This document shows, piece by piece, positions 1-64,000 of a stretch of DNA of 64,000 bases (within the stretch, counting starts at the first letter, position 1; every line of letters starts with the position of its first letter). Source of the DNA: an uncultured Gammaproteobacteria bacterium (lineage in GTDB: Bacteria; Pseudomonadota; Gammaproteobacteria; CAWCPV01); the NCBI GenBank assembly GCA_963797555.1, contig CAWCPV010000003.1, forward strand, positions 480,001 through 544,000, in the 5' to 3' direction. The translations under genes and the position numbers were made by a program. A model generated the notes under the pieces. The model was not told where the DNA came from. It searched no databases and saw nothing but the letters and a program-made list of their open reading frames with translations.

Positions 1-116
1 ACCTGCTTGCGCAGGAGGAGCGGAGTTTCCAGGAGCAGCTTGACCAGAAGGCCCATGCCTATCCCGAAATGGTGCCGCTGCTTGTGATTCGGGTGGAGGG
101 CGGTGGCCATGAGTAG
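1..116 (+). CDS. 3' end of upstream gene, probably BREX type 3 helicase (BrxHII-like); partial
   Basis: Open frame LLAQEERSFQEQLDQKAHAYPEMVPLLVIRVEGGGHE* overlapping the pglZ start; identity inferred from type 3 gene order only. Confidence 0.5.
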   Translation, partial: LLAQEERSFQEQLDQKAHAYPEMVPLLVIRVEGGGHE

Positions 117-2116
117 CTGGCGCGATCAAATTCTGAAGGAGTTCACGCCGAAGGTCGCCAGACTCACCTTGGTGGCGGACCCGGACGGGCTCCTGCTCGA
201 AGAGGGGATTCTCGAAGGTATTCGCGAGCGCGGATTCGAGCTGATCCCGTTCGAAGACCCCATCGCCTTCCGCTACGCCTACGAATCGAAGTTCCGCTCC
301 CGCTGGGACCGGGGCGAGCACACGGACCTCGTAGTCGTATTGCGTTCCCAGGACGCACGACCTCGGCTCTCTGCCCTATGACCTCCTCCAGGCCGGCCGC
401 AAGCTATCCTTCAGCCTCGGTGAGATCTTCCCGAACCTGAGCTACCCGGTCGTGGCTGCTCTCGACCGCGGGGACCTGGAGGCCCTCTACGAGGCCCAGA
501 AGCGGCATGCGCCCGGCCAGTTGGGCGAAAACGCCACGAAGGAATTCATCCTCCGGCACGTCTTTGAAATTGCCCCGGAGCTGATCAAACAGGCGTCGGA
601 CCTGCTGCGGGTGCTGTTGCGGCGGCATTATCGCGGTCAGCGAATCCCGACCGTCCTCGACGAACGGTTCATCCAACTACTGCGCCAGAGCAACGCCTTC
701 GACGATTGGCCGCTTCAAACCCTCGTATCGGACCGGGAAGTTTTCTTCGCATTCCTCCAGGAGCGCTGGTCGATCTTCCTCGACCGCGAGGCGGCCAAGG
801 GGCCGTCTGGCGTTCAGGAACACAAAGAACCTTATCGTCTGGCCACGGAGGGACCCGTCGATCTGCCCTTCGATCATCATGACATCAGGGTCTACGTCGA
901 CAACCTGTTCATCGAAGGCCTGCTCCACTCCGTACCCCACGACCAGGCAGGTGCTCTTTCCAAGACGTGGGCAGGCATCGGCGTTCGAGCCGAACCAACC
1001 GAGGACCGGTCTCGTCGCCTGACCAAGCTCATCGAAAGCCTGCAAGCATCCGTTCCGGCCGAGGACGCCAGGTACGGGGACTGGCTCCACTTCGCCCGCC
1101 GATGGGCGGAGCTGGTCCTGCTGGCCAACGAGCGGACCGAGGCCCTTCCCGCGCAGACGAGTGCCACCGTCAGAGAGCTACAGGCGCAGGTGGATTCAGG
1201 GTTCGCTGCCTGGCTCTCGAAGCGGTATGCGGGTCTCGTCAACCTGCCGCCGGTTCCTCCGGTCATGCTGCACCATCTTCCGCGGTTTCTTTCCCGCCAA
1301 CTGGGGGAAGGCCGCAGCGCCAAGATCGCGCTGCTCGTGGTCGACGGCCTCGCCATGGACCAGTGGCTGGTCGTCCGCGAAGCGCTGGCCTCGCGGCAGT
1401 CCGGCTTCCGTTTCCGGGAGCAAGCGATCTTCGCCTGGATTCCCTCACTCACGACCGTCTCGCGCCAGGCCGCCTTCGCCGGCAAGGCTCCAATCTTCTT
1501 CCCGAACAGCATCCAGACGACGGACAAGGAGCCCGCACTATGGGCGCAGTTCTGGCTGGATCAAGGCTTCACGTCAAACGAGGTCGTGTACATCAAGGGA
1601 CTGGGTGACGGCAGTCTGGAGACCGTTTCCGAAGCGCTTTCTCATCCCAAGGCAAGGGTCGCCGGGCTGGTCGTGGACAAGGTCGACAGGATCATGCACG
1701 GGATGGAAATGGGGACGGCCGGAATGCATAACCAAGTGCGCCAGTGGGCACAGCAGCCGTACCTGAGCATGCTCCTCGATATGCTCCTGGACAGGGGGTT
1801 CCGTGTCTATCTAACCAGCGACCACGGCAATCTCGAAGCAGAGGGCTGCGGCCGTCCGGCAGAAGGGGCTGTGGCAGACGTGCGCGGTGAACGAGTCCGC
1901 ATCTACCCCAACGCGGCCCTTCGCAAAAATGTGAAGCAGCGTTTCCCGGGTGCCCTCGAGTGGGACCCCATCGGTCTGCCCGACGATTACCTCGCTCTCC
2001 TGGCTCCTGCTCGGCAGGCGTTTGTCCGCGAGAAGCAGCGCACCGTGAGCCATGGCGGCATCTCGGTCGAGGAACTCATCGTCCCTCTGGTTCAGATCGA
2101 GAGGAGTGGTGAATGA
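109..2116 (+). CDS. pglZ: BREX-3-type PglZ phosphatase-domain protein (one frameshift near 360)
   Basis: ORFs 103..381 and 452..2116 join; motifs LLVVDGL, WIPSLTTVSRQ, TSDHGN, SHGGISVEELIVP. Confidence 0.85.
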
Positions 2117-2865
2117 CCGCAGCACGGACAGGCCAGATCGGATTCAGTCAGCGCGTGCGTCTGGAATGGCTCGAGCAGACAGCCAACTTGGTCCTCGCCG
2201 GGAACGACAAGGCCGCGGTCAACGATGCCTTGCAGGCGCTCCTGAAAGACAAGGTGTCCGTCGGCGGCCAAGCCAAGCGCGGCAATCGCGAGAAGATCAT
2301 CAGCATCCTGACCAAGGTGTGGGTCATGGCTCCGGCCAGGCTGAAGTCCCTCCGAGCAAGTGGCCTGGAGCTGCTCAAGCGCGTCCCGCAAACCGATCAC
2401 GTGGCCGTCCACTGGGGCATGGTCATGGCCGTCTATCCGTTCTGGTCGGACGTAGCCACCCAGGTTGGCCGCCTTCTGAGGCTGCAGGGCTCCGCGGCTG
2501 CGGCGCACGTCCAGCGTCGCGTCCGGGAGCAGTACGGCGAGCGGGAAACGGTTTCCCGGGCCGCTCGTCGCGTCCTGCGCTCGTATCTGGATTGGGGCGT
2601 GCTCAAGGAAACCGGCGACACGGGCATCTACAGCGCGAGTGCCGTCTTGTCAATCGACGATTCTCGGCTGATCGCCTGGCTAGCCGAAGCATCCCTCCAT
2701 GCGCGCGCTAACGGTTCCGCCCCGCTCAAAGACCTCATCGACAGCCCGAACCTTTTCCCGTTCCGCCTCGAGCCAATTCACGCTCAGAGCCTGCTGGCGG
2801 CGTCTACTTGCCTCCATATCCTTCGTCACGGTCTGGACGACGACCTAGTGATGCTGCGGAAATAG
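2113..2865 (+). CDS. BREX-3-associated protein (BrxA-like)
   Basis: 250 aa ORF coupled to pglZ by ATGA overlap; IGFSQRVRLEWLE and HWGM..AVYPF motifs recalled from type 3 BREX terminal gene. Confidence 0.6.
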   Translation: MTAARTGQIGFSQRVRLEWLEQTANLVLAGNDKAAVNDALQALLKDKVSVGGQAKRGNREKIISILTKVWVMAPARLKSLRASGLELLKRVPQTDHVAVHWGMVMAVYPFWSDVATQVGRLLRLQGSAAAAHVQRRVREQYGERETVSRAARRVLRSYLDWGVLKETGDTGIYSASAVLSIDDSRLIAWLAEASLHARANGSAPLKDLIDSPNLFPFRLEPIHAQSLLAASTCLHILRHGLDDDLVMLRK

Positions 2866-2988
2866 GCCCGGACCAGGCGCCCGACAACTGGAGAGAACAA
2901 GAACAGCACACTGCGTCTTCGATTGAACGCACCAGGAGCGCCTGTGCACGTCTGCCTGGGTGGATTTTTGGTTCCCGTGCGATACCGA

Positions 2989-3213
2989 ATGGATCACCTA
3001 AATCGCATCACAGTCGACCCCGAGGTCTGCGGGGGGCGCCCCTGCATCCGGGGGCTGCGCATTCGCGTCAGGGACATCCTCGGAATGCTGGCGGGCGGGG
3101 CAACATGCGAGGAGATCCTGGAAGACTACCCTTACCTGGAGAGCGACGACATCACCGCCGCCCTGGAGTACGCGGCCCGTCAGACCGATCACCCGGTTCT
3201 GCGGAGCGCGTGA
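2989..3213 (+). CDS. DUF433 family antitoxin
   Basis: RITVDPEVCGGRPCIRGLRIRV...EEILEDYPYLESDDITAALEYAA. Confidence 0.9.
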   Translation: MDHLNRITVDPEVCGGRPCIRGLRIRVRDILGMLAGGATCEEILEDYPYLESDDITAALEYAARQTDHPVLRSA

Positions 3214-3215
3214 GG

Positions 3216-3250
3216 GTGCGTTTCCTGGTCGACCCGCAGCTTCCGCCTTG
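3216..3250 (+). pseudogene. Truncated DUF5615 (PIN-like) toxin start
   Basis: GTG-RFLVDPQLPP directly after DUF433, typical N-terminus of the partner toxin; similarity then stops. Confidence 0.6.
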
Positions 3251-3468
3251 CCCTCGCCCCCGCCTGAGCACGCAGAGTCAGGTCACTTGCCCTTGCATTC
3301 CACTGCTGAGCCTCCCAGATCCGACCTGCCCATTCGGGCGATGCACGGCACGCCGCCTTCTGTCACGCTGCTACCCGTGGGATCAGGCTGAGTCTTCGCG
3401 TTCTTCATGGGTGGAATGGCACCCAGGCGCGGGACCAGTAAGATCCGGAGTCCTGACAGGAGGGTCAA

Positions 3469-4396
3469 ATGACAACTGCATTATTGGAGCAATCGAGCCT
3501 GGCTTCGGTTTCGGATCAGTTGGCCGCCATCGTCGAACAGGTCGGGGCCAGCGTGGTCGCCGTGCACGGGCGGCACCGCATTCCTTCCAGTGGAGCGGTC
3601 TGGCAGGCCGGCGTCGTGGTCACTGCCGCACACACGTTGAAGCGCGAAGAAGGCATCACCATCGTGGTCCCGAGTGGCAAGATGCTGAACGCTGTGCTTG
3701 CTGGCCGTGACCCGGGAACCGACCTGGCGGTTCTCAAGGTCGAGGGACTGGACTTAACGCCGGTGCCGACAGGAGATGCGCAGACGCTGAAGGCCGGCCA
3801 CTTCGTGGTCGCGGTCGGCCGCGCCGAGGGCAGTGAGGCGAGCGCAGGCATCGTCGCGGCAGTGGGACCGGCGTGGCGCACCTGGCACGGCAGCCAGATT
3901 CGATCGGCTGATTCGGCTCGACGGCGGGCTCTACGCCGGCTTCTCGGGTGGGCCTTTGGTGGATGCAACGGGCAAGGTGGTGGGCATCTGCACTTCGGGG
4001 CTCATGCGCGGCAACGCGGTGGTGATTCCCGTCTCTACCGTCACGCGCGTTACGGAGGAACTGCTCGCCACGGGCCACGTGTCGCGCGGCTATCTGGGGC
4101 TAGGCATGCAGCCGGTGGCGCTGCCGGCGTCGGCGTCTCGCAAGCTTGGGCTCGAGTCCGACGGTGGAGTGCTGGTCGTTTCCGTTCAGTCGGATGGACC
4201 CGCCGACATGGCTGGCGTGTTCGTCGGCGATGTGTTGCTTGAATTGGGCACGCTGCGCGTCACCGATGTGGACGAGGTACAGGCGGCGATCGCCTCCACG
4301 CGCATCGGAGAGCCCATCAGGGCAATGCTGGTGCGGGCAGGGGAACGGCTGGAGCTGTCCATTACCTTGGGTGAGCGCCCGCGCGGGTCCCACTGA
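3469..4396 (+). CDS. Trypsin-like (S1C/HtrA-type) protease with PDZ domain; frameshift near 3900
   Basis: VVTAAH, DLAVLK, GFSGGPLVD catalytic motifs; C-terminal RGYLGLG PDZ. Confidence 0.85.
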
Positions 4397-4526
4397 CGGG
4401 CGCCCACCCCCCTGGAATGGCCATGGGGGCGGCCGGCAGGCCGAGGGGTGCCCGGGCTGCCGGCCGTCCGGCCGAGGTGTGCGTGTGCGGATCGCTCGTG
4501 AAAATCGCGCTGAGACCGGGGCAACC

Positions 4527-5156
4527 ATGGTAACCAGCGTGCTGGTCGTGGCCGCATCCTCAGCCGTGCGGGCGAGCTTGGCAGCCGTCATTGCGGCCGA
4601 GCCCGCTCTGGTTCTCGCCGGCACCTTCGGGTGGCCGCCGACGCTCGTAGAGTACGGTCGCGCCCGTGCCGATGTCGTTGTCGTGGACTTGCTCGACGCG
4701 GAAGAGGCTGCCACCGGGGAATGGGGCCTGCCTGCACCGCGTTTCGTGCTGCTGGTGGATGAGCCGGATAGCGACGCGGCGCAGCGAGTGCTGCGTGCCG
4801 ACGCGGCCGCGGTACTACCGCGCGACGCAGCGGCTCAGGAAATTGTCGCGGCGATCGAGTGCGCCTCCCTGGGGCTGGTCGCCATGCGCCCGAACACCTT
4901 GGCGGCGCTCGTCGGTCACGGCGCGGCCGGGCGCTTCGCGGCCGCGCCACTGCTCACGGAAACGCTGACGCCGCGGGAGCTCGAGGTGCTGCAGATGTTG
5001 GGCGAAGGACTCGCCAACCGGGTGATCGCGGGTCGGCTCGGCATCTCCGTGCACACGGCAAAGTTTCACGTCGGGTCGATCCTCGGCAAGCTCGGTGCCG
5101 CCACCCGAGCGGAAGCCGTCGCCCTCGGTATCCGCCGCGGATTGATCATGCTCTGA
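4527..5156 (+). CDS. NarL/LuxR-family response regulator
   Basis: LTPRELEVL...GLANRVIA...HTAKFHVGSILGKLG HTH; degenerate receiver domain. Confidence 0.85.
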   Translation: MVTSVLVVAASSAVRASLAAVIAAEPALVLAGTFGWPPTLVEYGRARADVVVVDLLDAEEAATGEWGLPAPRFVLLVDEPDSDAAQRVLRADAAAVLPRDAAAQEIVAAIECASLGLVAMRPNTLAALVGHGAAGRFAAAPLLTETLTPRELEVLQMLGEGLANRVIAGRLGISVHTAKFHVGSILGKLGAATRAEAVALGIRRGLIML

Positions 5157-5245
5157 CGTCAACCGCCTGGGGCACCCTCGATAGCTCTGTCACGGATTTT
5201 CGAGGCCGTCCGGCGGGGCCGTAGCGCTCGCGCCCTCTCGCCCAC

Positions 5246-6109
5246 TCACGCGCCCCACATCTTGGCGGTCTGCGCTGCGAAGTCCTCAAAACTCCGCGGG
5301 GGGTGTCCGAGCAGCCTGGTCTGACGCTCGATGTCGGCGGGTGTGGCCCGGAGCCCGTGCTCCTGGAAAAACGCGTACATGAGCCTGAAGTCGAATACCA
5401 TCCACGGGGGCAGGTACCGGAGCGACTGCTGCTCCCAGGCGTCGAGGTCGTTGCCGCCATAGGCGATGGCCTTGCCCAAGACCCGGCTCCAGACCTCAGC
5501 GGTGCTCTGCCCCGTGTGCATCTGCGGACCGACCAAGTTGTAAGTCTGGCCCGCGTGGTCACCCGTCGTGAGCGCGATGGCCGCCGCCTCGGCGATGTCA
5601 CGCACGTCCACCCGCGACAGACCCAGGTCTCCGATGGGTTGCGGATAGACCCCGTACTGGAGCATGACATCCTTGAACCAGTAATCGTTCTGAAAGAAGT
5701 TGTTGGGCCGCAGGATGGTGTAGGGGATCCCAGAACCCTGAAGGACGGTTTCGATGGGGAGCTTGGCGCCGAAATGCGGCAGGTGCAGTGCCTGATCCAG
5801 GTGGTGCACCGAAAGGTACACGAGGCGCTTCACGCCCGCCATGCGCGCACCGTTCAAGGCCATGAGACCCTCGTGGGTCTCGCTGGTGCTCACCGCGGTC
5901 AGCAGAAATACGCCCTCCACTCCCCGGAACACCGAGCGCACCGTGCCCGGCTCGAGCAGATCGCCGGTCACGGGCTGAGCGCCGCCCGGCAGGCTCTTGG
6001 CCTTGTCCGCACTGCGTGTCAGCACCTGCACCTCGGCCCCACGCGCCAGCAGCTCGCGCACCACTTGGGACCCCACCGTTCCGGTCCCACCGACCACCAA
6101 TGTCTTCAT
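5246..6109 (-). CDS. NmrA-family NAD(P)-binding protein
   Basis: MKTLVVGGTGTVGS Rossmann motif, YTILRPNNFFQN, VDVRDIAEAA. Confidence 0.85.
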   Translation of the reverse strand: MKTLVVGGTGTVGSQVVRELLARGAEVQVLTRSADKAKSLPGGAQPVTGDLLEPGTVRSVFRGVEGVFLLTAVSTSETHEGLMALNGARMAGVKRLVYLSVHHLDQALHLPHFGAKLPIETVLQGSGIPYTILRPNNFFQNDYWFKDVMLQYGVYPQPIGDLGLSRVDVRDIAEAAAIALTTGDHAGQTYNLVGPQMHTGQSTAEVWSRVLGKAIAYGGNDLDAWEQQSLRYLPPWMVFDFRLMYAFFQEHGLRATPADIERQTRLLGHPPRSFEDFAAQTAKMWGA

Positions 6110-6408
6110 GTCTCGTCTCCTCTGTTGGTACGACTTCCCATACGACCGCTGGGGCTGCCCGGCCATGCAGAAAGGAGCGCGCCCTTAGCCGTGTCTGCAG
6201 CCTCGCCTCCGATCTCGCTTGGCCCGCGTCCCGACCCGTCGCGGCAGCAGCATGGCCCGTCCACCGGCGCCGGTGGTCCGCTGGCGCAGGGACCGCAGCA
6301 CATCGCGTCGCGTCCCGCACCCGCGTGGGCTCGTCACGGGCACTGGGTTCCTCATTATGAGCGCGCGGGCCGCGGTTTTGGCCGCGCACCGTGGCCCGAC
6401 TGAGGGCC

Positions 6409-6642
6409 TCAGAATCGCTCCTCGATGTGGATGGTCTGGAAGCCAATCTCCTGAGCCGCCCTGGTGGCGGCCTCCAGCGAGTGGAAGACCTTCTCGGCAC
6501 CGCTGTGGTCGGTGAGCTTCACTCTCTCGCCGCTTTCGTGCTTGAACAGCATCATCCACCCGTTACCGGTGGCCGAGGGCTCAATCATGGCCCCTTTCAG
6601 GGTGCCCGAGCTAAGCTCCAGACGGACCTGTTCGATCTCCAT
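6409..6642 (-). CDS. Small hypothetical protein
   Basis: MEIEQVRL... with GGAG RBS and protein-like composition. Confidence 0.6.
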   Translation of the reverse strand: MEIEQVRLELSSGTLKGAMIEPSATGNGWMMLFKHESGERVKLTDHSGAEKVFHSLEAATRAAQEIGFQTIHIEERF

Positions 6643-6753
6643 AGCCGCTCCACTCCGTTTGTGGTTGTCCAATCCTGGTGACACGCGGCCGGTGCTTCAA
6701 GCCCTGCCCGACGGCAAAAACCCGCTGCCGTGTCGACTCTATGCGGCGGTCGC

Positions 6754-7911
6754 CTAACGGCTGCAGGCAGCCTGCCAACGCAGCACCTCCAGACTCAGGC
6801 GCTGCTTGGTCTGCAACAGATCCGTCTTGTCGCGCTGCAGGACGGCCACCGTGGCGCCGAGATCCTGGATACGCCGCTCCTGCTGGAAGAGAGCCTGCTG
6901 AAGCTGGGGGAATGCCACAGGCTGCTCCCGCACCGCCTGCGCAGTGCCGCCCCGGTCCTCTGCGGGCGGGCGGCTGGCGCCAGGCGCCGACGTGCCCTGG
7001 CGGGTTCCTCCGGCCGACTTCGCCTGCGGACCCGCTGCCTCACGCTCCAACGCGTGCACGCGGTGCTGGGACAGCTCCAGCGCCTGCTTCAGGCTGGCCC
7101 GCTCTTCGGCAGCCTTGCGCTCGTCATCGGCGCGCGCCTTCGCGAGCGTCGAGCGTTCCCGTTCCATGGCGTTCACGCGGGCCATGAGGTCCTGGATCAT
7201 GCGGTCCTTCTGGCTGAGGTCTTCGACCCCCTGTTCCTGCTGCGCCTCCAACACTTGCTGCTTCCTGACCTGGGTTTGCTCGAGCATGTAGGCGCGGGCC
7301 CGCGCCGCATCGAGCGCAGTCTTCAGGCGCTCCACCTCCCGCTCCAGGGATTCTTTGTCCTTCTGCTTCTCGGCGCTGTCCTTGGCCAGGTGGGCAAAGC
7401 GCGTCTGCAGCTCTTGGATGAGGGAATCCTTCTCGTGGACGCTCGCCTGCAACTCCTGCAGCGCCTGAGTGTGCCGGCTTTGCATCTCTGCCAGCTCCTG
7501 CTGCGCGGCCGTTCTGGCTTGGGAGAGCTGCCGATTCGCCTGCCCTTGCGCATTCAGCGTCTTTTCGAGGTCCGTCGCATGAGCCTCCGCTCGTCGGCGC
7601 TGCGTCTCGCAAGTGTCACGGACGGTCTGGGCCTTCTGCAGAGCACCCCGGATCTGCGTGGCCTGTGTCTGCAGAGCCTCCACCTGCTGTTTGAGGCCTG
7701 CGTTGCGTCGCTGCAACGCCTGCTCGCTCCCCGAGCACTCGGCGGAGAGTCGGTCCACTTTGGCATGCAGGGCGTCGGCCTCGGCTCGCAAAGGCTGATA
7801 CCGGTCCCGGTAGAAGTACGCGGCATAGGCGGCAAGGCATGCGATGACAATCACGAGCATCCACCTGACAAGCCATTTACCCATGGATCGTTCCCTCTTT
7901 TGCTGGCGCAC
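6754..7911 (-). CDS. Membrane-anchored coiled-coil hypothetical protein
   Basis: N-terminal hydrophobic helix followed by long Q/E/L/A/K-rich heptad region. Confidence 0.65.
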   Translation of the reverse strand: MRQQKRERSMGKWLVRWMLVIVIACLAAYAAYFYRDRYQPLRAEADALHAKVDRLSAECSGSEQALQRRNAGLKQQVEALQTQATQIRGALQKAQTVRDTCETQRRRAEAHATDLEKTLNAQGQANRQLSQARTAAQQELAEMQSRHTQALQELQASVHEKDSLIQELQTRFAHLAKDSAEKQKDKESLEREVERLKTALDAARARAYMLEQTQVRKQQVLEAQQEQGVEDLSQKDRMIQDLMARVNAMERERSTLAKARADDERKAAEERASLKQALELSQHRVHALEREAAGPQAKSAGGTRQGTSAPGASRPPAEDRGGTAQAVREQPVAFPQLQQALFQQERRIQDLGATVAVLQRDKTDLLQTKQRLSLEVLRWQAACSR

Positions 7912-7979
7912 ACCATGACGTCAAGCCAAAAGGGCCGACCGGCACGGCATCTCTGCCCACGGCCGACTCCGACCCGGGA

Positions 7980-8597
7980 TCATTCACCCCCGGTCCAGCG
8001 CGCACGCAGCGAGTCGCGGTTCAGTGCGAGCCATTGTAAGGCGATGATCGGCGTCGCCGAAAGGATGCGGCCTTCCGCCAGCGCGTGGAGCGCTTCGGTC
8101 CAAGGCATTACGAGCGCCCGGATGTCCTCGCCCTCCTCCAGCAGCCCGTGTACGCCATCGACGCCGCTCGCATCTGTGCGGGCGCAGAATAGCGCGATCC
8201 ACTCGGAAGTGCCGCCCGGACTCACCAGGTAGTCGTAGATGGGGACCAGCTCATGGATCACGCAGCCCGCCTCCTCCATGGCTTCGCGCCGAGCGACCTC
8301 GGCCGGCGCTTCGTTCGGTTCGACGATCCCGGCGATGGTCTCCAAGATCCATGCCCCACCGGGAGCCCCGAGGGCACCGATGCGGAACTGCTCCACCAAG
8401 ACCACCTCATCGCGGAATGGGTCGTACGGGAGGACCGCGGCCGCATGTCCGCGATCGAGGAGTTCTCGGGTGAGCAGGGGACTCCAACCACCCCGGAACA
8501 GCTCGTGGCGCAAGCGGTACCGTACCAGGCGGAAAAAGCCCTGATAGGCGACGGTGGATTCGACGAGCTGGATTCTCCGGCCTGGAAGATCGCTCAC
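7980..8597 (-). CDS. nudF: ADP-ribose pyrophosphatase (Nudix)
   Basis: RGHAAAVLPYDP, VLVEQFRIG, Nudix box AGIVEPNE...ARREAMEEAG. Confidence 0.85.
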   Translation of the reverse strand: MSDLPGRRIQLVESTVAYQGFFRLVRYRLRHELFRGGWSPLLTRELLDRGHAAAVLPYDPFRDEVVLVEQFRIGALGAPGGAWILETIAGIVEPNEAPAEVARREAMEEAGCVIHELVPIYDYLVSPGGTSEWIALFCARTDASGVDGVHGLLEEGEDIRALVMPWTEALHALAEGRILSATPIIALQWLALNRDSLRARWTGGE

Positions 8598-8818
8598 GGG
8601 CTGCCTCCAGTGCGCGAGGGTGTCTCCAGGCCCTCCAGATCGGCTTCTGTGCCGCCCGCTCGGCGATAGGCCTCGCGGTGCAGCGGTCCCTCGACGGCCC
8701 TGCGCAGATAACGCCGTGACAGCCGCAGGAAGGTGCGCTCCGGGTGCAGGCCGCACCGCTTGCAGCAACAACCGAGACAGCGCCGGCCGACCGCGACGTG
8801 CCCGACCTCCTCCTCTGA

Positions 8819-8926
8819 GAGCTTGTGAAAAAATCGAAAATCTGGCCGGCCTCCACGCGGAAGTAACTGATTTATAACGCTTTTGATATGTAGCAAACGG
8901 TGTCTTGGCGATTTATTCACAAGCTC
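8819..8926. mobile_element. MITE-like element (about 108 bp) with terminal inverted repeats and TGA flanks
   Basis: TIRs GAGCTTGTGAA(A/T)AAATCG with 1 mismatch; TGA on both sides; AT-rich interior; right end recurs at 51836-51868. Confidence 0.75.
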
Positions 8927-9185
8927 TGAGATGAGATGCAGGATAGCCGCGCCGTCTGAAATGCCGTGCGTCCTCCGCCGCGACGCGCACCCAGTCATGG
9001 TCGTAGGCGCGCGGGCATGGCCGGAAAGCGATGTACGGCACCCCAGGCGAGGGTCACTGCGCCGAGCGCGATGTGGGCAAGCCCGTGGATTAGCGCGGCC
9101 CGACCGAAACGGGGCGCCAGGGCGTGGCGGGCGGTTGGACCCAGGGCTATGAGCCGCGAGGCACTCCCTGGCGGCTCCGAACAGG

Positions 9186-11075
9186 TTAGCCCTGCTCACC
9201 GGCCCCGGCCATCAGTAGCATCAGTTCGTTGAGCCGACGCACGAAGGCGGCCGGATCCTCCAACTGCCCCCCTTCGCTCAGCACTGCCTGCTCGAACAAC
9301 ATGGCCGACCAGTCCGCGAAACGGGCCGCGTCCTGCTCGTCCCTGATGCGCAACACGAGCGGGTGCGTGGGATTGACCTCCAGCGCCGGCTTGCTCCGGG
9401 GGACCTGTTGACCGGCGGCGCGCAGCATGCGTTCGAGGTGTGTGCCCAGCCCATGCTCATCCGCGACCAGACAGGCGGGCGAAGATGTCAGTCGTTGAGA
9501 GACCCGGACCTCGGTCACTCGGTCCCCGAGTGCGTCCTTGAGGCGTTTGGTGAGATCCTCGAGCTCGTCCGCGCCCTTATGGTGCTGCTCCTGATCTTCT
9601 TGATCCTGCAGGGCTCCAAGATCCAGCCCTCCCTTGGCTACCGATTGTAGCGGCTTACCCTCGAACTCGGTCAGGTGTGCCACCACCCAGTCGTCTACAC
9701 GGTCGTGCAGCAGCAACACCTCTATGCCTTTCTTGCGAAACACTTCCAAGTGCGGGCTGCTGCGGGCGGTGTTGAAGCCGTCGGCAACCACGTAGTAGAT
9801 CGCCTTCTGCCCTTCTTTCATGCGGCCGACGTAAGCCTCCAGGGACGCATCCTGGGCGGCGCTGTCCGTGTGCGTCGAGGCGAAACGCAGCAGTTTGGCG
9901 ATGCGCTCGCGATTGGCGGGATCCTCGATCACACCCTCTTTGAGCACCTGCCCGAATTCCTTCCAGTAGGCGGCGAATTTCTCCTGCTGGGTCGCTGCGA
10001 GGTCCTCGAGCAGCTCCAGGATCTTGCGCGTGGCACCGGCGCGCAGCGTGTCGATGTCTTTGCTGTGCTGCAGGATCTCCCGCGAGATGTTGAGTGGCAG
10101 GTCGTCCGAGTCGATGACGCCGCGCACGAAGCGCAGATAGCGGGGCAGCAGATGCTCGCTGTCCTCCATGATGAACACCCGCCGCACGTAGAGCTTGATC
10201 CCGTGCCGCTGCTCGCGGTCCCACAGGTCGAACGGAGCGTGGGCCGGGAGGTAAAGCAAAGCCGTGTACTCGTGGCGCCCCTCCATGTGGCTGTGCACCC
10301 AGGCCAGCGGCGCCTCGAAGTCGTGTCCAACATGCTTGTAGAACTCTGCGTAATCGTCGTCACTGATCTCGGACTTGGGCCGCGCCCAGAACGCCGACGC
10401 CCGGTTCACGGTCTCCTCCTCTCCCTTCTCACCGGTCATGAGGATGGGTATCGGGATGTGATCGGAGTACTTGTGCACGATCGCCATCAGCCTGCGGTTG
10501 TCCAGGAACTCGTTCTCGCCCTCGCGCAGGTGCAGCGTCACCTCGGTGCCGCGCTTCGCCCGATCCACCGTCTCGACCGTATAGGCGCCCTCGCCAGTGG
10601 ACTCCCAGCGAACGCCATGCTCACGTCCCAGGCCGGCGCGCCGCGTGATCACGGTCACTTTGTCGGCAACAATGAACGCCGAGTAGAAGCCTACGCCGAA
10701 CTGACCGATCAGCTTGGCGTCTTTCGCCTGATCTCCCGTTAGGGACGCCATGAACTGGCGTGTGCCCGACTTGGCGATCGTCCCGAGCTGGTCGATCACC
10801 TCGGTACGGGTCATTCCGACACCGTTGTCCGACACCGTGATGGTGCGCGCCTCCTGGTCGTACCTGACGCGGATGCGCAGGTCGCTTTCGCCTTCGTAAA
10901 GCGCATCGTCCGTCAACGCCTCGAAACGCAGCCTGTCCATGGCATCGGCGGCGTTGGAGATCAGCTCCCGCAGAAAGATCTCCTTGTTGCTATAGAGCGA
11001 GTGAATCATGAGGTTCAGCAACTGCCGCACCTCGGTTTGGAAGTCCAGTGTTTCCTTGTGCGCATCCACACTCAT
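9186..11075 (-). CDS. htpG: Molecular chaperone HtpG (Hsp90)
   Basis: [28 protein letters not shown]. Confidence 0.97.
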
Positions 11076-11110
11076 CGATACATACCCCCGTCGTATGCAA
11101 CCGGCTGAGG

Positions 11111-11138
11111 GATAGGGCTACCCTCGGGCGAAATCAAG
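11111..11138 (-). promoter_or_regulatory. Putative sigma-32 promoter of htpG
   Basis: CTTGATT-N14-CCCTAT on minus strand resembles RpoH consensus CTTGAAA/CCCCAT. Confidence 0.6.
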
Positions 11139-11743
11139 TCGTGATCGGTTGCGAAGCGCGAACAGCGGCGGCTGGCGCGCGGACATCGAGGCCGTGCCGG
11201 TTCAGCCGGCATTCAGACTGCCATGCATATCATTGGTCCTGGAACAGATCGAGGCAAGTCCCACGATCGGTAAATCATTTGCATACCAACCGCACCCCTG
11301 CTAATTTCGCAGTCTGCAGCGCGGTTCGGGAGTCGGTTTCGGCCGGCGCCAAGCCCTGGCCCTCTGCCCGCACGGACTCCCTTCAAACCCCCGGCCCGGA
11401 TACCCACACCCCTTAGCCGCGGCCGTCTGCGGCCAAGCCTAGGGACCGCTCTGAGCGGGGTCATGCTCCTTGACCGTCGTGTGTGAATCGGCAGGGCCCT
11501 GGGATATTGAGCACGTCGGGTAGGCCGGGGCCGGCCCCAGTGATGCGGTATTCGTGAGCGGAAATGCACTTCTTGGCACCACTTCCTCGTTATCAGGAAG
11601 ATGGAAGGCGCCCCGGACAACCAGCGCGACAAACCTTTCCCGCCCGCCGGAATTCCGTTAACTTACTGTGTTTCCAGGCAACACGGACTCTGCGGCCACC
11701 GTCTTCCAGGAGTGGCCTTGGAGGATCACCAAACGAGGACGAC

Positions 11744-12526
11744 ATGGGTTTCCTACAAGAGAAACGGGCGCTTATCGTAGGACTTGCCAGTAACCGCTCC
11801 ATCGCGTGGGGCATCGCTCAGGCCATGAGGCGAGAGGGTGCGGATCTCGCCTTTACCTACCAGAACGATAAGCTACGCGAACGCGTAGAGACCCTCGCCG
11901 CCGAGTGCGGCTCTTCCATCGCGCTGCCCTGCGATGTCAGCAGCGACGCAGAGATCGAGCAAGCATTCGAGCGCCTGGACGACTACTGGAGCCACCTGGA
12001 CATCATCGTGCATTCCGTGGCGTTTGCGCCGCGCACGGAACTGCAGGGCAGCTTCTTGGACAGCGTCAGCCGGGAGGGCTTCCGCGTCGCCCACGAAATC
12101 AGCTCATACAGCTTGACCGCGTTGGCCAAAATCGGCCGCGCCATGATGCAAGGGCGTCGCGGGGCGCTCCTCACTCTGAGCTACCTGGGCGCGAAAAAGG
12201 CCGTCCCCAATTACAACGTCATGGGTCTCGCCAAGGCGAGTCTGGAGGCCAACGTGCGTTACCTCGCGCTCAGCCTCGGGGCCGAGGGGATCCGCGTCAA
12301 TGCGATCTCCGCCGGGCCGCTCAGGACGCTGGCCGCCTCAGGCATCACGGATTTCCGCAGGCTCTTGGAATATGTGGAGAAGGGTGCTCCGTTGCGGCGT
12401 AACGTCACCCTCGAGGAGGTAGGGAATGCCGGAGCGTTCCTCTGCTCAGACCTCGCCTCGGGGATCACCGGCGATGTGCTCTATGTGGACTGCGGGTTCC
12501 ATATCGTAGCCGTGGGTGGCATCTGA
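11744..12526 (+). CDS. fabI: Enoyl-ACP reductase
   Basis: [43 protein letters not shown]. Confidence 0.95.
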
Positions 12527-12710
12527 TAGCCGCCTTGGCGCCAGTGCCGCACCTCCGGAGCCCACGCTCCGCACGCCCCGAGCCGTGGCGCGCGGGTAGT
12601 TTGGTCACTGTGAAAATGCGCCCCGGGCGCCCTACGTCTCCCCTCGCGCACGGGACAAGGGAACCGGTCGCGCCCGACTGGACACCCTGTTCTTCAACGC
12701 GGCAAAGATG

Positions 12711-14201
12711 GGTTCTTCCCGGAATCGTGTGGGTAGCAATGCCTATGCCGCAGCGGCATCTGCCTGATCTCTGACACCAGGGGGTGTGTTGAGCGGCGAG
12801 GCGGGCAGGTGGGCGAGATTGCCGGCGATGAGGTAGGCGATGGTGATGAGCGAGTGCGTGGTGCGGTAGCCCCGGGCGCGGGCCTTGGCGGCCTGGATGA
12901 GGGAGTTGATGCCCTCGGCGCGGCCGTTGGTGAGGCCCGAGTGGAACGCGGCGAGGATGCCGTTCCAGTGCTCTTTCAGGGTAGTGGCGAGGCGTTTCAT
13001 GGGCTGCAGGCGGCCGTGCCCAGCTATACCAGCGCCCGAGGGCGCTCTCGGCCTGCTCGAGGGTGCTGGCCGTGGCGTAGATATCGCGCAGCGCCTCCTT
13101 GAGGCGCCAGGCGCGGGCGGTCTTGAGGCGGGCGCGGGAGAGCCAGTGGAAGTCGGTGAGTTGGTCCCAGCCAGGTCCAGCGGGTGCCTCTGAGGGCGGG
13201 CTCGGTCTTGATCTCCTGGCGGCGCACCGCGTCGACCGCCTCGTTGGCGAGCTTGATCACGTGGAAGGCATCGAAGCTCACCGTGGCCTGGGGCAGGTGC
13301 CTGGCCACCCCGGCGCGGTAGGCGGCGGACAGGTCGATGCACACCTGCTCGATGGCCTGCGGGTCGCCGCCGTGCGCCTTGAGGTCGGCGGCGAAGGCCG
13401 CCACGGTGCTCTGGTCGCGGCCCTCGCAGGCGAACAGCAGGCGTTTTCCCGTGAGGTCATGGAACAGGCTGATGTAGTGCTGTTCACGCCGGGCAGCGGT
13501 CTCGTCCAGGCCCACAGCGCTCACCTGCGAGTGGTCCTCCTGAGCGCGGGCACTGCCTACGTAGTGATCGAGCACCCCCCACAGGCGCTCATCGCCCACA
13601 CCCAGGTGCCGAGCCACGGTCGCCACCGGCAGGGCCTGGCACAGCGTGACCACCAGCGCCTCCATCAGCGCCGTGAAGCCACTGTGTGCGCGCGCCCACG
13701 GCGCTTCGACCTGGGTCGTCTTGCCGCAGGCCTCGCAGCGCACCCGCGGCAGATGCGCGTGCAGGTACGCCCGTGACTTAAAGAAGCTCAGGTGCTGCCA
13801 ACTGCGCTCCCGGGTGTCGTGCACCGGCTGGCCTTGCACTCCGCAGGCCGGGCAGGCAAAGCGGCTGCCCTTGGCAAACGCCACCTCGAGGTCGATGCGC
13901 CCAGCCTCGGGGTCGAAGCGCACGTCGGTGACCTCCCAAGGCACCGTCAGGCCCAGTGCCGTGGTAAACAGATGCGTGGGCTGCACGGTGCTCCCCCCTT
14001 GGAGACGGCCTGTGGATTTGTGGACGAGCCCTGCGGAGCGGCCCGCGTCCCAAGGACCGTGTGGACAACCTCCCGGTTGCCCACACTCGCGGGCCTCTCG
14101 CCCACCACCCCACAAGCCCCAACCACAAGATGTTGTGATAAGCGACTAGTCAGGACAGATGCTACTTCACCACCGCGACCCACACAATTTCCGAAAGAGC
14201 C
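12711..14201 (-). mobile_element. ISL3-family insertion sequence, copy 1 (frameshifted transposase)
   Basis: Imperfect TIRs GG(T/C)TCTT..GG..T.GTGTGGGT; 8-bp target duplication CAAAGATG at 12703-12710 and 14202-14209; CPAC zinc finger, GLDET, FDAFHV, TNGRAEGINS. Confidence 0.92.
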
Positions 14202-14244
14202 CAAAGATGCTCATCGTCCCGTTCCGCTCATCCTGACGTCGGCC

Positions 14245-14287
14245 ATCGCCGCTATCGGGGCGCACTGCAGATTTATCCACAAACTCA
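14245..14287 (-). repeat. Partial copy of palindromic intergenic repeat beginning at ppiD stop codon
   Basis: TGA-GTTTGTGGATAAATCTGCAGTGCGCCCCGATAGCGGCG resembles 23561 and 28862 copies. Confidence 0.55.
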
Positions 14288-16180
14288 GAGCCGCTCGGAA
14301 TAAATCTTGACGTCGGCCTCCTGGCGGAGGGTCTGCATCCAATCGCCGAAGTCGTCGGCACCCAGTTGCCGTGCCAGATCCCTGGCCGCGGCCTTACGAA
14401 GCTTCTCGTCGACCTTCCCGAGGTCACCGTCCACTACACCTGTCAGCCTCACCAGCACACAGTCTCCCGTGGGGAAAACGACGCTACCGTAGGCAGCCCC
14501 GTGCGGGCCGGGACGAGGCAGGGCGAAGGCAGTGCTGAGCAGGGCAGGGTTGAGGCTATGGTCGTCACGCTTCACGGTCACCGTCGGCGCCCACTCGAGC
14601 CCTTGCCCCTGGGCAAGAGCGGCCGGATCCTTCCCCTGCCGCAGATCCGCAAGCAGCTTCTCTCCGAGGTCCTTCACCTCCGCCTTGGCCTGCTGGAAAC
14701 GCAAGCGCTGCTCGATCTCTGCGCGCACATCCGCGAGGGGCCGCACGGCACTTGGCTTGTGATCCCGCACTCGCACAACAACCAGATCGTCGGGGGCCAG
14801 TTCAATTGCCTGACTGTTGTAACCGTCCTTCAGCACCTCCTGACTGAATGCCGCAGTCAGCACCTTGGGATTGGCGGCGATTCCGCCGCCGCCACCGCGG
14901 CCGAAGAAACCAGTCGTCTTGATCGCCAGATTCAGCTCCTTCGCGGCAAGCTCCAGCGTGTCCGGGTGCTCGTAGGTGAGGTCACCGAGCTTCTCGCCTT
15001 TTTCCAGGAACTCGCGCTCCGCCTCTCGCCGACGGTAGTCAGCGAGAAGCTGTGCGCGAACCTCCTGGAACGGTTTCACGGTGGCGGGCTTCACATCCTC
15101 GAGCTTCACGACGTGAAAGCCGTATGAGGTTCTCGCAAGGCGTATCTCACCCGGCCGCATGGAGAAAACGACTTGGTCCATCGCCGGATCCATCGAACCC
15201 TGACCGAAATACCCCAGGTCACCACCCTGTTTCGCCGATCCCGGATCCTCGGAGAACTCCCGCGCCAGATCGCCCATGTTCTCGCCTTTCTTGATCCTCT
15301 CCAGAAGCTTCTCCGCCTTCTCCCGAGCGGCCTGCGCCGCGGTCTGAGGGGCGTCGTGGGCGACCGCGACGAGGATATGGCGGGCCCGACGCTGCTCTTC
15401 CACGGCGAAATCTCCCTTGCGCTCCTCGTACACCTTGTGCAGTGCATCCTCCGAAGGCTCGGGAATGGCGCGCGCCAAGTCGCCCACCTTGAGCTCCAGA
15501 TAAGCCAAATCGACCTGCTCGGGCGACGTTAGTTGTGTCTTGTGGGCCTCGTAATAGGCACCGACCGCTTGATCGCTGACCTTCGCGGCCTCCATGGACC
15601 GAGCCACCGGGACGACCAGATGACTAAATTCGCGCTCTTGCTCCTTTAGGAGCAGGATCCGATTGACGGCCTCTGAAGTCACCCCATGGCTGGCGCGAAT
15701 TCCCTGGCCCAGTTGGTCGAGGAGCATGCCCTGGCGTAGCTGCGCCTCGAAGGCAGCGGACGTGAGCCCCTGGGATTGAAGGATGCGCGCGTACGCATCG
15801 CGGTCGAAACGACCCCCCTGCTGGAACGCGGGCAGGGACTCGATCTCTCCCCCCAGTTGGGCATCGGTCACATGCAGCCCCATCCCCTGCACAGTCTGGA
15901 TCAGAAGCAACCGGTTGATAAGCGCATCGAGAACTTGCCGCTTGATCGCCTTCTCGTCGACACCCTCGGGAAGTGCCGACCCCAGGCGTTGCCGCTCCTG
16001 CTGATAGGCGCGATCCAGCTCCGCCAGCTTGATATCGCGTCCGTTGACGCTGGCGACGACTACCTCCTTGCCGCCGGAGAAATACTGCTGGATGCCCCAC
16101 AGCGCAAACGGGATGGCGATGAGAATCACTATTACCCACGCCAGCACGCCGGTGGCGCGGTCACGGATACCCTGGAGCAT
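14285..16180 (-). CDS. ppiD: Periplasmic PPIase/chaperone PpiD (SurA-N plus rotamase)
   Basis: N-terminal TM helix, RRARHIL, FSEDPGSAKQGGDLG; conserved position after hupB. Confidence 0.9.
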   Translation of the reverse strand: MLQGIRDRATGVLAWVIVILIAIPFALWGIQQYFSGGKEVVVASVNGRDIKLAELDRAYQQERQRLGSALPEGVDEKAIKRQVLDALINRLLLIQTVQGMGLHVTDAQLGGEIESLPAFQQGGRFDRDAYARILQSQGLTSAAFEAQLRQGMLLDQLGQGIRASHGVTSEAVNRILLLKEQEREFSHLVVPVARSMEAAKVSDQAVGAYYEAHKTQLTSPEQVDLAYLELKVGDLARAIPEPSEDALHKVYEERKGDFAVEEQRRARHILVAVAHDAPQTAAQAAREKAEKLLERIKKGENMGDLAREFSEDPGSAKQGGDLGYFGQGSMDPAMDQVVFSMRPGEIRLARTSYGFHVVKLEDVKPATVKPFQEVRAQLLADYRRREAEREFLEKGEKLGDLTYEHPDTLELAAKELNLAIKTTGFFGRGGGGGIAANPKVLTAAFSQEVLKDGYNSQAIELAPDDLVVVRVRDHKPSAVRPLADVRAEIEQRLRFQQAKAEVKDLGEKLLADLRQGKDPAALAQGQGLEWAPTVTVKRDDHSLNPALLSTAFALPRPGPHGAAYGSVVFPTGDCVLVRLTGVVDGDLGKVDEKLRKAAARDLARQLGADDFGDWMQTLRQEADVKIYSERL

Positions 16181-16250
16181 ACGATTCGGGACTTAGCGCG
16201 AACAAAACGAGCCGCTGGCACGCCTGCCGCGCGCCAGCGCTGCTGGAGTA

Positions 16251-16327
16251 TGGCGGAGTGGACGGGACTCGAACCCGCGACCCCCGGCTTGACAGGCCGG
16301 TATTCTAACCAGCTGAACTACCACTCC
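16251..16327 (-). tRNA. tRNA-Asp(GTC)
   Basis: GGAGTGGTAGTTCAGCTGG...CCGGC-CT-GTC-AA-GCCGG...GGTTCGAGTCC...CCA. Confidence 0.95.
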
Positions 16328-16333
16328 TTGGCT

Positions 16334-16409
16334 TGGTGGGTGCTGAGGGGTTTGAACCCCCGACCTTCGCCTTGTAAGGGCGACGCTCTCCCGGCTGAGC
16401 TAAGCACCC
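16334..16409 (-). tRNA. tRNA-Val(TAC)
   Basis: GGGTGCTTAGCTCAG...TCGCC-CT-TAC-AA-GGCGA...GGTTCAAACC...CCA. Confidence 0.95.
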
Positions 16410-16421
16410 GAGGACAACTGG

Positions 16422-16694
16422 TTATTTTACGGCATCCTTGAGTGCCTTGCCAGGCTTGAAGACCGGCGTCTTCGTCGCCGGAATCTTGATCTGAGCCCCG
16501 GTGCGAGGATTGCGGCCGGTACGCGCCGCGCGCTTGCGCACGGAGAACGTCCCGAAACCGACCAGCGTAACGGCACCCCCTTTTTTTAAGGCGCCGGTAA
16601 CGGTCTCCACCATGCTGTCAACGGCACGCGCGGCAGCGGCCTTGGAGATGTCGGAGGACTCTGCAACGGATTGGATCAATTCGGACTTATTCAT
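16422..16694 (-). CDS. hupB: DNA-binding protein HU
   Basis: MNKSELI..., [16 protein letters not shown]; follows lon. Confidence 0.93.
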
Positions 16695-16801
16695 TGGTCG
16701 CACCCCTTTGGTGTTGTAAAGACGCCCTACCTCGCACACTACCGTGTTGCGAGGGGACGTTATACCAACTGTCCAAAACGTGCGTCAAGGGGTGGCGCCG
16801 C

Positions 16802-19244
16802 TCAATGGCGCACCGGAGTCCGCTTCTTCTGCCCTCTGTCGCGTCTTAGCCTGGGCCCTACCGCCTTCGATGAGTCCTCGGGTTCTGGTAAGGGCTTTGG
16901 GGCATGTTGCAGCGCAATTTCAAGCACTTGGTCGATCCATTGTACGGGGCGAATCTCGACATCCTGTAGGACGTTCTTGGGAATCTCTGGGAGATCGCGT
17001 TTATTTTCGGCAGGGATCAGGACTCTTTTGACACCCCCCCGATGGGCCGCCAGCAGCTTCTCTTTCAGCCCTCCGATCGGAAGCACCTCGCCGCGTAGGG
17101 TAATCTCTCCCGTCATGGCAACATCCGCGCGGGCCGGAATCCGTGTCAGCGCGGACACCAGCGCCGTGCACATGCCGATCCCGGCACTCGGGCCGTCTTT
17201 CGGTATCGCCCCCTCCGGTACGTGAATGTGAAAGTCGTACTGCTGATAGAAATCCGCTTCGATCCCGAGCAGTGCGGCCCGACTCCGTACAACAGTCATG
17301 GCTGCCTGCACGGATTCCTGCATAACGTCCCCGATCTGGCCCGTGATCAGCAGCTTGCCCTTCCCAGGCACGACCGCTGACTCGATGGTCAGCAGCTCAC
17401 CACCCACCTCAGTCCAGGCAAGACCAGTGACGTGACCCACTTGGTCCTGTTCTTCCGCCCGCCCATAACGGAAACGCCGCACGCCCAGATACTTCTCCAG
17501 GTTTCGGGAAGTCACCGTAACGCGCTTGCGGGCCTTGGTCAGCAAGAGACTCCTTGACCACCTTGCGGGCGATCTTGGCCACCTCCCGTTCCAGATTGCG
17601 GACGCCCGCCTCCCTCGTGTAGTAGCGGATGATGTCGAGCAGCGCCCCGTCGGAAATGCTGATCTCCGGGTCCTTCAGCCCGTTAGCTTGGATCTGCTTC
17701 GGCACTAGGTAGCGGACAGCGATATTCAGCTTCTCGTCCTCCGTATACCCCGGGATACGAATGACCTCCATGCGATCCAGCAACGGCGATGGGATGTTCA
17801 GGGTGTTGGCGGTGGTGATGAACATGACGTCCGAGAGGTCGTAGTCCACCTCCAAGTAGTGGTCGTTGAAGGCATGGTTCTGCTCCGGATCCAGCACTTC
17901 CAAGAGGGCCGAGGCCGGATCACCGCGGAAATCCATAGCCATCTTGTCCACTTCGTCCAGCAGAAACAGCGGGTTGCGTACTCCCACCTTGCCCATGTTC
18001 TGCAGGATCTTGCCGGGAAGCGACCCGATATAAGTCCGCCGGTGCCCACGAATCTCGGCCTCGTCACGCACTCCGCCGAGGGACATACGCACGAACTTCC
18101 GGTTGGTCGCGCGCGCGATGGAGCGGCCGAGGGAGGTCTTGCCCACGCCCGGTGGGCCGACCAGGCAAAGCACGGAGCCCTTAAGCTTCTTCACGCGCTG
18201 CTGCACGGCCAGATACTCGAGGATGCGTTCCTTGACCTTGTCCAAGCCGTAGTGATCCGCCTCCAAGATGTCTCGGGCCGCCGCCAGGTCGTGGCGTACC
18301 TTGCTGCGCTTCTTCCAGGGGACATTGACGAGCCAGTCGATGTAGTTGCGAACCACGGTCGCCTCGGCCGACATCGGCGACATCATCTTGAGCTTGCTCA
18401 GTTCCGCCACGGCCTTGGCCTTGGCCTCCTTGGTCATGCCAGCACGCTCGATCTTCTGTGCCAGCTCCTCGACCTCGTTGGGCGCGTCTTCCAGCTCACC
18501 GAGCTCTTTCTGGATCGCCTTCATCTGCTCATTGAGGTAGTACTCGCGCTGACTCTTCTCCATCTGCCGCTTGACGCGGCCACGAATGCGCTTCTCCACC
18601 TCGAGGATGTCAATCTCCGATTCCACCAGCCCGAGCAGGAACTCCAGACGATCGCGTACGTCCTCCTTCTCCAGCAGCTTCTGCTTGTCTTCGATCTTGA
18701 GCGCCATGTGGGCGGCGACGGTATCCGCCAGCCGACCCGGATCATCGATGTTGGCGAGCGAGGCGAGCACCTCCGGTGGGATCTTCTTGTTCAGCTTGAC
18801 GTACTGGTCAAACTGGGACATCACCGAGCGGGACAATACCTCCACTTCCCGCTCGTCCTGTGCGGCCGGAACCAGCAAAGCGACCTGCCCGACAAAATAG
18901 CCCTGACCGCCCAGAAACTGGACAATCCGTGCACGTTCGGTACCCTCCACCAACACCTTGATGGTCCCGTCGGGAAGCTTGAGCAGCTGTAGGATATTCG
19001 CGATGCAGCCCACCCGATAAACGTCGTCCGGCCCGGGGTCGTCGTCGGCGGCGTTCTTCTGGGCGACCAGCAGGATGCGCTTGCCCTCCTCCATCGCCGC
19101 ATCCAGGGCCTTGATGGACTTCTCGCGGCCGACAAACAACGGGATAACCATGTGTGGATACACGACCACATCCCGCAGGGGGAGTATGGGAAGGACGGCG
19201 GACGGAGAATCGACCCCCTCGGAGGGCTTGTCAGTTCGCTCCAT
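16802..19244 (-). CDS. lon: Lon protease (one frameshift near 17545, probably assembly error)
   Basis: [35 protein letters not shown] split across two ORFs. Confidence 0.95.
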
Positions 19245-19360
19245 GACGGAGTACCTCTTATGGCTTCATTGCGTATAGGGTGCAGTGCGCGTAACTGTCT
19301 CTCGCATCACCAATCAGCGACGAGAACAGATTACGTAGGCGTACCGCGAACACCACGCAT

Positions 19361-19388
19361 CATGCGGGCCCGCCGGCGCAAATTCAAG
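19361..19388 (-). promoter_or_regulatory. Putative sigma-32 promoter of lon
   Basis: CTTGAAT...CCGCATGA with RpoH-like spacing upstream of lon. Confidence 0.55.
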
Positions 19389-19403
19389 GAAGCTAGCGGG
19401 GAC

Positions 19404-20687
19404 TCAGTCCGAGGCCGCGCGCTGGTGCTGCTCCGTACCCTCGTAGATGAGCAGGGGCTCCGATGTGCCTTTGATCACGTCGCCATCGATCACGACCTTG
19501 CTCACGTCCTTCATGGACGGCAATTCGTACATGATGTCCAGTAGAACGTGCTCAAGGATGGATCGCAGCCCGCGTGCGCCAGTCTTGCGCTCCAAGGCTC
19601 TCTTGGCCACCAGGCGCAGTGCGTCGTCGCGGATTTCGAGCTTGGAGTCCTCCATGTCGAACAGCTTGCTGTACTGCTTCACCAGGGCATTTTTTGGCTC
19701 TGTCAAGATCCGCACCAGAGCCTCCTCGTCCAGCTCGTGCAGCGTGGCCACCACGGGAAGTCGTCCGACGAACTCCGGAATCAGACCATAGCGGATCAGG
19801 TCCTCGGGCTCCACATCCTTCAGCAAGTCGCTCACACTGCGCGACTCGGCCTTGCCTCTGACCTCCGCGGAGAAGCCAATGCCGCCCTTTTCGGATCGAT
19901 CGCGGATCATCTTCTCCAAGCCGGAGAAAGCCCCCCCGCAGATGAAAAGAATGTTGCTCGTATCCACCTGCAAGAATTCCTGCTGAGGGTGCTTCCTACC
20001 GCCCTGTGGCGGCACCGAGGCGACAGTCCCTTCGATGAGCTTCAGCAGCGCCTGTTGGACGCCCTCGCCCGACACGTCTCGGGTGATAGAGGGGTTATCC
20101 GACTTGCGCGAGATCTTGTCGATCTCATCGATGTACACAATTCCGGTCTGGGCTTTCTCTACGTCGTAATCGCACTTCTGCAGCAGCTTCTGAATGATGT
20201 TCTCCACGTCCTCACCTACGTAACCCGCCTCGGTAAGGGTGGTCGCATCGGCGATGGTGAACGGCACATTCAGCAGCCGCGCCAACGTCTCCGCGAGCAG
20301 AGTCTTGCCGCATCCGGTCGGCCCGATCAGCAGGATGTTGCTCTTGGAGATCTCAACGTCATCCTTCTTTTTGCCATGCTGGGCCGCATGCATGCGCTTG
20401 TAGTGGTTGTACACGGCAACGGACAGGATCTTCTTGGCGTGAGCCTGCCCGATGACATAGTCCTCCAGGATTTGGCGAATCTCGGCGGGCGTCGGGAGCT
20501 TGCTCCCGCGGGCATTGGACTTCTCCTGTACCTCCTCCCGGATGATGTCGTTGCAAAGCTCCACGCACTCGTCGCAGATGAAGACGGATGGCCCCGCAAT
20601 GAGCTTGCGCACCTCGTGCTGGCTTTTGCCACAGAACGAGCAGTAAAGCAGCTTCCCGCCGTCGCCTCTACTCTGTCTGTCGCTCAT
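19404..20687 (-). CDS. clpX: Clp protease ATPase ClpX
   Basis: CSFCGKS zinc domain, [21 protein letters not shown] loop. Confidence 0.97.
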
Positions 20688-20773
20688 AGGCTCACCTCGG
20701 GCTCTGGCGCTTCGGCCAGCCAAACGGCTTCCAGACGATCGTTCACAGACTCCGCACTGCGCTGAACACCCGC

Positions 20774-21418
20774 TTACTTGCTGAGCGGCTTCTCCCGATG
20801 CGACAGCACCGCATCGATTAGGCCGTACTGAGCCGCGTCCTCGCCTCCCATAAAGAAGTCGCGGTCAGTGTCCTGAGCGATCTTCTCCAGCGGTTGACCG
20901 GTATGTTTGGCCAGGATCTCGTTGAGTCGGTCCCGGACCAGCAGGATCTCTCGAGCGTGGATGTCGATATCCGCCGCCTGGCCTTGAAATCCCCCCAGTG
21001 GCTGGTGGACCATCATCCGTGAGTGGGGCAGGCAGTAACGTTTACCCTTGGCGCCCCCTGCCAGGAGCAACGCTCCCATGCTGGCGGCTTGCCCAATGCA
21101 CATCGTGCTCACGTCGGGCCGTACAAACTGCATGGTATCGTAGATAGCCAACCCCGCCGACACCACACCGCCTGGAGAGTTGATGTACAAATGGATATCC
21201 TTGTCCGGGTTCTCCGATTCAAGAAACAAGAGTTGGGCCACTATGAGATTCGCGGAATGTTCCTCCACCGGACCTACCAGGAATATGACTCTTTCCTTCA
21301 GGAGTCGCGAGTAGATATCGTAGGCGCGCTCTCCACGGGCCGTCTGCTCGATGACCATCGGGACTAGATTCAGCCCCCGGATGCTGTCGCCATTGGGGAT
21401 CACGTCACGCTCCTCCAC
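20774..21418 (-). CDS. clpP: Clp protease proteolytic subunit (start approximate)
   Basis: [32 protein letters not shown]. Confidence 0.97.
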
Positions 21419-22739
21419 TGCCGGCCCCCCCGCCAGAGACGGCGGGTTGCCACGCCACAAGCGCATCGAAGGTCGAGTGGACGTCGGTCACCTGAACATG
21501 CTGCAAGACCCAGTCCACCACCTGATCTTCTATCACCATGGATTCGATCTCCGCAAGCTGCCGTCGGTTGCCGTAGATCCATCGCGTAACTGCGTCCGGC
21601 TCCTCATACGTCGACGCGATGCGCTCGACGGCATCCCGGACCCGCTCCGCAGACGCCTTCATCCCCCCCCGCTTGGCCAGTTCGAGGATGATAAGCCCGA
21701 GCGCCACGCGCCTGCGGGCCGCCGCTTCGAACACGGAATCAGGGAGCGCCTTGGCCGCATCCTGCCTACTCTGTTCGGCACCCTCCGACAACTGGCCTCT
21801 AAGCCGCTGGATTTCCTCTGCAAGCAAGGACCTCGGTAGCTCGATGGGGTGGGCGTTCAGCAGGATATCCATGACCTGCTGTTTGACTCTCCCCTTGACG
21901 GCTTGTTCCAGCTCGCGGCGCATGTTCCCGGCCACCTCGCCCCGCAGCGCCGCCACCCCCCCCTCCTTGACCCCGAAGCCATGCACGAAGTCCTCGTCCA
22001 AGTTGGGAAGCCGCCTGGTTTGCACAGCGGTCACGGTGAGCGTGAACTCGCCATGTTTGCCCGCGAGGTCCTTGGCAGGGTAGTCGGCCGGGAAAGTGAG
22101 CGTGGTGCTGCGCTCCTCGCCCGCCCCCGCACCCAACAGCACCTGCTCGAGCTCCGGCAGCAGCGACGTGCCCCCCAACACGGCCTTAACGCCCCGGGCA
22201 CTCACCCCCTGCTCGCTGCCTTCCACCGTCCCGCGGTAATCGATGGTTACGGTGTCGCCCGCCCCGGCCGGCCGCTCCGCGGGGACCCATTGCGCCCGTT
22301 GCTCCCGCAGGCGCTCTATCATTCGGTCCACGTCCGCCTCTGAGACATCCGCGACGGGGCGCTCGACGCTGTACGCCTCGAGCGCAGCCGAGTCAATCGT
22401 CGGATACACTTCGAAGGTCGCCACGTACTCCAAGTCCTCGCCCGCGCTCTGGGGTTTGGCCTCCACCCTCGGACCGCCCACGGGCCGCAGGTTCTCTTGG
22501 CGAATCGCCTCCTCCAGCGTGGAGCGCACCAACTCGCCGATCACTTCGCCGCGCACCTGTCCGCCGTATTTCTGACTGACCACCCGCAACGGGGCTTTGC
22601 CCGGCCGGAAACCCGAGATGGCCGCACGGCGCGCCAGGGACTGCAGCCGGCGCTGCACTTCTTTCTCTACTGTCTCGGCCGGTACGGCAACCCTGAGATG
22701 GCGTTCTAGCCCTTGGCCGGACTCGACAGACACGTGCAT
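21405..22739 (-). CDS. tig: Trigger factor
   Basis: GFRPGKAP signature, FKBP-like domain, upstream of clpP. Confidence 0.93.
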
Positions 22740-22850
22740 GGCATGGCCCCTAGCGGACACACGACTGATCCCTCAATCAGCCGCGGAACAGGTTAATGAC
22801 GAAGACCAAGCGGACACAATCCCCAAGAATGTTTCGGTTTTAGAGTATAG

Positions 22851-22932
<82 letters not shown>

Positions 22933-23061
22933 CTTGTCACCGACACCAGGCAGGGCCTGCGGGGCACCCTGGAACGCATTATACATGATACATGCTTTCC
23001 GGATCTCCGAGCACGACGCTGCCGCTACGTCGTTCTGGCTCACTCCGGCGGGCACGCAGGA

Positions 23062-23553
23062 CTATTCGGCGCGTCCGGAGAGCCGCCACCATCGGCGGCG
23101 GGAAGCGACAGGACCGAACGCCGCAGGGAGGTCCACCGGCGGGAGCGTTGAAAGCACCCAGCCGGGCAACGGAGGCCGTTCGCTGAAACCACACACCGAA
23201 CCGAGGCTGTTCGGATCGAAGATCTTGACGAGCGACGGCGCCTCAAAGTTGTCCGCGTATACGATTCCGCAGTAGTCCTCGGTGTGCTCGCGGCGCAGGA
23301 AGCGGTCGATTGCACCGATGAAGTTTTCAAGCTCTGTCGCGCTGACGGGCGTCGATGGCACCGCCTTCCCCACGGCATAGATGTACCACGACGCACCGCC
23401 ACAGTGACGCAAGTTAGCCCATAGCTGGTCGAGCTGTTGCCAGCGCAGCACGCCGCGGAAGCTTCCACGGAAAGCCACGAGATATGGGTTCTCTCCAATA
23501 GACACGCCGATACCAATCCGCTGCATACCCCGGCTGCCGTCGCAACCCGGCAT
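23062..23553 (-). CDS. Conserved hypothetical protein (start uncertain)
   Basis: FRGSFRGVLRW, REHTEDYCGIVYAD, IFDPNSLGSVCG; recalled from sulfur-oxidiser genomes, unverified. Confidence 0.65.
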   Translation of the reverse strand: MPGCDGSRGMQRIGIGVSIGENPYLVAFRGSFRGVLRWQQLDQLWANLRHCGGASWYIYAVGKAVPSTPVSATELENFIGAIDRFLRREHTEDYCGIVYADNFEAPSLVKIFDPNSLGSVCGFSERPPLPGWVLSTLPPVDLPAAFGPVASRRRWWRLSGRAE

Positions 23554-23560
23554 TATCCCG

Positions 23561-23605
23561 AGAGCTTGTAAGTAAATCTGCTGCGCGCCCCGATGGCGGC
23601 GTCAT
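23561..23605 (+). repeat. Partial copy of palindromic intergenic repeat
   Basis: AGAGCTTGTAAGTAAATCTGCTGCGCGCCCCGATGGCGGCG similar to 14245-14287 (reverse complement). Confidence 0.55.
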
Positions 23606-23848
23606 GGCGCACCCCCCTGTACGCCACCGCTTCGGGGCGTCCTGCGGATGTGCCGAATGGCTGTCCTGCCATTCGGTCGCCCTCGCCCAACTACTCGATG
23701 CGTCTCGTGGCTGCGCTTCGTGCGCCCTGCTGTCGCTCCGTCCGTTGCGACGACCCCTTCACAGCTCTGGGCGTTGTCATCCGCGACAACCCTCACTATG
23801 ATGCTCCATTGGCCTTTTCCCCAGGCTGCGCCTTCGCGGACATCCATT

Positions 23849-24313
23849 GTGGGCAACCAATCCTTTTCCATCAACATAGAACATCTTGAAGGGTACCAAT
23901 TCAGGGTAGAGTTCGACTGGCCGGTGCCAGACATCGTCATGGATGAGCCAGAGCCTCTCGGAGAACGTCGGGGCCCGAACGCCTCCCGGCTCCTTGCGGC
24001 AGCCGTGGGGAACTGCCTGACCGCCAGCCTCCTCTTCTGCCTGACGAAGACCAGGGTGGAACTAGGCGGCGCCAAGACCAAGGTGACCGCAGTCCTTTCG
24101 CGGAACGAGCGCGGGCGACTGCGTGTAGGAAGCCTGGAGGTGAGCATCCAGGTTTCCGTCATGCCGGAGGCGGGTAACAAGGCGGTGCGATGTAGCCAGC
24201 TATTCGAGGACTTCTGCGTGGTGACCGCGAGCGTCCGCGAGGGGATTCCCATCCACGTCACAGTCACCGACGACCGCGGGACGGTGCTTCACCACTCAGG
24301 CAGTCCAGTGTAG
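23849..24313 (+). CDS. OsmC/Ohr-family protein
   Basis: DEPEPLG..GPNASRLLAAAVGNCL and FEDFCVVTASV with two conserved Cys. Confidence 0.85.
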   Translation: MGNQSFSINIEHLEGYQFRVEFDWPVPDIVMDEPEPLGERRGPNASRLLAAAVGNCLTASLLFCLTKTRVELGGAKTKVTAVLSRNERGRLRVGSLEVSIQVSVMPEAGNKAVRCSQLFEDFCVVTASVREGIPIHVTVTDDRGTVLHHSGSPV

Positions 24314-24472
24314 CAGAGCGGCATAAGCCATGACCCGCCAAGGGAGCCAAGGCGGACCGAAGGATCACGAATCGAGTACTGCCCAGGACCAAGACCACCT
24401 CCGTCGGCGCATGCCGCATCAGGTTCCAGGCGACTGCCTCGCGTGGGATCTGACCCCGCGCCTCCGCTTCGT

Positions 24473-24859
24473 CTAGGCGCGGCGGGAGCGAGCCTTCAAC
24501 TCGTAAGCGAGCGCGAGAAACGCGCCGATAGCCGCACCTCCCAGCACCCATATGCATACGGTGAAAGGTCGGTGCACATCCCCTCCAAAGTTGACGAAGG
24601 TCCCCGCGAGCCCGCAGCCAAGAACCGCGGCAATCAAGAGGGCCATCCCCATCTCCGAGAGCCGCTGGCCTTCTTCCGCGGGAGTGCGCGCATGCAGGTC
24701 CATAGCGACGGCAGCAAGCAACCCGGCCGTACCCATAGCGATGGACCCTTGCGTCTGGGTGTCCGGCTGACCGGACAGCCAACCCATCGCCAAGCCCAAC
24801 AGAACTCCGGCTAGCGCTCCCCCCGACGACAGCAACACAAATCTCAAAACAGCCTTCAT
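24473..24859 (-). CDS. Small multi-pass membrane hypothetical protein
   Basis: Four hydrophobic segments after MKAVLRF. Confidence 0.5.
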   Translation of the reverse strand: MKAVLRFVLLSSGGALAGVLLGLAMGWLSGQPDTQTQGSIAMGTAGLLAAVAMDLHARTPAEEGQRLSEMGMALLIAAVLGCGLAGTFVNFGGDVHRPFTVCIWVLGGAAIGAFLALAYELKARSRRA

Positions 24860-25409
24860 CACACCCCCCGGGACAGAAGACGGCAGCACCCGTCCCGTTT
24901 CCACCGATGCCGAGTTGCTTCCCCAGAGCCGCTGCTGACACACGCAGCAATACCTTGACACGCTGCGCAGACCGACTCGTGCAGTGCAGTAGCTTAGCAC
25001 AGATGCCCAACCCAACGCCGCCAGCGCAGCCCTTGCGGGACCGCTGGGCCCTGCGGCCAAAACCTTAACGCAGTGGTATGACAGTTTGAGGAAATATCGT
25101 TCGGACAGTGGCCGGGCCGAGGCTGCGGTGCAAGCGAGGTACGCCGGGCTCTTTGCCTGCGAGTTGGCACGGCGACAGACACTTAGGGCACAGGCGCATC
25201 ACCGCGACACCTCCGTCCCCCGATTCATGGCGGTCCGCTCGAGCCAACGTCGCCCTCCGGCACTACACCGCAGCCGACGCGCCGACGCTTTGCTCTCGCG
25301 CTCACGTACGTCATCTGCACGTTTTCGTGTAGAATAAACCCCCTCTGTTGAAACCAGCTTCTGAAACCAGCTTCGACCCGAAAGCGGGTCCGCGGAGGGC
25401 ATACCGAGC

Positions 25410-25751
25410 ATGCAGGCACCCTTGCCGGCTCCCCAGGACTACAATCCCGTTGGCCCTGTCATTCGCGACGACGATATCAACCGGGCCTATCGTCATCTCA
25501 AGGCGATGAGTCACCCATTGCGGCTACGTATCTTGTGCGTCCTGGGAGACACCGAGTTCTGTGTGGGAGATCTGGTGGACCGTATCGGGACCTCGCAGAG
25601 CAACATCTCGCAGCACCTGTCCATCCTCCACGACAAGGGAATGCTAATCTCGCGCAAGGAGGCCAATCGCGTTTACTACCGCATCGCGGATCCAGGCATC
25701 CTAAGGCTCATCGGGGTAATGCACGAGGTCTTTTGCACCCCCCGGGGCTGA
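25410..25751 (+). CDS. ArsR/SmtB regulator, BigR/SqrR-like
   Basis: LKAMSHPLRLRILCVL, SQSNISQHL, C-terminal VFC; two-Cys pattern of persulfide sensors. Confidence 0.85.
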   Translation: MQAPLPAPQDYNPVGPVIRDDDINRAYRHLKAMSHPLRLRILCVLGDTEFCVGDLVDRIGTSQSNISQHLSILHDKGMLISRKEANRVYYRIADPGILRLIGVMHEVFCTPRG

Positions 25752-26393
25752 CCACTCGGCTCCACCTCGGGAGCACCGCAACGCTAACAACGTCGGCATG
25801 CTCTTGCCCTGGCTTCCACCGTAGGCCACCATCGGTTCCCGCACCGCCCTCATAGCCTAGGCAGGCACCTCCTCCAGGGCAAGGGAACCCTGACGCGGCA
25901 GGTGTTATGCCAGAACGCCTGTGCGGCGGCTTGCCTCTCCGAAGACGTGCGCCGGCACTTCTGTCATGTCGTTACGGCTCGGGTTAGAATGGTCGCCGCG
26001 CGGCTAGGCCAAAATAGCCGACCGTCTCGCTGGATAGCCGCCGCGATCCCAGGGAACGGGCGATGACGAGGCCCATCAAGCGCTGAAGCTCGACGCGTTT
26101 CCATACAACCCGAACCGTAACCCGCAGGTGCATCGGCGCGTCGCCGACAAGGCTTTCTATGTCCAGGCCAGACTCCAGGACGGCGGGGTCGCGCGTGCGC
26201 ACCTGCAGGTGGGAAATCAGGCGCGGTGCGAGAGCAGCATTCCCCTGCCCGGACGGATCGAATACTCGGTCGCCTTCGACACGCCTGGCATGCGCACTGC
26301 CAAGCTGACGGCAGAAGTGCACGGCAGGACCTATCACCAGCGCCTCCCCCTCTACGTCGACGCGCACGAGTGGAGCGGCTAGAGGTGTTACCG

Positions 26394-27536
26394 ATGATCG
26401 TCATCCTACAACCCAACTTGGACAAGCGCGGCCAGGAGTACCACCAGGTCATCCAGTATCTGAGCAACCTGACCAACATCCAGGTGCGGGTGCACGAAGA
26501 GCTGGGAGCCCGCCACGTCCTCACCGAGCTCTATCTGATCGGAGAGACGGGGTCTCTCAATACCGAGGACATCCAGAGCCTGCCAGGGGTAGAGCGTGTC
26601 GTGCGCGTCTCCGAAGACTATCGCATCCTCGGCCGGCACAAAGACGCCACACGCTCCAGCCACTTCGAGTACAACGGCGTCGTCTTCAGCCAGGATAACC
26701 TGAGCGTCTTCGCCGGCCTCTGCGCCGTCGACACGCCCGACCACGCCGCGTTGGTCATGAAGGCGCTGAGGGACAACGGACAAATCTGCACGCGTATGGG
26801 GGCCTACAAGCCGCGCACCAGCCCCTATGCGTTTCAGGGGCACGGCAAGGCTTGCCTACCTTACGTGTTCGACCTCGCCGGCAAGTACGGGATCAAGGTA
26901 GTCGCCATGGAGGTCACCCACGAAAGCCACATCGACGAGGTGCGGGAAACCCTGGACCGGCTCGGTAATCCCACCGGGGTCATGCTCCAGATAGGTACGC
27001 GCAACACCCAGAACTTCGAGCTGCTCAAGAGCGCCGGGCGCCAACAGCAGTTTCCGGTACTGCTGAAACGGGGCTTCGGCATCACGCTCAATGAGTCCCT
27101 CAACGCGGCGGAATACCTGGCGAGCGAGGGTAACCGCAAGGTGATTTTCGGCCTGCGGGGGGTCAAGACCAACATGGGAGACCCCCACCGCAACTTGGTG
27201 GACTTCGGCCACGTCCCGGTCGTCAAGCGGCTTACGCGGATGCCGGTGTGCATCGACCCGTCCCACTCCGTGGGCTCGCGCGAGGTCGCCCCCGACGGCA
27301 TACTGGAGATCGTGCACGCCACCGCGCAAGGTATCATCGCGGGAGCCAACATGGTCCTGGTGGACTTCCATCCCGCGCCGGAGACGGCCCTGGTCGACGG
27401 CCCACAGGCGTTACGCCTGGAAGAGCTGCCGTATTTTCTCGAGGACGTACGCATCGCACGTCAGGCATACGAGGATCGCGCCGCCCTGGCCAAGAAGCTG
27501 CAGAAATCGGCCGTTTGGCAAACGGTTCGCGAGTAG
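26394..27536 (+). CDS. DAHP synthase family protein (class I-beta-like)
   Basis: MGAYKPRTSPYAFQGHG, QIGTRNTQNFELL, PVLLKRG, DPSHSVG. Confidence 0.85.
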   Translation: MIVILQPNLDKRGQEYHQVIQYLSNLTNIQVRVHEELGARHVLTELYLIGETGSLNTEDIQSLPGVERVVRVSEDYRILGRHKDATRSSHFEYNGVVFSQDNLSVFAGLCAVDTPDHAALVMKALRDNGQICTRMGAYKPRTSPYAFQGHGKACLPYVFDLAGKYGIKVVAMEVTHESHIDEVRETLDRLGNPTGVMLQIGTRNTQNFELLKSAGRQQQFPVLLKRGFGITLNESLNAAEYLASEGNRKVIFGLRGVKTNMGDPHRNLVDFGHVPVVKRLTRMPVCIDPSHSVGSREVAPDGILEIVHATAQGIIAGANMVLVDFHPAPETALVDGPQALRLEELPYFLEDVRIARQAYEDRAALAKKLQKSAVWQTVRE

Positions 27537-27690
27537 GACTGGGCCGACAAGCGTATCCCCTGGTATCCGCCTGGGCATGGAGTCCTTACGCCAAACCTGG
27601 CTCATGCTGAACTTCGCGGGCGGACGCGGTCTCTGGTGCGGCCGGGCTGGCTGGGTGCTTTTCAATCAAGTGTCGTTGGAGGTCAGTGCC

Positions 27691-27882
27691 ATGCAAAAGA
27701 ATGTTGGAAACATCGACAAAGTCCTTCGGAGCGTTGTCGGAATCGCGCTGCTGAGCCAGGTATTTGCCGGCCCGCTGGGTCCGGTCTGGTGGGGGTGGAT
27801 CGGCATCGTTCCCCTAGCCACCGTTCTCCTAGGCTGGTGTCCAGCTTACGCCCTCATTGGAGTGAGCAGCCGTAAAGGGTAG
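27691..27882 (+). CDS. DUF2892 (YgaP-like) membrane protein
   Basis: NVGNIDKVLR...GWCPAYALIG. Confidence 0.88.
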   Translation: MQKNVGNIDKVLRSVVGIALLSQVFAGPLGPVWWGWIGIVPLATVLLGWCPAYALIGVSSRKG

Positions 27883-28345
27883 CCTTGCGCGTCCGCAGCT
27901 TGGTCACGGATGGGCCAGCAGCAGACTCGGCAGCCGCGCAGCTTGACCGCAAGCAGTGACCGCGACGCGCCGTGCTAGAGCGGATCGAAGGGGTCGAGGG
28001 GACGCTGCGTGCCCGTGTGCGACCCGTTTTCAGCGTTGCCAGGGGCGGGACTCGGGGACGAAGCGCCAGGCCGATCAGCAGCGCCCGGACACTAAGCCAG
28101 ACGACGGGTAGCGAGTCAAGGGACCGCATCAAGAGGTGCCGCCACGCGTGGCGCATGCGTGTCGGGCTCGCAGACCCGCAGCGGTCCCTGGTGGATGGCT
28201 TACCGGCCGTCGGGCGAACCCACGAAGTACCGCGGGACCCAAGACCCGGATGCTCACCCCGGTTGCTTGGCGGCGGCGGTAAGTGTCTGAACGTACGCGC
28301 CGGGCACCGCAGAACCCCGCACCCCTTCCGAGCACGGGTGTCAAC

Positions 28346-28864
28346 ATGACAGCCAAGTGGGCCGGCTGCGTGCTGTTGGCGCTCGCCGCGTTTGGGTCGG
28401 TCGACTCATCTTGGGCAGGCGCCAGACGGGTCGAGCCGCCGTACCGGCCGCCGCGTGCGGTGTTCGATTTCTATTTCGACGAGCCGGACAAGGTCAACGC
28501 TGCGCTGTATTGGGTCAGGGCGCTCATGAATCCGTTAATGCAGGCGCCCTACGACATGGCGCCCGAGCTGATGAGCATCAAAGTGGTGATCCACGGCACC
28601 GAGATCGTCACTGTCGCCAAGAAGAACTACGAGCGTTATCGCGACGCCGTCGACCGTATGCGCTACTATGCAAGCCTGGGTGTGGAATTCAAGGTCTGCG
28701 GCCTGGCAGCCGAGGATTACGGGTACCGTCTTGAGGACTTCCAGGATTTCGTGGAGGTCGTTCCCTCCGCCATCACCGAGCTAGCTTACTGGGAGCAACA
28801 GGGGTATGCCCTCATCGCACCCCACATCATGGACAGGCGGGACAGCATCGAGCAGATACGCTGA
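28346..28864 (+). CDS. Exported DsrE-family protein
   Basis: Signal peptide, KVVIHG, GVEFKVC, VPSAITELA..EQQGYA. Confidence 0.8.
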   Translation: MTAKWAGCVLLALAAFGSVDSSWAGARRVEPPYRPPRAVFDFYFDEPDKVNAALYWVRALMNPLMQAPYDMAPELMSIKVVIHGTEIVTVAKKNYERYRDAVDRMRYYASLGVEFKVCGLAAEDYGYRLEDFQDFVEVVPSAITELAYWEQQGYALIAPHIMDRRDSIEQIR

Positions 28865-29004
28865 GTTGTGAATAGATCCGCTGCCGTCCCCAGAGCGGCG
28901 TTGCGCGGTCCTCGCTGCTTGCCCATGTGCTCGGCGTGTCTCGTACCCGCGCTCCCAGCGCCCCGCTCGCGGGCCGCTCGGGACGGTTTCTGCACAAGCT
29001 CTGA
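28862..29004. repeat. About 140-bp imperfect palindromic element beginning at the stop codon of the DsrE gene
   Basis: Ends TGAGTTGTGAATAGATCCG and CGGTTTCTGCACAAGCTCTGA are degenerate inverted repeats related to the 8819 TIR. Confidence 0.6.
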
Positions 29005-29048
29005 TACCCCGACCTCACCTATTTTGTAGCCGCTCGCCGTCGGTCCGC

Positions 29049-32000
29049 GTGAACGCGAAGTCCCCGCATTCCATTCTCGAGCCGCTGCTGGCCAGCGGTC
29101 CGCGTGACAAGGTACGCTGGGGCGGGCTTCAGGGCAGCGGCCTGGGGCTTGCCATCGCCGAGACCTCCCGCAGGCATGCGGGGCTTGTTCTCGTCATCGT
29201 TCCCGATGTCGCCACCGCCCACCGCCTGGAGCAGGAGTTACGTTTCTATCGTGGGGAAGACGAACGCTGTCTGCTACTGGGGCTTCCAGACCGGGAGACG
29301 CTGCCATACGACCTGTTCTCGCCGCACCAAGACATCGTTTCCCAAAGACTCGAGACCCTCTATCGGCTTCCCAGTCTGAGCGCCGGAATTCTCGTCGTAG
29401 CGGCTCCTACCGCGATGCACCGGCTCCCCCCGCGGATTCATTTGGAGTCCCGCGCGCTGCTGGTGTCCAGGGGTCAGCGGCTGCCTCTGGAGTCGTTGCG
29501 CGAACGCCTCCAGGTCGCCGGCTATCAATGCGTCGGGCAGGTCATGGAACGCGGAGAATTTGCCGTGCGCGGCGGACTGCTGGACCTTTTCCCCACAGGC
29601 AGCGGAGTGCCCTATCGCATCGAGCTATTCGACGACGAGGTGGAGAGCATTCGGATGTTCGACCCGGAGACTCAGCGCTCCACGGCACGCATGGATCAGA
29701 TCCGGCTGCTACCGGCGCGGGAGTTCCCGCTGGATGAGGAAGGCGTCACCCGGTTTCGGCAAGGCTGGCGCAGCACCTTCGAAGGAGACCCGCAGGCCAG
29801 CCCAGTCTATCGGGATGTCAGCCAAGGCTTCGCCCCGGCTGGCATCGAGTATTACCTGCCGTTGTTCTTCGAGCAGACTGCAACGCTGTTCGACTATCTG
29901 CCAGGCAGTACTCTGTGCGTGATTCTGGAAGACGTTGAGCGGGCGGCGGAGCGTTTCTGGCAGGACACCAAGCTGCGTTTCGAGCAACGCTGCCACGACC
30001 GGCAGCGACCCGTCCTCGCCCCCAGACAGCTATTCTTACAAACTCCAGAGCTCTTTGCGTCCCTGTCCGGTCTGCCGGCGGTGTACGTGAACGCGGGCCT
30101 GACGGAGCCTCGACAGGGTGCGCTCAACTTCGCTAGCGCCGCTCCCCCGACTCTCCGGGTCAGCGCCCGCAGCCATCACCCCCTAACCGCTTTGGAGGAA
30201 TTCCTGGAGACGTTCCCGGGCCGGGTGCTGTTCGTAGCCGACAGCGTCGGGCGCCGCGAGGTGGTGCTCGAACTGTTGCGTGATCAGAACATCGAGCCGC
30301 TGCCGGTGGACGGGTGGGGCTCCTTCTCGCAGTCTGACATCCGCCTCGGCATAACGGTCGCGGCGCTCGACCAGGGGCTGCTGCTGGCGGAGCCCCCGGT
30401 CGCTGTCGTCACCGAGGAACAACTGTTCGGCGATCGGGCGGCGCAGCCGCGCTCCAGGGAGCGGCCGGTCCGCGATCCGGAGTTGCTGGTGCGCGACCTT
30501 GCGGAGCTCGCGCCCGGGGCGCTGGTGGTCCATGAGGAGCACGGCATCGGTCGCTACCAAGGGCTCCAAAACCTAAACGTGGACGGAGTCGAGTCCGAGT
30601 TCCTGCTGTTGGAGTATGCCGGCGGCGATAAGCTCTACGTGCCGGTCGGCTCACTGCACGCCATTCGACGCTACACCGCCAGCGCCCCCGAGCAGGCAGT
30701 GCTGCACAAACTCGGCTCCGGCCAGTGGGAGCGGGCAAAGCGCAAGGCCGCGGAGCAGGTGCGCGACGTCGCGGCCGAGCTGCTGGAACGTCTATGCGCG
30801 GCGCGCGGCGCGCCGAGGGCATCGGTTCGGCATGGACACGGAAGCTTACCGGGCCTTCGCCGCCGCGTTCCCCTTCGAGGAGACGCCGGACCAGGAGGAA
30901 GCCATACGCAGCGCGCTCGCGGACATGCAGGCGGACACACCGACCGACCGGCTGGTATGCGGCGACGTGGGCTTCGGCAAGACCGAGGTCGCCCAGCGGG
31001 CCGCCTTCGTCGCCGTCCAGGACGGCAGACAGGTAGCGGTCCTGGTGCCGACGACACTGCTTGCACAGCAGCACTACCAGACCTTCCTCGACCGCTTCGC
31101 GGACTGGCCGGTCAAAGTCGAGAGCCTGTCGCGCTTCCGGTCACGCAAACAGCAGCAGGAGGTCTTGGAGGGCTTGGCCGAAGGGCGAGTGGATATCGTG
31201 ATCGGCACCCATCGTCTGCTGTCCCCGGATGTGCACTTCAAGCATCTCGGATTGGTGGTGGTGGACGAGGAGCACCGTTTTGGGGTACGCGACAAGGAAC
31301 GCCTGAAGGCGCTGCGCGCCGAGGTGGACTTGCTGACCCTCACCGCGACGCCCATCCCGCGCACCTTGAACATGGCTCTCTCCGGGCTGCGCGAGATCTC
31401 CGTCATCGCGACCCCGCCGGCGCGACGGCTGGCCATCAAGACGTTTGTCCGCGAGTGGGACGGGCCGCTCATCCGAGAGGCGGTGATGCGCGAGCTGATG
31501 CGGGGCGGTCAGGTGTACTTCCTGCACAACGAGGTGGAGTCCATCGAGCGCGCTGCCCGAGATCTACGGGGCCTGGTCCCCGAGGTCAGCCTCCAGATCG
31601 CCCACGGCCAGATGCGGGAGCGGGAGCTGGAACGCGTCATGCTGGACTTCCACCACCAGCGTTTCAATGTGTTGGTATGTACCACCATCATCGAGTCGGG
31701 GATTGATGTTCCGAGCGCAAATACCATCATCATCGAGCGCGCCGACCGCTTCGGTCTGGCACAGCTACACCAGTTGCGCGGCCGCGTGGGTCGCTCGCAT
31801 CATCAGGCCTACGCTTATCTCATCGCTCCGCCACGGGGCGCCCTCACGGCGGATGCGGCGAAGCGCTTGGAGGCCATCGAGTCGCTGGAGGAGCTGGGGA
31901 GCGGGTTCGTGCTCGCCACTCACGACCTGGAGATCCGCGGAGCAGGCGAGCTGTTGGGGGAGGAGCAAAGCGGCCACATCCAGAACATCGGGTTCTCGCT

Positions 32001-32550
32001 TTACATGGAGTACCTCGAACGCGCGGTGTCGGCCCTCAAGTCGGGGCGCGAGCCGGATCTCGAGACCGCCTTGCGGCGCGATACGGACGTCGATCTCCAC
32101 ATCCCGGCTCTGCTGCCCGAAAGCTACGTGCCGGACGTGCAACTGCGCCTTGTGCTCTACAAGCGCATTGCCAGCAGCACGACGCCGGAGGCCCTCCGGG
32201 ACCTTCACGTAGAGATGATCGACCGTTTCGGGCTGCTGCCAACGCCCGCCAAGAATCTGCTTCGCATCAGCGAGATGAGGCTGAAGGCGCGGGCGCTGGG
32301 GATTCGCAGGATCGACCTGGGCCCCCAGGGCGGAAAAGTCTTGTTCCAGGCTCAGCCGAACGTCGATCCCATGGCCGTCGTCAGGCTGATCCAGGGACAG
32401 CCCAAGATCTACCGCCTGGAGGGGCAGGACGCGCTACGCGTGAGCCTGTCTCTGGCGGACGCAGAGAGCCGTTTTCGCGCCGCCCAGAGTCTGCTGGACG
32501 CCTTGGGCACCGAAGCCGCGGCGGTTCCCCGTCAGCGCGCTTCCGGTTGA
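29049..32550 (+). CDS. mfd: Transcription-repair coupling factor (one frameshift near 30790)
   Basis: LPYDLFSPHQDI, VVHEEHGIGRY, CGDVGFGKTEVA, VDEEHRFG, QLRGRVGR. Confidence 0.96.
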
Positions 32551-32751
32551 TGGTGGCGCCGCGACCCCGCTGGGCCGGAGGAACGCCGCGCGGGCAGAGC
32601 TGAACCCATCCCCGCTTTGGCGCCAAGCGCGCCCCGTAGGCACACGTCCAGCCCACCGGCTCGGAGATCTCCATGCGGCGCGATGACTCATTGACGGTGC
32701 AGGCGGGCGCGGATCTGCCCACGTCAACGGATAAGCGTCACAAGAGTGCTG

Positions 32752-34799
32752 TCAGTTCAACCCCAACGCCTTAAACGCCGCCTGGCGCATATCGCCGAAG
32801 AACACCGGGTCGACCTGCTCCAGCACGTCCGCGTTGACTTCCAAAAACTGCCGCTTGTTCTCGATCGGGATGAGCGCCCGTTTGGCCCCGTTGTCCATGG
32901 CGACCTGGAGCGGTTCGGTGAGGGAGCGCACGGGCTTGATGTTGCCCTGGATGCTCATGTCACCCAGGACCAGGAGCGCCGGCTGCGGGGGCGACTTACG
33001 CAGCGCGGAGTAGGCGGCAACGAAGAAGGCGACGCCGATCTCGGCCTCCACCTTGTTTCCGAGCAGGTCGATGACCTCGACGTGGAAGTCGGAGGTGTCG
33101 ACTTCCCGAGCGTACTCCGAACGCAGTCTTGTTCGCAGAGCAGGTAGCTGAAGGCCCTGGTCACGGACTCTTTCATCGCACCGCTAACGCCGCCCGCGAG
33201 CCTGAGCTTCCCGGTCCCGGACGACAAGGTGACCTCGACACGGTAGAGACCAACGGTGCCTTCTCCGCTCACGGATGCGGTATAGAGCGGTGCCGGGCGG
33301 CAGCGGGTCGGCGGAGATCAGGTCGCGACCACCCTGCTCAGGCACCCCGACGAACTTCTCCTCGCCGGTCTCGTTGACTTGGTAGCTGAACGAGGTCTGG
33401 TAGTACTCGAAGGAGCCCATCTTCTTGAGCTGCTCCTTCACCCGCCGGCGGCCTTCGATCGCGAACTGCAGGATCTCTTCGAGGTCGTCGCGCGAGACCT
33501 GGCCGTGCGGGATGGAGGATCTTCACCAGTCCCGGAGACGGTGCGGCGGACCGCCTTGCGATCGCGGGCGTTGAGGTGCGGCGCCGAGCGAAAAGTAGTG
33601 GTCGATGATCTCGGTGTAGTTGTGCTTGCGGAGGTCGCGCAGGGCCTCGGCGAGGTAGTCGACGACGAAGCCGTAGTGATCGGTGAAGTGCTCGTTGCGC
33701 ATCTTGGGCACTTCCCAGCCCGGCAGGTAGAAGTGCAGCCGGTCGATGAACGCCATGTCGTCGCGGATGACGTCGGGCAGTCGGCGCGAACAGGTGGCCG
33801 GTCTGCACCATCACGTCGACGGGCTGCTGGGTGTTGCCGAACATCGCGATGCTGGCGTAGCCGGCCATCGCCTCCTGGCCGCGCTGGAATTGGCCTGACT
33901 CGCAGTAGGTCTTCATCATGGTGATGACCTCCTTCGGCATCTTCTGGAGGTCGGCGACCTCGTCGAAGCCGATGGCATCCCAGATCTGGACCATGCCCTT
34001 GTAGCGGCCCTGCTGCTGCCCGAAGAGGTTGGCCACCGTCGTCGGGCCGGTGAGCAGCGCAGAGTAGGGGGAGAGCTCCTGCACCGCGTAGCTCTTGCCC
34101 GTTCCGCGAGGGCCCAGCTCGATGAGGTTGTAGTTGCGCTCGCAGAGCGGGATGAGCCGAGTGAGGAACAGCAGCTTGAGCCGCCGCTCCATCGACCGTT
34201 GGCTCGTAGCCCATGCTGCGCACCATGAAGTCGAGCCACTCGTCGGTGGTGAACTCGGCACGCAGCCGACGGTATTCGTCGAGATCGAAGGTCGCGAGCT
34301 GGATCGGGGTGAGCTTCTCGATCCAGAACGGGTACTTGCCCCTGGTCTCCTCGTCGTACTCGAAGCGCATGTCGATCTGCGCCCAGATGCCGCCGGTGAG
34401 AAGCCGGTCGAAGTCGCGCACGTAGTGGTCGGGGATGTGGACGTACTTGTGGCCGAAGTTCGTGACCTCCGCCCAGTACTGGGAGTCGACCAGGCGGACC
34501 TTCACCTTGTCGATGAAGGTGTGCCGGCCGTTCTCCTTGACCTTGCTCTGCGCCTTGGTACTCTCGTCCGGGCGGATGTAGTTGTCGGCCAGGGTGTCGT
34601 TGACCACCTGCAGCCCCATCTGGATCGCCATCTCGTCGGACGAGGCGCAGTACTTCCCGAGCAGGTACTCCAGCACGAACACCGGAACGTTCGCGCCGAC
34701 CTTGACCTTCCGCACCAGGTCCTTGCGGACGACCTTGCCGGCGAAGACGCGGTTGACCTTGTCGTCAAGGGAGTCGCGAGACGGGGCGGTTTCGGTCAT
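32752..34799 (-). CDS. brxL: BREX Lon-like protease BrxL (multiple frameshifts)
   Basis: GKVVRKDL, NVPVFVLEYLLGKYC, ELGPRGTGKS, AFIDRLHFYLPGWEVPK, C-terminal Lon-like domain; spread over about 6 ORFs. Confidence 0.88.
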
Positions 34800-34801
34800 T
34801 G

Positions 34802-34838
34802 TTGGTTGGTCGTCAGTCGTTGGTCGTCAGTCGTCAGT
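34802..34838. repeat. Heptamer array, downstream arm of four-helix-bundle cassette
   Basis: Plus strand TTGGTCGTCAGTCGTTGGTCGTCAGTCGTCAG, i.e. CTGACGA-type units on the transcribed strand. Confidence 0.85.
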
Positions 34839-35187
34839 GTCGGGATGACCGCAAGGCGTTGAGCATTCGACCCACGCCCGCGCAATCATCCATGATCAGA
34901 GCTAACGAGTCGTTCGGCAAAAAGCCCAACCGATGTGCCAGCTCCGCGTGGGTTTCCAATTCCATCAACGACCCGTACGCGATTGCACAGAAGCGCGTCA
35001 ACTCGGCATCTGTGCCTCGACCCCGTCCCTCGGCAATGCTCGACGGGACCGAGACTGCCGCACGGCGCATCTGGACGGTCAACCCGAACCGCTCATCCGG
35101 CGGGAAACTCTTCGTCGCTTCGTAGACATGTTCCGCAAGCAGCATCGCCTGCTCCCAGACCCGCAAGTCTCTATAGCCTTTGCTCAT
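34834..35187 (-). CDS. Four helix bundle protein (23S rRNA IVS/S23, Avd-like fold)
   Basis: YRDLRVWEQAM, FPPDERFGLTVQMRRAAVSVPSSIAEG, IAYGSLMELET. Confidence 0.92.
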   Translation of the reverse strand: MSKGYRDLRVWEQAMLLAEHVYEATKSFPPDERFGLTVQMRRAAVSVPSSIAEGRGRGTDAELTRFCAIAYGSLMELETHAELAHRLGFLPNDSLALIMDDCAGVGRMLNALRSSRH

Positions 35188-35189
35188 TG

Positions 35190-35368
35190 GCGGTCATCGG
35201 TCATCGGTCGTTGCCAAGGAATCGTCCGGCTGCCGCAGTCCTCCCGCTGACGACCGAAGACCGACGACCGGCGACTCTCCCTCCCTGACGACTGAAGACT
35301 GACGACCGACGACGCCCTGCGCCCTGCAGTCCTCCCGCTGACGACGGAAGACTGACCACCGACGATTC
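35190..35368. repeat. Degenerate heptamer arrays, upstream arm of four-helix-bundle cassette
   Basis: Mostly TCGTC(A/G)G-type units on the transcribed strand; GCAGTCCTCCCGCTGACGAC occurs twice. Confidence 0.85.
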
Positions 35369-35372
35369 TCGC

Positions 35373-37911
35373 TCATATCCCCAGCTTCACCGGCAGCTCA
35401 TCGGACTCGGCCAGCACCCCGTCCGTGCGAGCGTCGAGTACGACGACCCGGAGCGACTGGCAGGCGTCGTTGGTCAGCATCATGCCGACGCTCGCCTCGG
35501 CCCCCAGCGCCAGGGTGAGCGTGCCCTTCGAGCGGTCGAACTGTCCGCCGACCGCCATGCCCGCTCGACCGACCTCCTCCGCACCGGACATCAGCAGGAC
35601 CCGCAGCACGAGCGGCTCGGTGGCGAGCAGGTCACCCGCCGCGCCCAGCTTGAGGCCGAAGGTGCGGTTGGTCACCTTCGGCGGACAGCCCTCGATCCGG
35701 ACGTGCACGCCGGGCACTTCGGCCGGCTTGCCCGCCGCCATGCGCAGGCTGATGACCGGGACCGCCAGCTCCTGCAGGCTGAATCCGCCGTGATGGAAGC
35801 TCAGCCCCCCGCCCGCCTTGAATACCCCGAGCCCGGTCGGGAAGACGAAATCCAGATCCGTGTGGTAGCCGAGATCCGCCCCGGTCACCCGCACCGTGCC
35901 GGCCGGCGTGCTGCCCCCGTACCCGATCCAGCAGCGCCGGTGCAGGTCCAGGGTATCTCCGCCGGGGTTGTCGGTCTTCATGTCGTCGTCCTTGCGGATG
36001 GAGAACTGGTGACCGTGGTCGGCGGCGATGACGAAGTTCTCGATGCCCGCGGCGGCGAGCTTCTTCACCGCCCGCGCGAGGTTCCCGATGATGGCGTCCA
36101 TCACCTGCCGCGCCAGCAAGTCCCCGTCCATCTCCCCGACGAAGTCGATCTCCTGGGAACGGACCACGACCAACGATGCCTTGCCAATGTCCTTGGCAAC
36201 CTTGGACGGCGAGTTGCCGAGCAGCTTTCCCAGCGTCATCTCCACCACGTCCGGCACCTTGGCCTTGAGGAACTTGGTCCGTTCGTTCAGGCCCGGCATG
36301 TCCGTGCCCTCGATGCGCGCCGCGAGCCTTCCCTTGGCCTCCACCACGTCGAAGCTGGCCGAGGCCCCAGGCAGCAGCCCCGCCATGCCGACCGGCGTGA
36401 TGGACGGCAGCGCTGCGACCGCCGCCCGTACTGTGAGATCCTTCGCCCCTTCGATCTGGCGCGCCAGCTCCACGCCCATCTCGAAGCGCATGGCATCGAC
36501 GAAGAAATAGGCGACGCGGCCGCCCTTGGTCAGGACCACGTCGGAGTAGACGCGTGTCTGGTGCAGTGCCCGCGGCACGGTCCAGTGGGATTGTGGCAGC
36601 GCCTTGGCGAACCCGTCCGCCATCGCCCGCAGCAGGTGCTCGTGCTCGTGCCGGACCACCCCGAGCGCCTTCTCCGCCTCCGGCTCGTCGTCCATCTTGG
36701 CGACCCAGGTTTCCAGCCGCCGCTGCAAGGTGTCCGCCCTATGCCAGCCATCCTCGCCCGTATAGGCGGCGAACCACTTGGCCGGATCGCTCCCCATCTT
36801 GGTCAGCGCCGGGCGGATGCGCGCCAGCTCGCGCCCGAGCTCCGCCATCAGCCGGCAAGCCTCCCATTGGGCCTGACGCCGCACGTCGCGGTCCACCCAG
36901 AAGCTGTGACCGCGCTCGGTGATGACGTCCAACGCCGCGTCGTACTGCTTGTCGGCGACGAGCGCGCCCGCATGGCCGAGCAGCCGCTCCTCCTCGAACC
37001 GAAAGGTATCCACCGCACCCAGATGGACTGCATCCACATCTGCACTCGCGAGCCCGAGGTCCTGCTCCACCTTGTCGGCCAGCGCTACATAGGCATCTGG
37101 ATGGCGCCGTCGAAGGCCCTCCGCCACGTCGCGAATGCGCGCGGTCTGCTCCTTTCCGGGCACGCCGGGAACCATGCCGACGGACTTCGGGGGCTCGCAG
37201 GACAGATCGGCCCGGAACTCGTTGACCAACACGTAGCGCGAGGTCTTGTCGCGCGCCTCGGTCACTCCCGTGGCGTCCTGCAGCTCCAGACCCAGGCGGG
37301 CCCCGATCAGCTTGAGAAGCTCAGGGACAGCTTCCTTCTCGACCAAGGATGCGTCCTTCCCGTCGGAGGCGAACCACTCGGTAAGCAGCGCTTCGCCCTG
37401 GGCACCGCCGAACAGGCTGTGCAGCACCGACGCCACCTGGCCCCCTTCGCCCTGCGCCAAGAAGGCGACGATGTCGTCATAGGTCACCGACGCCGGCCGC
37501 AGCATGTCGTCGATCTGCCCGTCGGTGAAACGCTTGCGCAGCACATTCAGCGCCAGGCGCTTGAGCTGCGGCTCGTAGCAGGTGCCCGCCCTTTTCCAGC
37601 TCCATCAGCACCGAGCCCGCGCGGTCCCGTGCAACGCCCGGAAGATAGAGGATCAAGAGGTTCGGGCTTGTCCGCGGCCACGATGGGCTCGACCGCCGCA
37701 CGCAGGCCGAAGAAGGTTCCGTCGATAACGGGCCAGAAAGGCGGCTCGGTCTCCGATCGCTCACCCGTGGCAACACGCCGCCCTCTTGCGCTTCCAGCTC
37801 CCGGTCGAAGAACGGCTCGAACTCGCTCCGAGGGTCGTAAAAGACGACGACCGAGTGCTTCGCGAGAAGCTCGTCGAGGTGCTCGCAAAGGTAGTCGTGG
37901 AAGGGGTTCAC
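35373..37911 (-). CDS. pglZ: BREX PglZ phosphatase-domain protein (frameshifts in first about 350 bp)
   Basis: VVFYDP, FFVDAMRFEMG, LPSITPVGMA, AADHGH, FHHGGFSLQE. Confidence 0.9.
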
Positions 37912-37954
37912 GGGGTTCGATGCTCGCGATTCGGGACCAGGGTTCAGAAAGGAA

Positions 37955-38188
37955 TCACTCGCCCAAGGCGTCGAGAAAGCGCCGGATCAGCTCGGGGTGA
38001 TAGTGGATGCCCGTTTGGAGGGCGCGTTCGAGAAATGGCCTAACCTCGGAGATCACTCCCTCCCGTTTCGCCTTGCCCAATAGACCAAGCGCCCCGGTTA
38101 CTCTCAGCCCCACCGCGAGCGCCATGCGCCGCCCCTTCCACTCGTCGATGCAGACTTGCCCAATACCCTCGTCGATCCGGTTATCCAT
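37955..38188 (-). pseudogene. Internally deleted DUF3368 PIN-like toxin
   Basis: Only C-terminal CIDEWKGRRMA..GLRVTGALGLL part remains; compare full paralog at 44324. Confidence 0.75.
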
Positions 38189-38444
38189 GCCGAGCGAAAT
38201 CGATCTCTAGCTCCGCATCATCCGGCCGCAGATTGCTCATCGGAAACCCGATACGAGGCAGCGAGTAAAGAAAATCCACACGGCCCTTGCCACATAACTT
38301 GGCCGCTTGTCCGGAAGAGAGCTTACCCTGTTCGTAGAGCTGCGCCGCCAACAACAGACGAGCCTCATCGGCAAACTCCGCCGGGGACAAACCGAGGTTG
38401 ACGAGCACGTCATCGTCATAGTCGATGATTACTTGATGGGTCAT
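38181..38444 (-). CDS. UPF0175 family antitoxin
   Basis: LLAAQLYEQGKLSSGQAAKLCG..RVDFL. Confidence 0.88.
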   Translation of the reverse strand: MTHQVIIDYDDDVLVNLGLSPAEFADEARLLLAAQLYEQGKLSSGQAAKLCGKGRVDFLYSLPRIGFPMSNLRPDDAELEIDFARHG

Positions 38445-38445
38445 G

Positions 38446-38560
38446 TCAGGGTCCGGGGTTCAGGGGTCAGGGTTCGGTCGTGGGTCGTGGGTCCGTCAGT
38501 CGTCGGTCGTCGGTCGTCGGTCGTCGGTCGTCGGTCGTCGGTCGTCGGTCGTCGGTCGTC
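38446..38560. repeat. Compound heptamer array: GGGTTC(A/G)-type units then 8 perfect GTCGTCG units
   Basis: Read directly; perfect run at 38499-38560. Confidence 0.95.
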
Positions 38561-38641
38561 CGATAATAGCGCGTGCCGCGGCCTGCGCCGGTCCTGGTGA
38601 CCGAGCCGTCGGCGAGCAGGGCGCCGATGGCAGCGTGCCGG

Positions 38642-38917
38642 TCACTCACCGTCCCGTTCCTGGCCGCGCTCCAGCAAATCCAGGTCGGCTAGAATCTCGT
38701 CCGCGGTCTGCTGGAACGGCGTGACGCCGTATCTGCCAAGGGCATCGATGAACTCCGCGCGCGAGACCCCGGCGATCTCGGCGGCACGGCCCTGGCTGAT
38801 GCGCTCCAGCTCGTACCACTTCACGGCCGCGGCCATGCGCATCTCGCGAACGAACTCCTCGGGATCCTTGCGGACACTGGCCAGAACGCTGGGATCGATA
38901 TCGAAGGCTAGGTTCAT
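38642..38917 (-). CDS. UPF0175 family antitoxin (orphan)
   Basis: MAAAVKWYELERISQGRAAEIAGVSRAEFIDAL. Confidence 0.88.
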   Translation of the reverse strand: MNLAFDIDPSVLASVRKDPEEFVREMRMAAAVKWYELERISQGRAAEIAGVSRAEFIDALGRYGVTPFQQTADEILADLDLLERGQERDGE

Positions 38918-38997
38918 CGGGGGTTCCTCGGGTTCGGGGTTCAGTCGTCAGTCGTCAGTCGTCAGATGATAGCGAGTGCCGCGGTCTGGGTTCGGGG

Positions 38998-40335
38998 TCA
39001 GGGTTCGGCCTTCAGGAGTTCGGAGCTTGGGACGACCTCTGCTGAACCCTGACCCCTGGTGGACCCTGAACCTTGTACCCTTCTCCTCCCCGAACCCCGC
39101 ACCCTGGTCCCTGCCGGTGCGGGCGCCTCCAGGAGACTTTTCAGTGCATCCTTGACCGCGGCGGAGGTACGTTCGGCGATGAGTCGATCGATCTCATGTT
39201 GGGGGACCTTGCGGGGCGTCCACTTGCCGGGCTTCGCATTGAGCCCCGCGTCGTCGGTCTTCGGTCTTCGGTCGTCAGCAGAAGACGCCGACGACTGAGG
39301 ACTGACAACTGACGACTCCCCTGTCGACTGACGACTGAAGACTGACGCCTGACGACCGTCTTCCGGCTGACGCCTGACGACCGACGACTGATGACCCTTC
39401 TCCTCCCAGAATACGTCTTCCAGCCCATGCGCGATGGCGAGACTTCGATCCTTCGCGCACTTGGGCACGACCCGCTCGGGCCACAGGTGCATGGCGAGGT
39501 GCGCCCAGTCGTAGTCGCCGGCCACCAGCTTGTCCCAGCAGTCCTTGCACTCCCTCTGCCAGGCGCGGTGACGGGGCACCAGGCGCCACAGCGGCGAGAA
39601 GTTGATGATGACGCCGTCGTTGAGGTCCGGATTCCAGAGCGGAGCGACCCGGGCGACCTCCTCGCGGAAGGCACGCAGCTCCTCGACGAAGGTCTCCTGC
39701 TCCGCGATCTCCTTGCGCTGGCTCGCTGTCGGGTTGCCGCCGCCGTCCTGCACCAGGCCGCGTCAGCTTGCGCTCTTCGTGCTGGAGCTTGGGCGTCACG
39801 AAGTCGTTGAGGACCTGGTAGAAAGTGTCCTTGGTGAAGCGGTGGCAGTAGAGCCAGACCGAATAGCTTGCGCGACGGCGTGGTGAGCTGCCAGTAGATC
39901 GGCGCCTTGCGGCGGCTCTTGGAATAGCGCCGGATGTGCTCGGCGAAGAAGCTGCCGGCGAGCCAGCCCTGCAAGTCGTGGCCACGGGGGTCGAGGATCT
40001 CGGCGGCCTCCTGCCAGCGGGCGTCGGCGTCCTCGGCGAAGACGCATCGGAAGACCTGGCGTGCCCGGCCGGTGAGGTCGCGCCCATGGCCCGGGTCGTG
40101 CGACCAGGATGCCGTCCGCGGGGAAGTCGATGGGATAGCCGGGAGGCGGCCCCTCCAGCGGCAGCCCGTCGTCGCCCGTCAGCATGCCCGGCGAGCAGAC
40201 TGGCAGCGGATCGAAAGGCTCGGGCTCCACGGGCGCCGCCCGCTCGCCGGTGGCCAGCCGCAGGTCGAAGCGCCCCAATGCGACACCGACGAGCCAGTCC
40301 ATCAGCTCAGCGACGAGACCGGCGGGGTCGCTCAT
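38998..40335 (-). CDS. pglX: PglX C-terminal segment (frameshifted), separately initiated
   Basis: VGVALGRFDLR, YSKSRRKAPIYWQL, PDLNDGVIINFSPL, GDYDWAHLAM. Confidence 0.75.
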
Positions 40336-40568
40336 GCCACCTCGACCACCAGCCGGTGCCGGATGGCCGGCGCGGGCCGACCCAGCTTCTGCAGGCTCTC
40401 AAGGTGCAGGTCCAGCGCCTCGCAAGCGTGCGCGAAGGCCTCCGGAAGGGTGTCGCCGCTCGTGATGATCTCGGGGATATCCGGGAAGGTCACGCTGTAG
40501 GCCGGCTCCTGGGCCTCATAATCGACGGTGAAGACATAATCGCGATAGACATGGCGAGTGGTCATCAT
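40332..40568 (-). CDS. hicB: HicB-family antitoxin
   Basis: YSVTFPDIPEIITSGDTLPEA..HACEAL. Confidence 0.88.
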   Translation of the reverse strand: MMTTRHVYRDYVFTVDYEAQEPAYSVTFPDIPEIITSGDTLPEAFAHACEALDLHLESLQKLGRPAPAIRHRLVVEVA

Positions 40569-40801
40569 GGCTGCAGAAGCTCCAGAAGCTTACGAATGTC
40601 CGCGGGGTGGCAGTGAGCACGGCCGCCGTGGGGCCGCACCAGGGTCAGCAGCCGCCCGTCGGCGCGATGGTAGGTGCGGTGGCTGCCTCGGGCATTGAAG
40701 AGGACGAAGCCCTCGTAGCGCAGCAGCGCCTCGACCTCGGAGAACCGCACGGACCCGGGCGAGCGGCGCATGCGCTCGATGAGCTTCTCGCGTCGTGTCA
40801 A
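40565..40801 (-). CDS. hicA: HicA-family toxin
   Basis: VRFSEVEALL..EGF....RGSHRTY...PH. Confidence 0.85.
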   Translation of the reverse strand: MTRREKLIERMRRSPGSVRFSEVEALLRYEGFVLFNARGSHRTYHRADGRLLTLVRPHGGRAHCHPADIRKLLELLQP

Positions 40802-41856
40802 TCCAACTCCTCCCCGGCATCCTCATCGCCCCCGTCCCCAAGCTCCGCAGAGGCCAGCGCCGCGGCCCGGTCGGCCGTGGAGAAGCCGTAAAGATCGAAG
40901 CAGCGCTCGTCGATCTCCGCCTGAATGCGGGCGAGCTCGCCCTCGGTCTCCGCGACCCGGTCCGCCCAGGCCGCCCAACGCTCGCGAAGCCTCGCGCCCC
41001 CGACCTGCAAGAGGGCCGGCAGCACGAAGGCGTGGGAGGTCTGGGTGCGGGTGTCGAGGGAGCGCTTGAGGGACCAGGCGCGGCGGGAGAGGGTGGCGAG
41101 TGCGTTGGGTCGTCGTCAGCGTCGTCGGTCGTCGGTCGTCGGTCGTCAGCGGGGGGACGGGCGTGCTGCTGGATACCCCGACTTCGTAGGACTGCGCCAG
41201 CTCGACCGCCAACTGAAGCTCGACCAGCGCCCGGAAGGGCGGCTGTTGACCACCGCGAGCAGCGCGAGCAGGGTCTCCGGGTCGTCGCCCTCGACGAAGG
41301 CGGCCGGCCCCTTGTCCGCGAAGATGCAGCCCGCCGGCATCGCGCGGATGGAGAGGCCATTGGTCCGCCGCGGCCAGGTGAGGCCGGGGCGGAAGAAGCA
41401 GTCGACGTTCCGGGCGTTGCGAGTCCACTGTCCAGGATCGTCCAAAGAAGCTCGAAGTAAGTCTTCCTTCTGTCGGCTCCCAGTCAACCAGCCAGATACA
41501 CGTCGGCGTAGAAAGGGCTGAGAGCTCCGCCCTTGGCAAAAGGCACACCAACGTCCCTTCCCACGCAGGTAGCCCGGTCTCCCAGACCAAGGCGCAGAAA
41601 TCGAAAATCGTCCGCGCGTCGCCAGTCCCAGACTTCGCGTGTCGCTGTCCGCTGTCCTCAAAGTGGTGGCAAGTGTAGGAACAGTTCCTCGACTTCGATC
41701 GCTTACCCAGTACGCAAACGGTGAGCGCGGCACGGCGCGAAAGGACTCTGGATCGACATCGAACCGCTCCGAATGCGGTCGGGCGTTCTGATCGCCGTCG
41801 CGCAGCGCCGCCGCCTTGTCCTCGGCCTCGATGACGCGGAAGAAGGTCGCCTTCAT
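40798..41856 (-). CDS. pglX: PglX middle segment (target-recognition region; several frameshifts)
   Basis: VPRSPFAYW, FFRPGLTWPRRT, MPAGCIFADKGPAAF, EIDERCFDLYG; starts by ATGA overlap with the N-terminal part. Confidence 0.7.
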
Positions 41857-44115
41857 GCGCCTGTTCCTGAACCCTGCACCCCGAACCCTAACCGACCCTC
41901 CAAGCAATACGCCGCCGCCTCGACCATCGCATCGTCCATCACCCCGTAGCCGAGATCGGCGACGACGACCGGCGGGGCCTCCTTGAGGAGGATCTCCTCG
42001 CGCCAGCGTTGGAAGGAGGACAAGAAGAAGCCGGTCCGGGAGGTGATGGCGCCGAGGCGGCTCCGCGGGTGCAGCAGCCTGATGCCTCGTTCCACGAAGG
42101 CCGCGTACATGTCGTTCTTCGTGCGCGGCCAGGCGGATGACGCCCAGGAACGCACGCCTTCCGGGAATGCCCCGAATGGCGGATTCATGAGTACTACGTC
42201 GAAACGCAGAAGGCACAAGTCGATGAAGCCGAGCCCTCGCGCGGCGTCCTCGCTGAACAGGCGCCGCTGATAGGCTCGACCGTTCGAGGCGTGCTCGGCG
42301 TACGCACGAAGCGCGCGAAGGACTTCCTGCTCCGCCCTCCGCCAGCGCTCCTCGTCGAGTGTGCGAAAAAGCGTCCCATGCTCGCCGTGGATCTCCCGCA
42401 CGGCGTCGCGGATATCCTCCTCGATGCGCAGCAGGGAGCCCGCCTCGCCGGCAAGCTCCATACGCTCGAAGACGCGCGCGACGAGCTTTGCGAGGTCGGG
42501 ATCGAGGGCCGCGAGGAACTCTCGCCGCAGATCCGGCTCCCCGGGCATGGGCTCGGCCACGACGATATTGGTCTTCCGGATGGCGCGGCGCTTGCTGCGG
42601 CGCGATGCCGAAATCCTGATAGGCCCGCTGCGCCCGCATCCAGAGCGCCAAGGCGGCGATCTGCGCACAGCGGGCGTCGATGTCGATGCCGTGGAGGTTG
42701 TGCCTAAGGATGAGTCCCGGCAAGGCCAGGCGCAGGGCGTCGAGGTCCGGGTAGTCGTCGCGCAGGCGGCGCCCCGTCACCTCGGAGGCGGGCGAGTCCG
42801 AATCGGCCCAGGCCTCCTCGTAGATGACGAGCAGCAGGTCGAAGGCATAGAGCAGGAAGTGCCCCGATCCGCAGGCGGGGTCGAGGATCTTGAGGTCGCG
42901 GGGGTCTTTCTTCGGTCTTCGGTCGTCAGCGAATGCGTCGCCGGTCTTCAGTCGTCGGTCGTCAGCGGATGCGTCGTCTGTCTTCAGGCGTCTGTCATCA
43001 GCCGAGGAGTCTCCTGCTGACGACTGATGACTGACGACTGACGACACTTCCCCCGACGACTGACGACCGACGACTGACGACTGCTCCCCCGACGACTCTT
43101 CCCGCACCAGATAGTCCAGCTCACGGAGCCTGGTCTTGCCTTGCCGCATCTCGTACCAGATGCGTCCCAGCGTGTTGTCCGTGAGGAACTGGACCACATA
43201 GCGGGGGGTAAAGAACTGGTTCCGCACCGCAAGCTCGCGGGTGTTGCGCGGCGCCTGGCTTTCCGCGCGCATCTGCCGGCGCTCTTCGTCGCCGTTGAAG
43301 TACTGGTAGACCCAGCCGATGGTTTCGTCGAGCTGCCAGATGGTCGTCGGTCTTCGGTCATCGGTCGTCGGCCCCGGTCCTCCTGCCGACGACTGAAGAC
43401 TGACGACTGATGACAATCCCTCATCGTTCAGGATCCCCAACAGCTCCGCCAACGCCTGCCTCCGCGGCCACAGCAGGCTCGCCGGATCGCGCCGGTCGAA
43501 CAGCACCCGCACCTCGCGGCCGATTTCGTCGAACAGGCTCTCGATGTAGAGCCGGTAGCCGTGGTCCGGGAGTTGTACCAACCCCGGTGCCAGGCCGCAG
43601 AACTCCTTGAAGCCGGAGGATTGCTCGCCCCGGGAGATGCACTCCTGCACCAGCCCGCGAGCCTCGAGCATCTTCAGCGCCACGAACCGGTTCAGCGTGG
43701 TGAAGGCCGCCTCGCGCCGGAAGGCTGCAACTGCTTCGGAATAGTCATCAGTCGTCGGCCGTCTGTCGTCTTGGGGGAAGTCGTCAGTCGTCAGTCGTCG
43801 GTCGTCAGCGGTTCCATCGTCGGTTGTCGGTCGTCGCTCATCGGCGGGGGTGAGTTTGCTGACGACTGAAGGCCGATGACCGAAGACTGCCGACCGATGA
43901 CTGACGACCGACGACACCGCGTGCTCCACTGCGGCTACCAGCTTGCTCCGCACGACCCGCTGCGCCGCATCCAGATGGCTGCCAGGCTCGGCAGCGATGG
44001 TCCCGTCCAAGCGGATGTCGAAGACACCCTCCAATTGCTCCGCGAACTCCCGCTCCAGCAGCGCTCTGGCAGCCTGAGTAGCCTTTTGGATGCGGTTGCG
44101 GGTTTCTTTGTCCAT
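41853..44115 (-). CDS. pglX: PglX N6-adenine methyltransferase, N-terminal/catalytic part (frameshift near 42600)
   Basis: FTTLNRFVALK, IGWVYQYF, QFFTPRYVV, ILDPACGSGHF (motif I), MNPPF (motif IV). Confidence 0.9.
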
Positions 44116-44323
44116 TTGTCAGGGTGGGGTCGAGCGTGATAGTGCTCGGAATCACATGGGTTTGACTATTTGCACATAAGTACGCTCGCGGGCGAAAAAT
44201 TTACGGTCGCGATCATAAATTCGGCCTGCGCTTCTAGGCAGTGCCTCTGCCCTTGCGGCAGAGGTATAAGATGTCCGGCGCTGTCCTAGGCTCGCCTGAT
44301 AACACCTGAAACCCCGAACCCTG

Positions 44324-44812
44324 CTATTCACCGACCTCGCTCAACAGCCGCCGAACCAATTCGTCGGACGCGTACAAGCCAGTTGCAAGCAACCGTCTGA
44401 CGACCGGCTCCGCCCAATCAATCAATCCCCTTGCCTTCGCGCGCCCGACGATTCCCAGTGTGCCGATGACCGCCAAGCCCATGGCCATCGCACAGCGGCG
44501 ACCTTCGCGGTCGTCGATGACGACTCGCTCCGCGTGATGCGCAAGCGCATGGGCAATGACCTGGGTTTCGCCAGCACCCAAGTCCCAGCTAAGAATCTCT
44601 GGGGCTGCGCCCACGTCTTCGACGATGACAAAGGCCGGGGCGTGTGAGATCCCTTTGAGGATTGTGCGACCGTCGGGCTTGGCGCCCACCTCCTCCGCAA
44701 CGGACCTCGGAACGTCGACCCGTTCGGCCATTTTGCCCAGTAGCCCGAGGGTTGCCGCCTTGCCGAGCAAGATCAGCGGCGAGGCGTTAACGACCCAGCG
44801 CTTAGACTCCAT
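44324..44812 (-). CDS. DUF3368 PIN-like toxin
   Basis: WVVNASPLILL, DLGAGETQVI, VIDDREGRRCA, VIGTLGIV. Confidence 0.9.
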   Translation of the reverse strand: MESKRWVVNASPLILLGKAATLGLLGKMAERVDVPRSVAEEVGAKPDGRTILKGISHAPAFVIVEDVGAAPEILSWDLGAGETQVIAHALAHHAERVVIDDREGRRCAMAMGLAVIGTLGIVGRAKARGLIDWAEPVVRRLLATGLYASDELVRRLLSEVGE

Positions 44813-45056
44813 GGATCTCGTCCGCCAACTCGTCGGGTGCGACCTGGCAGGCCGGGACCTTGCGCCGGTAAAGCTCATCCAGGAACTCGGCTCTTGTCAG
44901 GTCAGCAAGCTCCGCCGCCTTTCCCTGAGACACGATCCCCTGCGCATACCATTGCACCGCCGCGGCGATTCGCATCTCGCGGGCAAATTCGGCGGGCGCC
45001 AGCCGGAGAGCACCGAATGCCGAGGCGTCGAAGTCGAAGCTGATCGTAGTGGTCAT
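44802..45056 (-). CDS. UPF0175 family antitoxin
   Basis: AAAVQWYAQGIVSQGKAAELADLTRAEFL; overlaps toxin start. Confidence 0.88.
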   Translation of the reverse strand: MTTTISFDFDASAFGALRLAPAEFAREMRIAAAVQWYAQGIVSQGKAAELADLTRAEFLDELYRRKVPACQVAPDELADEIHGV

Positions 45057-45141
45057 GAGTCACCTCAAGGTTCTGGGGGCTGGGTACAGGGTGCAGCAGG
45101 AGTCGGCGGAAGGCCAGCTCCTGAACCCCGAACCCTGCACC

Positions 45142-48100
45142 CTACTGCACCAACACCTTCTTGCCCGCGGCGATCAGCTCCAGGCACTGCTCCTTCAGCC
45201 CGCCGAGCGCCTGATCGAGCTGTTCCTCGTTCTCCACGCCGCCGGCGAAATAGCTCGACGCGGAGACTTTCACCACGCGGCTGCCGTCGATGACGCGCAT
45301 CAGTTCCTCGATGGCCTTGTCCCGGCGCACGGGACAGGCGTCGAGGTCGGCGCGGAGCTGCGGTATGGACGGGTTGGTTGCCTTGGCGACGGTGTAGGCG
45401 GCCAGCGGCTCGGCGATACGGTCGCGGTGCTCCTCGCCGACCTGCTGCCAGCCGGGCGTTCCGCGAAGCTGCTGGAGAGCGGTTTCGTATGCCTGGACAC
45501 GTGCATCCAATGCCTGGTCCAGCCGGGCCTGGTAGGCGTCCTCCAGCGCTTTGGTGTGCTGGTCGATGGCCGGAAGCTCGCGATAGAAGGACTCTCGGGC
45601 CATCAGGTCCGCGAGCTTGTCAGCGTGCTCCCGATCGTTGTCGCCGAGGTCCGGCTCGTGTTGCAGGAAGGGCCCGGTGCTGTCGAGTACCTTGCGCGCC
45701 CGGCCGAGGTCGTGAAGCGCGGTTTCCGTCAGGGCGTTGGCGAGCTCCGCGCCGCGTTTGATGGCTTCCTTGAGCTCCTGGTGGCAAGCAGTGAATGCCT
45801 TCAGCGCCTGGCAGTCCCGCTGGCGGCGAAAGCCGACGATGTTGCTCAATGCCGTCTCCAGGATCTCGGCCCCCGGTAGGGCATGCTTGTCGAGCTGGGC
45901 GGCAACAGCGCGCAGGGTCTCCTCGTGCGCCTCCGTGGTCTCGCGGATGGTCTGGGCGATGACATTTTCCTCGTACTCCTGGATTTCTTTGCCGAAGCAG
46001 GTCTTGTAGGCTTCGCCGGCCTCGACGTAGTCCGCGAACTCGCAGTCGGTCGCGCGCGGGCGGAACGAGGCCTGGCGGAACAGGTTGTTGTTGGTGAAGG
46101 TGGTGCGCGCCTCCAGGGAGAGGGCGGACTCGATGACCTGGCCCTTGCTGGTCGCCTCGATCTTGCCGGCGCGCAGCAGCGCGATGACGAGCAGGCGAAC
46201 AACGTCGAAGTCCCAGCCGAAGGGTTCCTTGGCGAATTCGTCGGTCAGATAGCGGCCGCTGGCGACCTCGCCATAGCTGGTGCGGTTCTGATGCGTGCGA
46301 GCACCTCGGCGAGCGACGCCGCTCTCGACGTTGAAGACGGGTTTGCCGCCCTGGTCGCGCACCAGGCCGAGATCGGTGTAGACGGGTGTCAGTCCGCGCA
46401 GGTTCTCGGTGGTCAGAAGAGAATCGAGGTCGTGCTTGTTGACGCGGGCGGCGGCCTCCTCGAAGCGGTCGAAGACCTCTGGCAGGGCCTGAGACAGGAC
46501 CTTCGAGGCAGTCCTCGATACCTCGCTCGCCCCTTCCTCCGGGCTGCGGTCGTTGCCCCGGAAGAAGATGGTGCCGTTCAGCAGGGACTGCTTGATCAGG
46601 CGCCGCAGCTCGTCCTGGTGGCGGCGTTGCCTGAGCTTCTCCTCCGCGACCAGGGCGGTCTCGTCCTTGGTCTGGGCGCCGCGTTCCTTGCGGGACAGGA
46701 TCTCCCTGGAGCGAAAGATCTCGACGGTTTCACGGTCGATCGCATCGCCGAGGGCGGCAACCCAGAAGACGGCCTTGGTCTCCGTCTGGCTGCGCCTGCG
46801 GAGATCCTCGACTTGTTCGTCGTACTCGCTCCCCGCCTCGGCGAGGGTCAGGTGGAAGGGAATGTCCCCGTCGACCGTCAACCGCCCCCCGAGGTAAAGA
46901 CCCGCCTTGAAGAGCTTGACGTCGAGCAGACTGTGGGACGGTTGCGGCTGCCACAGGGCGGTGACGATCTCGGCGTGCAAGCGGCTGGTATCGCCTGGCT
47001 TGGGGGACAGACTGGAGCGCTGGCGTTCCCAGTCGTCTTCCGCGGGGGTGGGAATACGGTAGCCGTCGTCTCCGCGGCGGACCATGAGACCCTTCTCCAA
47101 GGCGTCCAGGGCCTGGCGGACCTCGGCAAGGCGCGAATCGGCATCGACGGCTGGGTGGAGCGCGGCGGCGATGTTCTCGGGCGTGCGGTGAATGCTGCGG
47201 ACGTATTGCAGCAGGCAGATCGCCTTGGCGACGGGCTGGGCGAGCGGGTGGGCGATCTTGGTACCGATGTCGGCGATCTTGCCGCGGATCTCGCTGCCGA
47301 TGTTCCCGGAGACGAGGTCGTAGATCTGATCGACCCGTGCGAGCTTCCCGACGGGCTCGTCGGCCAAGTCCACATCGGGATGGATGAGCAACTGCTGGGC
47401 GAGCTTGATGATGGTGCGGTTCGCGCCGCCGACGTGCCTGCTCGCACCGGCCTGGGTACGCAGGCCGGAGACGATCTGGATGATGAGGTCGATCTGGTAA
47501 GGGAGCAGCGGGTAGAGGTCGATGAAAGACTCGGTCGACAGCTCCGGAAGCTTGATGTCCGCCGTGATGCGGGTGTTGTCGGTCAGCCGCCCGCGGTGCT
47601 GGGTGAACAGCTCGCGGAGCAGCTTCTCCGCCGCAGCGTTCTTGGAGAGCACGCGCTTGCTGGTGACCTCGGAGATGTCCGACGGCTCCAGGTGCACCTG
47701 AAGCGGGAAACGGTCCATCAGACGCGCAAGCTCGACGCGGCGGTCGTCGAGGCCGCCGACCAGCTCCGTGAGCTTCTCCTGGGAGGTGACGACCACCCAC
47801 ATCTTGCCACGGCCGAGGCGCCCGAGGTTCTGCACGACGGCCTGGAGGTCGAGCATCTTCTGCACGTCGCGGGCGACGAACTGGCCGACCTCGTCCACCA
47901 CGAACAGCAGTGTCTTGCCGGGTCGGCGGCGCGACATGAGATTCAGTCCCCGTGCGGCGAGATCGCCGGGGGTGATGTCCGCGCGCTTCATGGCCGACTC
48001 GCGCCAACTGTCCACCGTCGCATAAGTGGCAGGGTCCAGCTCGTGCATCACGCGGCTCGCCTGCTGGACGGCGATGGCGATCTTGCCCTTCTCGAAGTCC

Positions 48101-48675
48101 CAGTCCTTGTCGAAGATCTGCCGATACTTGGCCTTGAAGGCGTCGAGGCGACCTTCCTCCTCCAGCGTGATCTCCAGCTCGGAAAGGTCCAGATCCCGCG
48201 CGTACCCCAGGCTCTGAAGGAAGAGCCGGTACATGATCTCGGTGATGCTCTGATTGCCGGTGCGGATGCCGCGGTCGGTGGAGACGTCGAAGATGACGGC
48301 CTCGGTGGGGATCTGCTCGGCGATGTTGCTCAGCAGGACCTGAATCTTCGGATCATGACAGCGCTGGGCGAGCAGCTCGCCGGCGCCCTGCCCCAGGATG
48401 TCCCGGTTGGCGAGGGCGAGCCCGAGGTACTTGGCGAAGCTGGACTTCCCGGAGCCGAAGAAGCCCGAAACCCAGACGGCGATGCCCTCGTTGGGTTTCC
48501 GCCAAGTGGTTTGGTAGTGGTCGAAGACTTCGCGGAAATGCGTGCGGATCGAGTCGGTGACGACATACTCGGCCAGCTCATCGCGGATGATCTGCTGGTC
48601 GGCTTGGTCGACCTTGATGACTTCCTCGATGCGCCGTTCGATGTCGCTGGCGAAAAGGTCTTTGATTGTGGGCAT
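45142..48675 (-). CDS. brxC: BREX P-loop ATPase BrxC
   Basis: IEEVIKVDQ, EYVVT, WVSGFFGSGKSSF, VDEVGQF, VTSQE, YPLLPYQ. Confidence 0.93.
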   Translation of the reverse strand: MPTIKDLFASDIERRIEEVIKVDQADQQIIRDELAEYVVTDSIRTHFREVFDHYQTTWRKPNEGIAVWVSGFFGSGKSSFAKYLGLALANRDILGQGAGELLAQRCHDPKIQVLLSNIAEQIPTEAVIFDVSTDRGIRTGNQSITEIMYRLFLQSLGYARDLDLSELEITLEEEGRLDAFKAKYRQIFDKDWDFEKGKIAIAVQQASRVMHELDPATYATVDSWRESAMKRADITPGDLAARGLNLMSRRRPGKTLLFVVDEVGQFVARDVQKMLDLQAVVQNLGRLGRGKMWVVVTSQEKLTELVGGLDDRRVELARLMDRFPLQVHLEPSDISEVTSKRVLSKNAAAEKLLRELFTQHRGRLTDNTRITADIKLPELSTESFIDLYPLLPYQIDLIIQIVSGLRTQAGASRHVGGANRTIIKLAQQLLIHPDVDLADEPVGKLARVDQIYDLVSGNIGSEIRGKIADIGTKIAHPLAQPVAKAICLLQYVRSIHRTPENIAAALHPAVDADSRLAEVRQALDALEKGLMVRRGDDGYRIPTPAEDDWERQRSSLSPKPGDTSRLHAEIVTALWQPQPSHSLLDVKLFKAGLYLGGRLTVDGDIPFHLTLAEAGSEYDEQVEDLRRRSQTETKAVFWVAALGDAIDRETVEIFRSREILSRKERGAQTKDETALVAEEKLRQRRHQDELRRLIKQSLLNGTIFFRGNDRSPEEGASEVSRTASKVLSQALPEVFDRFEEAAARVNKHDLDSLLTTENLRGLTPVYTDLGLVRDQGGKPVFNVESGVARRGARTHQNRTSYGEVASGRYLTDEFAKEPFGWDFDVVRLLVIALLRAGKIEATSKGQVIESALSLEARTTFTNNNLFRQASFRPRATDCEFADYVEAGEAYKTCFGKEIQEYEENVIAQTIRETTEAHEETLRAVAAQLDKHALPGAEILETALSNIVGFRRQRDCQALKAFTACHQELKEAIKRGAELANALTETALHDLGRARKVLDSTGPFLQHEPDLGDNDREHADKLADLMARESFYRELPAIDQHTKALEDAYQARLDQALDARVQAYETALQQLRGTPGWQQVGEEHRDRIAEPLAAYTVAKATNPSIPQLRADLDACPVRRDKAIEELMRVIDGSRVVKVSASSYFAGGVENEEQLDQALGGLKEQCLELIAAGKKVLVQ

Positions 48676-48681
48676 CGGTCG

Positions 48682-48930
48682 TCAGTCGTTGGTCGTCGGC
48701 GAGGGGTAACTGGTTCTTGTGTCGTTCGGCGGTAACGAAGAGCGCAGGGCATTGAGCATTCGGGCCACTTCTGCGCAGTCGTTCATGATCGACGAAAGGG
48801 ACAGCGCCGCATCTGGCCCGTCAGACCAAAACGCTCGTCCTGCGGGAAACCTTTCGTCGCTTCGTAGACATGTTCCGCAAGTGTCATCGCTTGGTGCCAA
48901 ACACGCAAGTCTCCGAAACCTGCGCTTATT
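48682..48930 (-). pseudogene. Internally deleted four helix bundle paralog, flanked by heptamer arrays
   Basis: GDLRVWHQAMTLAEHVYEATKGFPQDERFGLTGQMRR joined to IMNDCAEVARMLNALRSS; strong DNA similarity to 34834-35187. Confidence 0.85.
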
Positions 48931-48992
48931 TCTGTTCAGTCTTCGGTCTCCGGCATATTCTCCCGCGGCGACTGACGACTGACGACATCCTC

Positions 48993-49572
48993 TCAAAAAA
49001 TCCTCGGCCGGTAGTTGTGCTCGGCGTCCAGAACGCCCATGAAGCGCAGGCCGGCGGCACCATCGAGATCACCCGGGTAGAACAGGACGGCGGGGACGTG
49101 CACCTTGCCCTTGAGCTGCTCCAGCAACGCGGAGGTGCGGTACATGGGGAAGAGCGCACCCGCGCGCACGATGAATACCACGTCGCGCTGCGGGTCGGCG
49201 TCCTCCGGGATGCGGCGCGCGACCAGCTCGTCCAGGGGTTGGTACTCGCTCAGGATCTGGAAGACGGTCTCGACCGTCGCTTCGAGGCCCACGGATCTTC
49301 TCCGCGTCGACCAGCGCCTCGGGCCCCATGCCTTCCGCCTCCAGAGCCTCGCTGAGGCATTCGGCGAGGGAGATAGTCGTCACCCGTTTGCCCGTCTGCT
49401 CCAGCCGCGTGCGCAGGAGCGCGACTTCCTGGCGGACCGAAAATTCCTCTTCCGGCGGGTAGCGGAAGATGGCGTAGGGCATGTCGTGGTAGGCGCTGAT
49501 CTGCTGCCTGGGGTCCGGCCGCTTCAGCGCCGGTTCGAGCTGCTGAGTGAGGCGTTCCCTCCAATCGGACAT
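48993..49572 (-). CDS. brxB: BrxB (DUF1788), frameshift near 49295
   Basis: IFRYPPEEEF, GALFPMYRTSALL, VLFYPG, HNYRPRIF. Confidence 0.85.
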
Positions 49573-50351
49573 CAGTGCAGGTCTCTGGCGTAATCGGCCG
49601 CCGAGGTCGCGGGCAGCTCGAGCTGGGCGAGACTCCCGGCGACCTCGTAGTGCAGCTTGCGGAACTGGTGCAGGCGCAGGATCTCCCGCTCAACGTCCGC
49701 CGAATCCATCAGGTACATGCGCCAGTTTTCGTCGTCGATGACGCGCCGGGCGTTGGCGTCCCGTTCCATCATGGCGTGGAGCAGATACAGGAAGCTCTCC
49801 TCCGGCAAGTGATAGGAGGCGAACTCCCTCGACTGGATGCCCTTCAGGAGCCCGAAGTCCACGGCGATCCGCAACAGGCCGGAGGCGACGCGCTTCAACG
49901 TGGCGTCGCTCCACTTGCCGGACCACTCGATGCCCTTTTTCTTGGAGAGCGAATGGAGGTAGGGGAAGAGGTCCTCCGCGCGCAGGCGGTAGGCGCCGGA
50001 AGTGAACTGGGGGTAGAGCCAGTTGACGAGGAAATCGCGGACCAGGAACTCGTCGCGGGTCATGTGGTAGAGGAGCAGCGGCTTCCAGACCTCGCGGTCA
50101 CATCCCGACTGGCCGAGCTTCACGAGGGGACGATCGCGGCCCGCGGGGTCGAAGCGGCGGTTGAGCACCCACGCGACATCTCGCGCCCAGTGGGCGCTGG
50201 TCGCGCCAATCGTGTTGTCTTCGCGAACGCGCCTGAGATTCTCCGCCTTGGAGAGCGCATAGTCCCAATCCCGGAACACGGCGTACGTCTCCTCGATCAG
50301 GGAACCTTTGATGATGGTGAAGGAGGAGACGACGCTGGATCGGCCATCCAC
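49572..50351 (-). CDS. brxA: BrxA (DUF1819)
   Basis: WSDATLKRVASGLLRIAVDFGLL; position before brxB. Confidence 0.75.
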   Translation of the reverse strand: MDGRSSVVSSFTIIKGSLIEETYAVFRDWDYALSKAENLRRVREDNTIGATSAHWARDVAWVLNRRFDPAGRDRPLVKLGQSGCDREVWKPLLLYHMTRDEFLVRDFLVNWLYPQFTSGAYRLRAEDLFPYLHSLSKKKGIEWSGKWSDATLKRVASGLLRIAVDFGLLKGIQSREFASYHLPEESFLYLLHAMMERDANARRVIDDENWRMYLMDSADVEREILRLHQFRKLHYEVAGSLAQLELPATSAADYARDLH

Positions 50352-50353
50352 GC

Positions 50354-50941
50354 TCAGTCCTCCAGCCGCGCATAAGGGATCGCCGGGTTGCCCTTCTCAC
50401 CACGGGCAAAGGCGGCCGCCAGCAGCGTAATGATCTCGTCGTTCGGTCGGTGTCTTCCGGGTAAGGGCACCGACCTGCCCTCGGCCGACCGGCGCAGCTT
50501 GCCGACCGCATCGAGGTGAGCTTGGTCGATGAGATTAAGGTCGCTCAGCTCGGTGAGAAGATCCGTGGTTCCCGCCCCGGCCAGCTTCTCGAAGAACGGA
50601 GTCCACTGCTCGCCCTGGTCGAGCCAATCCTGCCAATGGTCCTCGAACTGATCCTCGACCTCCGCGGGGAGGCTCCACAGCGTCATGCACCCAGGCGGAT
50701 CGAAGAGTTCGTGGCAACGGCTGCGGGCGACGGCAAATGCGATTCGAGCCTGGGCGAAGTATTGAGTAGACGGAAAGCCGCGCTTGAGGACGAGAGAGCC
50801 GTGGCGGCCGAGGATACCTTTGGTGTTCCACCAACCCGCCACGTCCATCTCCCCGTGGCGGGCGATGACCAGACGGAGCTTGAGGAGGCGTTCGTGGTCC
50901 ATCGGTCCATCTTCGTTGGTCTGATTTCGCTTGAACATCAT
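50354..50941 (-). CDS. brxE: BrxE-family protein (start may be 50902)
   Basis: LLKLRLVIARHGEMD..GWWNT..LG, RGFP.T, TLWSLP..VED, IPY; first gene of the operon. Confidence 0.7.
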   Translation of the reverse strand: MMFKRNQTNEDGPMDHERLLKLRLVIARHGEMDVAGWWNTKGILGRHGSLVLKRGFPSTQYFAQARIAFAVARSRCHELFDPPGCMTLWSLPAEVEDQFEDHWQDWLDQGEQWTPFFEKLAGAGTTDLLTELSDLNLIDQAHLDAVGKLRRSAEGRSVPLPGRHRPNDEIITLLAAAFARGEKGNPAIPYARLED

Positions 50942-51110
50942 CGGATGCCAGAACGCAACCGATGACCGCAGAAATCATAGTACCAACCGGGACCTTCTGG
51001 CAGGTGGCTCGGACGGGACCGTTCGGCCCCCACCCATTGGGCGCAATTACACAGAAGTTACACGAACCAAAGGATACTTGCAGGTTATTTCCACAAGCCT
51101 TTGTTTATAT

Positions 51111-51149
51111 TGGTGGGCCTGGCAGGATTCGAACCTGCGACCAAGGGAT
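51111..51149 (-). other. 3' half of a tRNA (resembles tRNA-Ile2/Met CAT type); candidate att site or disrupted tRNA
   Basis: Reverse complement ATCCCTTGGTCGCAGGTTCGAATCCTGCCAGGCCCACCA: T-arm, acceptor 3' strand and CCA, with no 5' half. Confidence 0.75.
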
Positions 51150-51152
51150 AAG

Positions 51153-51835
51153 CCTCGTCTCTAGTAATCCAGCGATAGGTATACCCTATCGTTGCAAAAC
51201 CTTTCTGATCATGCCGCTTTCTGCAGGGCCTGCAGGTAATGCAGCAGATCGTGTTGGATGGCTGAATTGGCGCTCATCGACAGGGTCAATCGACCTTGTG
51301 GACGGATCAGGCGACCGGCGCGCTGGATGAGCCGGCAGCGCAGCGTATTGAGACGGGCGAAGTCCCACAATGCGGGCCGTTTCTGCGAGACACGGCGGGA
51401 TAGTGGACGCGCTATCATCTGAAGCTCCCGGCTGAGGTTATGGGCGAGCAGTGTCGAGAGCAGATAGATCGGGTTGCCCACCAGCTCTGCGAACAGGCCC
51501 TCCTGAGCACCGCGGCCGTTGTGGAAGGCCACCACCTCTGCGGCATGCTGGGGCTTGTTGGTGATAATCACCTTGAACTCGTAGCCATACTCGTAAGGGA
51601 TGAAGAGATTAAGCTGCACGGGGCCCTTGTACTGTTTGCGCACCGCCTTGCGGATGAACAGGAAGCGGTGGTATGAGGGCCAGGACTTCGGCTTCCACCG
51701 GTCCTCGAAATAGGCTTGTTCGTCGTCCAGGGGCAACCAGCGTTGGCACGCCTCGATGCGTTCTTTGAGCTGCGTGAAGCGCTCGAAGGGCACGCTCAGT
51801 GTGTACTGCACCTTCTCGCTCTGCAGCAGGCCGAC
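51153..51835 (-). mobile_element. IS1380-family transposase remnant (3' part)
   Basis: FHNGRGAQEGLFAEL, LLAHNLSRELQM, TLRCRLIQRAGRL. Confidence 0.75.
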
Positions 51836-51869
51836 CGGTGTTTTGGCGATTTATTCACAAGCTCTGAGC

Positions 51870-52149
51870 TCACCACCGCGCGGTCATGCTGCAGGAAGTA
51901 TCTCAAGCGCTTGGGGATCGACAACACCCACTGGCGCACCGGCTGGCGGGGGAACACCTCCTCGACCAGATGCGCCGCGGCCTGCACCATGCGCCGGGTA
52001 TTGCAGGAGGGGCACACGCCACGGCCTTTGCAGGAAAAGGCGATCAGGAAGTCGTGGCCGCACTCCGAGCAGCGCGCCCGGGCAAAGCCAGGGGCGAGGA
52101 TCCCACATTCCAGATAGCGCCGGAACTCGCGCTCCACGAAACGAGGCAT
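51870..52149 (-). mobile_element. IS91-family transposase N-terminal zinc-binding remnant
   Basis: YLECGIL..GFARARC..C, FSCKGRGVCPSC, RQWVLSIP. Confidence 0.85.
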
Positions 52150-52400
52150 TGCAGCGCGGGCTGGTCGCGTGTGCGTAAATCTCGGCGATCGAGAGCTTCT
52201 ACGTCTGGAACGGCGCGGTCGAACAAGCGCCCGAATACCGCGTGCTGTTCAAGACCACGCGGGCGCGGTACGCCGCGGTCGAGCAGGCGATCCGTTCCTT
52301 GCACAGCTACGAACTGCCGGCGATCCACGCGGAAGACATCGCGCAGGCCGAGCCGGCTTATGCGGCCTGGGTCGTGGCCAATAGCGGCGCGCCAGAATGA
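52146..52400 (+). pseudogene. cutA: CutA divalent-cation tolerance protein remnant
   Basis: LVACA*ISAIESFYVWNGAVEQAPEYRVLFKT...LHSYELPAI; 5' truncated with an in-frame stop. Confidence 0.8.
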
Positions 52401-53362
52401 TTGCGCTGCGCCTGCGCGGAGGGTGTTAAGCGCTGCGCATCGGCGCTGATCAACCAGCGGGCGATCGCGTCGCCGATCGGCTGGCCGGTGCCGGCTTCGT
52501 AATACACGAAAGCCGGCGACGGGTTGACCTCGAAGCAGACCCAGCGGCCGTCGGGCGTGCGGCGCAGATCGATACCCGCGAGCGCGAGCCGCATGCCGGC
52601 GGCCATGCGCCGGCAGCGCGCGGCGATGTCGAACGGCAGCGCACATTCGGCGAGCTCCACGTCCTCGCCTTGGCGCGCGGCGTAACGGTAGTCGTGCGCG
52701 CGGCTGCGTACCTCGGTCGCGAACACGGTGTCGCCGATCACATGCACGCGCACGTCGGTGCCGGGCACGCACTGCTGGAATTGCGTCGGCACATTGGCAA
52801 CGTCGTCGAGCCGGTGCAGGCGCTCGGGGTCGAGCACGTTCACGATGCTGCGCACGCCGCTGACGCTCTTGTAGATCAATCGGCCGTGGCGCGCGGCGAA
52901 CGCGCGCACTGCCGCGGGATCGGTGGTCACGAGGGTGGCGGGAACGTCGAAGCCGTGGGCACGGATCAGACGTAGCTGATACGGCTTCGAATTGTTTGCC
53001 GCCATCGCAGCCGGCGGGTTGACGATGGGCGCGGTCGTCAGATCGGCCCAGGTGACGAGCGCGCAGTCGACGCGCTCGGCCGCGGCGCGGCGTTCGGCGT
53101 CAGCGATGCCGTCCTGCGCGAGTGCGCGGGCGGTGTCGATCGGGCGCAGATAGGCCGCGCCGATGGTGTCGAAGTCGAGCGCGTCGCGGCCATCGGGTCC
53201 GGAGACCTCAAGCCGGAAACGCGTGCCGTCGACGCGCGCTTCCACTCGGCTGTCGGGCGCGTCGCGTTGGTCGAGCAGCCGATAGTCGGCGCCGAGCGTG
53301 TGCAACCGCGCTTCGATCGCATCGAGCGGACCGTCGCCGGGCATGCCCCAGAGCAGGATCAT
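52358..53362 (-). CDS. RimK-like ATP-grasp ligase
   Basis: NNSKPYQL, VPATLVT, IYKSVSGVRS, QFQQ, DVRVHV, GIDL, FEVNPSPAF. Confidence 0.88.
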   Translation of the reverse strand: MILLWGMPGDGPLDAIEARLHTLGADYRLLDQRDAPDSRVEARVDGTRFRLEVSGPDGRDALDFDTIGAAYLRPIDTARALAQDGIADAERRAAAERVDCALVTWADLTTAPIVNPPAAMAANNSKPYQLRLIRAHGFDVPATLVTTDPAAVRAFAARHGRLIYKSVSGVRSIVNVLDPERLHRLDDVANVPTQFQQCVPGTDVRVHVIGDTVFATEVRSRAHDYRYAARQGEDVELAECALPFDIAARCRRMAAGMRLALAGIDLRRTPDGRWVCFEVNPSPAFVYYEAGTGQPIGDAIARWLISADAQRLTPSAQAQRNHSGAPLLATTQAA

Positions 53363-54009
53363 GCCGTTGCCCCGTCGAACAGCCGGGCGCGCACGAATGC
53401 GCGTGCTGCCTGGGTCTTCAGGTTCGGCTGCAGGCTTACCGCGGCGACCGCATCGCCGGCGAAGCGCAGACCGAGCAGGTCGGCGTCCGCGGCTGCGGCC
53501 AGAAGCTCGCACGCGCGCGCCTGCGCGGCGCTGACCCGGCGATCAACCGCACCGCGGCAAGCCAGTACGGTGCGCGTGATGCGCGCATTGGCGTCGGCCC
53601 ACGCGACGCCGGCGCGCGCGGCTGCGAGCTGCCAATGCAACTGCGACCAGGCCGGGCCGCACAAGGACGTGGGCGTCGGCCGGTTCAGCACCGGGCAGGC
53701 GCGCGCGCTCAACCACGCGACCAGAAACGCGTTGATCTCGGCGGTCGCGTATTCGCGGTCTTCGGCGGCGATCCACGGCAGTTCCTCGGCCGCCACCGCC
53801 GGCCGGCGCACGACGACGGCGCGCAGCGCGTCACTGGGTCGCGGCGCGCCTTCGGCGACGAAGCGGCCGTCGGCATCATCGAGCGGATCGAGCACCCAGC
53901 CCGGCGTGCACAGATCGCGCGCCGATACGAGCACCGCATCGTCTGCGCGCCACGCTTGCACGAGCGCGCGTGCCGCGGTGTCGTAGGCGCTGGCGAGGAT
54001 CGCGATCAA
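53359..54009 (-). CDS. Hypothetical protein, possibly degenerate ATP-grasp partner
   Basis: EDREYATAEINAFL..WL....CPVLNRP resembles a pre-ATP-grasp segment; coupled to both neighbours. Confidence 0.6.
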   Translation of the reverse strand: MIAILASAYDTAARALVQAWRADDAVLVSARDLCTPGWVLDPLDDADGRFVAEGAPRPSDALRAVVVRRPAVAAEELPWIAAEDREYATAEINAFLVAWLSARACPVLNRPTPTSLCGPAWSQLHWQLAAARAGVAWADANARITRTVLACRGAVDRRVSAAQARACELLAAAADADLLGLRFAGDAVAAVSLQPNLKTQAARAFVRARLFDGATA

Positions 54010-54012
54010 GGC

Positions 54013-55893
54013 TTAGCCTTTGCGTCCTTTGCCGCCCTTTTTGCCACCCTCTTCGCCACCGCGCTTGCCGCTCCCCTTGTCCGTGCGCTTGCCGTCGTCA
54101 TCGTCGACCACCGGTAGGATCACGTTCGGGTCGGCCGGCAGCCGTTCGGGGGCGAGGATGCGGCCGACGATAGGCGGCTCCGCTGCCAGTCCGCCGGCGA
54201 CGGTCCCGCCGACATCGGGCCGTTCCTTCTTCGAGATGAAGCTGCGCATCTGCCGCACATCGGCCTCGATCTGGTCGCTGCGCTCGACGATGGTCTTGAT
54301 GACCTGGTTCCAGTCGCCTTCGCCGAAGCGCTCGCGCCAATCGCCTTCGTTCCATTTGCGCCGGTCTTCGAAGATCTGCTTGAAGCGCTCGACCTCGATC
54401 TTCGCGATCTCCTTGACCTCCTTGATCTCCCACTTCAGTTCTTTCCAGACCTTGGGACCGACGGTGACGGTCGGGCAATCGGCCGACGAGATGCCGTTTG
54501 CGATCACGCACAACATGTAGGCGCCCGAGGGCGTATTGGCCGGCACGGTGAACTGCGTCGTATGGATCACGGCGCCGGTGTTGACGCCCATGGTCGAATG
54601 GTTGCGCGTGCGGCAGTAGAAGACGTCGCCGGTGCTGGTGTTGGTCAGGCGCACCAGCGGGTAGTTCGTGCCCATCGCGCCTTCGTCGCCGTAGATCACC
54701 GCTTGCGACAAGCCGTTGAGCTGGCGCCCGTGCAGCGTGTAGGTGGCGCCCGGGTGCAGCGCGGTCGGCACCGAGGTGATGCTCGGACGCCAGACCGGAT
54801 CGGGCTCAAGGTCGGGCGTATAGATCGCGACCGTCGTCGAGTTGTTCGTATGCAGGACTTCGCCGTTGGGCAGCAGCATCAGCCGCGAGCTGAACGGGCT
54901 GCCGCCGCTGTTGATCGGGGCGGTGACCTCGGTCAGCGTGTTGGTCGGCGGGTCGTACTCGAACACATGCACGGGCGAGCCCCAGAACGCGGTCGAGCCC
55001 GAGCCCGCGCTCTGATCGCACGGCGCGACCAGGCACAACACCTTGCCATTGGGCAGCAACGCCGCCGGCGCGTCCTTCGCGCCCGTGACGCGGCCTGCCA
55101 CCAGCACCGGGAAGTCCGGCCCCGCAGCCCAGGTACCGGCCTGGTTCGCGATCGGCGGCGGCGTGTACAGCGCGGTGTCGTTCGTCGCGCCGATGCAGAA
55201 CACGCGCCCATCGGGCAACAGGATCGCCGCGCCGACTTCGTCGGATGCCGCATCGACTAGGGTGACCGGTGTGCTGCCCGCGCTGACCCAGGTGTTGGAC
55301 GCGGGCACATATTTCTCGACCTGCGGCCGGTTGTCGCATTCGATCGCGAGCACGGTCTGGTCCGGCAGCGCAACCCAGGTCTCCTCGGTACAGCGCGCAT
55401 CGTTCTTGGTGCCGGCCGCGGTCCAACTGTTGGTGGCCGGGTCGTAGATCGCGCTGCGCTGACCGTTGATGTCGCCGAGCAGCACGCGGCCATCGGCCAG
55501 AGTGGCGCACGGTGCGTCGCCGATATTGGTCCAGCCCGGCGGCGCGGCGATTGCGGTCCAACTGTTCGCGACCGGGTCGTAGATCGCCGCGGTCGCGACC
55601 TCGGCCTGCACGGTATTGCCGTCATATTCGCCGCCGGCAATGAAGACCCGCCCGTCGCGCAGCATCGTGCAGGCGAAGTACAACGGCGCCCAGGCGCTGT
55701 CGGCGACCCGATGCCAAGTGCCGTTGCGGTAACTGCCTTGCGCATCGGGCACCAGCCGCCACCAATGGCGGGTGGCGGTCACGCCGCCCGAGTTGGGTTC
55801 GTCGTGGCAAAGCACCGAACCATCGGTCAGCAGGAGCATCGTGCCGGCGCTGAATGTCGGTGCATTGGTCAGGGTGTTCCAGGTTCCGGCCAT
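54013..55893 (-). CDS. Kelch/galactose-oxidase-like beta-propeller protein with Lys/Glu-rich C-terminal tail
   Basis: Repeated L.DGRV...GG and YDP..NSW blades; GGAG RBS before MAGTW. Confidence 0.8.
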   Translation of the reverse strand: MAGTWNTLTNAPTFSAGTMLLLTDGSVLCHDEPNSGGVTATRHWWRLVPDAQGSYRNGTWHRVADSAWAPLYFACTMLRDGRVFIAGGEYDGNTVQAEVATAAIYDPVANSWTAIAAPPGWTNIGDAPCATLADGRVLLGDINGQRSAIYDPATNSWTAAGTKNDARCTEETWVALPDQTVLAIECDNRPQVEKYVPASNTWVSAGSTPVTLVDAASDEVGAAILLPDGRVFCIGATNDTALYTPPPIANQAGTWAAGPDFPVLVAGRVTGAKDAPAALLPNGKVLCLVAPCDQSAGSGSTAFWGSPVHVFEYDPPTNTLTEVTAPINSGGSPFSSRLMLLPNGEVLHTNNSTTVAIYTPDLEPDPVWRPSITSVPTALHPGATYTLHGRQLNGLSQAVIYGDEGAMGTNYPLVRLTNTSTGDVFYCRTRNHSTMGVNTGAVIHTTQFTVPANTPSGAYMLCVIANGISSADCPTVTVGPKVWKELKWEIKEVKEIAKIEVERFKQIFEDRRKWNEGDWRERFGEGDWNQVIKTIVERSDQIEADVRQMRSFISKKERPDVGGTVAGGLAAEPPIVGRILAPERLPADPNVILPVVDDDDGKRTDKGSGKRGGEEGGKKGGKGRKG

Positions 55894-56502
55894 GGTGATC
55901 TCCCGCATGAATTCGCAATGCCGCGGACTTAGTCCGCGGCGACCGATGCACTCCAAAGGATAAAGGAGTCGGGATAGAAATGCGACGCGCGCGCCGTCGT
56001 AGGGTACGGTGGCTAATCCATCGGTTTCCCGATGGGATTCAATCCGGCTCTCATAACAGCCACGTTTCCGCAAGCCTCCCTGCGATCCCGGACGGTCGGA
56101 TTTCCCGAGTCCGGTTCTGACTTTGATGCAACCCCTCGGTCGTCTTCCCGCAGAGAGTGAGGCTGAACGCCATCGTCCATGATGCCGGCCTTGAGAAAAC
56201 GCTGCACGATCCGTAACAGCTTGGGATCGGCTATGCGGTGCTCCAGAAATCTCACCAGGTGGGTGTGTGACACATGGTCGAAGAAGCCCTTGATGTCAGC
56301 CTCCACCACCCACTGAATCCCTTCGTTGGTGATGACTTCCGCCACCCGCGCGAGCGCATCGTGTGCACTGCGCCCAGGGCGAAAGCCAAACGAGCAGTCG
56401 CAAAACTCCGGCTCCCAGATGGCTTGCAGAATACGGCTCAGGCGGTCTTCGAAGCTCGGCACGCCGAGCGCGCGGTAGCGGCCATCCCTTTTGGGGATAT
56501 AA

Positions 56503-59371
56503 GCGATTCCGAAAAACCTCATACGCGCAAGCGGGCCGGATCAGAATGTCCCACTTGGGCAAAGATGGATTGCGTTCCAGCCGGGCATCCACCTCCTGCA
56601 TGGCCCCTTTGGAGAGGGAGACGGCTTTTTCGGGCTCTTTCCGGAATCGTGTGGGTAGCAATGCCTATGGCGTGGGGGCATCTGCCTGATCTCTGACACC
56701 AGAGGGTGTGTTGAACGGCGAGGCGGGCAGGTGGGCGAGATTGCCGGCGATGAGGTAGGCGATGGTGATGAGCGAGTGCGTGGTGCGGTAGCCCCGGGCG
56801 CGAGCCTTGGCGGCCTGGATGAGGGAGTTGATGCCCTCGGCGCGGCCGTTGGTGAGGCCCGAGTGGAACGCAGCGAGCACGCCGTCCCAGTGCTCTTTCA
56901 GGGTAGTGGCGAGGCGTTTCATGGGCTGCAGGCGGTGACGCCGTGCCCAGCTATACCAGCGCCCGAGGGCGCTCTCGGCCTGCTCGAGGGTGCTGGCCGT
57001 GGCGTAGATATCGCGCAGCGCCTCCTTGAGGCGCCAGGCACGGGCGGTCTGGAGGCGGCGCGGGAGAGCCAGTGGAAGTCGGTGAGTTGGTCCCAGGCCA
57101 GACGTGGGCGTCTTTGAGCCAGGTCCAACGGGTGCCTCTGAGGGCGGGCTCGGTCTTGATCTCCTGGCGGCGCACCGCATCGACCGCCTCGTTGGCGAGC
57201 TTGATCACATGGAAGGCATCGAAGCTCACCGTGGCCTGGGGCAGGTGCCTGGCCACCCCGGCGCGGTAGGCGCCGGACAGGTCGATGCACACCTGCTCGA
57301 TGGCCTGCGGGTCGCCGCCGTGCGCCTTGAGGTCGGCGGCGAAGGCCGCCACGGTGCTCTGGTCGCGGCCCTCGCAGGCGAACAGCAGGCGTTTTCCCGT
57401 GAGGTCATGGAACAGGCTGATGTAGTGCTGTTCACGCCGGGCAGCGGTCTCGTCCAGGCCCACAGCGCTCACCTGCGAGTGGTCCTCCTGAGCGCGGGCA
57501 CTGCCTACGTAGTGATCGAGCACCCCCCACAGGCGCTCATCGCCCACACCCAGGTGCCGAGCCACGGTCGCCACCGGCAGGGCCTGGCACAGCGTGACCA
57601 CCAGCGCCTCCATCAGCGCCGTGAAGCCACTGTGTGCGCGCGCCCACGGCGCTTCGACCTGGGTCGTCTTGCCGCAGGCCTCGCAGCGCACCCGCGGCAG
57701 ATGCGCGTGCAGGTACGCCCGTGACTTAAAGAAGCTCAGGTGCTGCCAACTGCGCTCCCGGGTGTCGTGCACCGGCTGGCCTTGCGCTCCGCAGGCCGGG
57801 CAGGCAAAGCGGCTGCCCTTGGCAAACGCCACATCGAGGTCGATGCGCCCAGCCTCGGGGTCGAACCGCACGTCGGTGACCTCCCAAGGCACTGTCAGGC
57901 CCAGTGCCGTGGTAAACAGATGCGTGGGCTGCACGGTGCTCCCCCCTTGGATGACGGCCTGTGGATTTGTGGACGAGCCCTGCGGAGCGGCCCGCGTCCC
58001 AAGGACCGTGTGGACAACCTCCCGGTTGCCCACACTCGTGGGCCTCTCGCCCACAACCCCACAAGCCCACAAGCCCAACCACAAGATGTTGTGATAAGCG
58101 ACCGGTCAGGGCAAATGCTACTTGACTACCGCGACCCACACAATTGCCGAAAGAGGCCTTTTTCGTAGAACCTATTCGCGACTCAATTCCACAATGGGAT
58201 GGATGCCCTTCCAGGTCATGCTCTTGGCCCACTCCAGCATGGTTTGGGCGTCCACCAGTTTGGCGCCGTTCCAGTGTTTTTCCAGTATCCCCCAACAACG
58301 CTCCACTGGATTGTATTTGCTGTGGTATGGCGGGTAGTACAGGAGCTGGATGGGCTTGCCGATGTGATCGGCGAACTCCACCATTCGGTTGAGAAATTGG
58401 GTGCGCCGACCATTGCTCTCTGGCCCATTGTCGGCCTTGATCTGGAGGAGCGAGAAGCCGTTGCGTTCTTCGGCTGATAGCTGATCCCACCACCCGTAGA
58501 TGCTATCCACGATGAAATCACTGCTTTTCGCGGAGCTGCCAAAAGCCAAGTACAGTTGTCCAGTGTCCTCATTCACCACGCCGAACGGGGTGTATTTCTC
58601 CTTGCACCCCATGTCGTGATCAGCAGCCTGATTGTCGCCGCGCGTCATACCGCCGCGGGAGTACTCGCCAATGTTCACCGTGGCTTTGCAGTCCATGCTC
58701 AATCGCAGGACCGCCTCTCCCTCGCAGGGCTGGCCCTTTTCCTTGAGGTTGGCGAAGATGGCATCGGTTTCCGGTACTTTTTTTGGGGTTTAGCCTTGAC
58801 CACCGGGCGCAGCCGGTAGCCATTTCGGTTGAGTGCTTCGGCCATGGTGCTCGGAGAGGGCAGCACCTCCTCCGCAAAGCCTTGGGCACGCAACTGCTTG
58901 AGGGCTTCCTTCGCGCTCAGTCGGGTAAAGGACAGCACGGTGCGGAAGGTCGGGTCCTGTTGGGAATGGGCTTGTGCCAAGACCCACAGGGCATTGGCCA
59001 CGTCCGGGGTGCTTCTCCTCCCAGCGCTTGTCGCCAGCGACGGCTGACTGCGCGCTCAGACAGACAACGCCCGTGCGCTTCTCGTGAAGTCCCAGCTCCA
59101 CCGCATCCCGGCTCCAGCCAAACAACACCTCCGCTTGGCGAGGGCCACCGGCGCAGTACTTCACCGCCATCTCCGCCTGGAACGCCCTTCGCTTCGCTCC
59201 CAACATCCTGGGCAGGCCGCAAGCTTGAGGTCATTCAGATGACCGGCCTCAGGAATGGATCGGTTTCCAGGGACGGTGGCGTGGCTCATCAGCGGTTAGC
59301 TTTCCTTTTCAGTTCAGAAAATGAGCTGTAAGTATCGCATGCAATGGTATAAAGTTTAATAGGAAATAGCC
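56503..59371 (-). mobile_element. ISAzo13-family insertion sequence inside the intron RT gene
   Basis: SMDCKATV, DNGPES, YYPPYHSKYNPVERCW; TAA(G) duplicated at 56500 and 59372; removal restores RT frame RRT-YIP. Confidence 0.85.
56633..58157 (-). mobile_element. ISL3-family insertion sequence, copy 2, inside the ISAzo13 transposase
   Basis: Near-identical to 12711-14201; 8-bp duplication CTTTTTCG at 56625-56632 and 58158-58165. Confidence 0.92.
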
Positions 59372-60339
59372 TAAGTGCGCCGCACCGGCTTGGGCCGGTA
59401 GCCCAACCGACGTATCCGCGCCGACAGCTCCGCCAGTCGCTCCTCCAACCCTTCGCCGTACTCCTCCTTTCTCATCCCATCGACTCCGGGCGCCTTCCTT
59501 CTCTCTTGACGCTCGAAGCTCTCGCGCAACCCTTCCGGGTCGTAGACCCTCCCCATCAGGGCGTTGAACCGTAGCCGCGGCTCCTCGCGCGCCTTGTGTG
59601 TGAAACGCTCAAGTGGTGTTGTCACGGACAGAGTCCTCTCAGCGTAGGGCCGTGTTTCTCTCTCGCGTTATCTCAAACCGCCACCCCTTCGCTCCGCCCG
59701 CATTACCAGGCTTCCACACTACTATGGGTGGCTCCGACTTCCGTACGCCTCCGTCCGTGTCCTCGCTTCTTACACTCGTTCACGGGTGCCCGCTCCCTGC
59801 GAACCAACATCCGGATCTCCTTGGTTACCGCTTACTCGCAATGTCAGGCTCGACGCGGCCTCGGACCCCGGGGAGCACCCCGCACCACTCGCCATCGCGC
59901 AGCGGGGGTTGTTGCCTGCCGGTTGGACAAGCCCGTCGGCGCTCTCCTGCTGAATCTTTCGGGGCTCTACACCTTCAAGGTCGGCTTCCCCCGTTACCCT
60001 TGCACCTCGCCTGCCTTCGCGCCTACGCATCAATCCGCCCGTTACCGGACAAACTGCAAGGCTCGATACTGGGCTCGTGGCTAGCGATTACCCAGGTGGG
60101 CTTCACACCCACTAAAGTACGCAGCATTGCCAAGCCGCTGCTGACCCCGATTATCGGCTAGGCCCTGCCCGTGGCGCGCTTCAGGAGGCGATAGGCCCTC
60201 CACAGGGGGTTCCTGCGGATCTCCGTAAGCTCCTGCTCCCGGGCGAAGGCGAGGGCTTCGGCGTACGCCAGGCCCCTTCGGCGGCGGAGTTCGTCATGGC
60301 AGCCTGGTAGTGTAAAGCCCGCACCGATCGTATGCCACT

Positions 60340-60798
60340 TCCCTGTGGGCGATGCTGCTGGCGAGAATCTACGAGGTGTTTCCGCTGCTCTGTCCGCACT
60401 GTGGGCGCCGATGCGGATCATCGCCTTCGTCACCGATACCGCCTGGGTCACCCGCATGCTCCAGCACCTCGGGGAACCGACCCAGCCGCCGCGCGAGGCC
60501 CGCCGGAGTGGGAGGAGCCGCCCGAGCAGAGTCCGGCCTTCGAATTCGACCAGACCCTGAGCTGGTAAAGCCGGCAACGGAGCGTGTCCCCAGCGCCAGG
60601 GTTCGCGCAGCTCGCCGGGAAGCCCCCACCGCAACCCCCGCCACCCTCCTTGGGCCGGCTCGGCCTGCGTTCGGAAGTCAAATGCGCCCCGCGGACCGGC
60701 CCCCTGGCCCCCCTGTGCCGAACCTCCCCCGAACCTTGACCGCTGCCCGCGCGACGACTACGCTTCCCGTACGCCAGATGCGGTTGAATTTCCTATCC
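60340..60798 (+). mobile_element. IS91/ISCR-like 3' remnant with oriIS-like end
   Basis: WAMLLARIYEVFPLLCPHCG, MRIIAFVT, FEFDQ; terminal GCGGTTGAATTTCCTATCC. Confidence 0.75.
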
Positions 60799-60897
60799 TT
60801 ATCCTTAATACAGGCGTACAACCTGGGCCTTCGCCCAGAGAACATCAGAACATCGCGCTTCCTGCGCCACAGGGGCTATAACCCCAAAGGAGGAGAC

Positions 60898-62280
60898 ATG
60901 AGAGCAACGCGCTCGCGGATTTACGGGAGGGCGGGTTTGGTTGCGGCGGTGGCGCTCTGTGCCGCGGCTCTGTACGGGGCGACGGTGGCGGATGAGACCT
61001 GCATGTCGCCGTACATGGCGAAGATCGTGGGGCAGGAAGACTTCGTATACGTGTGGACGCTCGGAATGGCGGGGGTGGGCGACGAGCAGGACAAGCTGGT
61101 GACGATCGACGTGAATCCGAAGTCGGCCACGTATGGCAAGGTGGTCAGCACACTCTCGGTGGGTGGGCGCAACGAGGCGCACCACTCGGGGTTGACCGAC
61201 GACCGCATGTATCTGTGGGCGGCCGGCCTCGATACGAACAAGATCTTCGTCTTCGACATCCACACGGACCCGGCGAAGCCGAAGCTGCACAAGACGATCA
61301 CCGACTTCGTTGCGAAAAGCGGGGGCGTGGTGGGGCCGCACACGCACTATGCGCTGCCGGGGCGGATGATGATCACCGGGCTGTCGAACAACAAGGACCA
61401 CGGGGGGCGGACCGGGATGGTCGAATACACCAACGACGGCAAGTACATCACGACGCACTGGATGCCCACGGACGATCGGCTCGAGGGTGCGAAAAAGACG
61501 GGTAAGTATGCCGACGGCTACGGCTACGACGTGCGCGCCTTCCCGCGGCTCAACGTGCTCGTCACCTCGTCGTTCACGGGGTGGAACAACTACATGATGA
61601 ACCTCGGCAAGATGATGGCCGATGCGGAGGCGATGAAACGTTTCGGCAACACGGTGGTGGTGTGGAACCTGCACACGCGCAAGCCGAAGAAGATCTTCGA
61701 CGTCCCGGGCGCCCCGCTGGAGATCCGCTGTGCCTGGGGAGCGCGACATGACTACTGCTTCACCGCCACGGCGCTGACCTCGAAGATCTGGCTGATCTAT
61801 GCCGACGGACAAGGGGACTGGCAGGCCGAGGCGGTGGCCGACATCGGGGATGCCAGCAAGATTCCGTTGCCGGTCGACATCTCGATTTCCGCCGAAGACA
61901 CCCAGCTCTGGGTGGACACCTGGAACGACGGGAAGACGCGGCTGTTCGACATCACCGATCCGCATCATCCGAAGCAGGTTTCGGAGGAGAAGATCGGCGA
62001 TCAGATCAACATGGTGTCGCAGAGCTGGGACGGGAAGCGGGTGTACTTCACGTCGTCGCTGCTGGCGAACTGGGACAAGACCAAGGGGAAGGCGGGGGAC
62101 CTGCAGTACTTCAAGGCCTACAACTGGGACGGCCAGAAGCTGACGCCGGCCTTCGCGATCGACTTCGAGAAGGAGAAGCTCGGTGCGCCGCATCAGATGC
62201 GCTTCGGAGCCCGCGCGTTGTACGGCAGCAGCAGCGCTCGGCGCGATGAGGCCGTGCGAGTCGCCGAGGCGGCACAGTAG
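60898..62280 (+). CDS. mtoX: Selenium-binding protein family, methanethiol oxidase-like
   Basis: Signal peptide, DETCMSPY, EAHHSG, VGPHT, GAPLEIR, TSSLLANWD, PHQMRFG; strong AGGAGG RBS. Confidence 0.8.
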   Translation: MRATRSRIYGRAGLVAAVALCAAALYGATVADETCMSPYMAKIVGQEDFVYVWTLGMAGVGDEQDKLVTIDVNPKSATYGKVVSTLSVGGRNEAHHSGLTDDRMYLWAAGLDTNKIFVFDIHTDPAKPKLHKTITDFVAKSGGVVGPHTHYALPGRMMITGLSNNKDHGGRTGMVEYTNDGKYITTHWMPTDDRLEGAKKTGKYADGYGYDVRAFPRLNVLVTSSFTGWNNYMMNLGKMMADAEAMKRFGNTVVVWNLHTRKPKKIFDVPGAPLEIRCAWGARHDYCFTATALTSKIWLIYADGQGDWQAEAVADIGDASKIPLPVDISISAEDTQLWVDTWNDGKTRLFDITDPHHPKQVSEEKIGDQINMVSQSWDGKRVYFTSSLLANWDKTKGKAGDLQYFKAYNWDGQKLTPAFAIDFEKEKLGAPHQMRFGARALYGSSSARRDEAVRVAEAAQ

Positions 62281-62330
62281 GGGTAACTCGAGGGGCGGTG
62301 GCGCGGTCGCCACGCCGCGGAGTGACGGCG

Positions 62331-64000
62331 ATGGGTAGCGCGCTGCTACTCCTCGTCGTGGTGTTGGCCGCGGCCGCGGGCCTGGCGCACGGCGCCGAGC
62401 CCACGGCGGCGCCCCAAGTGCTGGCGCCCGGGTGGACGGCGCTCGGCTATGCGGCGCCGGCGCCGGGCACATACGAGCTGCCGCCGCTCGGGGAGGCGGC
62501 GGACGGTGAGGTGCTCGACGCCACCGGCCGCCCCCGCCACCTTTATGACTTTTTCGGCGACAAGGTGGTCGTGCTGAGCTTCGTCTACCAGTCGTGTTCG
62601 GACGTCAACGGATGTCCGCTTGCGAACTTCGTTCTGAAGGGCATCGAGCGGCGGGTCTTGGAGGACCCGGCTCTGCGCGACGAGGTGCGGCTGGTGTCGA
62701 TGAGCTTCGATCCGGGGCACGACACTCCGGCCGCGATGCGCCACTACGGCTCCGTGCTCGCTCCCGCGGGAGCAGACTGGGCCTTCCTCACCACCCGATC
62801 GGAGCAGGCGCTCGCCCCGATCCTGGAGGCCTACGGCCAGTCGGTGCGCAGGGAGTATGACGAGAAGGGTAAGCCGCTCGGCACGATCTCCCACATTCTG
62901 CGCGTCTACCTGATCGACAAGCAGAAACGCATCCGCAACATCTACTCCAGCTCGTTTCTGCATGCGGACACGGTGACGAGCGACATCCAGACGGTGCTGC
63001 GTGAGGGCCGCCGCGACGCGGGCCGACCCGCGGACGAGCTGGCGGGCGGGGCTGGCGAAGGAGCTCCCTCCGCCGGGGACGACAAGCGCGGCTACGAGCG
63101 CGAGGACTACGAGACGCGCTCCCACAGCCTCGCCACCCAGGCCGGTACGCCGACCGACCTCATGCGCTTCCAGATCCGTCCCCCCTCGGCTTGCCGAAGG
63201 TGGCGGTGCCGGCGGACAATCCGCTCACCGTCGAGAAGGTGGCGCTCGGGCGCAAGCTCTTCTTCGACCGCCGGCTGTCACGGAACAACACCATCTCGTG
63301 CGCCATGTGCCACATCCCCGAGCAGGGGTTCACGAGCAACGAGATCGCCACCGCGGTGGGGATCGAGGGGCAGACCGTGCGGCGCAATGCGCCGACGATC
63401 TACAACGCGGCCTACTCGAAGCTGCTGTTTCGACGACGGGCGCGAGACGCGGCTGGAGCAGCAGATCTGGGGGCCGATTGCTGGCGCGCAACGAGATGGG
63501 CGATCCGGCGGTGGGCTATGTGCTGGACAAGATCCGTGCGCTGGCGGACTACGGCGGGCGTTTCGAGGCCGCGTTCGGCGGGCGCGGGCCGACGATGGAG
63601 ACGCTGGGGATGGCGCTGGCGAGCTATGAGCGCACGCTGCTGTCGGCGGACAGCCCGTTTGACCGCTGGCACTTCGGGAAGGAGCGGGGAGCCGTGTCCG
63701 AGTCGGCCGCGCGCGGGTTTCAACTCTTCACGGGCAAGGCCGGGTGTGCGCATTGCCACACCATCGCCGAGGACTACGCGCTGTTCACGGACCAAGGGCT
63801 GCACAACACCGGCGTGGGTTACCGTCAGACGATGGCGAGCACTCCGCGCCAGCGCCGGGTGCAGCTCGCGCCGGGGACCTTCGTCACCATGGACACGGCC
63901 GTCGTCGCCGACGCCTCCGAGCCGGCGCCGAGCGACCTCGGACGCTACGAGATCTCCGGAGACCCTAACGACCGCTGGAAGTACAAGACGCCGGGGCTGC
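62331..64000 (+). CDS. SCO1/SenC plus MauG-type diheme cytochrome c peroxidase fusion (frameshifted, runs off window)
   Basis: SCO-like CSDVNGCP and ISH; then P.DNPLT..KVALGRKLFFD, CAMCH, RNAPT, CAHCH, KYKTPGL in shifting frames. Confidence 0.8.

Follow-up and report, generated by a model that had tools for sequence, protein, structure and literature searches.

Inverted heptamer arrays and PF05635 genes as candidate IVS-type hairpin cassettes in a gammaproteobacterial BREX locus

Rickettsia palindromic elements (RPEs) are small palindromic repeats that lie in frame within protein-coding genes, where they are tolerated as extra peptide segments. REPIN/RAYT systems combine many gene-less hairpin repeats with a single-copy gene that has the same repeats at its flanks, the RAYT product being an HUH transposase. 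In Coxiella burnetii, the intervening sequence (IVS) in helix 45 of 23S rRNA has a 28-bp terminal stem, cleaved by RNase III in vitro, and tandem heptamers (GACAGAT) of variable number ahead of an S23p ORF, according to the pertinent sections of the source (PMC4990558). The same sections describe a sporadic distribution and an unknown mobility mechanism, name the IVS a selfish element and cite Leptospira as a further example (PMC4990558). Related 23S_rRNA_IVP genes (PF05635) have been described inside CRISPR–cas operons, for example between cmr3 and cmr2, and were taken there to have a candidate cas-associated function; the conserved PF05635 motif is given in that account as R..xS...N..E(G) (PMC3936711). 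Heptamer repeats have been described in part of the Geobacter metallireducens literature as ‘four tandem heptanucleotide repeat’ elements (PMC2700814), and as TAACTGA repeats in Beggiatoaceae, cyanobacteria and Bacteroidetes (PMC4679880). In the literature searched, we found no published description of a layout that joins PF05635 genes to heptamer hairpins.

We analysed a 64-kb window from the 5.3-Mb genome of an uncultured gammaproteobacterium (positions below are those of the window) that contains a minus-strand BREX operon of type 1 order (brxA, brxB, brxC, pglX, pglZ, brxL). Pfam matches identify BrxA, BrxC, PglX (MmeI_Mtase), PglZ and BrxL; no Pfam family matches the gene in the brxB position, yet 39 of 80 related loci have it conserved there. 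Whereas brxC (45142–48675, 1,177 aa, assigned by Pfam) is intact, pglZ (35373–37911; PglZ, E = 6.7e-16) has a frame change near 37540, and brxL (33338–34799) is truncated and lies in two frames, an N-terminal domain (BrxL_N, E = 2.9e-43) followed by part of the ATPase domain (BrxL_ATPase profile positions 43–184 of 313, in the second frame). With brxL truncated and frame changes in pglX, pglZ and brxL, the integrity of the BREX system appears doubtful. Elsewhere in the window, ISL3 and DDE fragments at 51209–58084 are unrelated in sequence context to the elements described below. Our preferred reading, which we regard as probable, is that the locus carries a selfish, IVS-type family of hairpin cassettes that were inserted at the DNA level, are decaying and, inside genes, are translated through.

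A search for the TCGTCRG dimer with at most one mismatch returned 58 TCGTCRG/CYGACGA matches in the window, every one within 34810–48985 (0.16 expected; maximum of 2 in 100 shuffles). There were no such matches at 1–34800 or 49000–64000, consistent with the initial annotation, which had seen no arrays in the 30-kb housekeeping region. The BREX locus holds 58 of the 71 dimer matches in the whole genome and 16 of its 29 TCGTCRG arrays; strict period-7 arrays of any unit number only 12 genome-wide, 7 of them in the BREX locus and 1 at 2.5 kb from the third PF05635 gene. The triple TCGTCRG unit was found in 0 of 60 class-level relatives. A run finder joined 23 runs in the window into six inverted pairs and three solo arrays, giving nine sites, close to the roughly ten of the initial annotation, all on the minus-strand BREX operon. 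In every one of the six pairs TCGTCRG comes 5′ and CYGACGA 3′, and in at least 120 loci of other genomes the same palindrome type prevails by 21 to 4. This order had been ascribed to the transcribed strand; the order stands, and the strand qualifier falls away because an inverted repeat is identical on both strands. Properly put, the TCGTCRG...CYGACGA palindrome type is used and its mirror type is not. The arrays are thus neither spread genome-wide nor of random polarity, the pattern that the initial annotation had set against its own interpretation. A second heptamer family, GGGTTCR/YGAACCC, brackets toxin–antitoxin genes within the same locus.

One cassette is loaded. Between the pglZ stop and the brxL start lies IVP1 (34834–35187, minus strand), an intact gene for a predicted 117-aa four-helix-bundle protein that covers PF05635 profile positions 1–106 of 106 (E = 5.6e-35; 120.2 bits against a gathering cut-off of 33.8) and matches PDB entry 2GSC, which has five chains, by sequence (E = 5.8e-23). 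It also matches bAvd weakly (E = 3.7e-4, below the cut-off). The motif region of IVP1 reads ...RRAAVSVPSSIAEG, with Ser where the PF05635 motif has Asn; five relatives, among them the 82%-identical gene that locus L131 has at this junction, carry Asn, and the Ser may reflect either a genuine change or an error of assembly. The 3′ arm (34806–34838) comprises four CYGACGA units on the minus strand, the first of which contains the TGA stop of the gene, and the brxL ATG follows 10 nt past the arm. On the other side are a short ATGACCG array (35191–35211), which lies immediately before the IVP1 start and is the nearest 5′ arm's local partner, and three successive 5′ arm blocks (35247–35365, TCGTCRG on the minus strand), the first 7 nt past the pglZ stop. 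A second cassette, between brxB and brxC (48676–48990, minus strand), is scarred. Its 5′ arm (48966–48988) and 3′ arm (48677–48701, abutting the brxC ATG) enclose a C-terminal piece and PF05635 profile positions 2–38, the only ones matched at 48801–48911 (38.5 bits), with an internal deletion at about 48740–48930. The run-finder limits of the inverted pairs at the two cassettes are 34810–34837/35247–35365 and 48679–48699/48972–48985. The initial annotation had placed a four-helix-bundle gene between BREX genes at both sites; this holds for 34802–35368, and at 48676–48990 only the deleted remnant is left. Folding, as had been suggested, gave paired arms in both cases: the outer arms close the predicted structure of 34795–35372 long-range in the MFE (z −5.2), and the arms pair in that of 48670–48995 (z −2.3).

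A full unit would consist of a small PF05635 gene flanked by inverted phased heptamer arrays, typically with four units (approximately 28–30 bp) per arm. This layout resembles ORF-bearing 23S IVSs, in which, as far as the source describes them, a PF05635-family ORF lies in the loop of a terminal-inverted-repeat stem of 28 bp, or 4 × 7. It differs in occupying spacers and coding sequences within a protein-coding operon, not rRNA, and in having long phased heptamer arrays on both sides and dispersed gene-less derivatives; in addition, in-gene copies here would be translated, not cut out. Avd of diversity-generating retroelements belongs to the same fold family as IVP1, according to part of a published account (PMC10053308); unlike those systems, the BREX locus has no linked RT and neither a template nor a variable repeat. 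Such a retroelement was rejected because the Pfam-scanned ORFs of the locus include no RT domain beside the Avd-like gene.

Comparison with 80 related BREX loci on metagenome contigs (L131 and L132 are near duplicates and hence not independent) defined the boundaries of these elements. The brxB–brxC gap is 12–37 nt in 27 of 29 loci, the pglZ–brxL gap at most 25 nt in 31 of 34, and the brxC–pglX gap at most 26 nt in 35 of 56. PF05635 cassettes occur in only 7 of the 80 loci, at three different places, and the remaining 73 have no PF05635 gene; 66 have no period-7 array whatever. In L131, the closest relative, pglZ–brxL is occupied by the same loaded cassette, and the hairpin at brxB–brxC is empty. 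The brxB–brxC junction therefore exists in three states: clean in most relatives, with a 187-nt gene-less hairpin in L131 and L132, and with the deleted remnant in the window. The right arm abuts the ATG at the junction, replacing the usual spacer, and comparison of the two junctions with empty relatives shows no target duplication. The elements are thus insertions with defined bounds that occur in loaded, scarred and empty form. The non-IS bounded unit in loaded and empty versions that had been proposed is borne out by this alignment, with clean presence or absence at both brxB–brxC and pglZ–brxL and one site scarred here that is empty in L131. An IS or MITE was rejected, as the cassettes contain no transposase and there is no direct duplication at either junction. 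PF05635 genes in cas operons are similarly wedged between defence-operon genes; flanking repeats go unmentioned in the relevant passages of that report (PMC3936711), whereas the BREX gene can be seen to be an insertion.

With 20 contigs and 84.6% completeness, the assembly is a draft, and frame changes occur even in mfd, which raises the question of whether the repeats were made or misplaced by the assembler. We consider this extremely unlikely, because the elements recur at identical junctions on separate metagenome contigs (L131/L132, L133, L136/L137, L139 and L143), and translated remnants persist in proteins recorded from other sources (P0003 and P0004). Since the nearest relative has both the cassette at pglZ–brxL and the element at brxB–brxC, the load predates the copy in this genome, and the BREX island would have been loaded before reaching its present state. 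The family is confined to the island in this genome and is therefore most likely inactive here. The initial description of a ‘colonised’ operon accordingly holds for the locus-bound insertions and not for recent spread, much of the load being common to L131 and L132 with no spread beyond the locus here.

Further elements lie in and around pglX, which is in pieces (38563–44115, minus strand; traced by tblastn of P0033 and P0004 and by ORFs): there is a frame change near 42600, a natural split at 41853, frame changes at 41700–41200 and 39983–39722, and a tail at 38563–38652. Four gene-less hairpins inside the gene are open and in frame, namely site A (43745–43844/43873–43914, fold z −6.6), site B (43344–43371/43386–43413, z −3.3), site C with two nested TCGTCRG hairpins (42909–42965/43017–43080, z −9.2) and one in the C-terminal part (39251–39278/39288–39394, z −3.65). 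A four-unit solo array (41122–41149) lies inside the C-terminal half; a second, of 10 units in a nearly perfect run (38493–38562), is read in frame and ends the pglX tail; and the run finder placed a third, of three units, at 38945–38965. A UPF0175 gene (38642–38947, minus strand; E = 6.8e-26) sits between two direct copies of ‘pglX tail end plus CYGACGA array’. Second-family inverted arrays, GGGTTCR...YGAACCC, mark the end of the pglX body (38983–39104), and a second-family array at 41866–41893 adds 12 codons just before the stop of the N-terminal half, which has an ATGA overlap with the next ORF; 645-aa relatives (P0021) stop at the same point without this array. A second-family gene-less hairpin (45085–45143) directly follows the brxC stop, with a further GGGTTCR arm at approximately 44295–44322. 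Between brxC and pglX there is a UPF0175 and DUF3368 pair (44324–45059, minus strand; Pfam), and one contig from run X1 lacks that stretch, running from 44115 straight into 45143. Another UPF0175 gene, with a DUF3368 remnant (37955–38459, minus strand; toxin–antitoxin type), has YGAACCC-type heptamers before and after it and is 90% identical to an L139 gene with the same array in front. A hicA–hicB pair (40332–40822, minus strand; HicA E = 3.2e-8, HicB-like E = 7e-10) lies inside the pglX span with pglX pieces on both sides.

The in-frame pglX hairpins lie at hot spots that relatives also use: the N-terminal half of pglX has arrays in 10 of 71 aligned loci, at three sites with one exception (L171), and L166 adds a fourth. 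Occupancy is concentrated in the nearest relatives, and some insertions that seem independent may go back to a single old event, their arms having turned over since. Three different heptamer families occupy the same in-frame site in different loci, and the protein relatives P0003 and P0004 show remnants as translated sequence. Whole PF05635 cassettes inside genes leave the host frame stop-free in 2 of 2 cases (L166, in pglX, and C3:139.7k of this genome, in an 887-aa DNA methylase ORF), compared with 0 of 26 elsewhere. Only frame-keeping copies would survive in genes, translated as extra loops and not removed from the mRNA. Because selection would be blind to frame if the RNA were cut out, in-frame and stop-free copies argue against obligatory excision. 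Arm mismatches that are transitions gave 10 G.U against 22 A.C on the mRNA strand, that is, no G.U bias, and the initial suggestion of self-processing or of an ‘mRNA counterpart of an IVS’ fits poorly with both observations. In-frame palindromic inserts inside genes are shared with RPEs, which are not known to be built of phased heptamers, to have an associated gene or to occur outside one genus, whereas the heptamer hairpin is cross-phylum and has a loaded form.

That counterpart could also be a host-selected RNA module, with the arms acting as RNase III sites, mRNA stabilisers or cistron uncouplers on the BREX transcript and a PF05635 ring binding single-stranded heptamers. The elements do lie exactly between stop and start, with the right arm in place of the spacer against the ATG, and their predicted folds are significantly stable (z −3.3 to −9.2 for gene-less hairpins). 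The approximately 28-bp arms match the Coxiella IVS stem, cut by RNase III in vitro in the account cited (PMC4990558), and PF05635 genes are reported from cas operons in part of the literature (PMC3936711). We nevertheless judge such a module unlikely: positions are not conserved, most related loci having neither gene nor array, in-gene copies are under selection for translation, and the mismatch pattern is the opposite of mRNA-hairpin selection. Phase variation, in which gain or loss of one 7-base unit shifts the pglX frame and switches the BREX methyltransferase on or off, would make use of in-frame arrays at four or five places, of a unit length that is not a multiple of 3 and of the nearly perfect 10-unit run; neuO is reportedly a phase-variable gene with heptanucleotide repeats. 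Most units are imperfect, inverted pairs are not needed by slippage switches, the same elements occur between genes and in many non-defence contexts, and no mapped pglX frame change (near 42600, 41700–41200 and 39983–39722) falls at a TCGTCRG array; we regard this as very unlikely.

The association with PF05635 extends beyond the operon. Inverted heptamer arms flank every one of this genome's three PF05635 genes above cut-off, a different unit being used at the third; the copies sit in the BREX operon and a DNA methylase gene, none in rRNA. In five other genomes, 21 strong PF05635 matches had complementary arrays on both sides in 11 cases, on one side in 4 and on neither in 6, 3 of these 6 being cut by contig ends. 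Weak, Avd-like matches (G061 and G063) had heptamer arrays in 0 of 9 cases. Arrays numbered 29 in the near flank of PF05635 matches (at most 21 kb) compared with 3 in 56.8 kb of far flank. The genome-wide co-occurrence that had been put forward as a check is thus seen here and in the five other genomes.

The TCGTCRG hairpin itself is widely dispersed. Its triple unit occurs in at least 120 stretches across many phyla, usually as four units, and the same 21-mer family, four-unit arm, YAG...CTR ends and polarity recur in Acidobacteriota, Chloroflexota, a deltaproteobacterial MAG, Bacteroidota and cyanobacteria. Five genomes contain 1273, 435, 121, 66 and 66 hairpin matches, compared with 0–3 for a reversed control. 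G061, with 1273, has one PF05635 gene with exactly TCGTCRG arms (L215), a pattern like that of REPIN/RAYT; it is seen in part in G064, which has a PF05635 gene with one TCGTCRG arm (L218), and in G063, where the gene is truncated (L230). In G062 (435 matches) neither of two PF05635 matches has TCGTCRG arms, and in G065 none of the 10 examined of 12 matches has them. By tblastn, only 2 of at least 120 TCGTCRG loci have a PF05635 gene within approximately 4 kb. Given these loci and the lack of a cognate gene in G062, the hairpins may spread without the gene. The likeness to REPIN/RAYT also has its limits: PF05635 proteins are small four-helix bundles without a known catalytic fold, arms do not track the PF05635 protein tree (the TCGTCRG-armed genes of the window and L131, L215 and L218 do not cluster), and the copy-rich G062 showed no cognate gene. 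The Geobacter and TAACTGA repeats, as described in parts of the two reports, likewise comprise about four 7-base units, number from tens to hundreds of copies and occur both inside genes and between them, with patchy phyletic spread and ‘no mechanism evident’ (PMC2700814, PMC4679880). TAACTGA shares 5 of 7 bases with the BREX-locus unit written as CGACTGA, and both have stop codons on one strand only. In those passages the repeats are treated as direct repeats or regulator sites, with no link to PF05635, to a hairpin cassette or to orthologous presence or absence (PMC2700814, PMC4679880).

Alternatively, the arrays could be resident and self-homogenising, born by slippage, mirrored by template switching and long-lived with turnover of units, their cargo being swapped by homologous recombination through the 28–30-bp arms. 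Several observations point this way, including the three heptamer families at one in-frame pglX site, the close PF05635 paralogues with unrelated heptamer units in G065, and the varied cargo between the arms of one family (the UPF0175 gene between ‘tail end plus array’ copies, and toxin–antitoxin pairs between GGGTTCR arms), as do the lack of a visible target duplication and of a linked enzyme. An origin in place does not explain the cross-phylum identity of the 21-mer hairpin in family, arm length, ends and polarity, with hundreds of copies in some genomes, and most homologous junctions are clean, at 5–37 nt with no array trace. We therefore hold resident arrays to be a minor possibility.

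Under the preferred reading of inserted, decaying cassettes, insertion would be an active, element-specific process acting on DNA, its targets being the few nucleotides that separate a stop codon from the following start codon or, within genes, in-frame positions that tolerate an insert. Decay would delete the gene and leave a gene-less hairpin, and such hairpins could come to far outnumber loaded units. No transposase, integrase or RT is present in or beside any cassette, as the initial annotation had noted in finding no linked recombinase or intact RT, and we know of no catalytic activity for PF05635. Our best guess is a trans-acting activity directed at the apices of hairpins or at junctions, in which the PF05635 protein would serve as nucleic-acid-binding accessory. 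By analogy with rRNA IVSs, the approximately 28-bp stems may be RNase III substrates in intercistronic transcripts. More tentatively, and as a possibility short of probable, PF05635 genes and phased-heptamer hairpins might form a RAYT/REPIN-like class of mobile element with a mobilising activity outside known transposase folds, either a four-helix-bundle ring acting on folded single strands or an Avd-like recruitment of a host polymerase or RT, directed at hairpin apices and stop–start junctions.

Three things have lacked an explanation: ORF-bearing rRNA IVSs, the large PF05635 family of ‘unknown function’, and the orphan heptamer repeats of Geobacter, Beggiatoa and cyanobacteria. In the BREX locus they come together as a single object at different stages of decay, and relatives keep clean empty sites. 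Predictions that follow are gains at stop–start junctions, trans-mobilisation of gene-less hairpins, RNase III sensitivity and protein binding to heptamer runs. Annotation is affected too. Defence genes such as pglX and DNA methylases are interrupted or extended by the inserts and gain peptide loops derived from the repeats, and an insert can pass for an accessory defence gene, which has happened to PF05635 genes in cas loci. If the RAYT/REPIN-like class is real, one mechanism would account for rRNA IVSs, for the surplus of 7-base repeats long known from bacterial genomes and for genes nested within defence methyltransferases.

Degenerate arrays of the heptamer TCGTCRG and its reverse complement CYGACGA are concentrated in the BREX locus, as the initial annotation had observed. 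All 58 window matches to a TCGTCRG dimer (with at most one mismatch) fall at 34810-48985, compared with an average of 0.16 and a maximum of 2 in shuffled sequences. A run finder returned 23 runs, which resolve into six inverted pairs plus three unpaired (solo) arrays. The polarity described earlier holds in all six pairs, TCGTCRG units forming the 5′ arm and CYGACGA units the 3′ arm, but its strand-specific wording does not: because an inverted pair reads alike on both strands, the meaningful point is that the palindrome type is used and the mirror type is not. In the whole genome, a 20-contig draft assembly (5.35 Mb, 84.6% complete), 58 of 71 dimer matches and 16 of 29 arrays lie inside the BREX locus; the TCGTCRG family is thus mostly restricted to one island. 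Strict period-7 arrays of any unit number 12 genome-wide, 7 of them in this locus, which also holds 11 of the 18 dimer matches of a second family, GGGTTCR/YGAACCC.

The host is a type 1 BREX operon on the minus strand, in which Pfam matches assign brxA (49572-50351), brxC (45142-48675), pglX (44115 down to about 38563), pglZ (35373 to about 37911) and brxL (33338-34799). The gene at the brxB position (about 48993-49572, also on the minus strand) has no Pfam match but is itself conserved in this position in 39 of 80 related loci. Housekeeping genes (mfd, tRNAs, DAHP synthase) lie to the left of the locus and transposase fragments to the right. Directly upstream of brxA is a conserved-looking 195-aa open reading frame (ORF) without a Pfam match (50354-50941); past it, a DDE transposase fragment and an ISL3 transposase (51209-58084) may mark the island edge. 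The mfd gene (TRCF, 29049-32550) is split into two overlapping frames with a change near 30790, probably reflecting indel errors in the assembly. Since mfd is frameshifted too, the frame changes seen in pglX, pglZ and brxL are not interpretable as decay, which weakens pseudogene calls in the BREX locus; brxL, truncated at the island edge, is the sole clear loss among the BREX genes. Of the closest PglX relatives, about half (P0021 among them) are N-terminal halves of 605-650 aa. Because these end exactly where the window's protein does (...AAYCLE), the split pglX, with its ATGA stop-start overlap at 41853-41856, seems to be a regular variant of this BREX clade.

Two arm pairs had been proposed to enclose four-helix-bundle genes. 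Only the one between pglZ and brxL holds an intact gene (34834-35187, minus strand), encoding IVP1, a 117-aa PF05635 protein (E 5.6e-35; related to PDB 2GSC, E 5.8e-23) whose fold family is assigned from sequence. Three 5′ arm blocks precede its start, the first beginning 7 nt after the pglZ stop; its own stop lies inside the first 3′ arm unit, and the brxL ATG follows 10 nt beyond the 3′ arm. The second site, 48676-48990, retains an internally deleted remnant of a similar PF05635 gene, with a 3′ arm that abuts the brxC ATG. Folding both regions, as had been suggested, bore out the pairing of the arms in predicted RNA structures (34795-35372, z −5.2, for the loaded cassette; 48670-48995, z −2.3, for the remnant), and the same was seen for four gene-less hairpins (z −3.3 to −9.2). 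In IVP1, Ser replaces the Asn of the conserved ...NIAEG motif, which is retained in five relatives including the 82%-identical protein of L131, a related BREX locus. Several TCGTCRG hairpin apices of the island share a GGAG(G/A)AC-like motif resembling a ribosome-binding site (window 35240-35335, 43040-43055 and 43380-43395; L131 19700-19725), which was not seen in TCGTCRG hairpin loops from other phyla.

Comparing gene junctions across the 80 related BREX loci allowed us to separate occupied from empty sites. Of the 29 loci with both brxB and brxC, 27 have a gap of 12-37 nt, and the near duplicates L131 and L132 carry a 187-nt gene-less TCGTCRG hairpin there. This junction therefore exists as scarred in the window, as an empty hairpin in L131 and as never occupied in 27 loci. 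Between pglZ and brxL, 31 of 34 loci have at most 25 nt; L131 and L132 carry a 553-nt cassette, whose PF05635 gene is 82% identical to IVP1 and whose arms are likewise TCGTCRG, and L192 has an unrelated 1235-nt gap. The brxC-pglX junction measures at most 26 nt in 35 of 56 loci, the remainder including four PF05635 cassettes with other heptamer units as well as other, longer inserts. In aligned empty junctions the stop and start codons lie a few bases apart, and in filled ones the entire element sits in between; no direct duplication was seen at filled compared with empty aligned junctions. The presence or absence of the element is thus cleanly bounded, and as far as sequence comparison goes this supports the earlier idea of a mobile unit with loaded and empty versions. 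As had also been remarked, no enzyme able to insert the elements was found linked to them. PF05635 genes occur in 7 of the 80 loci, at three different positions (inside pglX in L166), and 66 of the 80 lack any period-7 array. Those that are loaded (L131/132, L136/137 and L139) are also the loci most closely related to the window, and the comparison indicates that much of the window's element load was inherited with the island.

The remaining small genes of the locus are of toxin-antitoxin types, identified by Pfam: UPF0175 with DUF3368 (44324-45059), hicA-hicB inside the pglX span (40332-40822), UPF0175 (38642-38947) and UPF0175 with a remnant of DUF3368 (37955-38459). The UPF0175 genes have YGAACCC arrays in front of them, as do relatives with 87-90% identity in L136 and L139. 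Direct repeats made of the last pglX codons (RGTRY.) and a CYGACGA array (38560-39000) bracket the UPF0175 gene at 38642-38947, which looks as if it entered by recombination within the array. The one sequencing run listed as containing part of the locus is a DNA run, with a 0.05 share of the locus words, in which matches at 85% likeness came mostly from relatives (443 of 995 pieces less than 90% alike). One of its contigs lacks the 1027-nt toxin-antitoxin insert and passes directly from pglX (44115) to brxC (45143), with 96 nt on its shorter side, and one 580-nt contig covers 34644-35207.

The initial annotation had called for a genome-wide look at whether such genes and arrays co-occur, and they do. 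In this genome, inverted heptamer arms flank all three PF05635 genes that score above the cut-off. Those of the third are of CAGTGGC type, with a gene-less hairpin of the same type 2.5 kb away (C3:142459-142527). In five other genomes, chosen as holding TCGTCRG arrays, 11 of 21 strong PF05635 matches have complementary period-7 arrays on both sides and 4 on one side; 6 have none, three of these being cut by contig ends. None of nine weak, Avd-like matches in these genomes has arrays. Array density is about 25 times higher within 350 nt of a PF05635 gene than farther away: near flanks totalling at most 21 kb contain 29 arrays, and 56.8 kb of far flank contains 3.

PF05635 genes tend each to have their own arm unit. 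In a tree of 29 PF05635 proteins, in which 11 of 26 inner branches are unresolved and several are long, the TCGTCRG-armed genes (window/L131, L215 and L218) do not cluster, and close paralogues in G065, one of the five genomes, have unrelated units. The nearest pairs (L147/L201, L219/L213, L208/L166 and window/L131) do have related units. Judged from these protein sequences, the tree excludes tight co-clustering of TCGTCRG-armed genes and leaves room for a loose relation. Tree and nearest pairs together indicate that gene and arms travel together over short distances and that arm sequence does not track the protein.

Elements also lie inside genes. The pglX frame translates through four gene-less hairpins (43745-43914, 43344-43413, 42909-43080 and 39251-39394), yielding SSVVSRQ-like and DDRRPTT-like peptides, after which homologous PglX sequence continues in the same frame. 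Two full-length PglX relatives from other sources, P0003 and P0004, contain shorter translated remnants at matching places, and a third, P0033, contains none. Aligning the N-terminal half of pglX from 71 loci revealed arrays in 10. Numbered on the insert-free L134, three hot spots (near residues 70, 182 and 270-299) take in these arrays in all but L171, and a fourth site comes from L166. Different repeat families use the site near residue 182: TCGTCRG in the window as well as L133, the GGAGTTC type in L136/137 and the GGGTTCA type in L141. Every insert in this half keeps the frame. In-frame palindromic repeats such as the Rickettsia RPE, and REPIN/RAYT, are functional analogues.

The initial annotation had likened the cassettes to a self-processing intervening sequence in mRNA, a reading that the in-gene cassettes do not support. 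Frame preservation shows most strongly in whole cassettes. Of the 28 PF05635 cassettes compared, just two are intragenic, that of L166 (in pglX) and C3:139704-140021 of this genome (in an 887-aa DNA methylase ORF). A stop-free frame other than that of PF05635 crosses both (frame +2 in each) and none of the other 26, which have 1-14 stops in each non-PF05635 frame. Selection on the host protein would lead to such an open host frame, which would not be expected were the element removed from the mRNA. Ungapped, arm-only counts of transition mismatches on the mRNA strand of the window, a small sample with one 3′ arm counted twice, gave 10 G·U versus 22 A·C, so the transcript preserves arm pairing no better than the other strand does. 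Stop avoidance in in-gene arms (T at 0 of 7 in-frame versus 16 of 35 out-of-frame positions; Fisher p 0.03) was set aside because openness had been used to define the ORFs, which makes the argument circular; the cassette comparison above is the valid version of this test. Likewise void was a search for extended arms and strand preference with duplexfold in 160-nt flanks: random segments scored alike (−94 ± 21 kcal/mol in fetched loci, −108 ± 16 in this genome), which makes the flank energies and a 16 versus 12 sense/antisense count uninformative.

The region around the methylase cassette (C3:139600-142530; L211 5310-8530) comprises the PF05635 gene with its inverted CAGTGGC-type arms in the N6_N4 DNA methylase ORF, further in-frame CAGTGGC-type hairpins in that ORF, and UvrD-like helicase and ParE-like genes nearby. 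At C16:103214-103400, opposed heptamer runs (CAGTGGC-like, then GATCACC-like) lie in frame in a methyltransferase, which we take by eye to be Eco57I/PglX-like; they sit just after an 'LG.WW' motif, a position resembling pglX site C (42909-43080).

The nearest described object is the ORF-bearing 23S rRNA intervening sequence. That of Coxiella has a 28-bp stem with variable tandem GACAGAT heptamers before the S23p ORF, is cut within the stem by RNase III in vitro and was called selfish by its authors, who describe its mobility as unknown (PMC4990558). Geobacter metallireducens has families of four tandem heptanucleotide repeats, both intra- and intergenic, which were listed as putative regulatory elements (PMC2700814). 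The TAACTGA repeats of Beggiatoaceae, cyanobacteria and Bacteroidetes were described as having spread horizontally by a mechanism that is not evident (PMC4679880). Written as CGACTGA, the window unit matches TAACTGA at 5 of 7 bases, and both have stops on one strand only. PF05635 genes, related in fold to Avd (PMC10053308), have been noted inside cas operons and read as having a possible Cas-associated function (PMC3936711). The accessible parts of this literature contained no link between PF05635 genes and inverted heptamer arrays outside rRNA, and a search of the main texts of open-access papers returned none with a TCGTCAG dimer or joining these pieces.

The TCGTCRG hairpin is itself a dispersed repeat. 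Scanning one genome per species, we found at least 120 stretches with the exact triple unit, the sources among the matches listed including Terriglobia, Chloroflexia, a deltaproteobacterial MAG, Bacteroidota and cyanobacteria; some Streptomyces matches may be plain coding repeats. Among the matches listed, arrays are usually exactly four units long, and adjacent opposite pairs have the window's polarity in 21 cases and the other in 4. The examples inspected share the ends YAG(TCGTCRG)4 ... (CYGACGA)4CTR, occupy the interval from a stop codon to a start codon, and in some cases nest other heptamer hairpins in their loops. In L021 and L041, from the deltaproteobacterial MAG, GGTCGAA/TTCGACC hairpins are nested in TCGTCAG hairpin loops, which suggests that insertion in turn targets the apices of hairpins. 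A tblastn search with IVP1 detected a PF05635 gene in 2 of the 120 listed TCGTCRG loci, a lower bound because a single query is insensitive. The five other genomes contain 1273, 435, 121, 66 and 66 matches, and a reversed control gives 0-3. G061, the richest of them, includes a single PF05635 gene whose arms are exactly TCGTCRG (L215), and neither of the two PF05635 matches in G062 has such arms. The repeat is absent from sixty class-level relatives of the genome studied here. Given these copy numbers and this absence, the genome looks like the recipient of a loaded island and not the place where the family is active.

Follow-up and report, generated by a model that had tools for sequence, protein, structure and literature searches.

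Three described systems resemble parts of what we report here. Rickettsia palindromic elements (RPEs) are short palindromic repeats inserted without frame shift into unrelated protein-coding genes, where they are translated as extra, fold-compatible peptide segments (PMC10969869). As that source describes them, they form families of about 150 bp with a conserved sequence of their own, are known from Rickettsia, and come with neither tandem heptamers nor a known cargo-bearing parent. The intervening sequence of the Coxiella burnetii 23S rRNA carries terminal inverted repeats that pair into a long stem enclosing a PF05635 gene and is transcribed together with its host gene; according to the account given in PMC4990558, such sequences occupy helix 45 of the 23S rRNA gene, are excised by RNase III, which cuts the stem in vitro, and contain heptamers whose copy number is strain-dependent. 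SSR contingency loci in restriction-modification and Pgl/BREX methyltransferases are switches built of perfect direct arrays (homopolymers, tetra- or pentanucleotides); according to PMC9122589, PglX of Streptomyces coelicolor is phase-variable, and disruptions of pglX are described there as frequent.

The insertions described below share features with each of these systems. Like RPEs, they are palindromic and in frame, both here and in homologues, and are presumably translated; they are set apart from the RPEs, as those are described, by arms that are heptamer arrays, by a repeat unit that varies by locus, and by a gene-bearing form in the same operon. The cassettes of this locus have, like the Coxiella intervening sequence, inverted arms with tandem heptamers around a PF05635 gene, but the elements here lie between or inside the protein-coding genes of a defence operon, and four of them (hairpins A-D) contain no ORF and leave the host frame open. 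As in the S. coelicolor pglX contingency locus, the repeats sit in a defence methyltransferase gene and have a unit length that three does not divide, and one copy here departs from its orthologues by exactly one unit, whereas the arrays are imperfect and stand in inverted pairs.

A Tandem Repeats Finder run and an inverted-repeat search of the window (the whole stretch of 64,000 nucleotides that was analysed) found heptamer arrays in inverted pairs at four sites of pglX, all on the minus strand, in agreement with the sequence-only reading, which had placed four hairpins and a single arm there. In each hairpin a short loop joins a (GTCGTCR)n arm to the (YGACGAC)n arm that follows it, and the local pglX frame is open through all four. 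Hairpin A (43744-43915) occupies site A in the N-terminal helical bundle and translates as SSVVSHRSAVFGHRPSVVS...DERRPTTDD..DDRRLTTDD..DDRRPTTDD. Hairpin B (43342-43414) occupies site B, where a comparison of empty and filled sites at the DNA level reveals that 72 nt replace 6 nt and encode SSVVSLQSSAGGPGPTTDDRRPTT. Hairpin C (42909-43097) fills site C, the linker directly before methyltransferase motif I (LDPACGSG), with its 3' end directly preceding KKDPRDLKILDPACGSG, and hairpin D (39250-39397) is found in the C-terminal region, between VFWEE and KWTPRKV. Hairpins A-C lie inside one open frame (44115->42604) and hairpin D inside another (39762->38998). The single arm, which we call E (LTTDDRRPTT..., minus strand), was recovered as an array at 41109-41147.

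The sense-strand (minus) RNA of all four hairpins is predicted to fold strongly, with energies of -81.8 kcal/mol for A (z -3.9 versus dinucleotide shuffles), -44.7 for B (z -3.1), -123.9 for C (z -9.5) and -73.8 for D (z -3.3), while no RNA fold was found for arm E (z +0.9 versus the same kind of shuffles). The stems contain a mismatch at almost each seventh position, the coding arrays are imperfect and do not exceed about four identical units in succession, and the loops, of about 12-50 nt, hold no ORF. A loop motif, GTCGTC-RGCRGGAGRAC, is common to hairpins B and C, to the hairpin at site B of a related locus (L137) and to both hairpins upstream of the S23p gene described below; it is absent from hairpins A and D. 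The avoidance of in-frame TGA that had been noticed earlier extends to all stops: the sense strand of hairpins A-D contains 15 stop trinucleotides, 3 of them in phase 1, 12 in phase 2 and none in frame.

The same arms bracket genes elsewhere in the operon. Between pglZ and brxL, a cargo-bearing cassette (34794-35360, minus strand) has GTCGTCR/YGACGAC arms around an intact S23p gene of the PF05635/TIGR02436 four-helix-bundle family (34855-35172, in the operon direction, 119.7 bits), and the related locus L141 carries an S23p gene, 82% identical, at the same place. Between brxB and brxC, a decayed cassette (48675-48986, minus strand; arms at 48675-48699 and 48969-48986) retains an internally deleted S23p remnant (48801-48911, minus strand, 38.5 bits, model positions 2-38 only); at this junction in L141, a gene-less hairpin is wedged between stop and start. 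Hairpins A-D have the inverted-repeat arms and the long stem of S23p/IVS-type cassettes, have no PF05635 ORF between the arms, and sit in a protein-coding operon rather than in 23S rRNA. The term "cargo-less" that the sequence-only reading had given them is apt, because the same arms bracket one intact and one decayed PF05635 gene in this operon.

All S23p genes run in the operon direction, in six of six related loci (five of them non-duplicate) as well as in the window (two genes) and in L217 (one). Two S23p cassettes are located inside host ORFs, in the PglX of L144 and in a methylase of L217, and contain no stop in the host frame, compared with 1-23 stops in the corresponding frame of eight intergenic S23p genes; when the two in-ORF cassettes were shuffled synonymously, the host frame was open in 1.6% and 6.5% of trials. 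In the window, L141, L144 and L217 alike, the hairpins share their unit family with the S23p arms of the same locus.

Within this genome the repeat family is confined to the BREX locus. A search of the 5.35-Mb genome for (GA[ACT]GACN)x3 or its complement gave 14 matches, and all 14 fell at window positions 35249-43916; likewise, 18 of the genome's 130 arrays of period 7, 14 or 21 lie within 16 kb. The sole other hairpin cluster in the genome has the unit CCACTGN; it is accompanied by a further S23p gene and lies within a different DNA methyltransferase. No such array is present in the brxC, pglZ or brxL of the window, as had been stated before. A survey of 78 non-duplicate related BREX loci yielded 32 array clusters, of which 14 are inside PglX (250 kb; one of them, in L180, is a doubtful 9-mer) and none inside BrxC (187 kb) or PglZ (89 kb), a comparison that overstates the number of independent events because inherited copies are counted. 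Seven of the 32 adjoin S23p homologues. Units of the GTCGTCR type are also found in frame in DnaE, UvrA, GyrB, DnaG, an NRPS and HerA of other phyla.

The host gene, a horizontally mobile phage-defence gene, matches PglX of BREX type 1: it has PF20473 MmeI_Mtase and PF07669 Eco57I matches, the N6-adenine methyltransferase motifs LDPACGSG (motif I, xxGxG) and LMNPPFG (NPPF/Y) are readable in it, its neighbourhood contains BrxC (880.9 bits) together with PglZ, BrxL and BrxE matches, and its nearest homologues are annotated as PglX by their sources. It is, however, not the continuous ORF that had been supposed, and over its whole length it has ten or more frame breaks. PglX-N (41853-44115, minus strand), comprising the helical bundle and the methyltransferase, has one frame break near 42601, and PglX-C (38998-41856, minus strand), in which frame breaks are numerous, is divided into the pieces 41856-40798 and 40335-38998. 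The N/C split, at 41855/41856, is a natural one and falls at a domain hinge, where the TGA at 41855-41853 overlaps the PglX-C ATG at 41856-41854. A hicA-hicB pair interrupts the gene at 40332-40801 (hicA 40801-40565, hicB 40589-40332, both on the minus strand, between the PglX-C pieces), every junction being made of overlapping stop and start codons. Comparison by tblastn with four full-length homologues located frame changes at about 42601, 41700, 41490, 41240, 41130, 40170, 39872 and 39763, at least eight in all, and an in-frame TGA near 41650; many of the breaks are located away from the repeats. In the related loci that were tested, the PglX halves are single-frame in eight of eight, and the N-halves of many homologues (about 645 aa) terminate at the same point as the PglX-N tail. 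This copy of pglX has most likely decayed and looks dead, and since the gene is split and most likely decayed, the hairpins in this genome are most likely relics.

The homologues tell more than this copy does. At least two tetrapeptide matches of the SSVV/DDRR type are present in 12 of 120 PglX homologues, among the matches listed, and 17 of the 120 were hand-picked for alignment (eight with at least two such matches and nine with at most one). In these, the N-terminal sites A, B and C are occupied patchwise and in frame. A full hairpin is present at site A in the window, P0001 and P0006 (four further homologues retain remnants of the left arm there); at site B in the window, P0001, P0013 and P0004; and at site C in the window, P0001, P0006, P0041 and P0003, this last site being occupied in L141 as well. 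Single-arm remnants were seen in P0003, P0008, P0047 and P0054, and six of the 17 aligned homologues have all three sites empty. Hairpin D is absent in P0004, and the C-terminal region of L146 contains a hairpin of the same family. Between homologues, site B holds units of either GTCGTCR or GGGTTCR and site C units of either GTCGTCR or AGTAKGC, and in L144 site C is occupied by another unit family than in the window; simple inheritance is therefore insufficient, and re-insertion or replacement in place is needed in addition. Long PglX frames remain open with the inserts in L140 (1380 aa), L146 (1514 aa) and L144 (1621 aa). The recurrence of inserts of the same kind, in frame, at three shared N-terminal sites of full-length homologues from other assemblies is not a matter of chance. 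The suggestion that these are tolerated inserts under selection for frame draws its support from the long open homologues, and none from the dead-looking copy in the window. The sequence-only reading had held that a dead pglX would make frame preservation a matter of chance; the gene does look dead, but the inserts are older than the decay, so that frame preservation is still not to be put down to chance.

The insertion sites appear to be structurally permissive. An AlphaFold2 model shows the inserts as coil linking helices, at pLDDT values under 50, as for residues 79-113 (hairpin A) and 326-418 (hairpin C), and site C lies between residues 283 and 303 of the solved PglX structure 8c45, between aligned blocks. 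The model is poor overall (mean pLDDT 59.8, pTM 0.50), so the term "surface loop" rests mainly on alignment gaps. The N-terminal bundle is described as the less conserved part of PglX (PMC11341690).

We consider it rather probable that the hairpins are inherited, translated, RPE-like, gene-less relatives of IVS-type S23p cassettes, which have since been eroded, lost or replaced and have no adaptive role. The cargo-bearing form of the family, as seen in this operon, holds a PF05635 gene (S23p, Avd-like, of the "23S rRNA intervening sequence" type) flanked by (GTCGTCR)n on the 5' side and (YGACGAC)n on the 3' side, and the gene-less hairpins would derive from such a form. Insertion would have taken place in a forerunner of the present PglX clade, at a handful of tolerant positions: two loops between helices in the N-terminal bundle, which is poorly conserved, the linker that precedes motif I, and the C-terminal region. 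Descendants would have kept some of the inserts, while others wore down to single arms, disappeared or gave way to different ones. In working genes the inserts would be translated as low-complexity, probably disordered loops, the predicted peptides being of Ser/Val/Gly/Arg/Gln from the 5' arm and Asp/Arg/Pro/Thr/Leu from the 3' arm. They would change by unit slippage and segment replacement, and as a 7-nt change breaks the frame, only versions with lengths that are multiples of three and without in-frame TGA would survive, which would account for the preservation of the frame. The opposite direction is conceivable, in which S23p genes land in pre-existing hairpins. The rarity of S23p genes near such arrays in other genomes (3 of 121 loci), the lack of the loop motif in hairpins A and D and the filling of one site by different unit families count against the proposed history.

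The earlier proposal of slippage switches corresponds to phase variation (contingency), in which gain or loss of 7-nt units by slipped-strand mispairing toggles pglX and hence BREX; we regard it as unlikely. The unit length, which is not a multiple of three, and the precedents of the Coxiella heptamers and of S. coelicolor pglX speak for it, as does the array region of arm E, which measures 79 nt here and 72 nt in two in-frame orthologues (L141 and L138, both reading TPVPPLTTDDGRPTT in one frame), a pglX frame break falling exactly at this 7-nt excess; moreover, hairpin C has one extra unit (TCTTCGG) in the contig of one relative. On the other hand, the imperfection of the arrays lowers slippage, array lengths are identical in two near-identical contig pairs (L141/L142 and L146/L147), two larger length differences in relatives (127->40 nt and 88->31 nt) are multiples of three, and, with so many frame breaks away from the repeats, the excess at arm E may be ordinary decay or a repeat assembly error. 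What stands of the proposal is that slippage probably occurs; a programmed switch is no more than hinted at. We find it equally improbable that the hairpins are RNA-level regulatory sites, with stems serving as RNase III substrates for cutting or destabilising the BREX polycistronic mRNA or coupling stop and start codons across the stem. The strength of the predicted stems, the position of hairpins exactly between stop and next start at brxB/brxC in both the window and L141, the common orientation of all S23p cassettes seen with their host operon and the cleavage of the Coxiella stem agree with such a role, but frame and stop avoidance are maintained through the inserts, even through whole cassettes, which implies that the inserts are, at least sometimes, read through on an uncut mRNA. 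The regular stem mismatches also argue against it, and the one Rfam match, to Actino-pnp, was sub-threshold (27 bits versus a gathering score of 47.7).

Independent local microsatellite expansions, self-complementary by chance and unrelated to S23p cassettes or mobile elements, would fit the observation that arrays of the GTCGTCR-type unit in other genomes are mostly cargo-free single arms (R 65, F 58 and RF 11 of 140 elements), that unit families vary between loci, and that an S23p gene lies within reach in 3 of 121 heptamer-array loci elsewhere, only 68 of which hold at least 6 kb. Such an origin is nevertheless very improbable in view of the fixed polarity of the arms (R precedes F in 11 paired elements, and F precedes R within one, FFR), the non-repeat loop motif common to in-frame and S23p-adjacent hairpins, the identity of the unit family with the local S23p arms at four loci and the absence of the repeat family from the remaining 5.3 Mb of the genome. 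Artefacts of assembly are scarcely credible: the genome is a MAG, 84.6% complete, with sporadic single-base frame breaks in the lon and mfd of the window and in a second polymerase III alpha gene, but orthologous inserts are found at the same codons in independent assemblies from several sources, including the 6.8-Mb contig of a separate assembly that is the source of P0006, and the hairpins keep frame.

A wider reading, whose parts are meant jointly, is offered tentatively and goes beyond what we would expect to hold. Heptamer-armed S23p (Avd-like) cassettes may be distinct, widespread, operon-riding mobile elements that colonise defence genes, above all DNA methyltransferases, with PglX here and in L144 and the second methylase in this genome as examples. 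They might insert along transcription, keep the host frame open and shed gene-less hairpins of the same unit nearby, and they might mark the split points of PglX and the lodging places of toxin-antitoxin and other modules. If this were true, the host could adjust the dosage of the BREX methylase through the hairpins, in a way that depends on RNase III or on slippage. What is new in the present case is that such hairpins sit in a defence gene, that their repeat units are specific to the locus and that host frames run open through entire S23p cassettes.

The locus also contains a second heptamer family, GGGTTCR/YGAACCC, two members of which had been overlooked in the first reading. One is a single GGGTTCR arm (41866-41893, minus strand) that encodes the PglX-N tail directly before the TGA at 41855-41853. 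The other is a hairpin at the 3' end of pglX (38983-39100, minus strand), which extends across the end of the gene so that the stop codon of pglX, at 39000-38998, is located in its 3' arm.

The BREX type 1 operon of the window lies on the minus strand in the order brxE, brxA, brxB, brxC, pglX, pglZ, brxL. The sequence-only reading had placed four cargo-less hairpins inside pglX, and these places are correct: Tandem Repeats Finder and an inverted-repeat search both return heptamer arrays in inverted pairs, on the minus strand, at 43744-43915 (hairpin A; RNA fold -81.8 kcal/mol, z -3.9), 43342-43414 (hairpin B; -44.7 kcal/mol, z -3.1), 42909-43097 (hairpin C; -123.9 kcal/mol, z -9.5) and 39250-39397 (hairpin D; -73.8 kcal/mol, z -3.3). 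Array E (41109-41147, same strand) is a single arm and has no RNA fold. Read along the coding strand, each of the four hairpins has GTCGTCR units in its 5' arm and, past a short loop, YGACGAC units in its 3' arm; the helices consist of 6-bp blocks with a mismatch or a wobble pair at most seventh positions. None of the 15 stop trinucleotides present across hairpins A-D falls in the reading frame; at the seventh position, phase 0 has five C and no T and the other phases six C and four T, counts too small to mean much. A second heptamer family, GGGTTCR/YGAACCC, is found on the minus strand in the tail of the PglX N-terminal half (41866-41893) and as a hairpin spanning the pglX stop codon (38983-39100). 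An Rfam search gave a single match, below threshold. As judged from the sequences compared, the hairpins are neither chance nor artefact.

The gene that carries them is not the continuous ORF it had been taken for, as four full-length homologues aligned to the window by tblastn switch frame repeatedly. The TGA of the PglX N-half (41855-41853) overlaps the ATG of the C-half in an ATGA (41853-41856), so that the halves abut. This split at 41855/41856 is natural, and many homologues are N-halves of about 645 aa that end at the same residue. In the solved Salmonella PglX described in PMC11341690, the equivalent place is the hinge (residues 654-659) that joins the methyltransferase N-domain to the C-domain, and a split at this point is frequent in the PglX clade of the window. 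Genes are lodged at the hinge split in six of the eight related loci tested: an antitoxin and a PIN gene in L141 (10935-11685), L138 (9752-10584) and L137 (2942-3655), a ParA-like ATPase and an unknown gene in L172 (10929-14223) and L196 (9836-13131), and Fic with DUF6932 in L209 (11049-14057). The C-half of the window PglX is split again by hicA-hicB (40332-40801), where all three junctions are overlapping stop and start codons (TTGA, ATGA, ATGA). Contigs of relatives seemingly have, in place of the hicA part, about 170 nt with heptamer repeats among them.

The frame of the window pglX also changes near 42601, 41700, 41490, 41240, 41130, 40170, 39872 and 39763, with an in-frame TGA near 41650, and brxL (32752-34826) is broken into four or more pieces that lie in different frames (model positions 3-195, 424-498, 493-554 and 556-675). 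The neighbouring brxC (45142-48675, minus strand) is intact, at 880.9 bits; the start of pglZ is seemingly displaced. PglX halves are single-frame in all eight related loci tested, and the long housekeeping genes found elsewhere in the genome (dnaE, uvrA, gyrA, secA and valS, five of five) are open; rpoB and rpoC were not found. Within the window, lon (16805-19265) and mfd (28872-32550) have one frame break each, probably MAG sequencing errors, which bear on how far the breaks in pglX can be trusted. With about 2 breaks per kb, pglX greatly exceeds this housekeeping background, and therefore pglX and brxL are taken as decayed, a reading that we consider likely, some of the breaks possibly being errors. 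Three breaks, at about 42601, 39872 and 39763, were read by eye in CGCG contexts (TCGCGC, TCGCGC and ACGCGG), which could reflect a systematic base-calling error or chance.

The same insertion sites are occupied in homologues. At least two SSVV/DDRR-type tetrapeptide matches occur in 12 of the 120 listed PglX homologues, and the window protein was aligned with 17 hand-picked ones, eight with at least two such matches and nine with at most one. At site A, the first of three N-terminal positions, a full hairpin is present in the window, P0001 and P0006 and left-arm remnants in P0003, P0008, P0047 and P0054. Site B holds a full hairpin in the window, P0001, P0013 and P0004, right-arm remnants in P0003, P0008 and P0054, and a hairpin of the other family in P0002, and site C a full hairpin in the window, P0001, P0006, P0041 and P0003, with no remnants. 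All three are empty in six homologues of the alignment. P0024 has at site A a tandem 7-residue repeat, QRAEGSK twice or more, which may represent a third repeat family there. At the DNA level, site B amounts to the two codons flanked by ...(D/E)L and (V/I)W, where the window has 72 nt; L137 has the same hairpin in a longer version, L140 and L168 the 3' arm only, and L146 a GGGTTCR-family hairpin between identical flanks. The frames that bear inserts are long and open in L140 (1380 aa), L146 (1514 aa) and L144 (1621 aa), and these genes look functional; the inserts therefore predate the decay of the window copy and have been kept in frame. The proposal of tolerated inserts under selection for frame is thus upheld through the homologues but not by the window copy, which is itself split and probably dead.

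Whether the inserts fall in surface loops had been put forward as a check. An AlphaFold2 model of the 504-residue PglX N-part fits loops, with residues 79-113, 242-253 and 326-418 forming coil of pLDDT below 50 between confident helices; the model itself, however, is weak (mean pLDDT 59.8, pTM 0.50). Sequence alignment puts site C between residues 283 and 303 of the solved PglX 8c45, a rough placement, the solved structures being matched in two short blocks only (E about 1e-17).

The same arms also bracket genes. An intact PF05635/TIGR02436 four-helix-bundle gene (S23p) lies in operon sense, on the minus strand, in the pglZ-brxL gap (34855-35172), and an internally deleted S23p remnant, in the same sense, in the brxB-brxC gap (48801-48911). 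The most similar locus, L141, likewise has an S23p gene in this position between pglZ and brxL, 82% identical, and at its brxB-brxC junction a hairpin devoid of a gene fits exactly into the space separating the stop codon from the start codon. Hairpins B and C, the site B hairpin of L137 and the two hairpins upstream of S23p have in common a non-repeat loop motif immediately 3' of the 5' arm. The PF05635 proteins comprise the "S23p" ORFs found in intervening sequences of 23S rRNA. In the Coxiella element, RNase III cuts the stem, and the copy number of the tandem heptamers (GACAGAT) varies between strains (PMC4990558). PF05635 proteins resemble Avd, a protein of diversity-generating retroelements, according to PMC10053308. 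The in-frame arrays match the unit of the local S23p arms in the window, L141, L144 and L217, the exception being L209, with TGTCCGT inside PglX versus TAGTCCA beside its S23p gene. L217 (C3:134-146 kb) is the only other hairpin cluster of the source genome, with the unit CCACTGN, and lies in another DNA methyltransferase gene (PF01555; 5310-7976, minus strand), which contains in-frame CCACTGN hairpins as well as an S23p gene in full, flanked by matching arms, and adjoins a UvrD-like helicase and a ParE toxin.

In two loci, a whole cassette, the S23p gene with its inverted arms, lies inside a host frame that is open across it. In L144 (10100-10590) the cassette has AGTATGC-family arms and sits inside the methyltransferase domain of the 1621-aa PglX frame, with no stop across the 363-nt S23p gene; in L217 it sits inside an 888-aa methylase frame. 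The host frame is +2 relative to S23p and free of stops in both, and the same frame has 1-23 stops in eight intergenic S23p genes. When codons were shuffled synonymously with the S23p protein preserved, the host frame stayed open in 1.6% and 6.5% of trials, which points to selection on the host protein for translation across the insert. Removal of the inserts at the RNA level in a splicing-like manner is unlikely, given that frame and stop avoidance are kept through hairpins and whole cassettes. For the suggestion that the heptamers act as slippage switches there are hints only, although units do slip. From CTG to TGGTCC, arm E measures 72 nt in L141 and L138, in one frame reading TPVPPLTTDDGRPTT...; the window copy has 79 nt, and its frame shifts there. 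A search of sequencing runs matched no RNA set and two DNA contig sets, which share 6% of the sampled words. Their contigs come from relatives, mostly less than 95% alike, and not from the source strain; one difference there is an additional TCTTCGG unit in hairpin C. On the other side, no unit change was seen between the near-identical contig pairs L141/L142 and L146/L147. The two large differences in the relatives' contigs, 127 nt replaced by 40 nt in hairpin C and 88 nt by 31 nt in hairpin D, are multiples of three.

A MITE dispersed through the source genome is ruled out, as all copies are at one locus: the 14 matches to three or more units all lie within the BREX locus, whose 16 kb also hold 18 of the 130 period-7/14/21 arrays of the genome. 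Among 400 genomes sampled from the phylum, 3 show the same pattern; at family and order level the search set consisted of the source genome alone. Among 78 non-duplicate related BREX loci (929 kb), 32 array clusters were counted, 14 inside PglX (one doubtful), 7 beside S23p homologues and none inside BrxC or PglZ, with units that vary between loci (GTCGTCR, GGGTTCR, AGTAKGC, CCCCCGA, TGTCCGT). An array specific to BREX is likewise ruled out. Scanning a single genome for each species places the GTCGTCR/YGACGAC unit at more than 121 loci, spread over many phyla, and PglX, BrxC, PglZ or toxin-antitoxin genes are present at 0 of 121 other-genome loci, the sole match, in L125, being of repeat peptide to repeat peptide. 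These arrays are mostly intergenic, an ORF of at least 900 nt spanning 38% of them versus 77% of random positions. Paired elements run R-then-F in 11 cases, and one (FFR) includes F-then-R. GACGACY arrays in long open frames are found in DnaE, UvrA (three arrays), GyrB, DnaG, an NRPS and HerA (L047, L070, L031, L016, L093, L087) of Terriglobia, Chthonomonadales, Candidatus Daviesbacteria, Chloroflexia and Bacteroidales.

The window hairpins work like Rickettsia palindromic elements as presented in PMC10969869, and by their arms they belong with the S23p intervening-sequence-type cassettes, although they conform to the definition of neither. No description of such a heptamer-hairpin/S23p/defence-gene family was found in open-access full text. 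What appears to be new is the defence-gene host, the confinement to one locus, the match of units to local S23p arms in four loci, the re-use of the same sites by different unit families and the host frames open through whole cassettes. The locus joins in-frame repeat hairpins, so far likened only to Rickettsia palindromic elements, with the enigmatic PF05635 genes and defence islands, a link that includes two host methylase frames uninterrupted across an entire S23p gene. Should the family prove mobile, it would be an undescribed route for selfish DNA to remodel defence genes without killing them. PglX is the specificity and methylation subunit of BREX and is under engineering for new target motifs, as reported in PMC11341690. 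Natural variants accept 20-60 extra residues at three N-terminal sites and one C-terminal site, and at the hinge they tolerate a complete split of the gene, with further genes inserted there; together these positions provide a ready map of where PglX is permissive.

Several further elements are present in and around the operon. Three modules of toxin-antitoxin type, UPF0175-like/DUF3368-like, stand between BREX genes at 37955-38459, 38642-38947 and 44324-45059, so named by reading translations, with no Pfam or NCBIfam match. GACGACY and then GAACCCY runs lie directly upstream of two of the module start codons and include a near-perfect array of 12 units (38474-38560). A second PglZ-domain gene occupies the window start (335-2113), and two copies of an ISL3-family transposase gene (13027-14145 and 56954-58105), 43 kb apart, flank the region.

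Follow-up and report, generated by a model that had tools for sequence, protein, structure and literature searches.

A hicA-hicB toxin-antitoxin (TA) pair lies inside pglX of a type 1 BREX operon in an uncultured Gammaproteobacteria bacterium. We consider it reasonably probable, somewhat better than an even chance, that the pair is a cargo cassette occupying a fixed slot in a PglX that naturally consists of several pieces, and that the copy described here is probably intact. The stretch analysed comprises 64,000 nt (contig CAWCPV010000003.1, positions 480,001-544,000, assembly GCA_963797555.1) and is hereafter called the window; coordinates of features are those within it.

The BREX operon and the pieces of pglX

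The BREX system was identified as type 1 through Pfam matches for brxA, brxB, brxC, pglX, pglZ and brxL, all on the minus strand between 32.7 and 50.4 kb. Read along this strand, brxA (49575-50396) and brxB (about 48996-49379) precede brxC (45142-48675), an intact 1177-aa ORF with DUF6079 and the BrxC wHTH and helical domains. A DUF3368/PIN gene (44324-44878), pglX (38998-44115), pglZ (35373-37544) and a 23S-IVP gene (34834-35187) follow, and the last gene is brxL (32752-34799), whose BrxL_N, BrxL_ATPase and Lon_C matches are distributed over four frame pieces. brxC lies directly upstream of pglX in the same operon, apart from the DUF3368/PIN gene, which by its coordinates falls between the two. 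A second BREX locus, with a pglX ORF of 1421 aa, is present on contig C7 of the same genome. The locus of the window was not found in the same-class genomes compared.

The order within pglX is N part, mid part, hicA, hicB and C part, all on the minus strand. The N part (41853-44115) consists of the N-terminal helical region and the methyltransferase, whose core, of the gamma-class N6-adenine type, matches the Pfam families MmeI_Mtase (PF20473, 31.9 bits) and Eco57I (PF07669, 36.6 bits); an NPPF/Y-type motif, LMNPPFG, is present in the frame-2 translation. This part ends in GSGTGA, and its TGA stop codon overlaps the ATG of the following ORF, which begins with MKATFFRVIE (junction ATGA, 41853-41856). 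The junction cuts pglX at the hinge between the methyltransferase and the TRD (site 1), so that pglX is made up of three ORFs. The mid part (40798-41856), containing the TRD and the spacer helices, aligns to the mid ORF of another locus (L067) and maps to residues 662-960 of Salmonella PglX. At its end is an acidic linker, GDGGDEDAGEELD, followed by a TGA (40800-40798) inside the TTG start codon of hicA (40801-40799; junction TTGA, 40798-40801). The stop codon of hicA (40567-40565) overlaps the ATG of hicB (40568-40566; ATGA), and the stop codon of hicB (40334-40332) overlaps the ATG (40335-40333; junction ATGA, 40332-40335) of the C part (38998-40335), an ORF beginning with MSDPAGLVAELMDWLVGVALGRFD. 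The overlap is 4 nt at each of these three junctions. The C part was delineated by tblastn with the homologues P0004/5/6 and the corresponding part of L067. Its translation, with X placed at each frame break, is 75% identical to the homologue P0120. Instead of a single PglX polypeptide of ~1200-1400 aa, the window has three ORFs with ATGA or TTGA junctions. A Shine-Dalgarno-like string lies a few bases 5' of each start codon. For hicA this string is GGGGAGGAG, formed by Glu/Gly codons of the linker and ending 5 nt upstream of the TTGA junction.

Both hicA (40565-40801) and hicB (40332-40568) are intact ORFs of 78 codons on the minus strand, with the toxin gene first. HicA matches HicA_toxin (PF07927) with 34.2 bits (E-value 2.7e-8), above the gathering cut-off of 27, and is 60-91% identical to HicA of other loci. 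Its translation contains the RGSH motif (in NARGSHRTY); the histidine of the G-S-H motif is the catalytic residue of HicA. HicB matches HicB_lk_antitox (PF15919) with 39.6 bits (7e-10, gathering cut-off 27) over profile positions 3-57 of 123. It ends at residue 78, and members of its subfamily have 77-78 aa in all 26 aligned sequences; by this alignment, the window HicB is a full-length member of its own subfamily. A C-terminal DNA-binding domain of the RHH/HTH type was found neither in the window HicB nor in the 26-sequence alignment, which makes autoregulation unlikely. Direct repeats flanking hicAB were not found. Likewise, the minus strand between 38900 and 44400 yielded no sigma-70-like promoter or terminator, so we propose that hicAB is transcribed together with pglX.

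The first-pass annotation had described hicAB as embedded in pglX through the overlaps on either side and between the two genes. Reading of the minus-strand DNA, the translations and the Pfam matches bears out each of them. The ATGA split at the hinge and the many frame breaks on both sides of hicAB were absent from that annotation.

Insertion at a domain linker

With the N-terminal 505 aa of PglX as the query, we obtained 5225 longer proteins and examined the best 120 of these. All 120 are single chains of 887-1710 aa, with identities of up to 66%, and several are named BREX-1 PglX. Twenty-seven PglX homologues matched sequences flanking hicAB; 11 of the 27 matched both flanks, always within one chain. 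Nine aligned homologues show an IQAEIDxxxFxLYG motif followed by the acidic linker, which passes directly into LVAELxxWxVGxAFGRFD, and homologues of ~1400 aa run uninterrupted across the linker. Because the homologues are continuous at this point, we regard hicAB as an insertion at a domain linker and, judging by the alignments, one without loss of PglX sequence. A comparison with homologues lacking hicAB had been suggested in the first-pass annotation, and its expectation held: the linker is unbroken in all 11 homologues matched on both flanks, and these are not already split. Two other candidates were rejected. PglX homologues shorter than 1200 aa (12 examined) were considered as pre-split forms; none of them ends in the acidic linker, and they look truncated or frameshifted. 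The 23S-IVP domain of homologue P0092, considered as linker cargo, has an N-terminal position.

The two cuts were mapped onto the Salmonella protein with the domain limits given in section 8 of PMC11341690. The hinge cut corresponds to residues 654-659 and the second cut to ~960/961. On this map, hicAB sits where the spacer helices give way to the C-terminal region. The continuous homologue P0033 aligns to residues 473-1192 of E. coli BrxX, and the C part of L067 aligns to residues 1079-1204 of Salmonella PglX (8C45).

In the window the hinge cut is present and cargo is absent from it. The same site is occupied in several other loci. In L067 it holds 5.3 kb with DuOB, two DUF488 genes, AAA_21 plus DUF4276 and a Shedu-type gene; L072 has TA genes of PIN and DUF433 type there, L011 a Fic gene and L100 a PIN gene.

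Recurrence of the split in other loci

We next consider the distribution of the arrangement among loci encoding the same HicB subfamily. The set consists of 58 metagenome loci and the best 80 of 131 confirmed genome loci, with HicB present in 137 of the 138. Linkage to pglX was called by tblastn with PglX queries combined with reading of the junctions. It was found in 17 of the 137 loci, so that an unrelated gene is nested and recurs across genomes, as in embedded accessory genes; the remaining ~120 loci have no PglX nearby. The linker::hicAB junction is the same as in the window in nine other loci. Both flanks are seen in L011, L023, L067 (an Ectothiorhodospiraceae MAG), L072 (a gammaproteobacterial MAG) and L100 (an Isosphaeraceae MAG), and one flank is seen before the contig end in L050, L054, L056 and L060. 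Scars of the linker and/or of the start of the C part lie beside hicAB in L010, L022, L026, L087, L088 and L089. In L009 and L081 hicAB is located directly 3' of a complete pglX, without scars. The planctomycete cluster consists mostly of remnants beside continuous pglX (L100, L088), and the loci in it are near-copies.

Only three other loci have the complete split with a long ORF on either side. In L067 the mid and C parts have 363 and 331 aa, and in L072 they have 347 and 299 aa; in both loci hicB is intact and hicA is frameshifted, the frame in L067 being lost immediately after the GS of the motif. In L011, where hicA and hicB are both intact, the mid part has 371 aa and the C part at least 103 aa before running off the contig. 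Pairwise identity among the three loci is 43-53% for the mid part, 51-52% for the C part and 70-75% for HicB. That ORFs of 300-370 codons stay open at 43-53% identity indicates purifying selection on the PglX pieces. The intact mid and C ORFs in these loci argue for a working split as opposed to plain destruction of the gene.

The junctions themselves are also conserved. hicB ends in ATGA in all 10 pglX-embedded or remnant copies (the window included), compared with 5 of 94 copies elsewhere. An NTGA overlap is found at the hicA start in 10 of 11 copies: in addition to the window, it is present in L067, L072, L011, L023, L100, L050, L088, L026 and L010, while L054 has lost the upstream stop codon. 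From these counts, the coupling at the hicB stop codon is specific to pglX-linked copies, beyond what chance would give. Contigs from two public marsh-metagenome runs carry the end of the mid part, hicB and the start of the C part at 91-96% identity; in these contigs (records 4 and 10) the hicA stretch, 285 nt long, is replaced by 171 other bases. Hence the further pglX::TA splits for which the first-pass annotation had recommended a search do exist, with equal stop/start overlaps in other assemblies. Of the best 120 stand-alone proteins resembling the C part, 14 have their first residue between -9 and +12 relative to the hicAB site, and 2 of the 14 begin with MSDPGA, like the C part of the window.

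The fate of hicA in these relatives bears on the role of the pair. The TA pair may be inert in many carriers, since hicA is broken in two of them (L067 and L072) and the marsh relatives lack it. Such losses are more readily explained by a hitch-hiking addiction cassette than by an essential component of the system.

Phylogeny and proposed movement of the cassette

The HicB tree (125 rows, 78 columns) was computed with a quick method and leaves many forks unresolved. Most of the pglX-linked copies belong to one of two starred clusters in this tree. The first (support 95) consists of the window, L009, L067, L010 and L072, all five of them pglX-linked. The second (support 98) includes L023, L100, L088, L022/L089 and L087, and six of its six members are pglX-linked if the linker scar of L087 is counted.

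The tree of the PglX C part (104 rows) gives a different picture. The split state appears in at least three starred, separate places, and the window nests among continuous PglX sequences such as P0120, at a distance from L067 and L072. The AU test rejects a grouping of all eight split rows into one clade (p 0.002), the clade having been named after the tree was seen. The window HicB, by contrast, groups with L067 and L009. Since the two trees disagree, the cassette and its host gene have different histories. Taken together with the scars at the flanks, the conflict suggests that hicAB moves from one pglX allele to another, or that C parts are swapped, by recombination through conserved flanking sequences.

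Frame breaks in the window copy

Compared with intact homologues (tblastn with P0004/5/6), pglX of the window shifts frame repeatedly. The N part has one break, an extra base at ~42597 (the tblastn frame change is at ~42600). The mid part has 11, namely nine extra bases between 41694 and 41434, one missing base at ~41240 and one extra base at ~41131; in the present assembly it also holds a heptamer-repeat insertion. Three extra bases (~40098, 39869 and 39757) break the C part. In brxL, frameshift-aware alignment to BrxL of C7 revealed at least five breaks by single extra bases.

These breaks are among the grounds for an alternative that we consider possible, if rather doubtful: the BREX system is truly decaying, and hicAB is an old insertion that has survived as an addiction module while pglX and brxL gained real frameshifts. 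The distribution of the breaks would suit such a history, with ~15 in pglX and at least five in brxL, compared with none in pglZ (aligned to its C7 paralogue) or in brxC, hicA and hicB, each a single open ORF. Loss of the system could be compensated by the C7 locus, whose long pglX might substitute, and remnant-only copies of hicAB do exist (L022, L026, L087 and L089). According to the text of PMC9716671, citing Goldfarb 2015, no other BREX gene is broken or in two pieces as often as pglX, whose interruption is widespread in nature.

The character of the breaks, however, speaks against decay. In frameshift-aware alignments of pglX and brxL, 19 of the ~20 breaks are one extra base, the nine extra bases of the mid part lie inside a 260-nt stretch and together bring the reading back into frame, and nonsense substitutions were not encountered. 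Genes outside the operon are broken alike: Lon_C of lon is in another frame (16805-17545), mfd changes frame at ~30590 and an htrA-like protease gene at ~3800, and frame arithmetic gives +1 for each of these shifts. In one family of near-identical IS copies, 9 substitutions compare with 4 indel columns, and in another 14 compare with 17; the duplicated contig ends contain 23 gap openings over 7.4 kb. The ratio of indels to substitutions in these duplicated sequences is unnaturally high. Related contigs appear to lack the extra bases in overlapping stretches; they have 2, 1 and 0 gaps where 2, 1 and 0 sites are predicted, an agreement at the level of counts. Because the genes outside the operon share the defect, the breaks are single extra bases, and the IS copies and contig ends are noisy, we read the breaks as probably, though by no means certainly, technical for the most part, that is, as single-base insertion errors of the assembly. 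An earlier candidate, in which in-frame stop codons in brxL and a decayed pglX marked pseudogenes, was dropped after the frameshift-aware alignments and the checks of lon, mfd and htrA.

The density of the breaks is uneven. pglX has 15 in ~5.1 kb and brxL at least five in ~2.1 kb, roughly tenfold the density in the IS copies, so decay of pglX and brxL could still be real. If the breaks are technical, the real copy is probably an intact three-ORF form. As to the genome as a whole, it is 84.6% complete, rpoB was not found in it, and ileS and two other synthetase-like frames are open.

The proposal that the split is functional and not a destructive insertion therefore stands in part. It is favoured by the recurrence of the arrangement and by the three loci with intact pieces, whereas the ~15 frame breaks in pglX of the window itself weigh against it.

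Proposed mechanism and further alternatives

The recurrence and the intact pieces in other carriers support a split at a domain linker that is tolerated and translationally coupled. For a cargo cassette in a fixed slot, we propose the following scheme. In the lineage of the window, PglX would be encoded by three ORFs, with hicAB filling the second site precisely, its start and stop codons included. Translation of the downstream PglX piece would occur by termination-reinitiation, aided by the 4-nt stop/start overlaps and by the Glu codons of the linker, which provide Shine-Dalgarno-like GAGGAG strings. The pieces of PglX would then assemble after translation. The cassette itself would be a selfish or accessory addiction module that spreads from one pglX allele to another by recombination in the conserved flanks and, upon departure, leaves scars of the linker and of the C-part start. 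Its toxin gene would often decay, with hicB and the split persisting.

This scheme can be extended further, and we put forward the extension tentatively, as distinctly unlikely in its entirety. PglX would be a modular three-subunit enzyme with junctions serving as cargo slots exchanged by recombination; the Glu-rich linker codons would double as ribosome-binding sites, so that any ORF placed there is expressed. The hicAB pair in the second slot would act as a tripwire, freeing the RNase when a phage blocks translation of pglX or assembly of BREX.

A somewhat different possibility, which we judge very improbable, is that HicAB has become a working part of a BREX variant: disturbance of PglX or of the complex, for example by phage inhibitors, would lower HicB and release the RNase HicA as an abortive back-up. 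Auxiliary RNase effectors are known in BREX loci (according to the available text of PMC12839542). The conserved overlaps would also suit such a guard, as would a pair translated only via pglX, with no promoter-like site of its own, and a HicB devoid of a DNA-binding domain. The subfamily, however, occurs mostly outside BREX, and in three carriers hicA is frameshifted or deleted while the split persists; this repeated loss of hicA weakens the guard reading. Finally, a one-off destructive insertion or assembly chimera unique to the window contig is scarcely credible: the assembly is noisy and no hicAB paralogue was found elsewhere in the genome, but equal junctions are present in independent metagenome contigs, in MAGs of other phyla and in the contigs of two public runs.

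Comparison with known systems

Since hicAB is found in this arrangement in unrelated bacteria as well, a cargo cassette in pglX looks like the occupant of a tolerated, reusable slot as opposed to a simple gene breakage. Should the split form be functional, the C-terminal region of PglX, which carries several of the residues that contact the phage inhibitor Ocr (as described in the text of PMC11341690), would be a separable subunit that could be expressed, swapped and studied alone. The concept of embedded defence genes would widen from genes nested between genes to those nested inside a gene, and a nesting rule may be suggested, by which acidic inter-domain linkers whose Glu codons resemble ribosome-binding sites provide the entry points. 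The locus would also offer a natural system for asking whether TA pairs stabilise or back up a defence operon.

Among the abstracts and paper passages searched on PglX, HicA/HicB, BREX and embedded defence genes, none describes a TA pair inside pglX. The main text of the study on embedded defence genes in multi-gene defence systems (bioRxiv 10.1101/2024.01.29.577857) contains no mention of 'PglX', 'split' or 'HicA', and there is none of 'split' or 'HicA' in the available text of a 2026 survey of BREX (PMC12839542). As far as their texts describe them, the embedded genes of the former and the auxiliary effectors of the latter resemble hicAB in being accessory genes nested in a BREX operon. Their cargo lies between core genes, whereas in the window it lies inside the pglX coding sequence, at domain linkers. 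Interrupted or phase-variable pglX has been read as inactivation in the text of PMC9716671; the hicAB case differs by its cuts at domain borders, the conserved coupling and the intact pieces in other carriers.

Compared with the single-chain PglX/BrxX of type 1 BREX (Salmonella 8C45/8Q56 and E. coli 9EWZ/8ZEK), the window gene is alike in family, domain order and location between brxC and pglZ. It differs in consisting of three ORFs, cut at the hinge and at the border of the spacer and the C-terminal region, with a TA pair in the second cut. The pair, in turn, shares with type II HicAB systems the HicA and HicB Pfam domains, the toxin-first order and the 4-nt overlap. In contrast to those systems, its HicB has only 78 aa with no RHH/HTH domain, and the pair has no promoter-like site of its own and is nested in another reading frame. 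A further parallel is offered by genes-in-pieces in phage genomes, where free-standing homing endonuclease genes cut essential genes permissively and both halves are functional. Selfish insertion at a permissive point would be common to both cases. HicA, however, belongs to an RNase family, no homing mechanism is evident, and the spread of the cassette looks like recombination in the flanks.

Small genes and repeats in the BREX operon

In addition to hicAB, the BREX operon of the window is dotted with small toxin–antitoxin-like genes. A DUF3368/PIN gene (44324-44878) precedes pglX, which is followed by two UPF0175 genes and a DUF3368 fragment (38642-38947, 38181-38444 and 37955-38188), and a gene for a 23S-rRNA-IVP four-helix protein (34834-35187) lies between pglZ and brxL. 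We also found an additional PglZ-domain protein of 593 residues (335-2113, plus strand; PF08665 at 1.1e-25), encoded 33 kb away from the operon.

The heptamer GGTCGTC/GACGACC occurs in arrays, frequently as inverted pairs, that are confined to the BREX locus of the window (35249, 38500-38585, 39247-39401, 41118-41172, 42900-43100, 43340-43420 and 43740-43920). All four degenerate runs of at least three units in the 5.3-Mb genome fall within the window. The arrays inside pglX translate in frame to SSVV.../...TTDDRRP peptides, and two PglX homologues (P0004 and P0006) carry similar peptides at the matching positions. Since a 7-nt unit moves the frame by one, a role of these arrays in phase variation is conceivable.

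Frame breaks and IS elements

Three housekeeping genes of the window, lon (16805-19265), mfd (29049-32547) and an htrA-like gene (3469-4393), are each spread over two frames, broken by what appears to be a single extra base. Systematic single-base insertions seem to be present in the assembly, and they may be a cause of the genome's 84.6% completeness. IS elements are abundant in the genome (2302 self-matches of at least 700 bp). The window itself has two ISL3 transposase copies (12746-14145 and 56668-58105), both broken at a common profile position, approximately 125 of 240.

Second BREX locus and related loci

The same genome has a second type 1 BREX locus on another contig (G000:C7:485785-500466). 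Its pglX is an ORF of 1421 residues with about 44% identity to pglX of the window, its pglZ and brxL code for 851 and 709 residues, respectively, and its brxC region appears to be broken up into four ORFs.

Among related loci having the HicB subfamily together with pglX, the one from an Ectothiorhodospiraceae MAG (L067:3434-8681) has 5.3 kb of defence-type cargo in the hinge slot of its split pglX, at the border between the methyltransferase and TRD parts. The cargo consists of DuOB, two DUF488 genes, AAA_21 with DUF4276 and a Shedu SduA_C gene. Beyond the C-terminal part of pglX lies a Phd/PIN pair. At the locus from an Isosphaeraceae MAG (L100:330-5914), pglX is unbroken across the acidic linker, so that the middle and C-terminal parts form one ORF. 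Behind this continuous pglX lie, in order, an AAA ATPase gene, a 242-residue ORF, a 58-residue remnant of the end of the middle part, hicAB and a second, intact copy of the C-terminal part (300 residues). Such an arrangement may reflect replacement of an allele, or it may represent a spare module.
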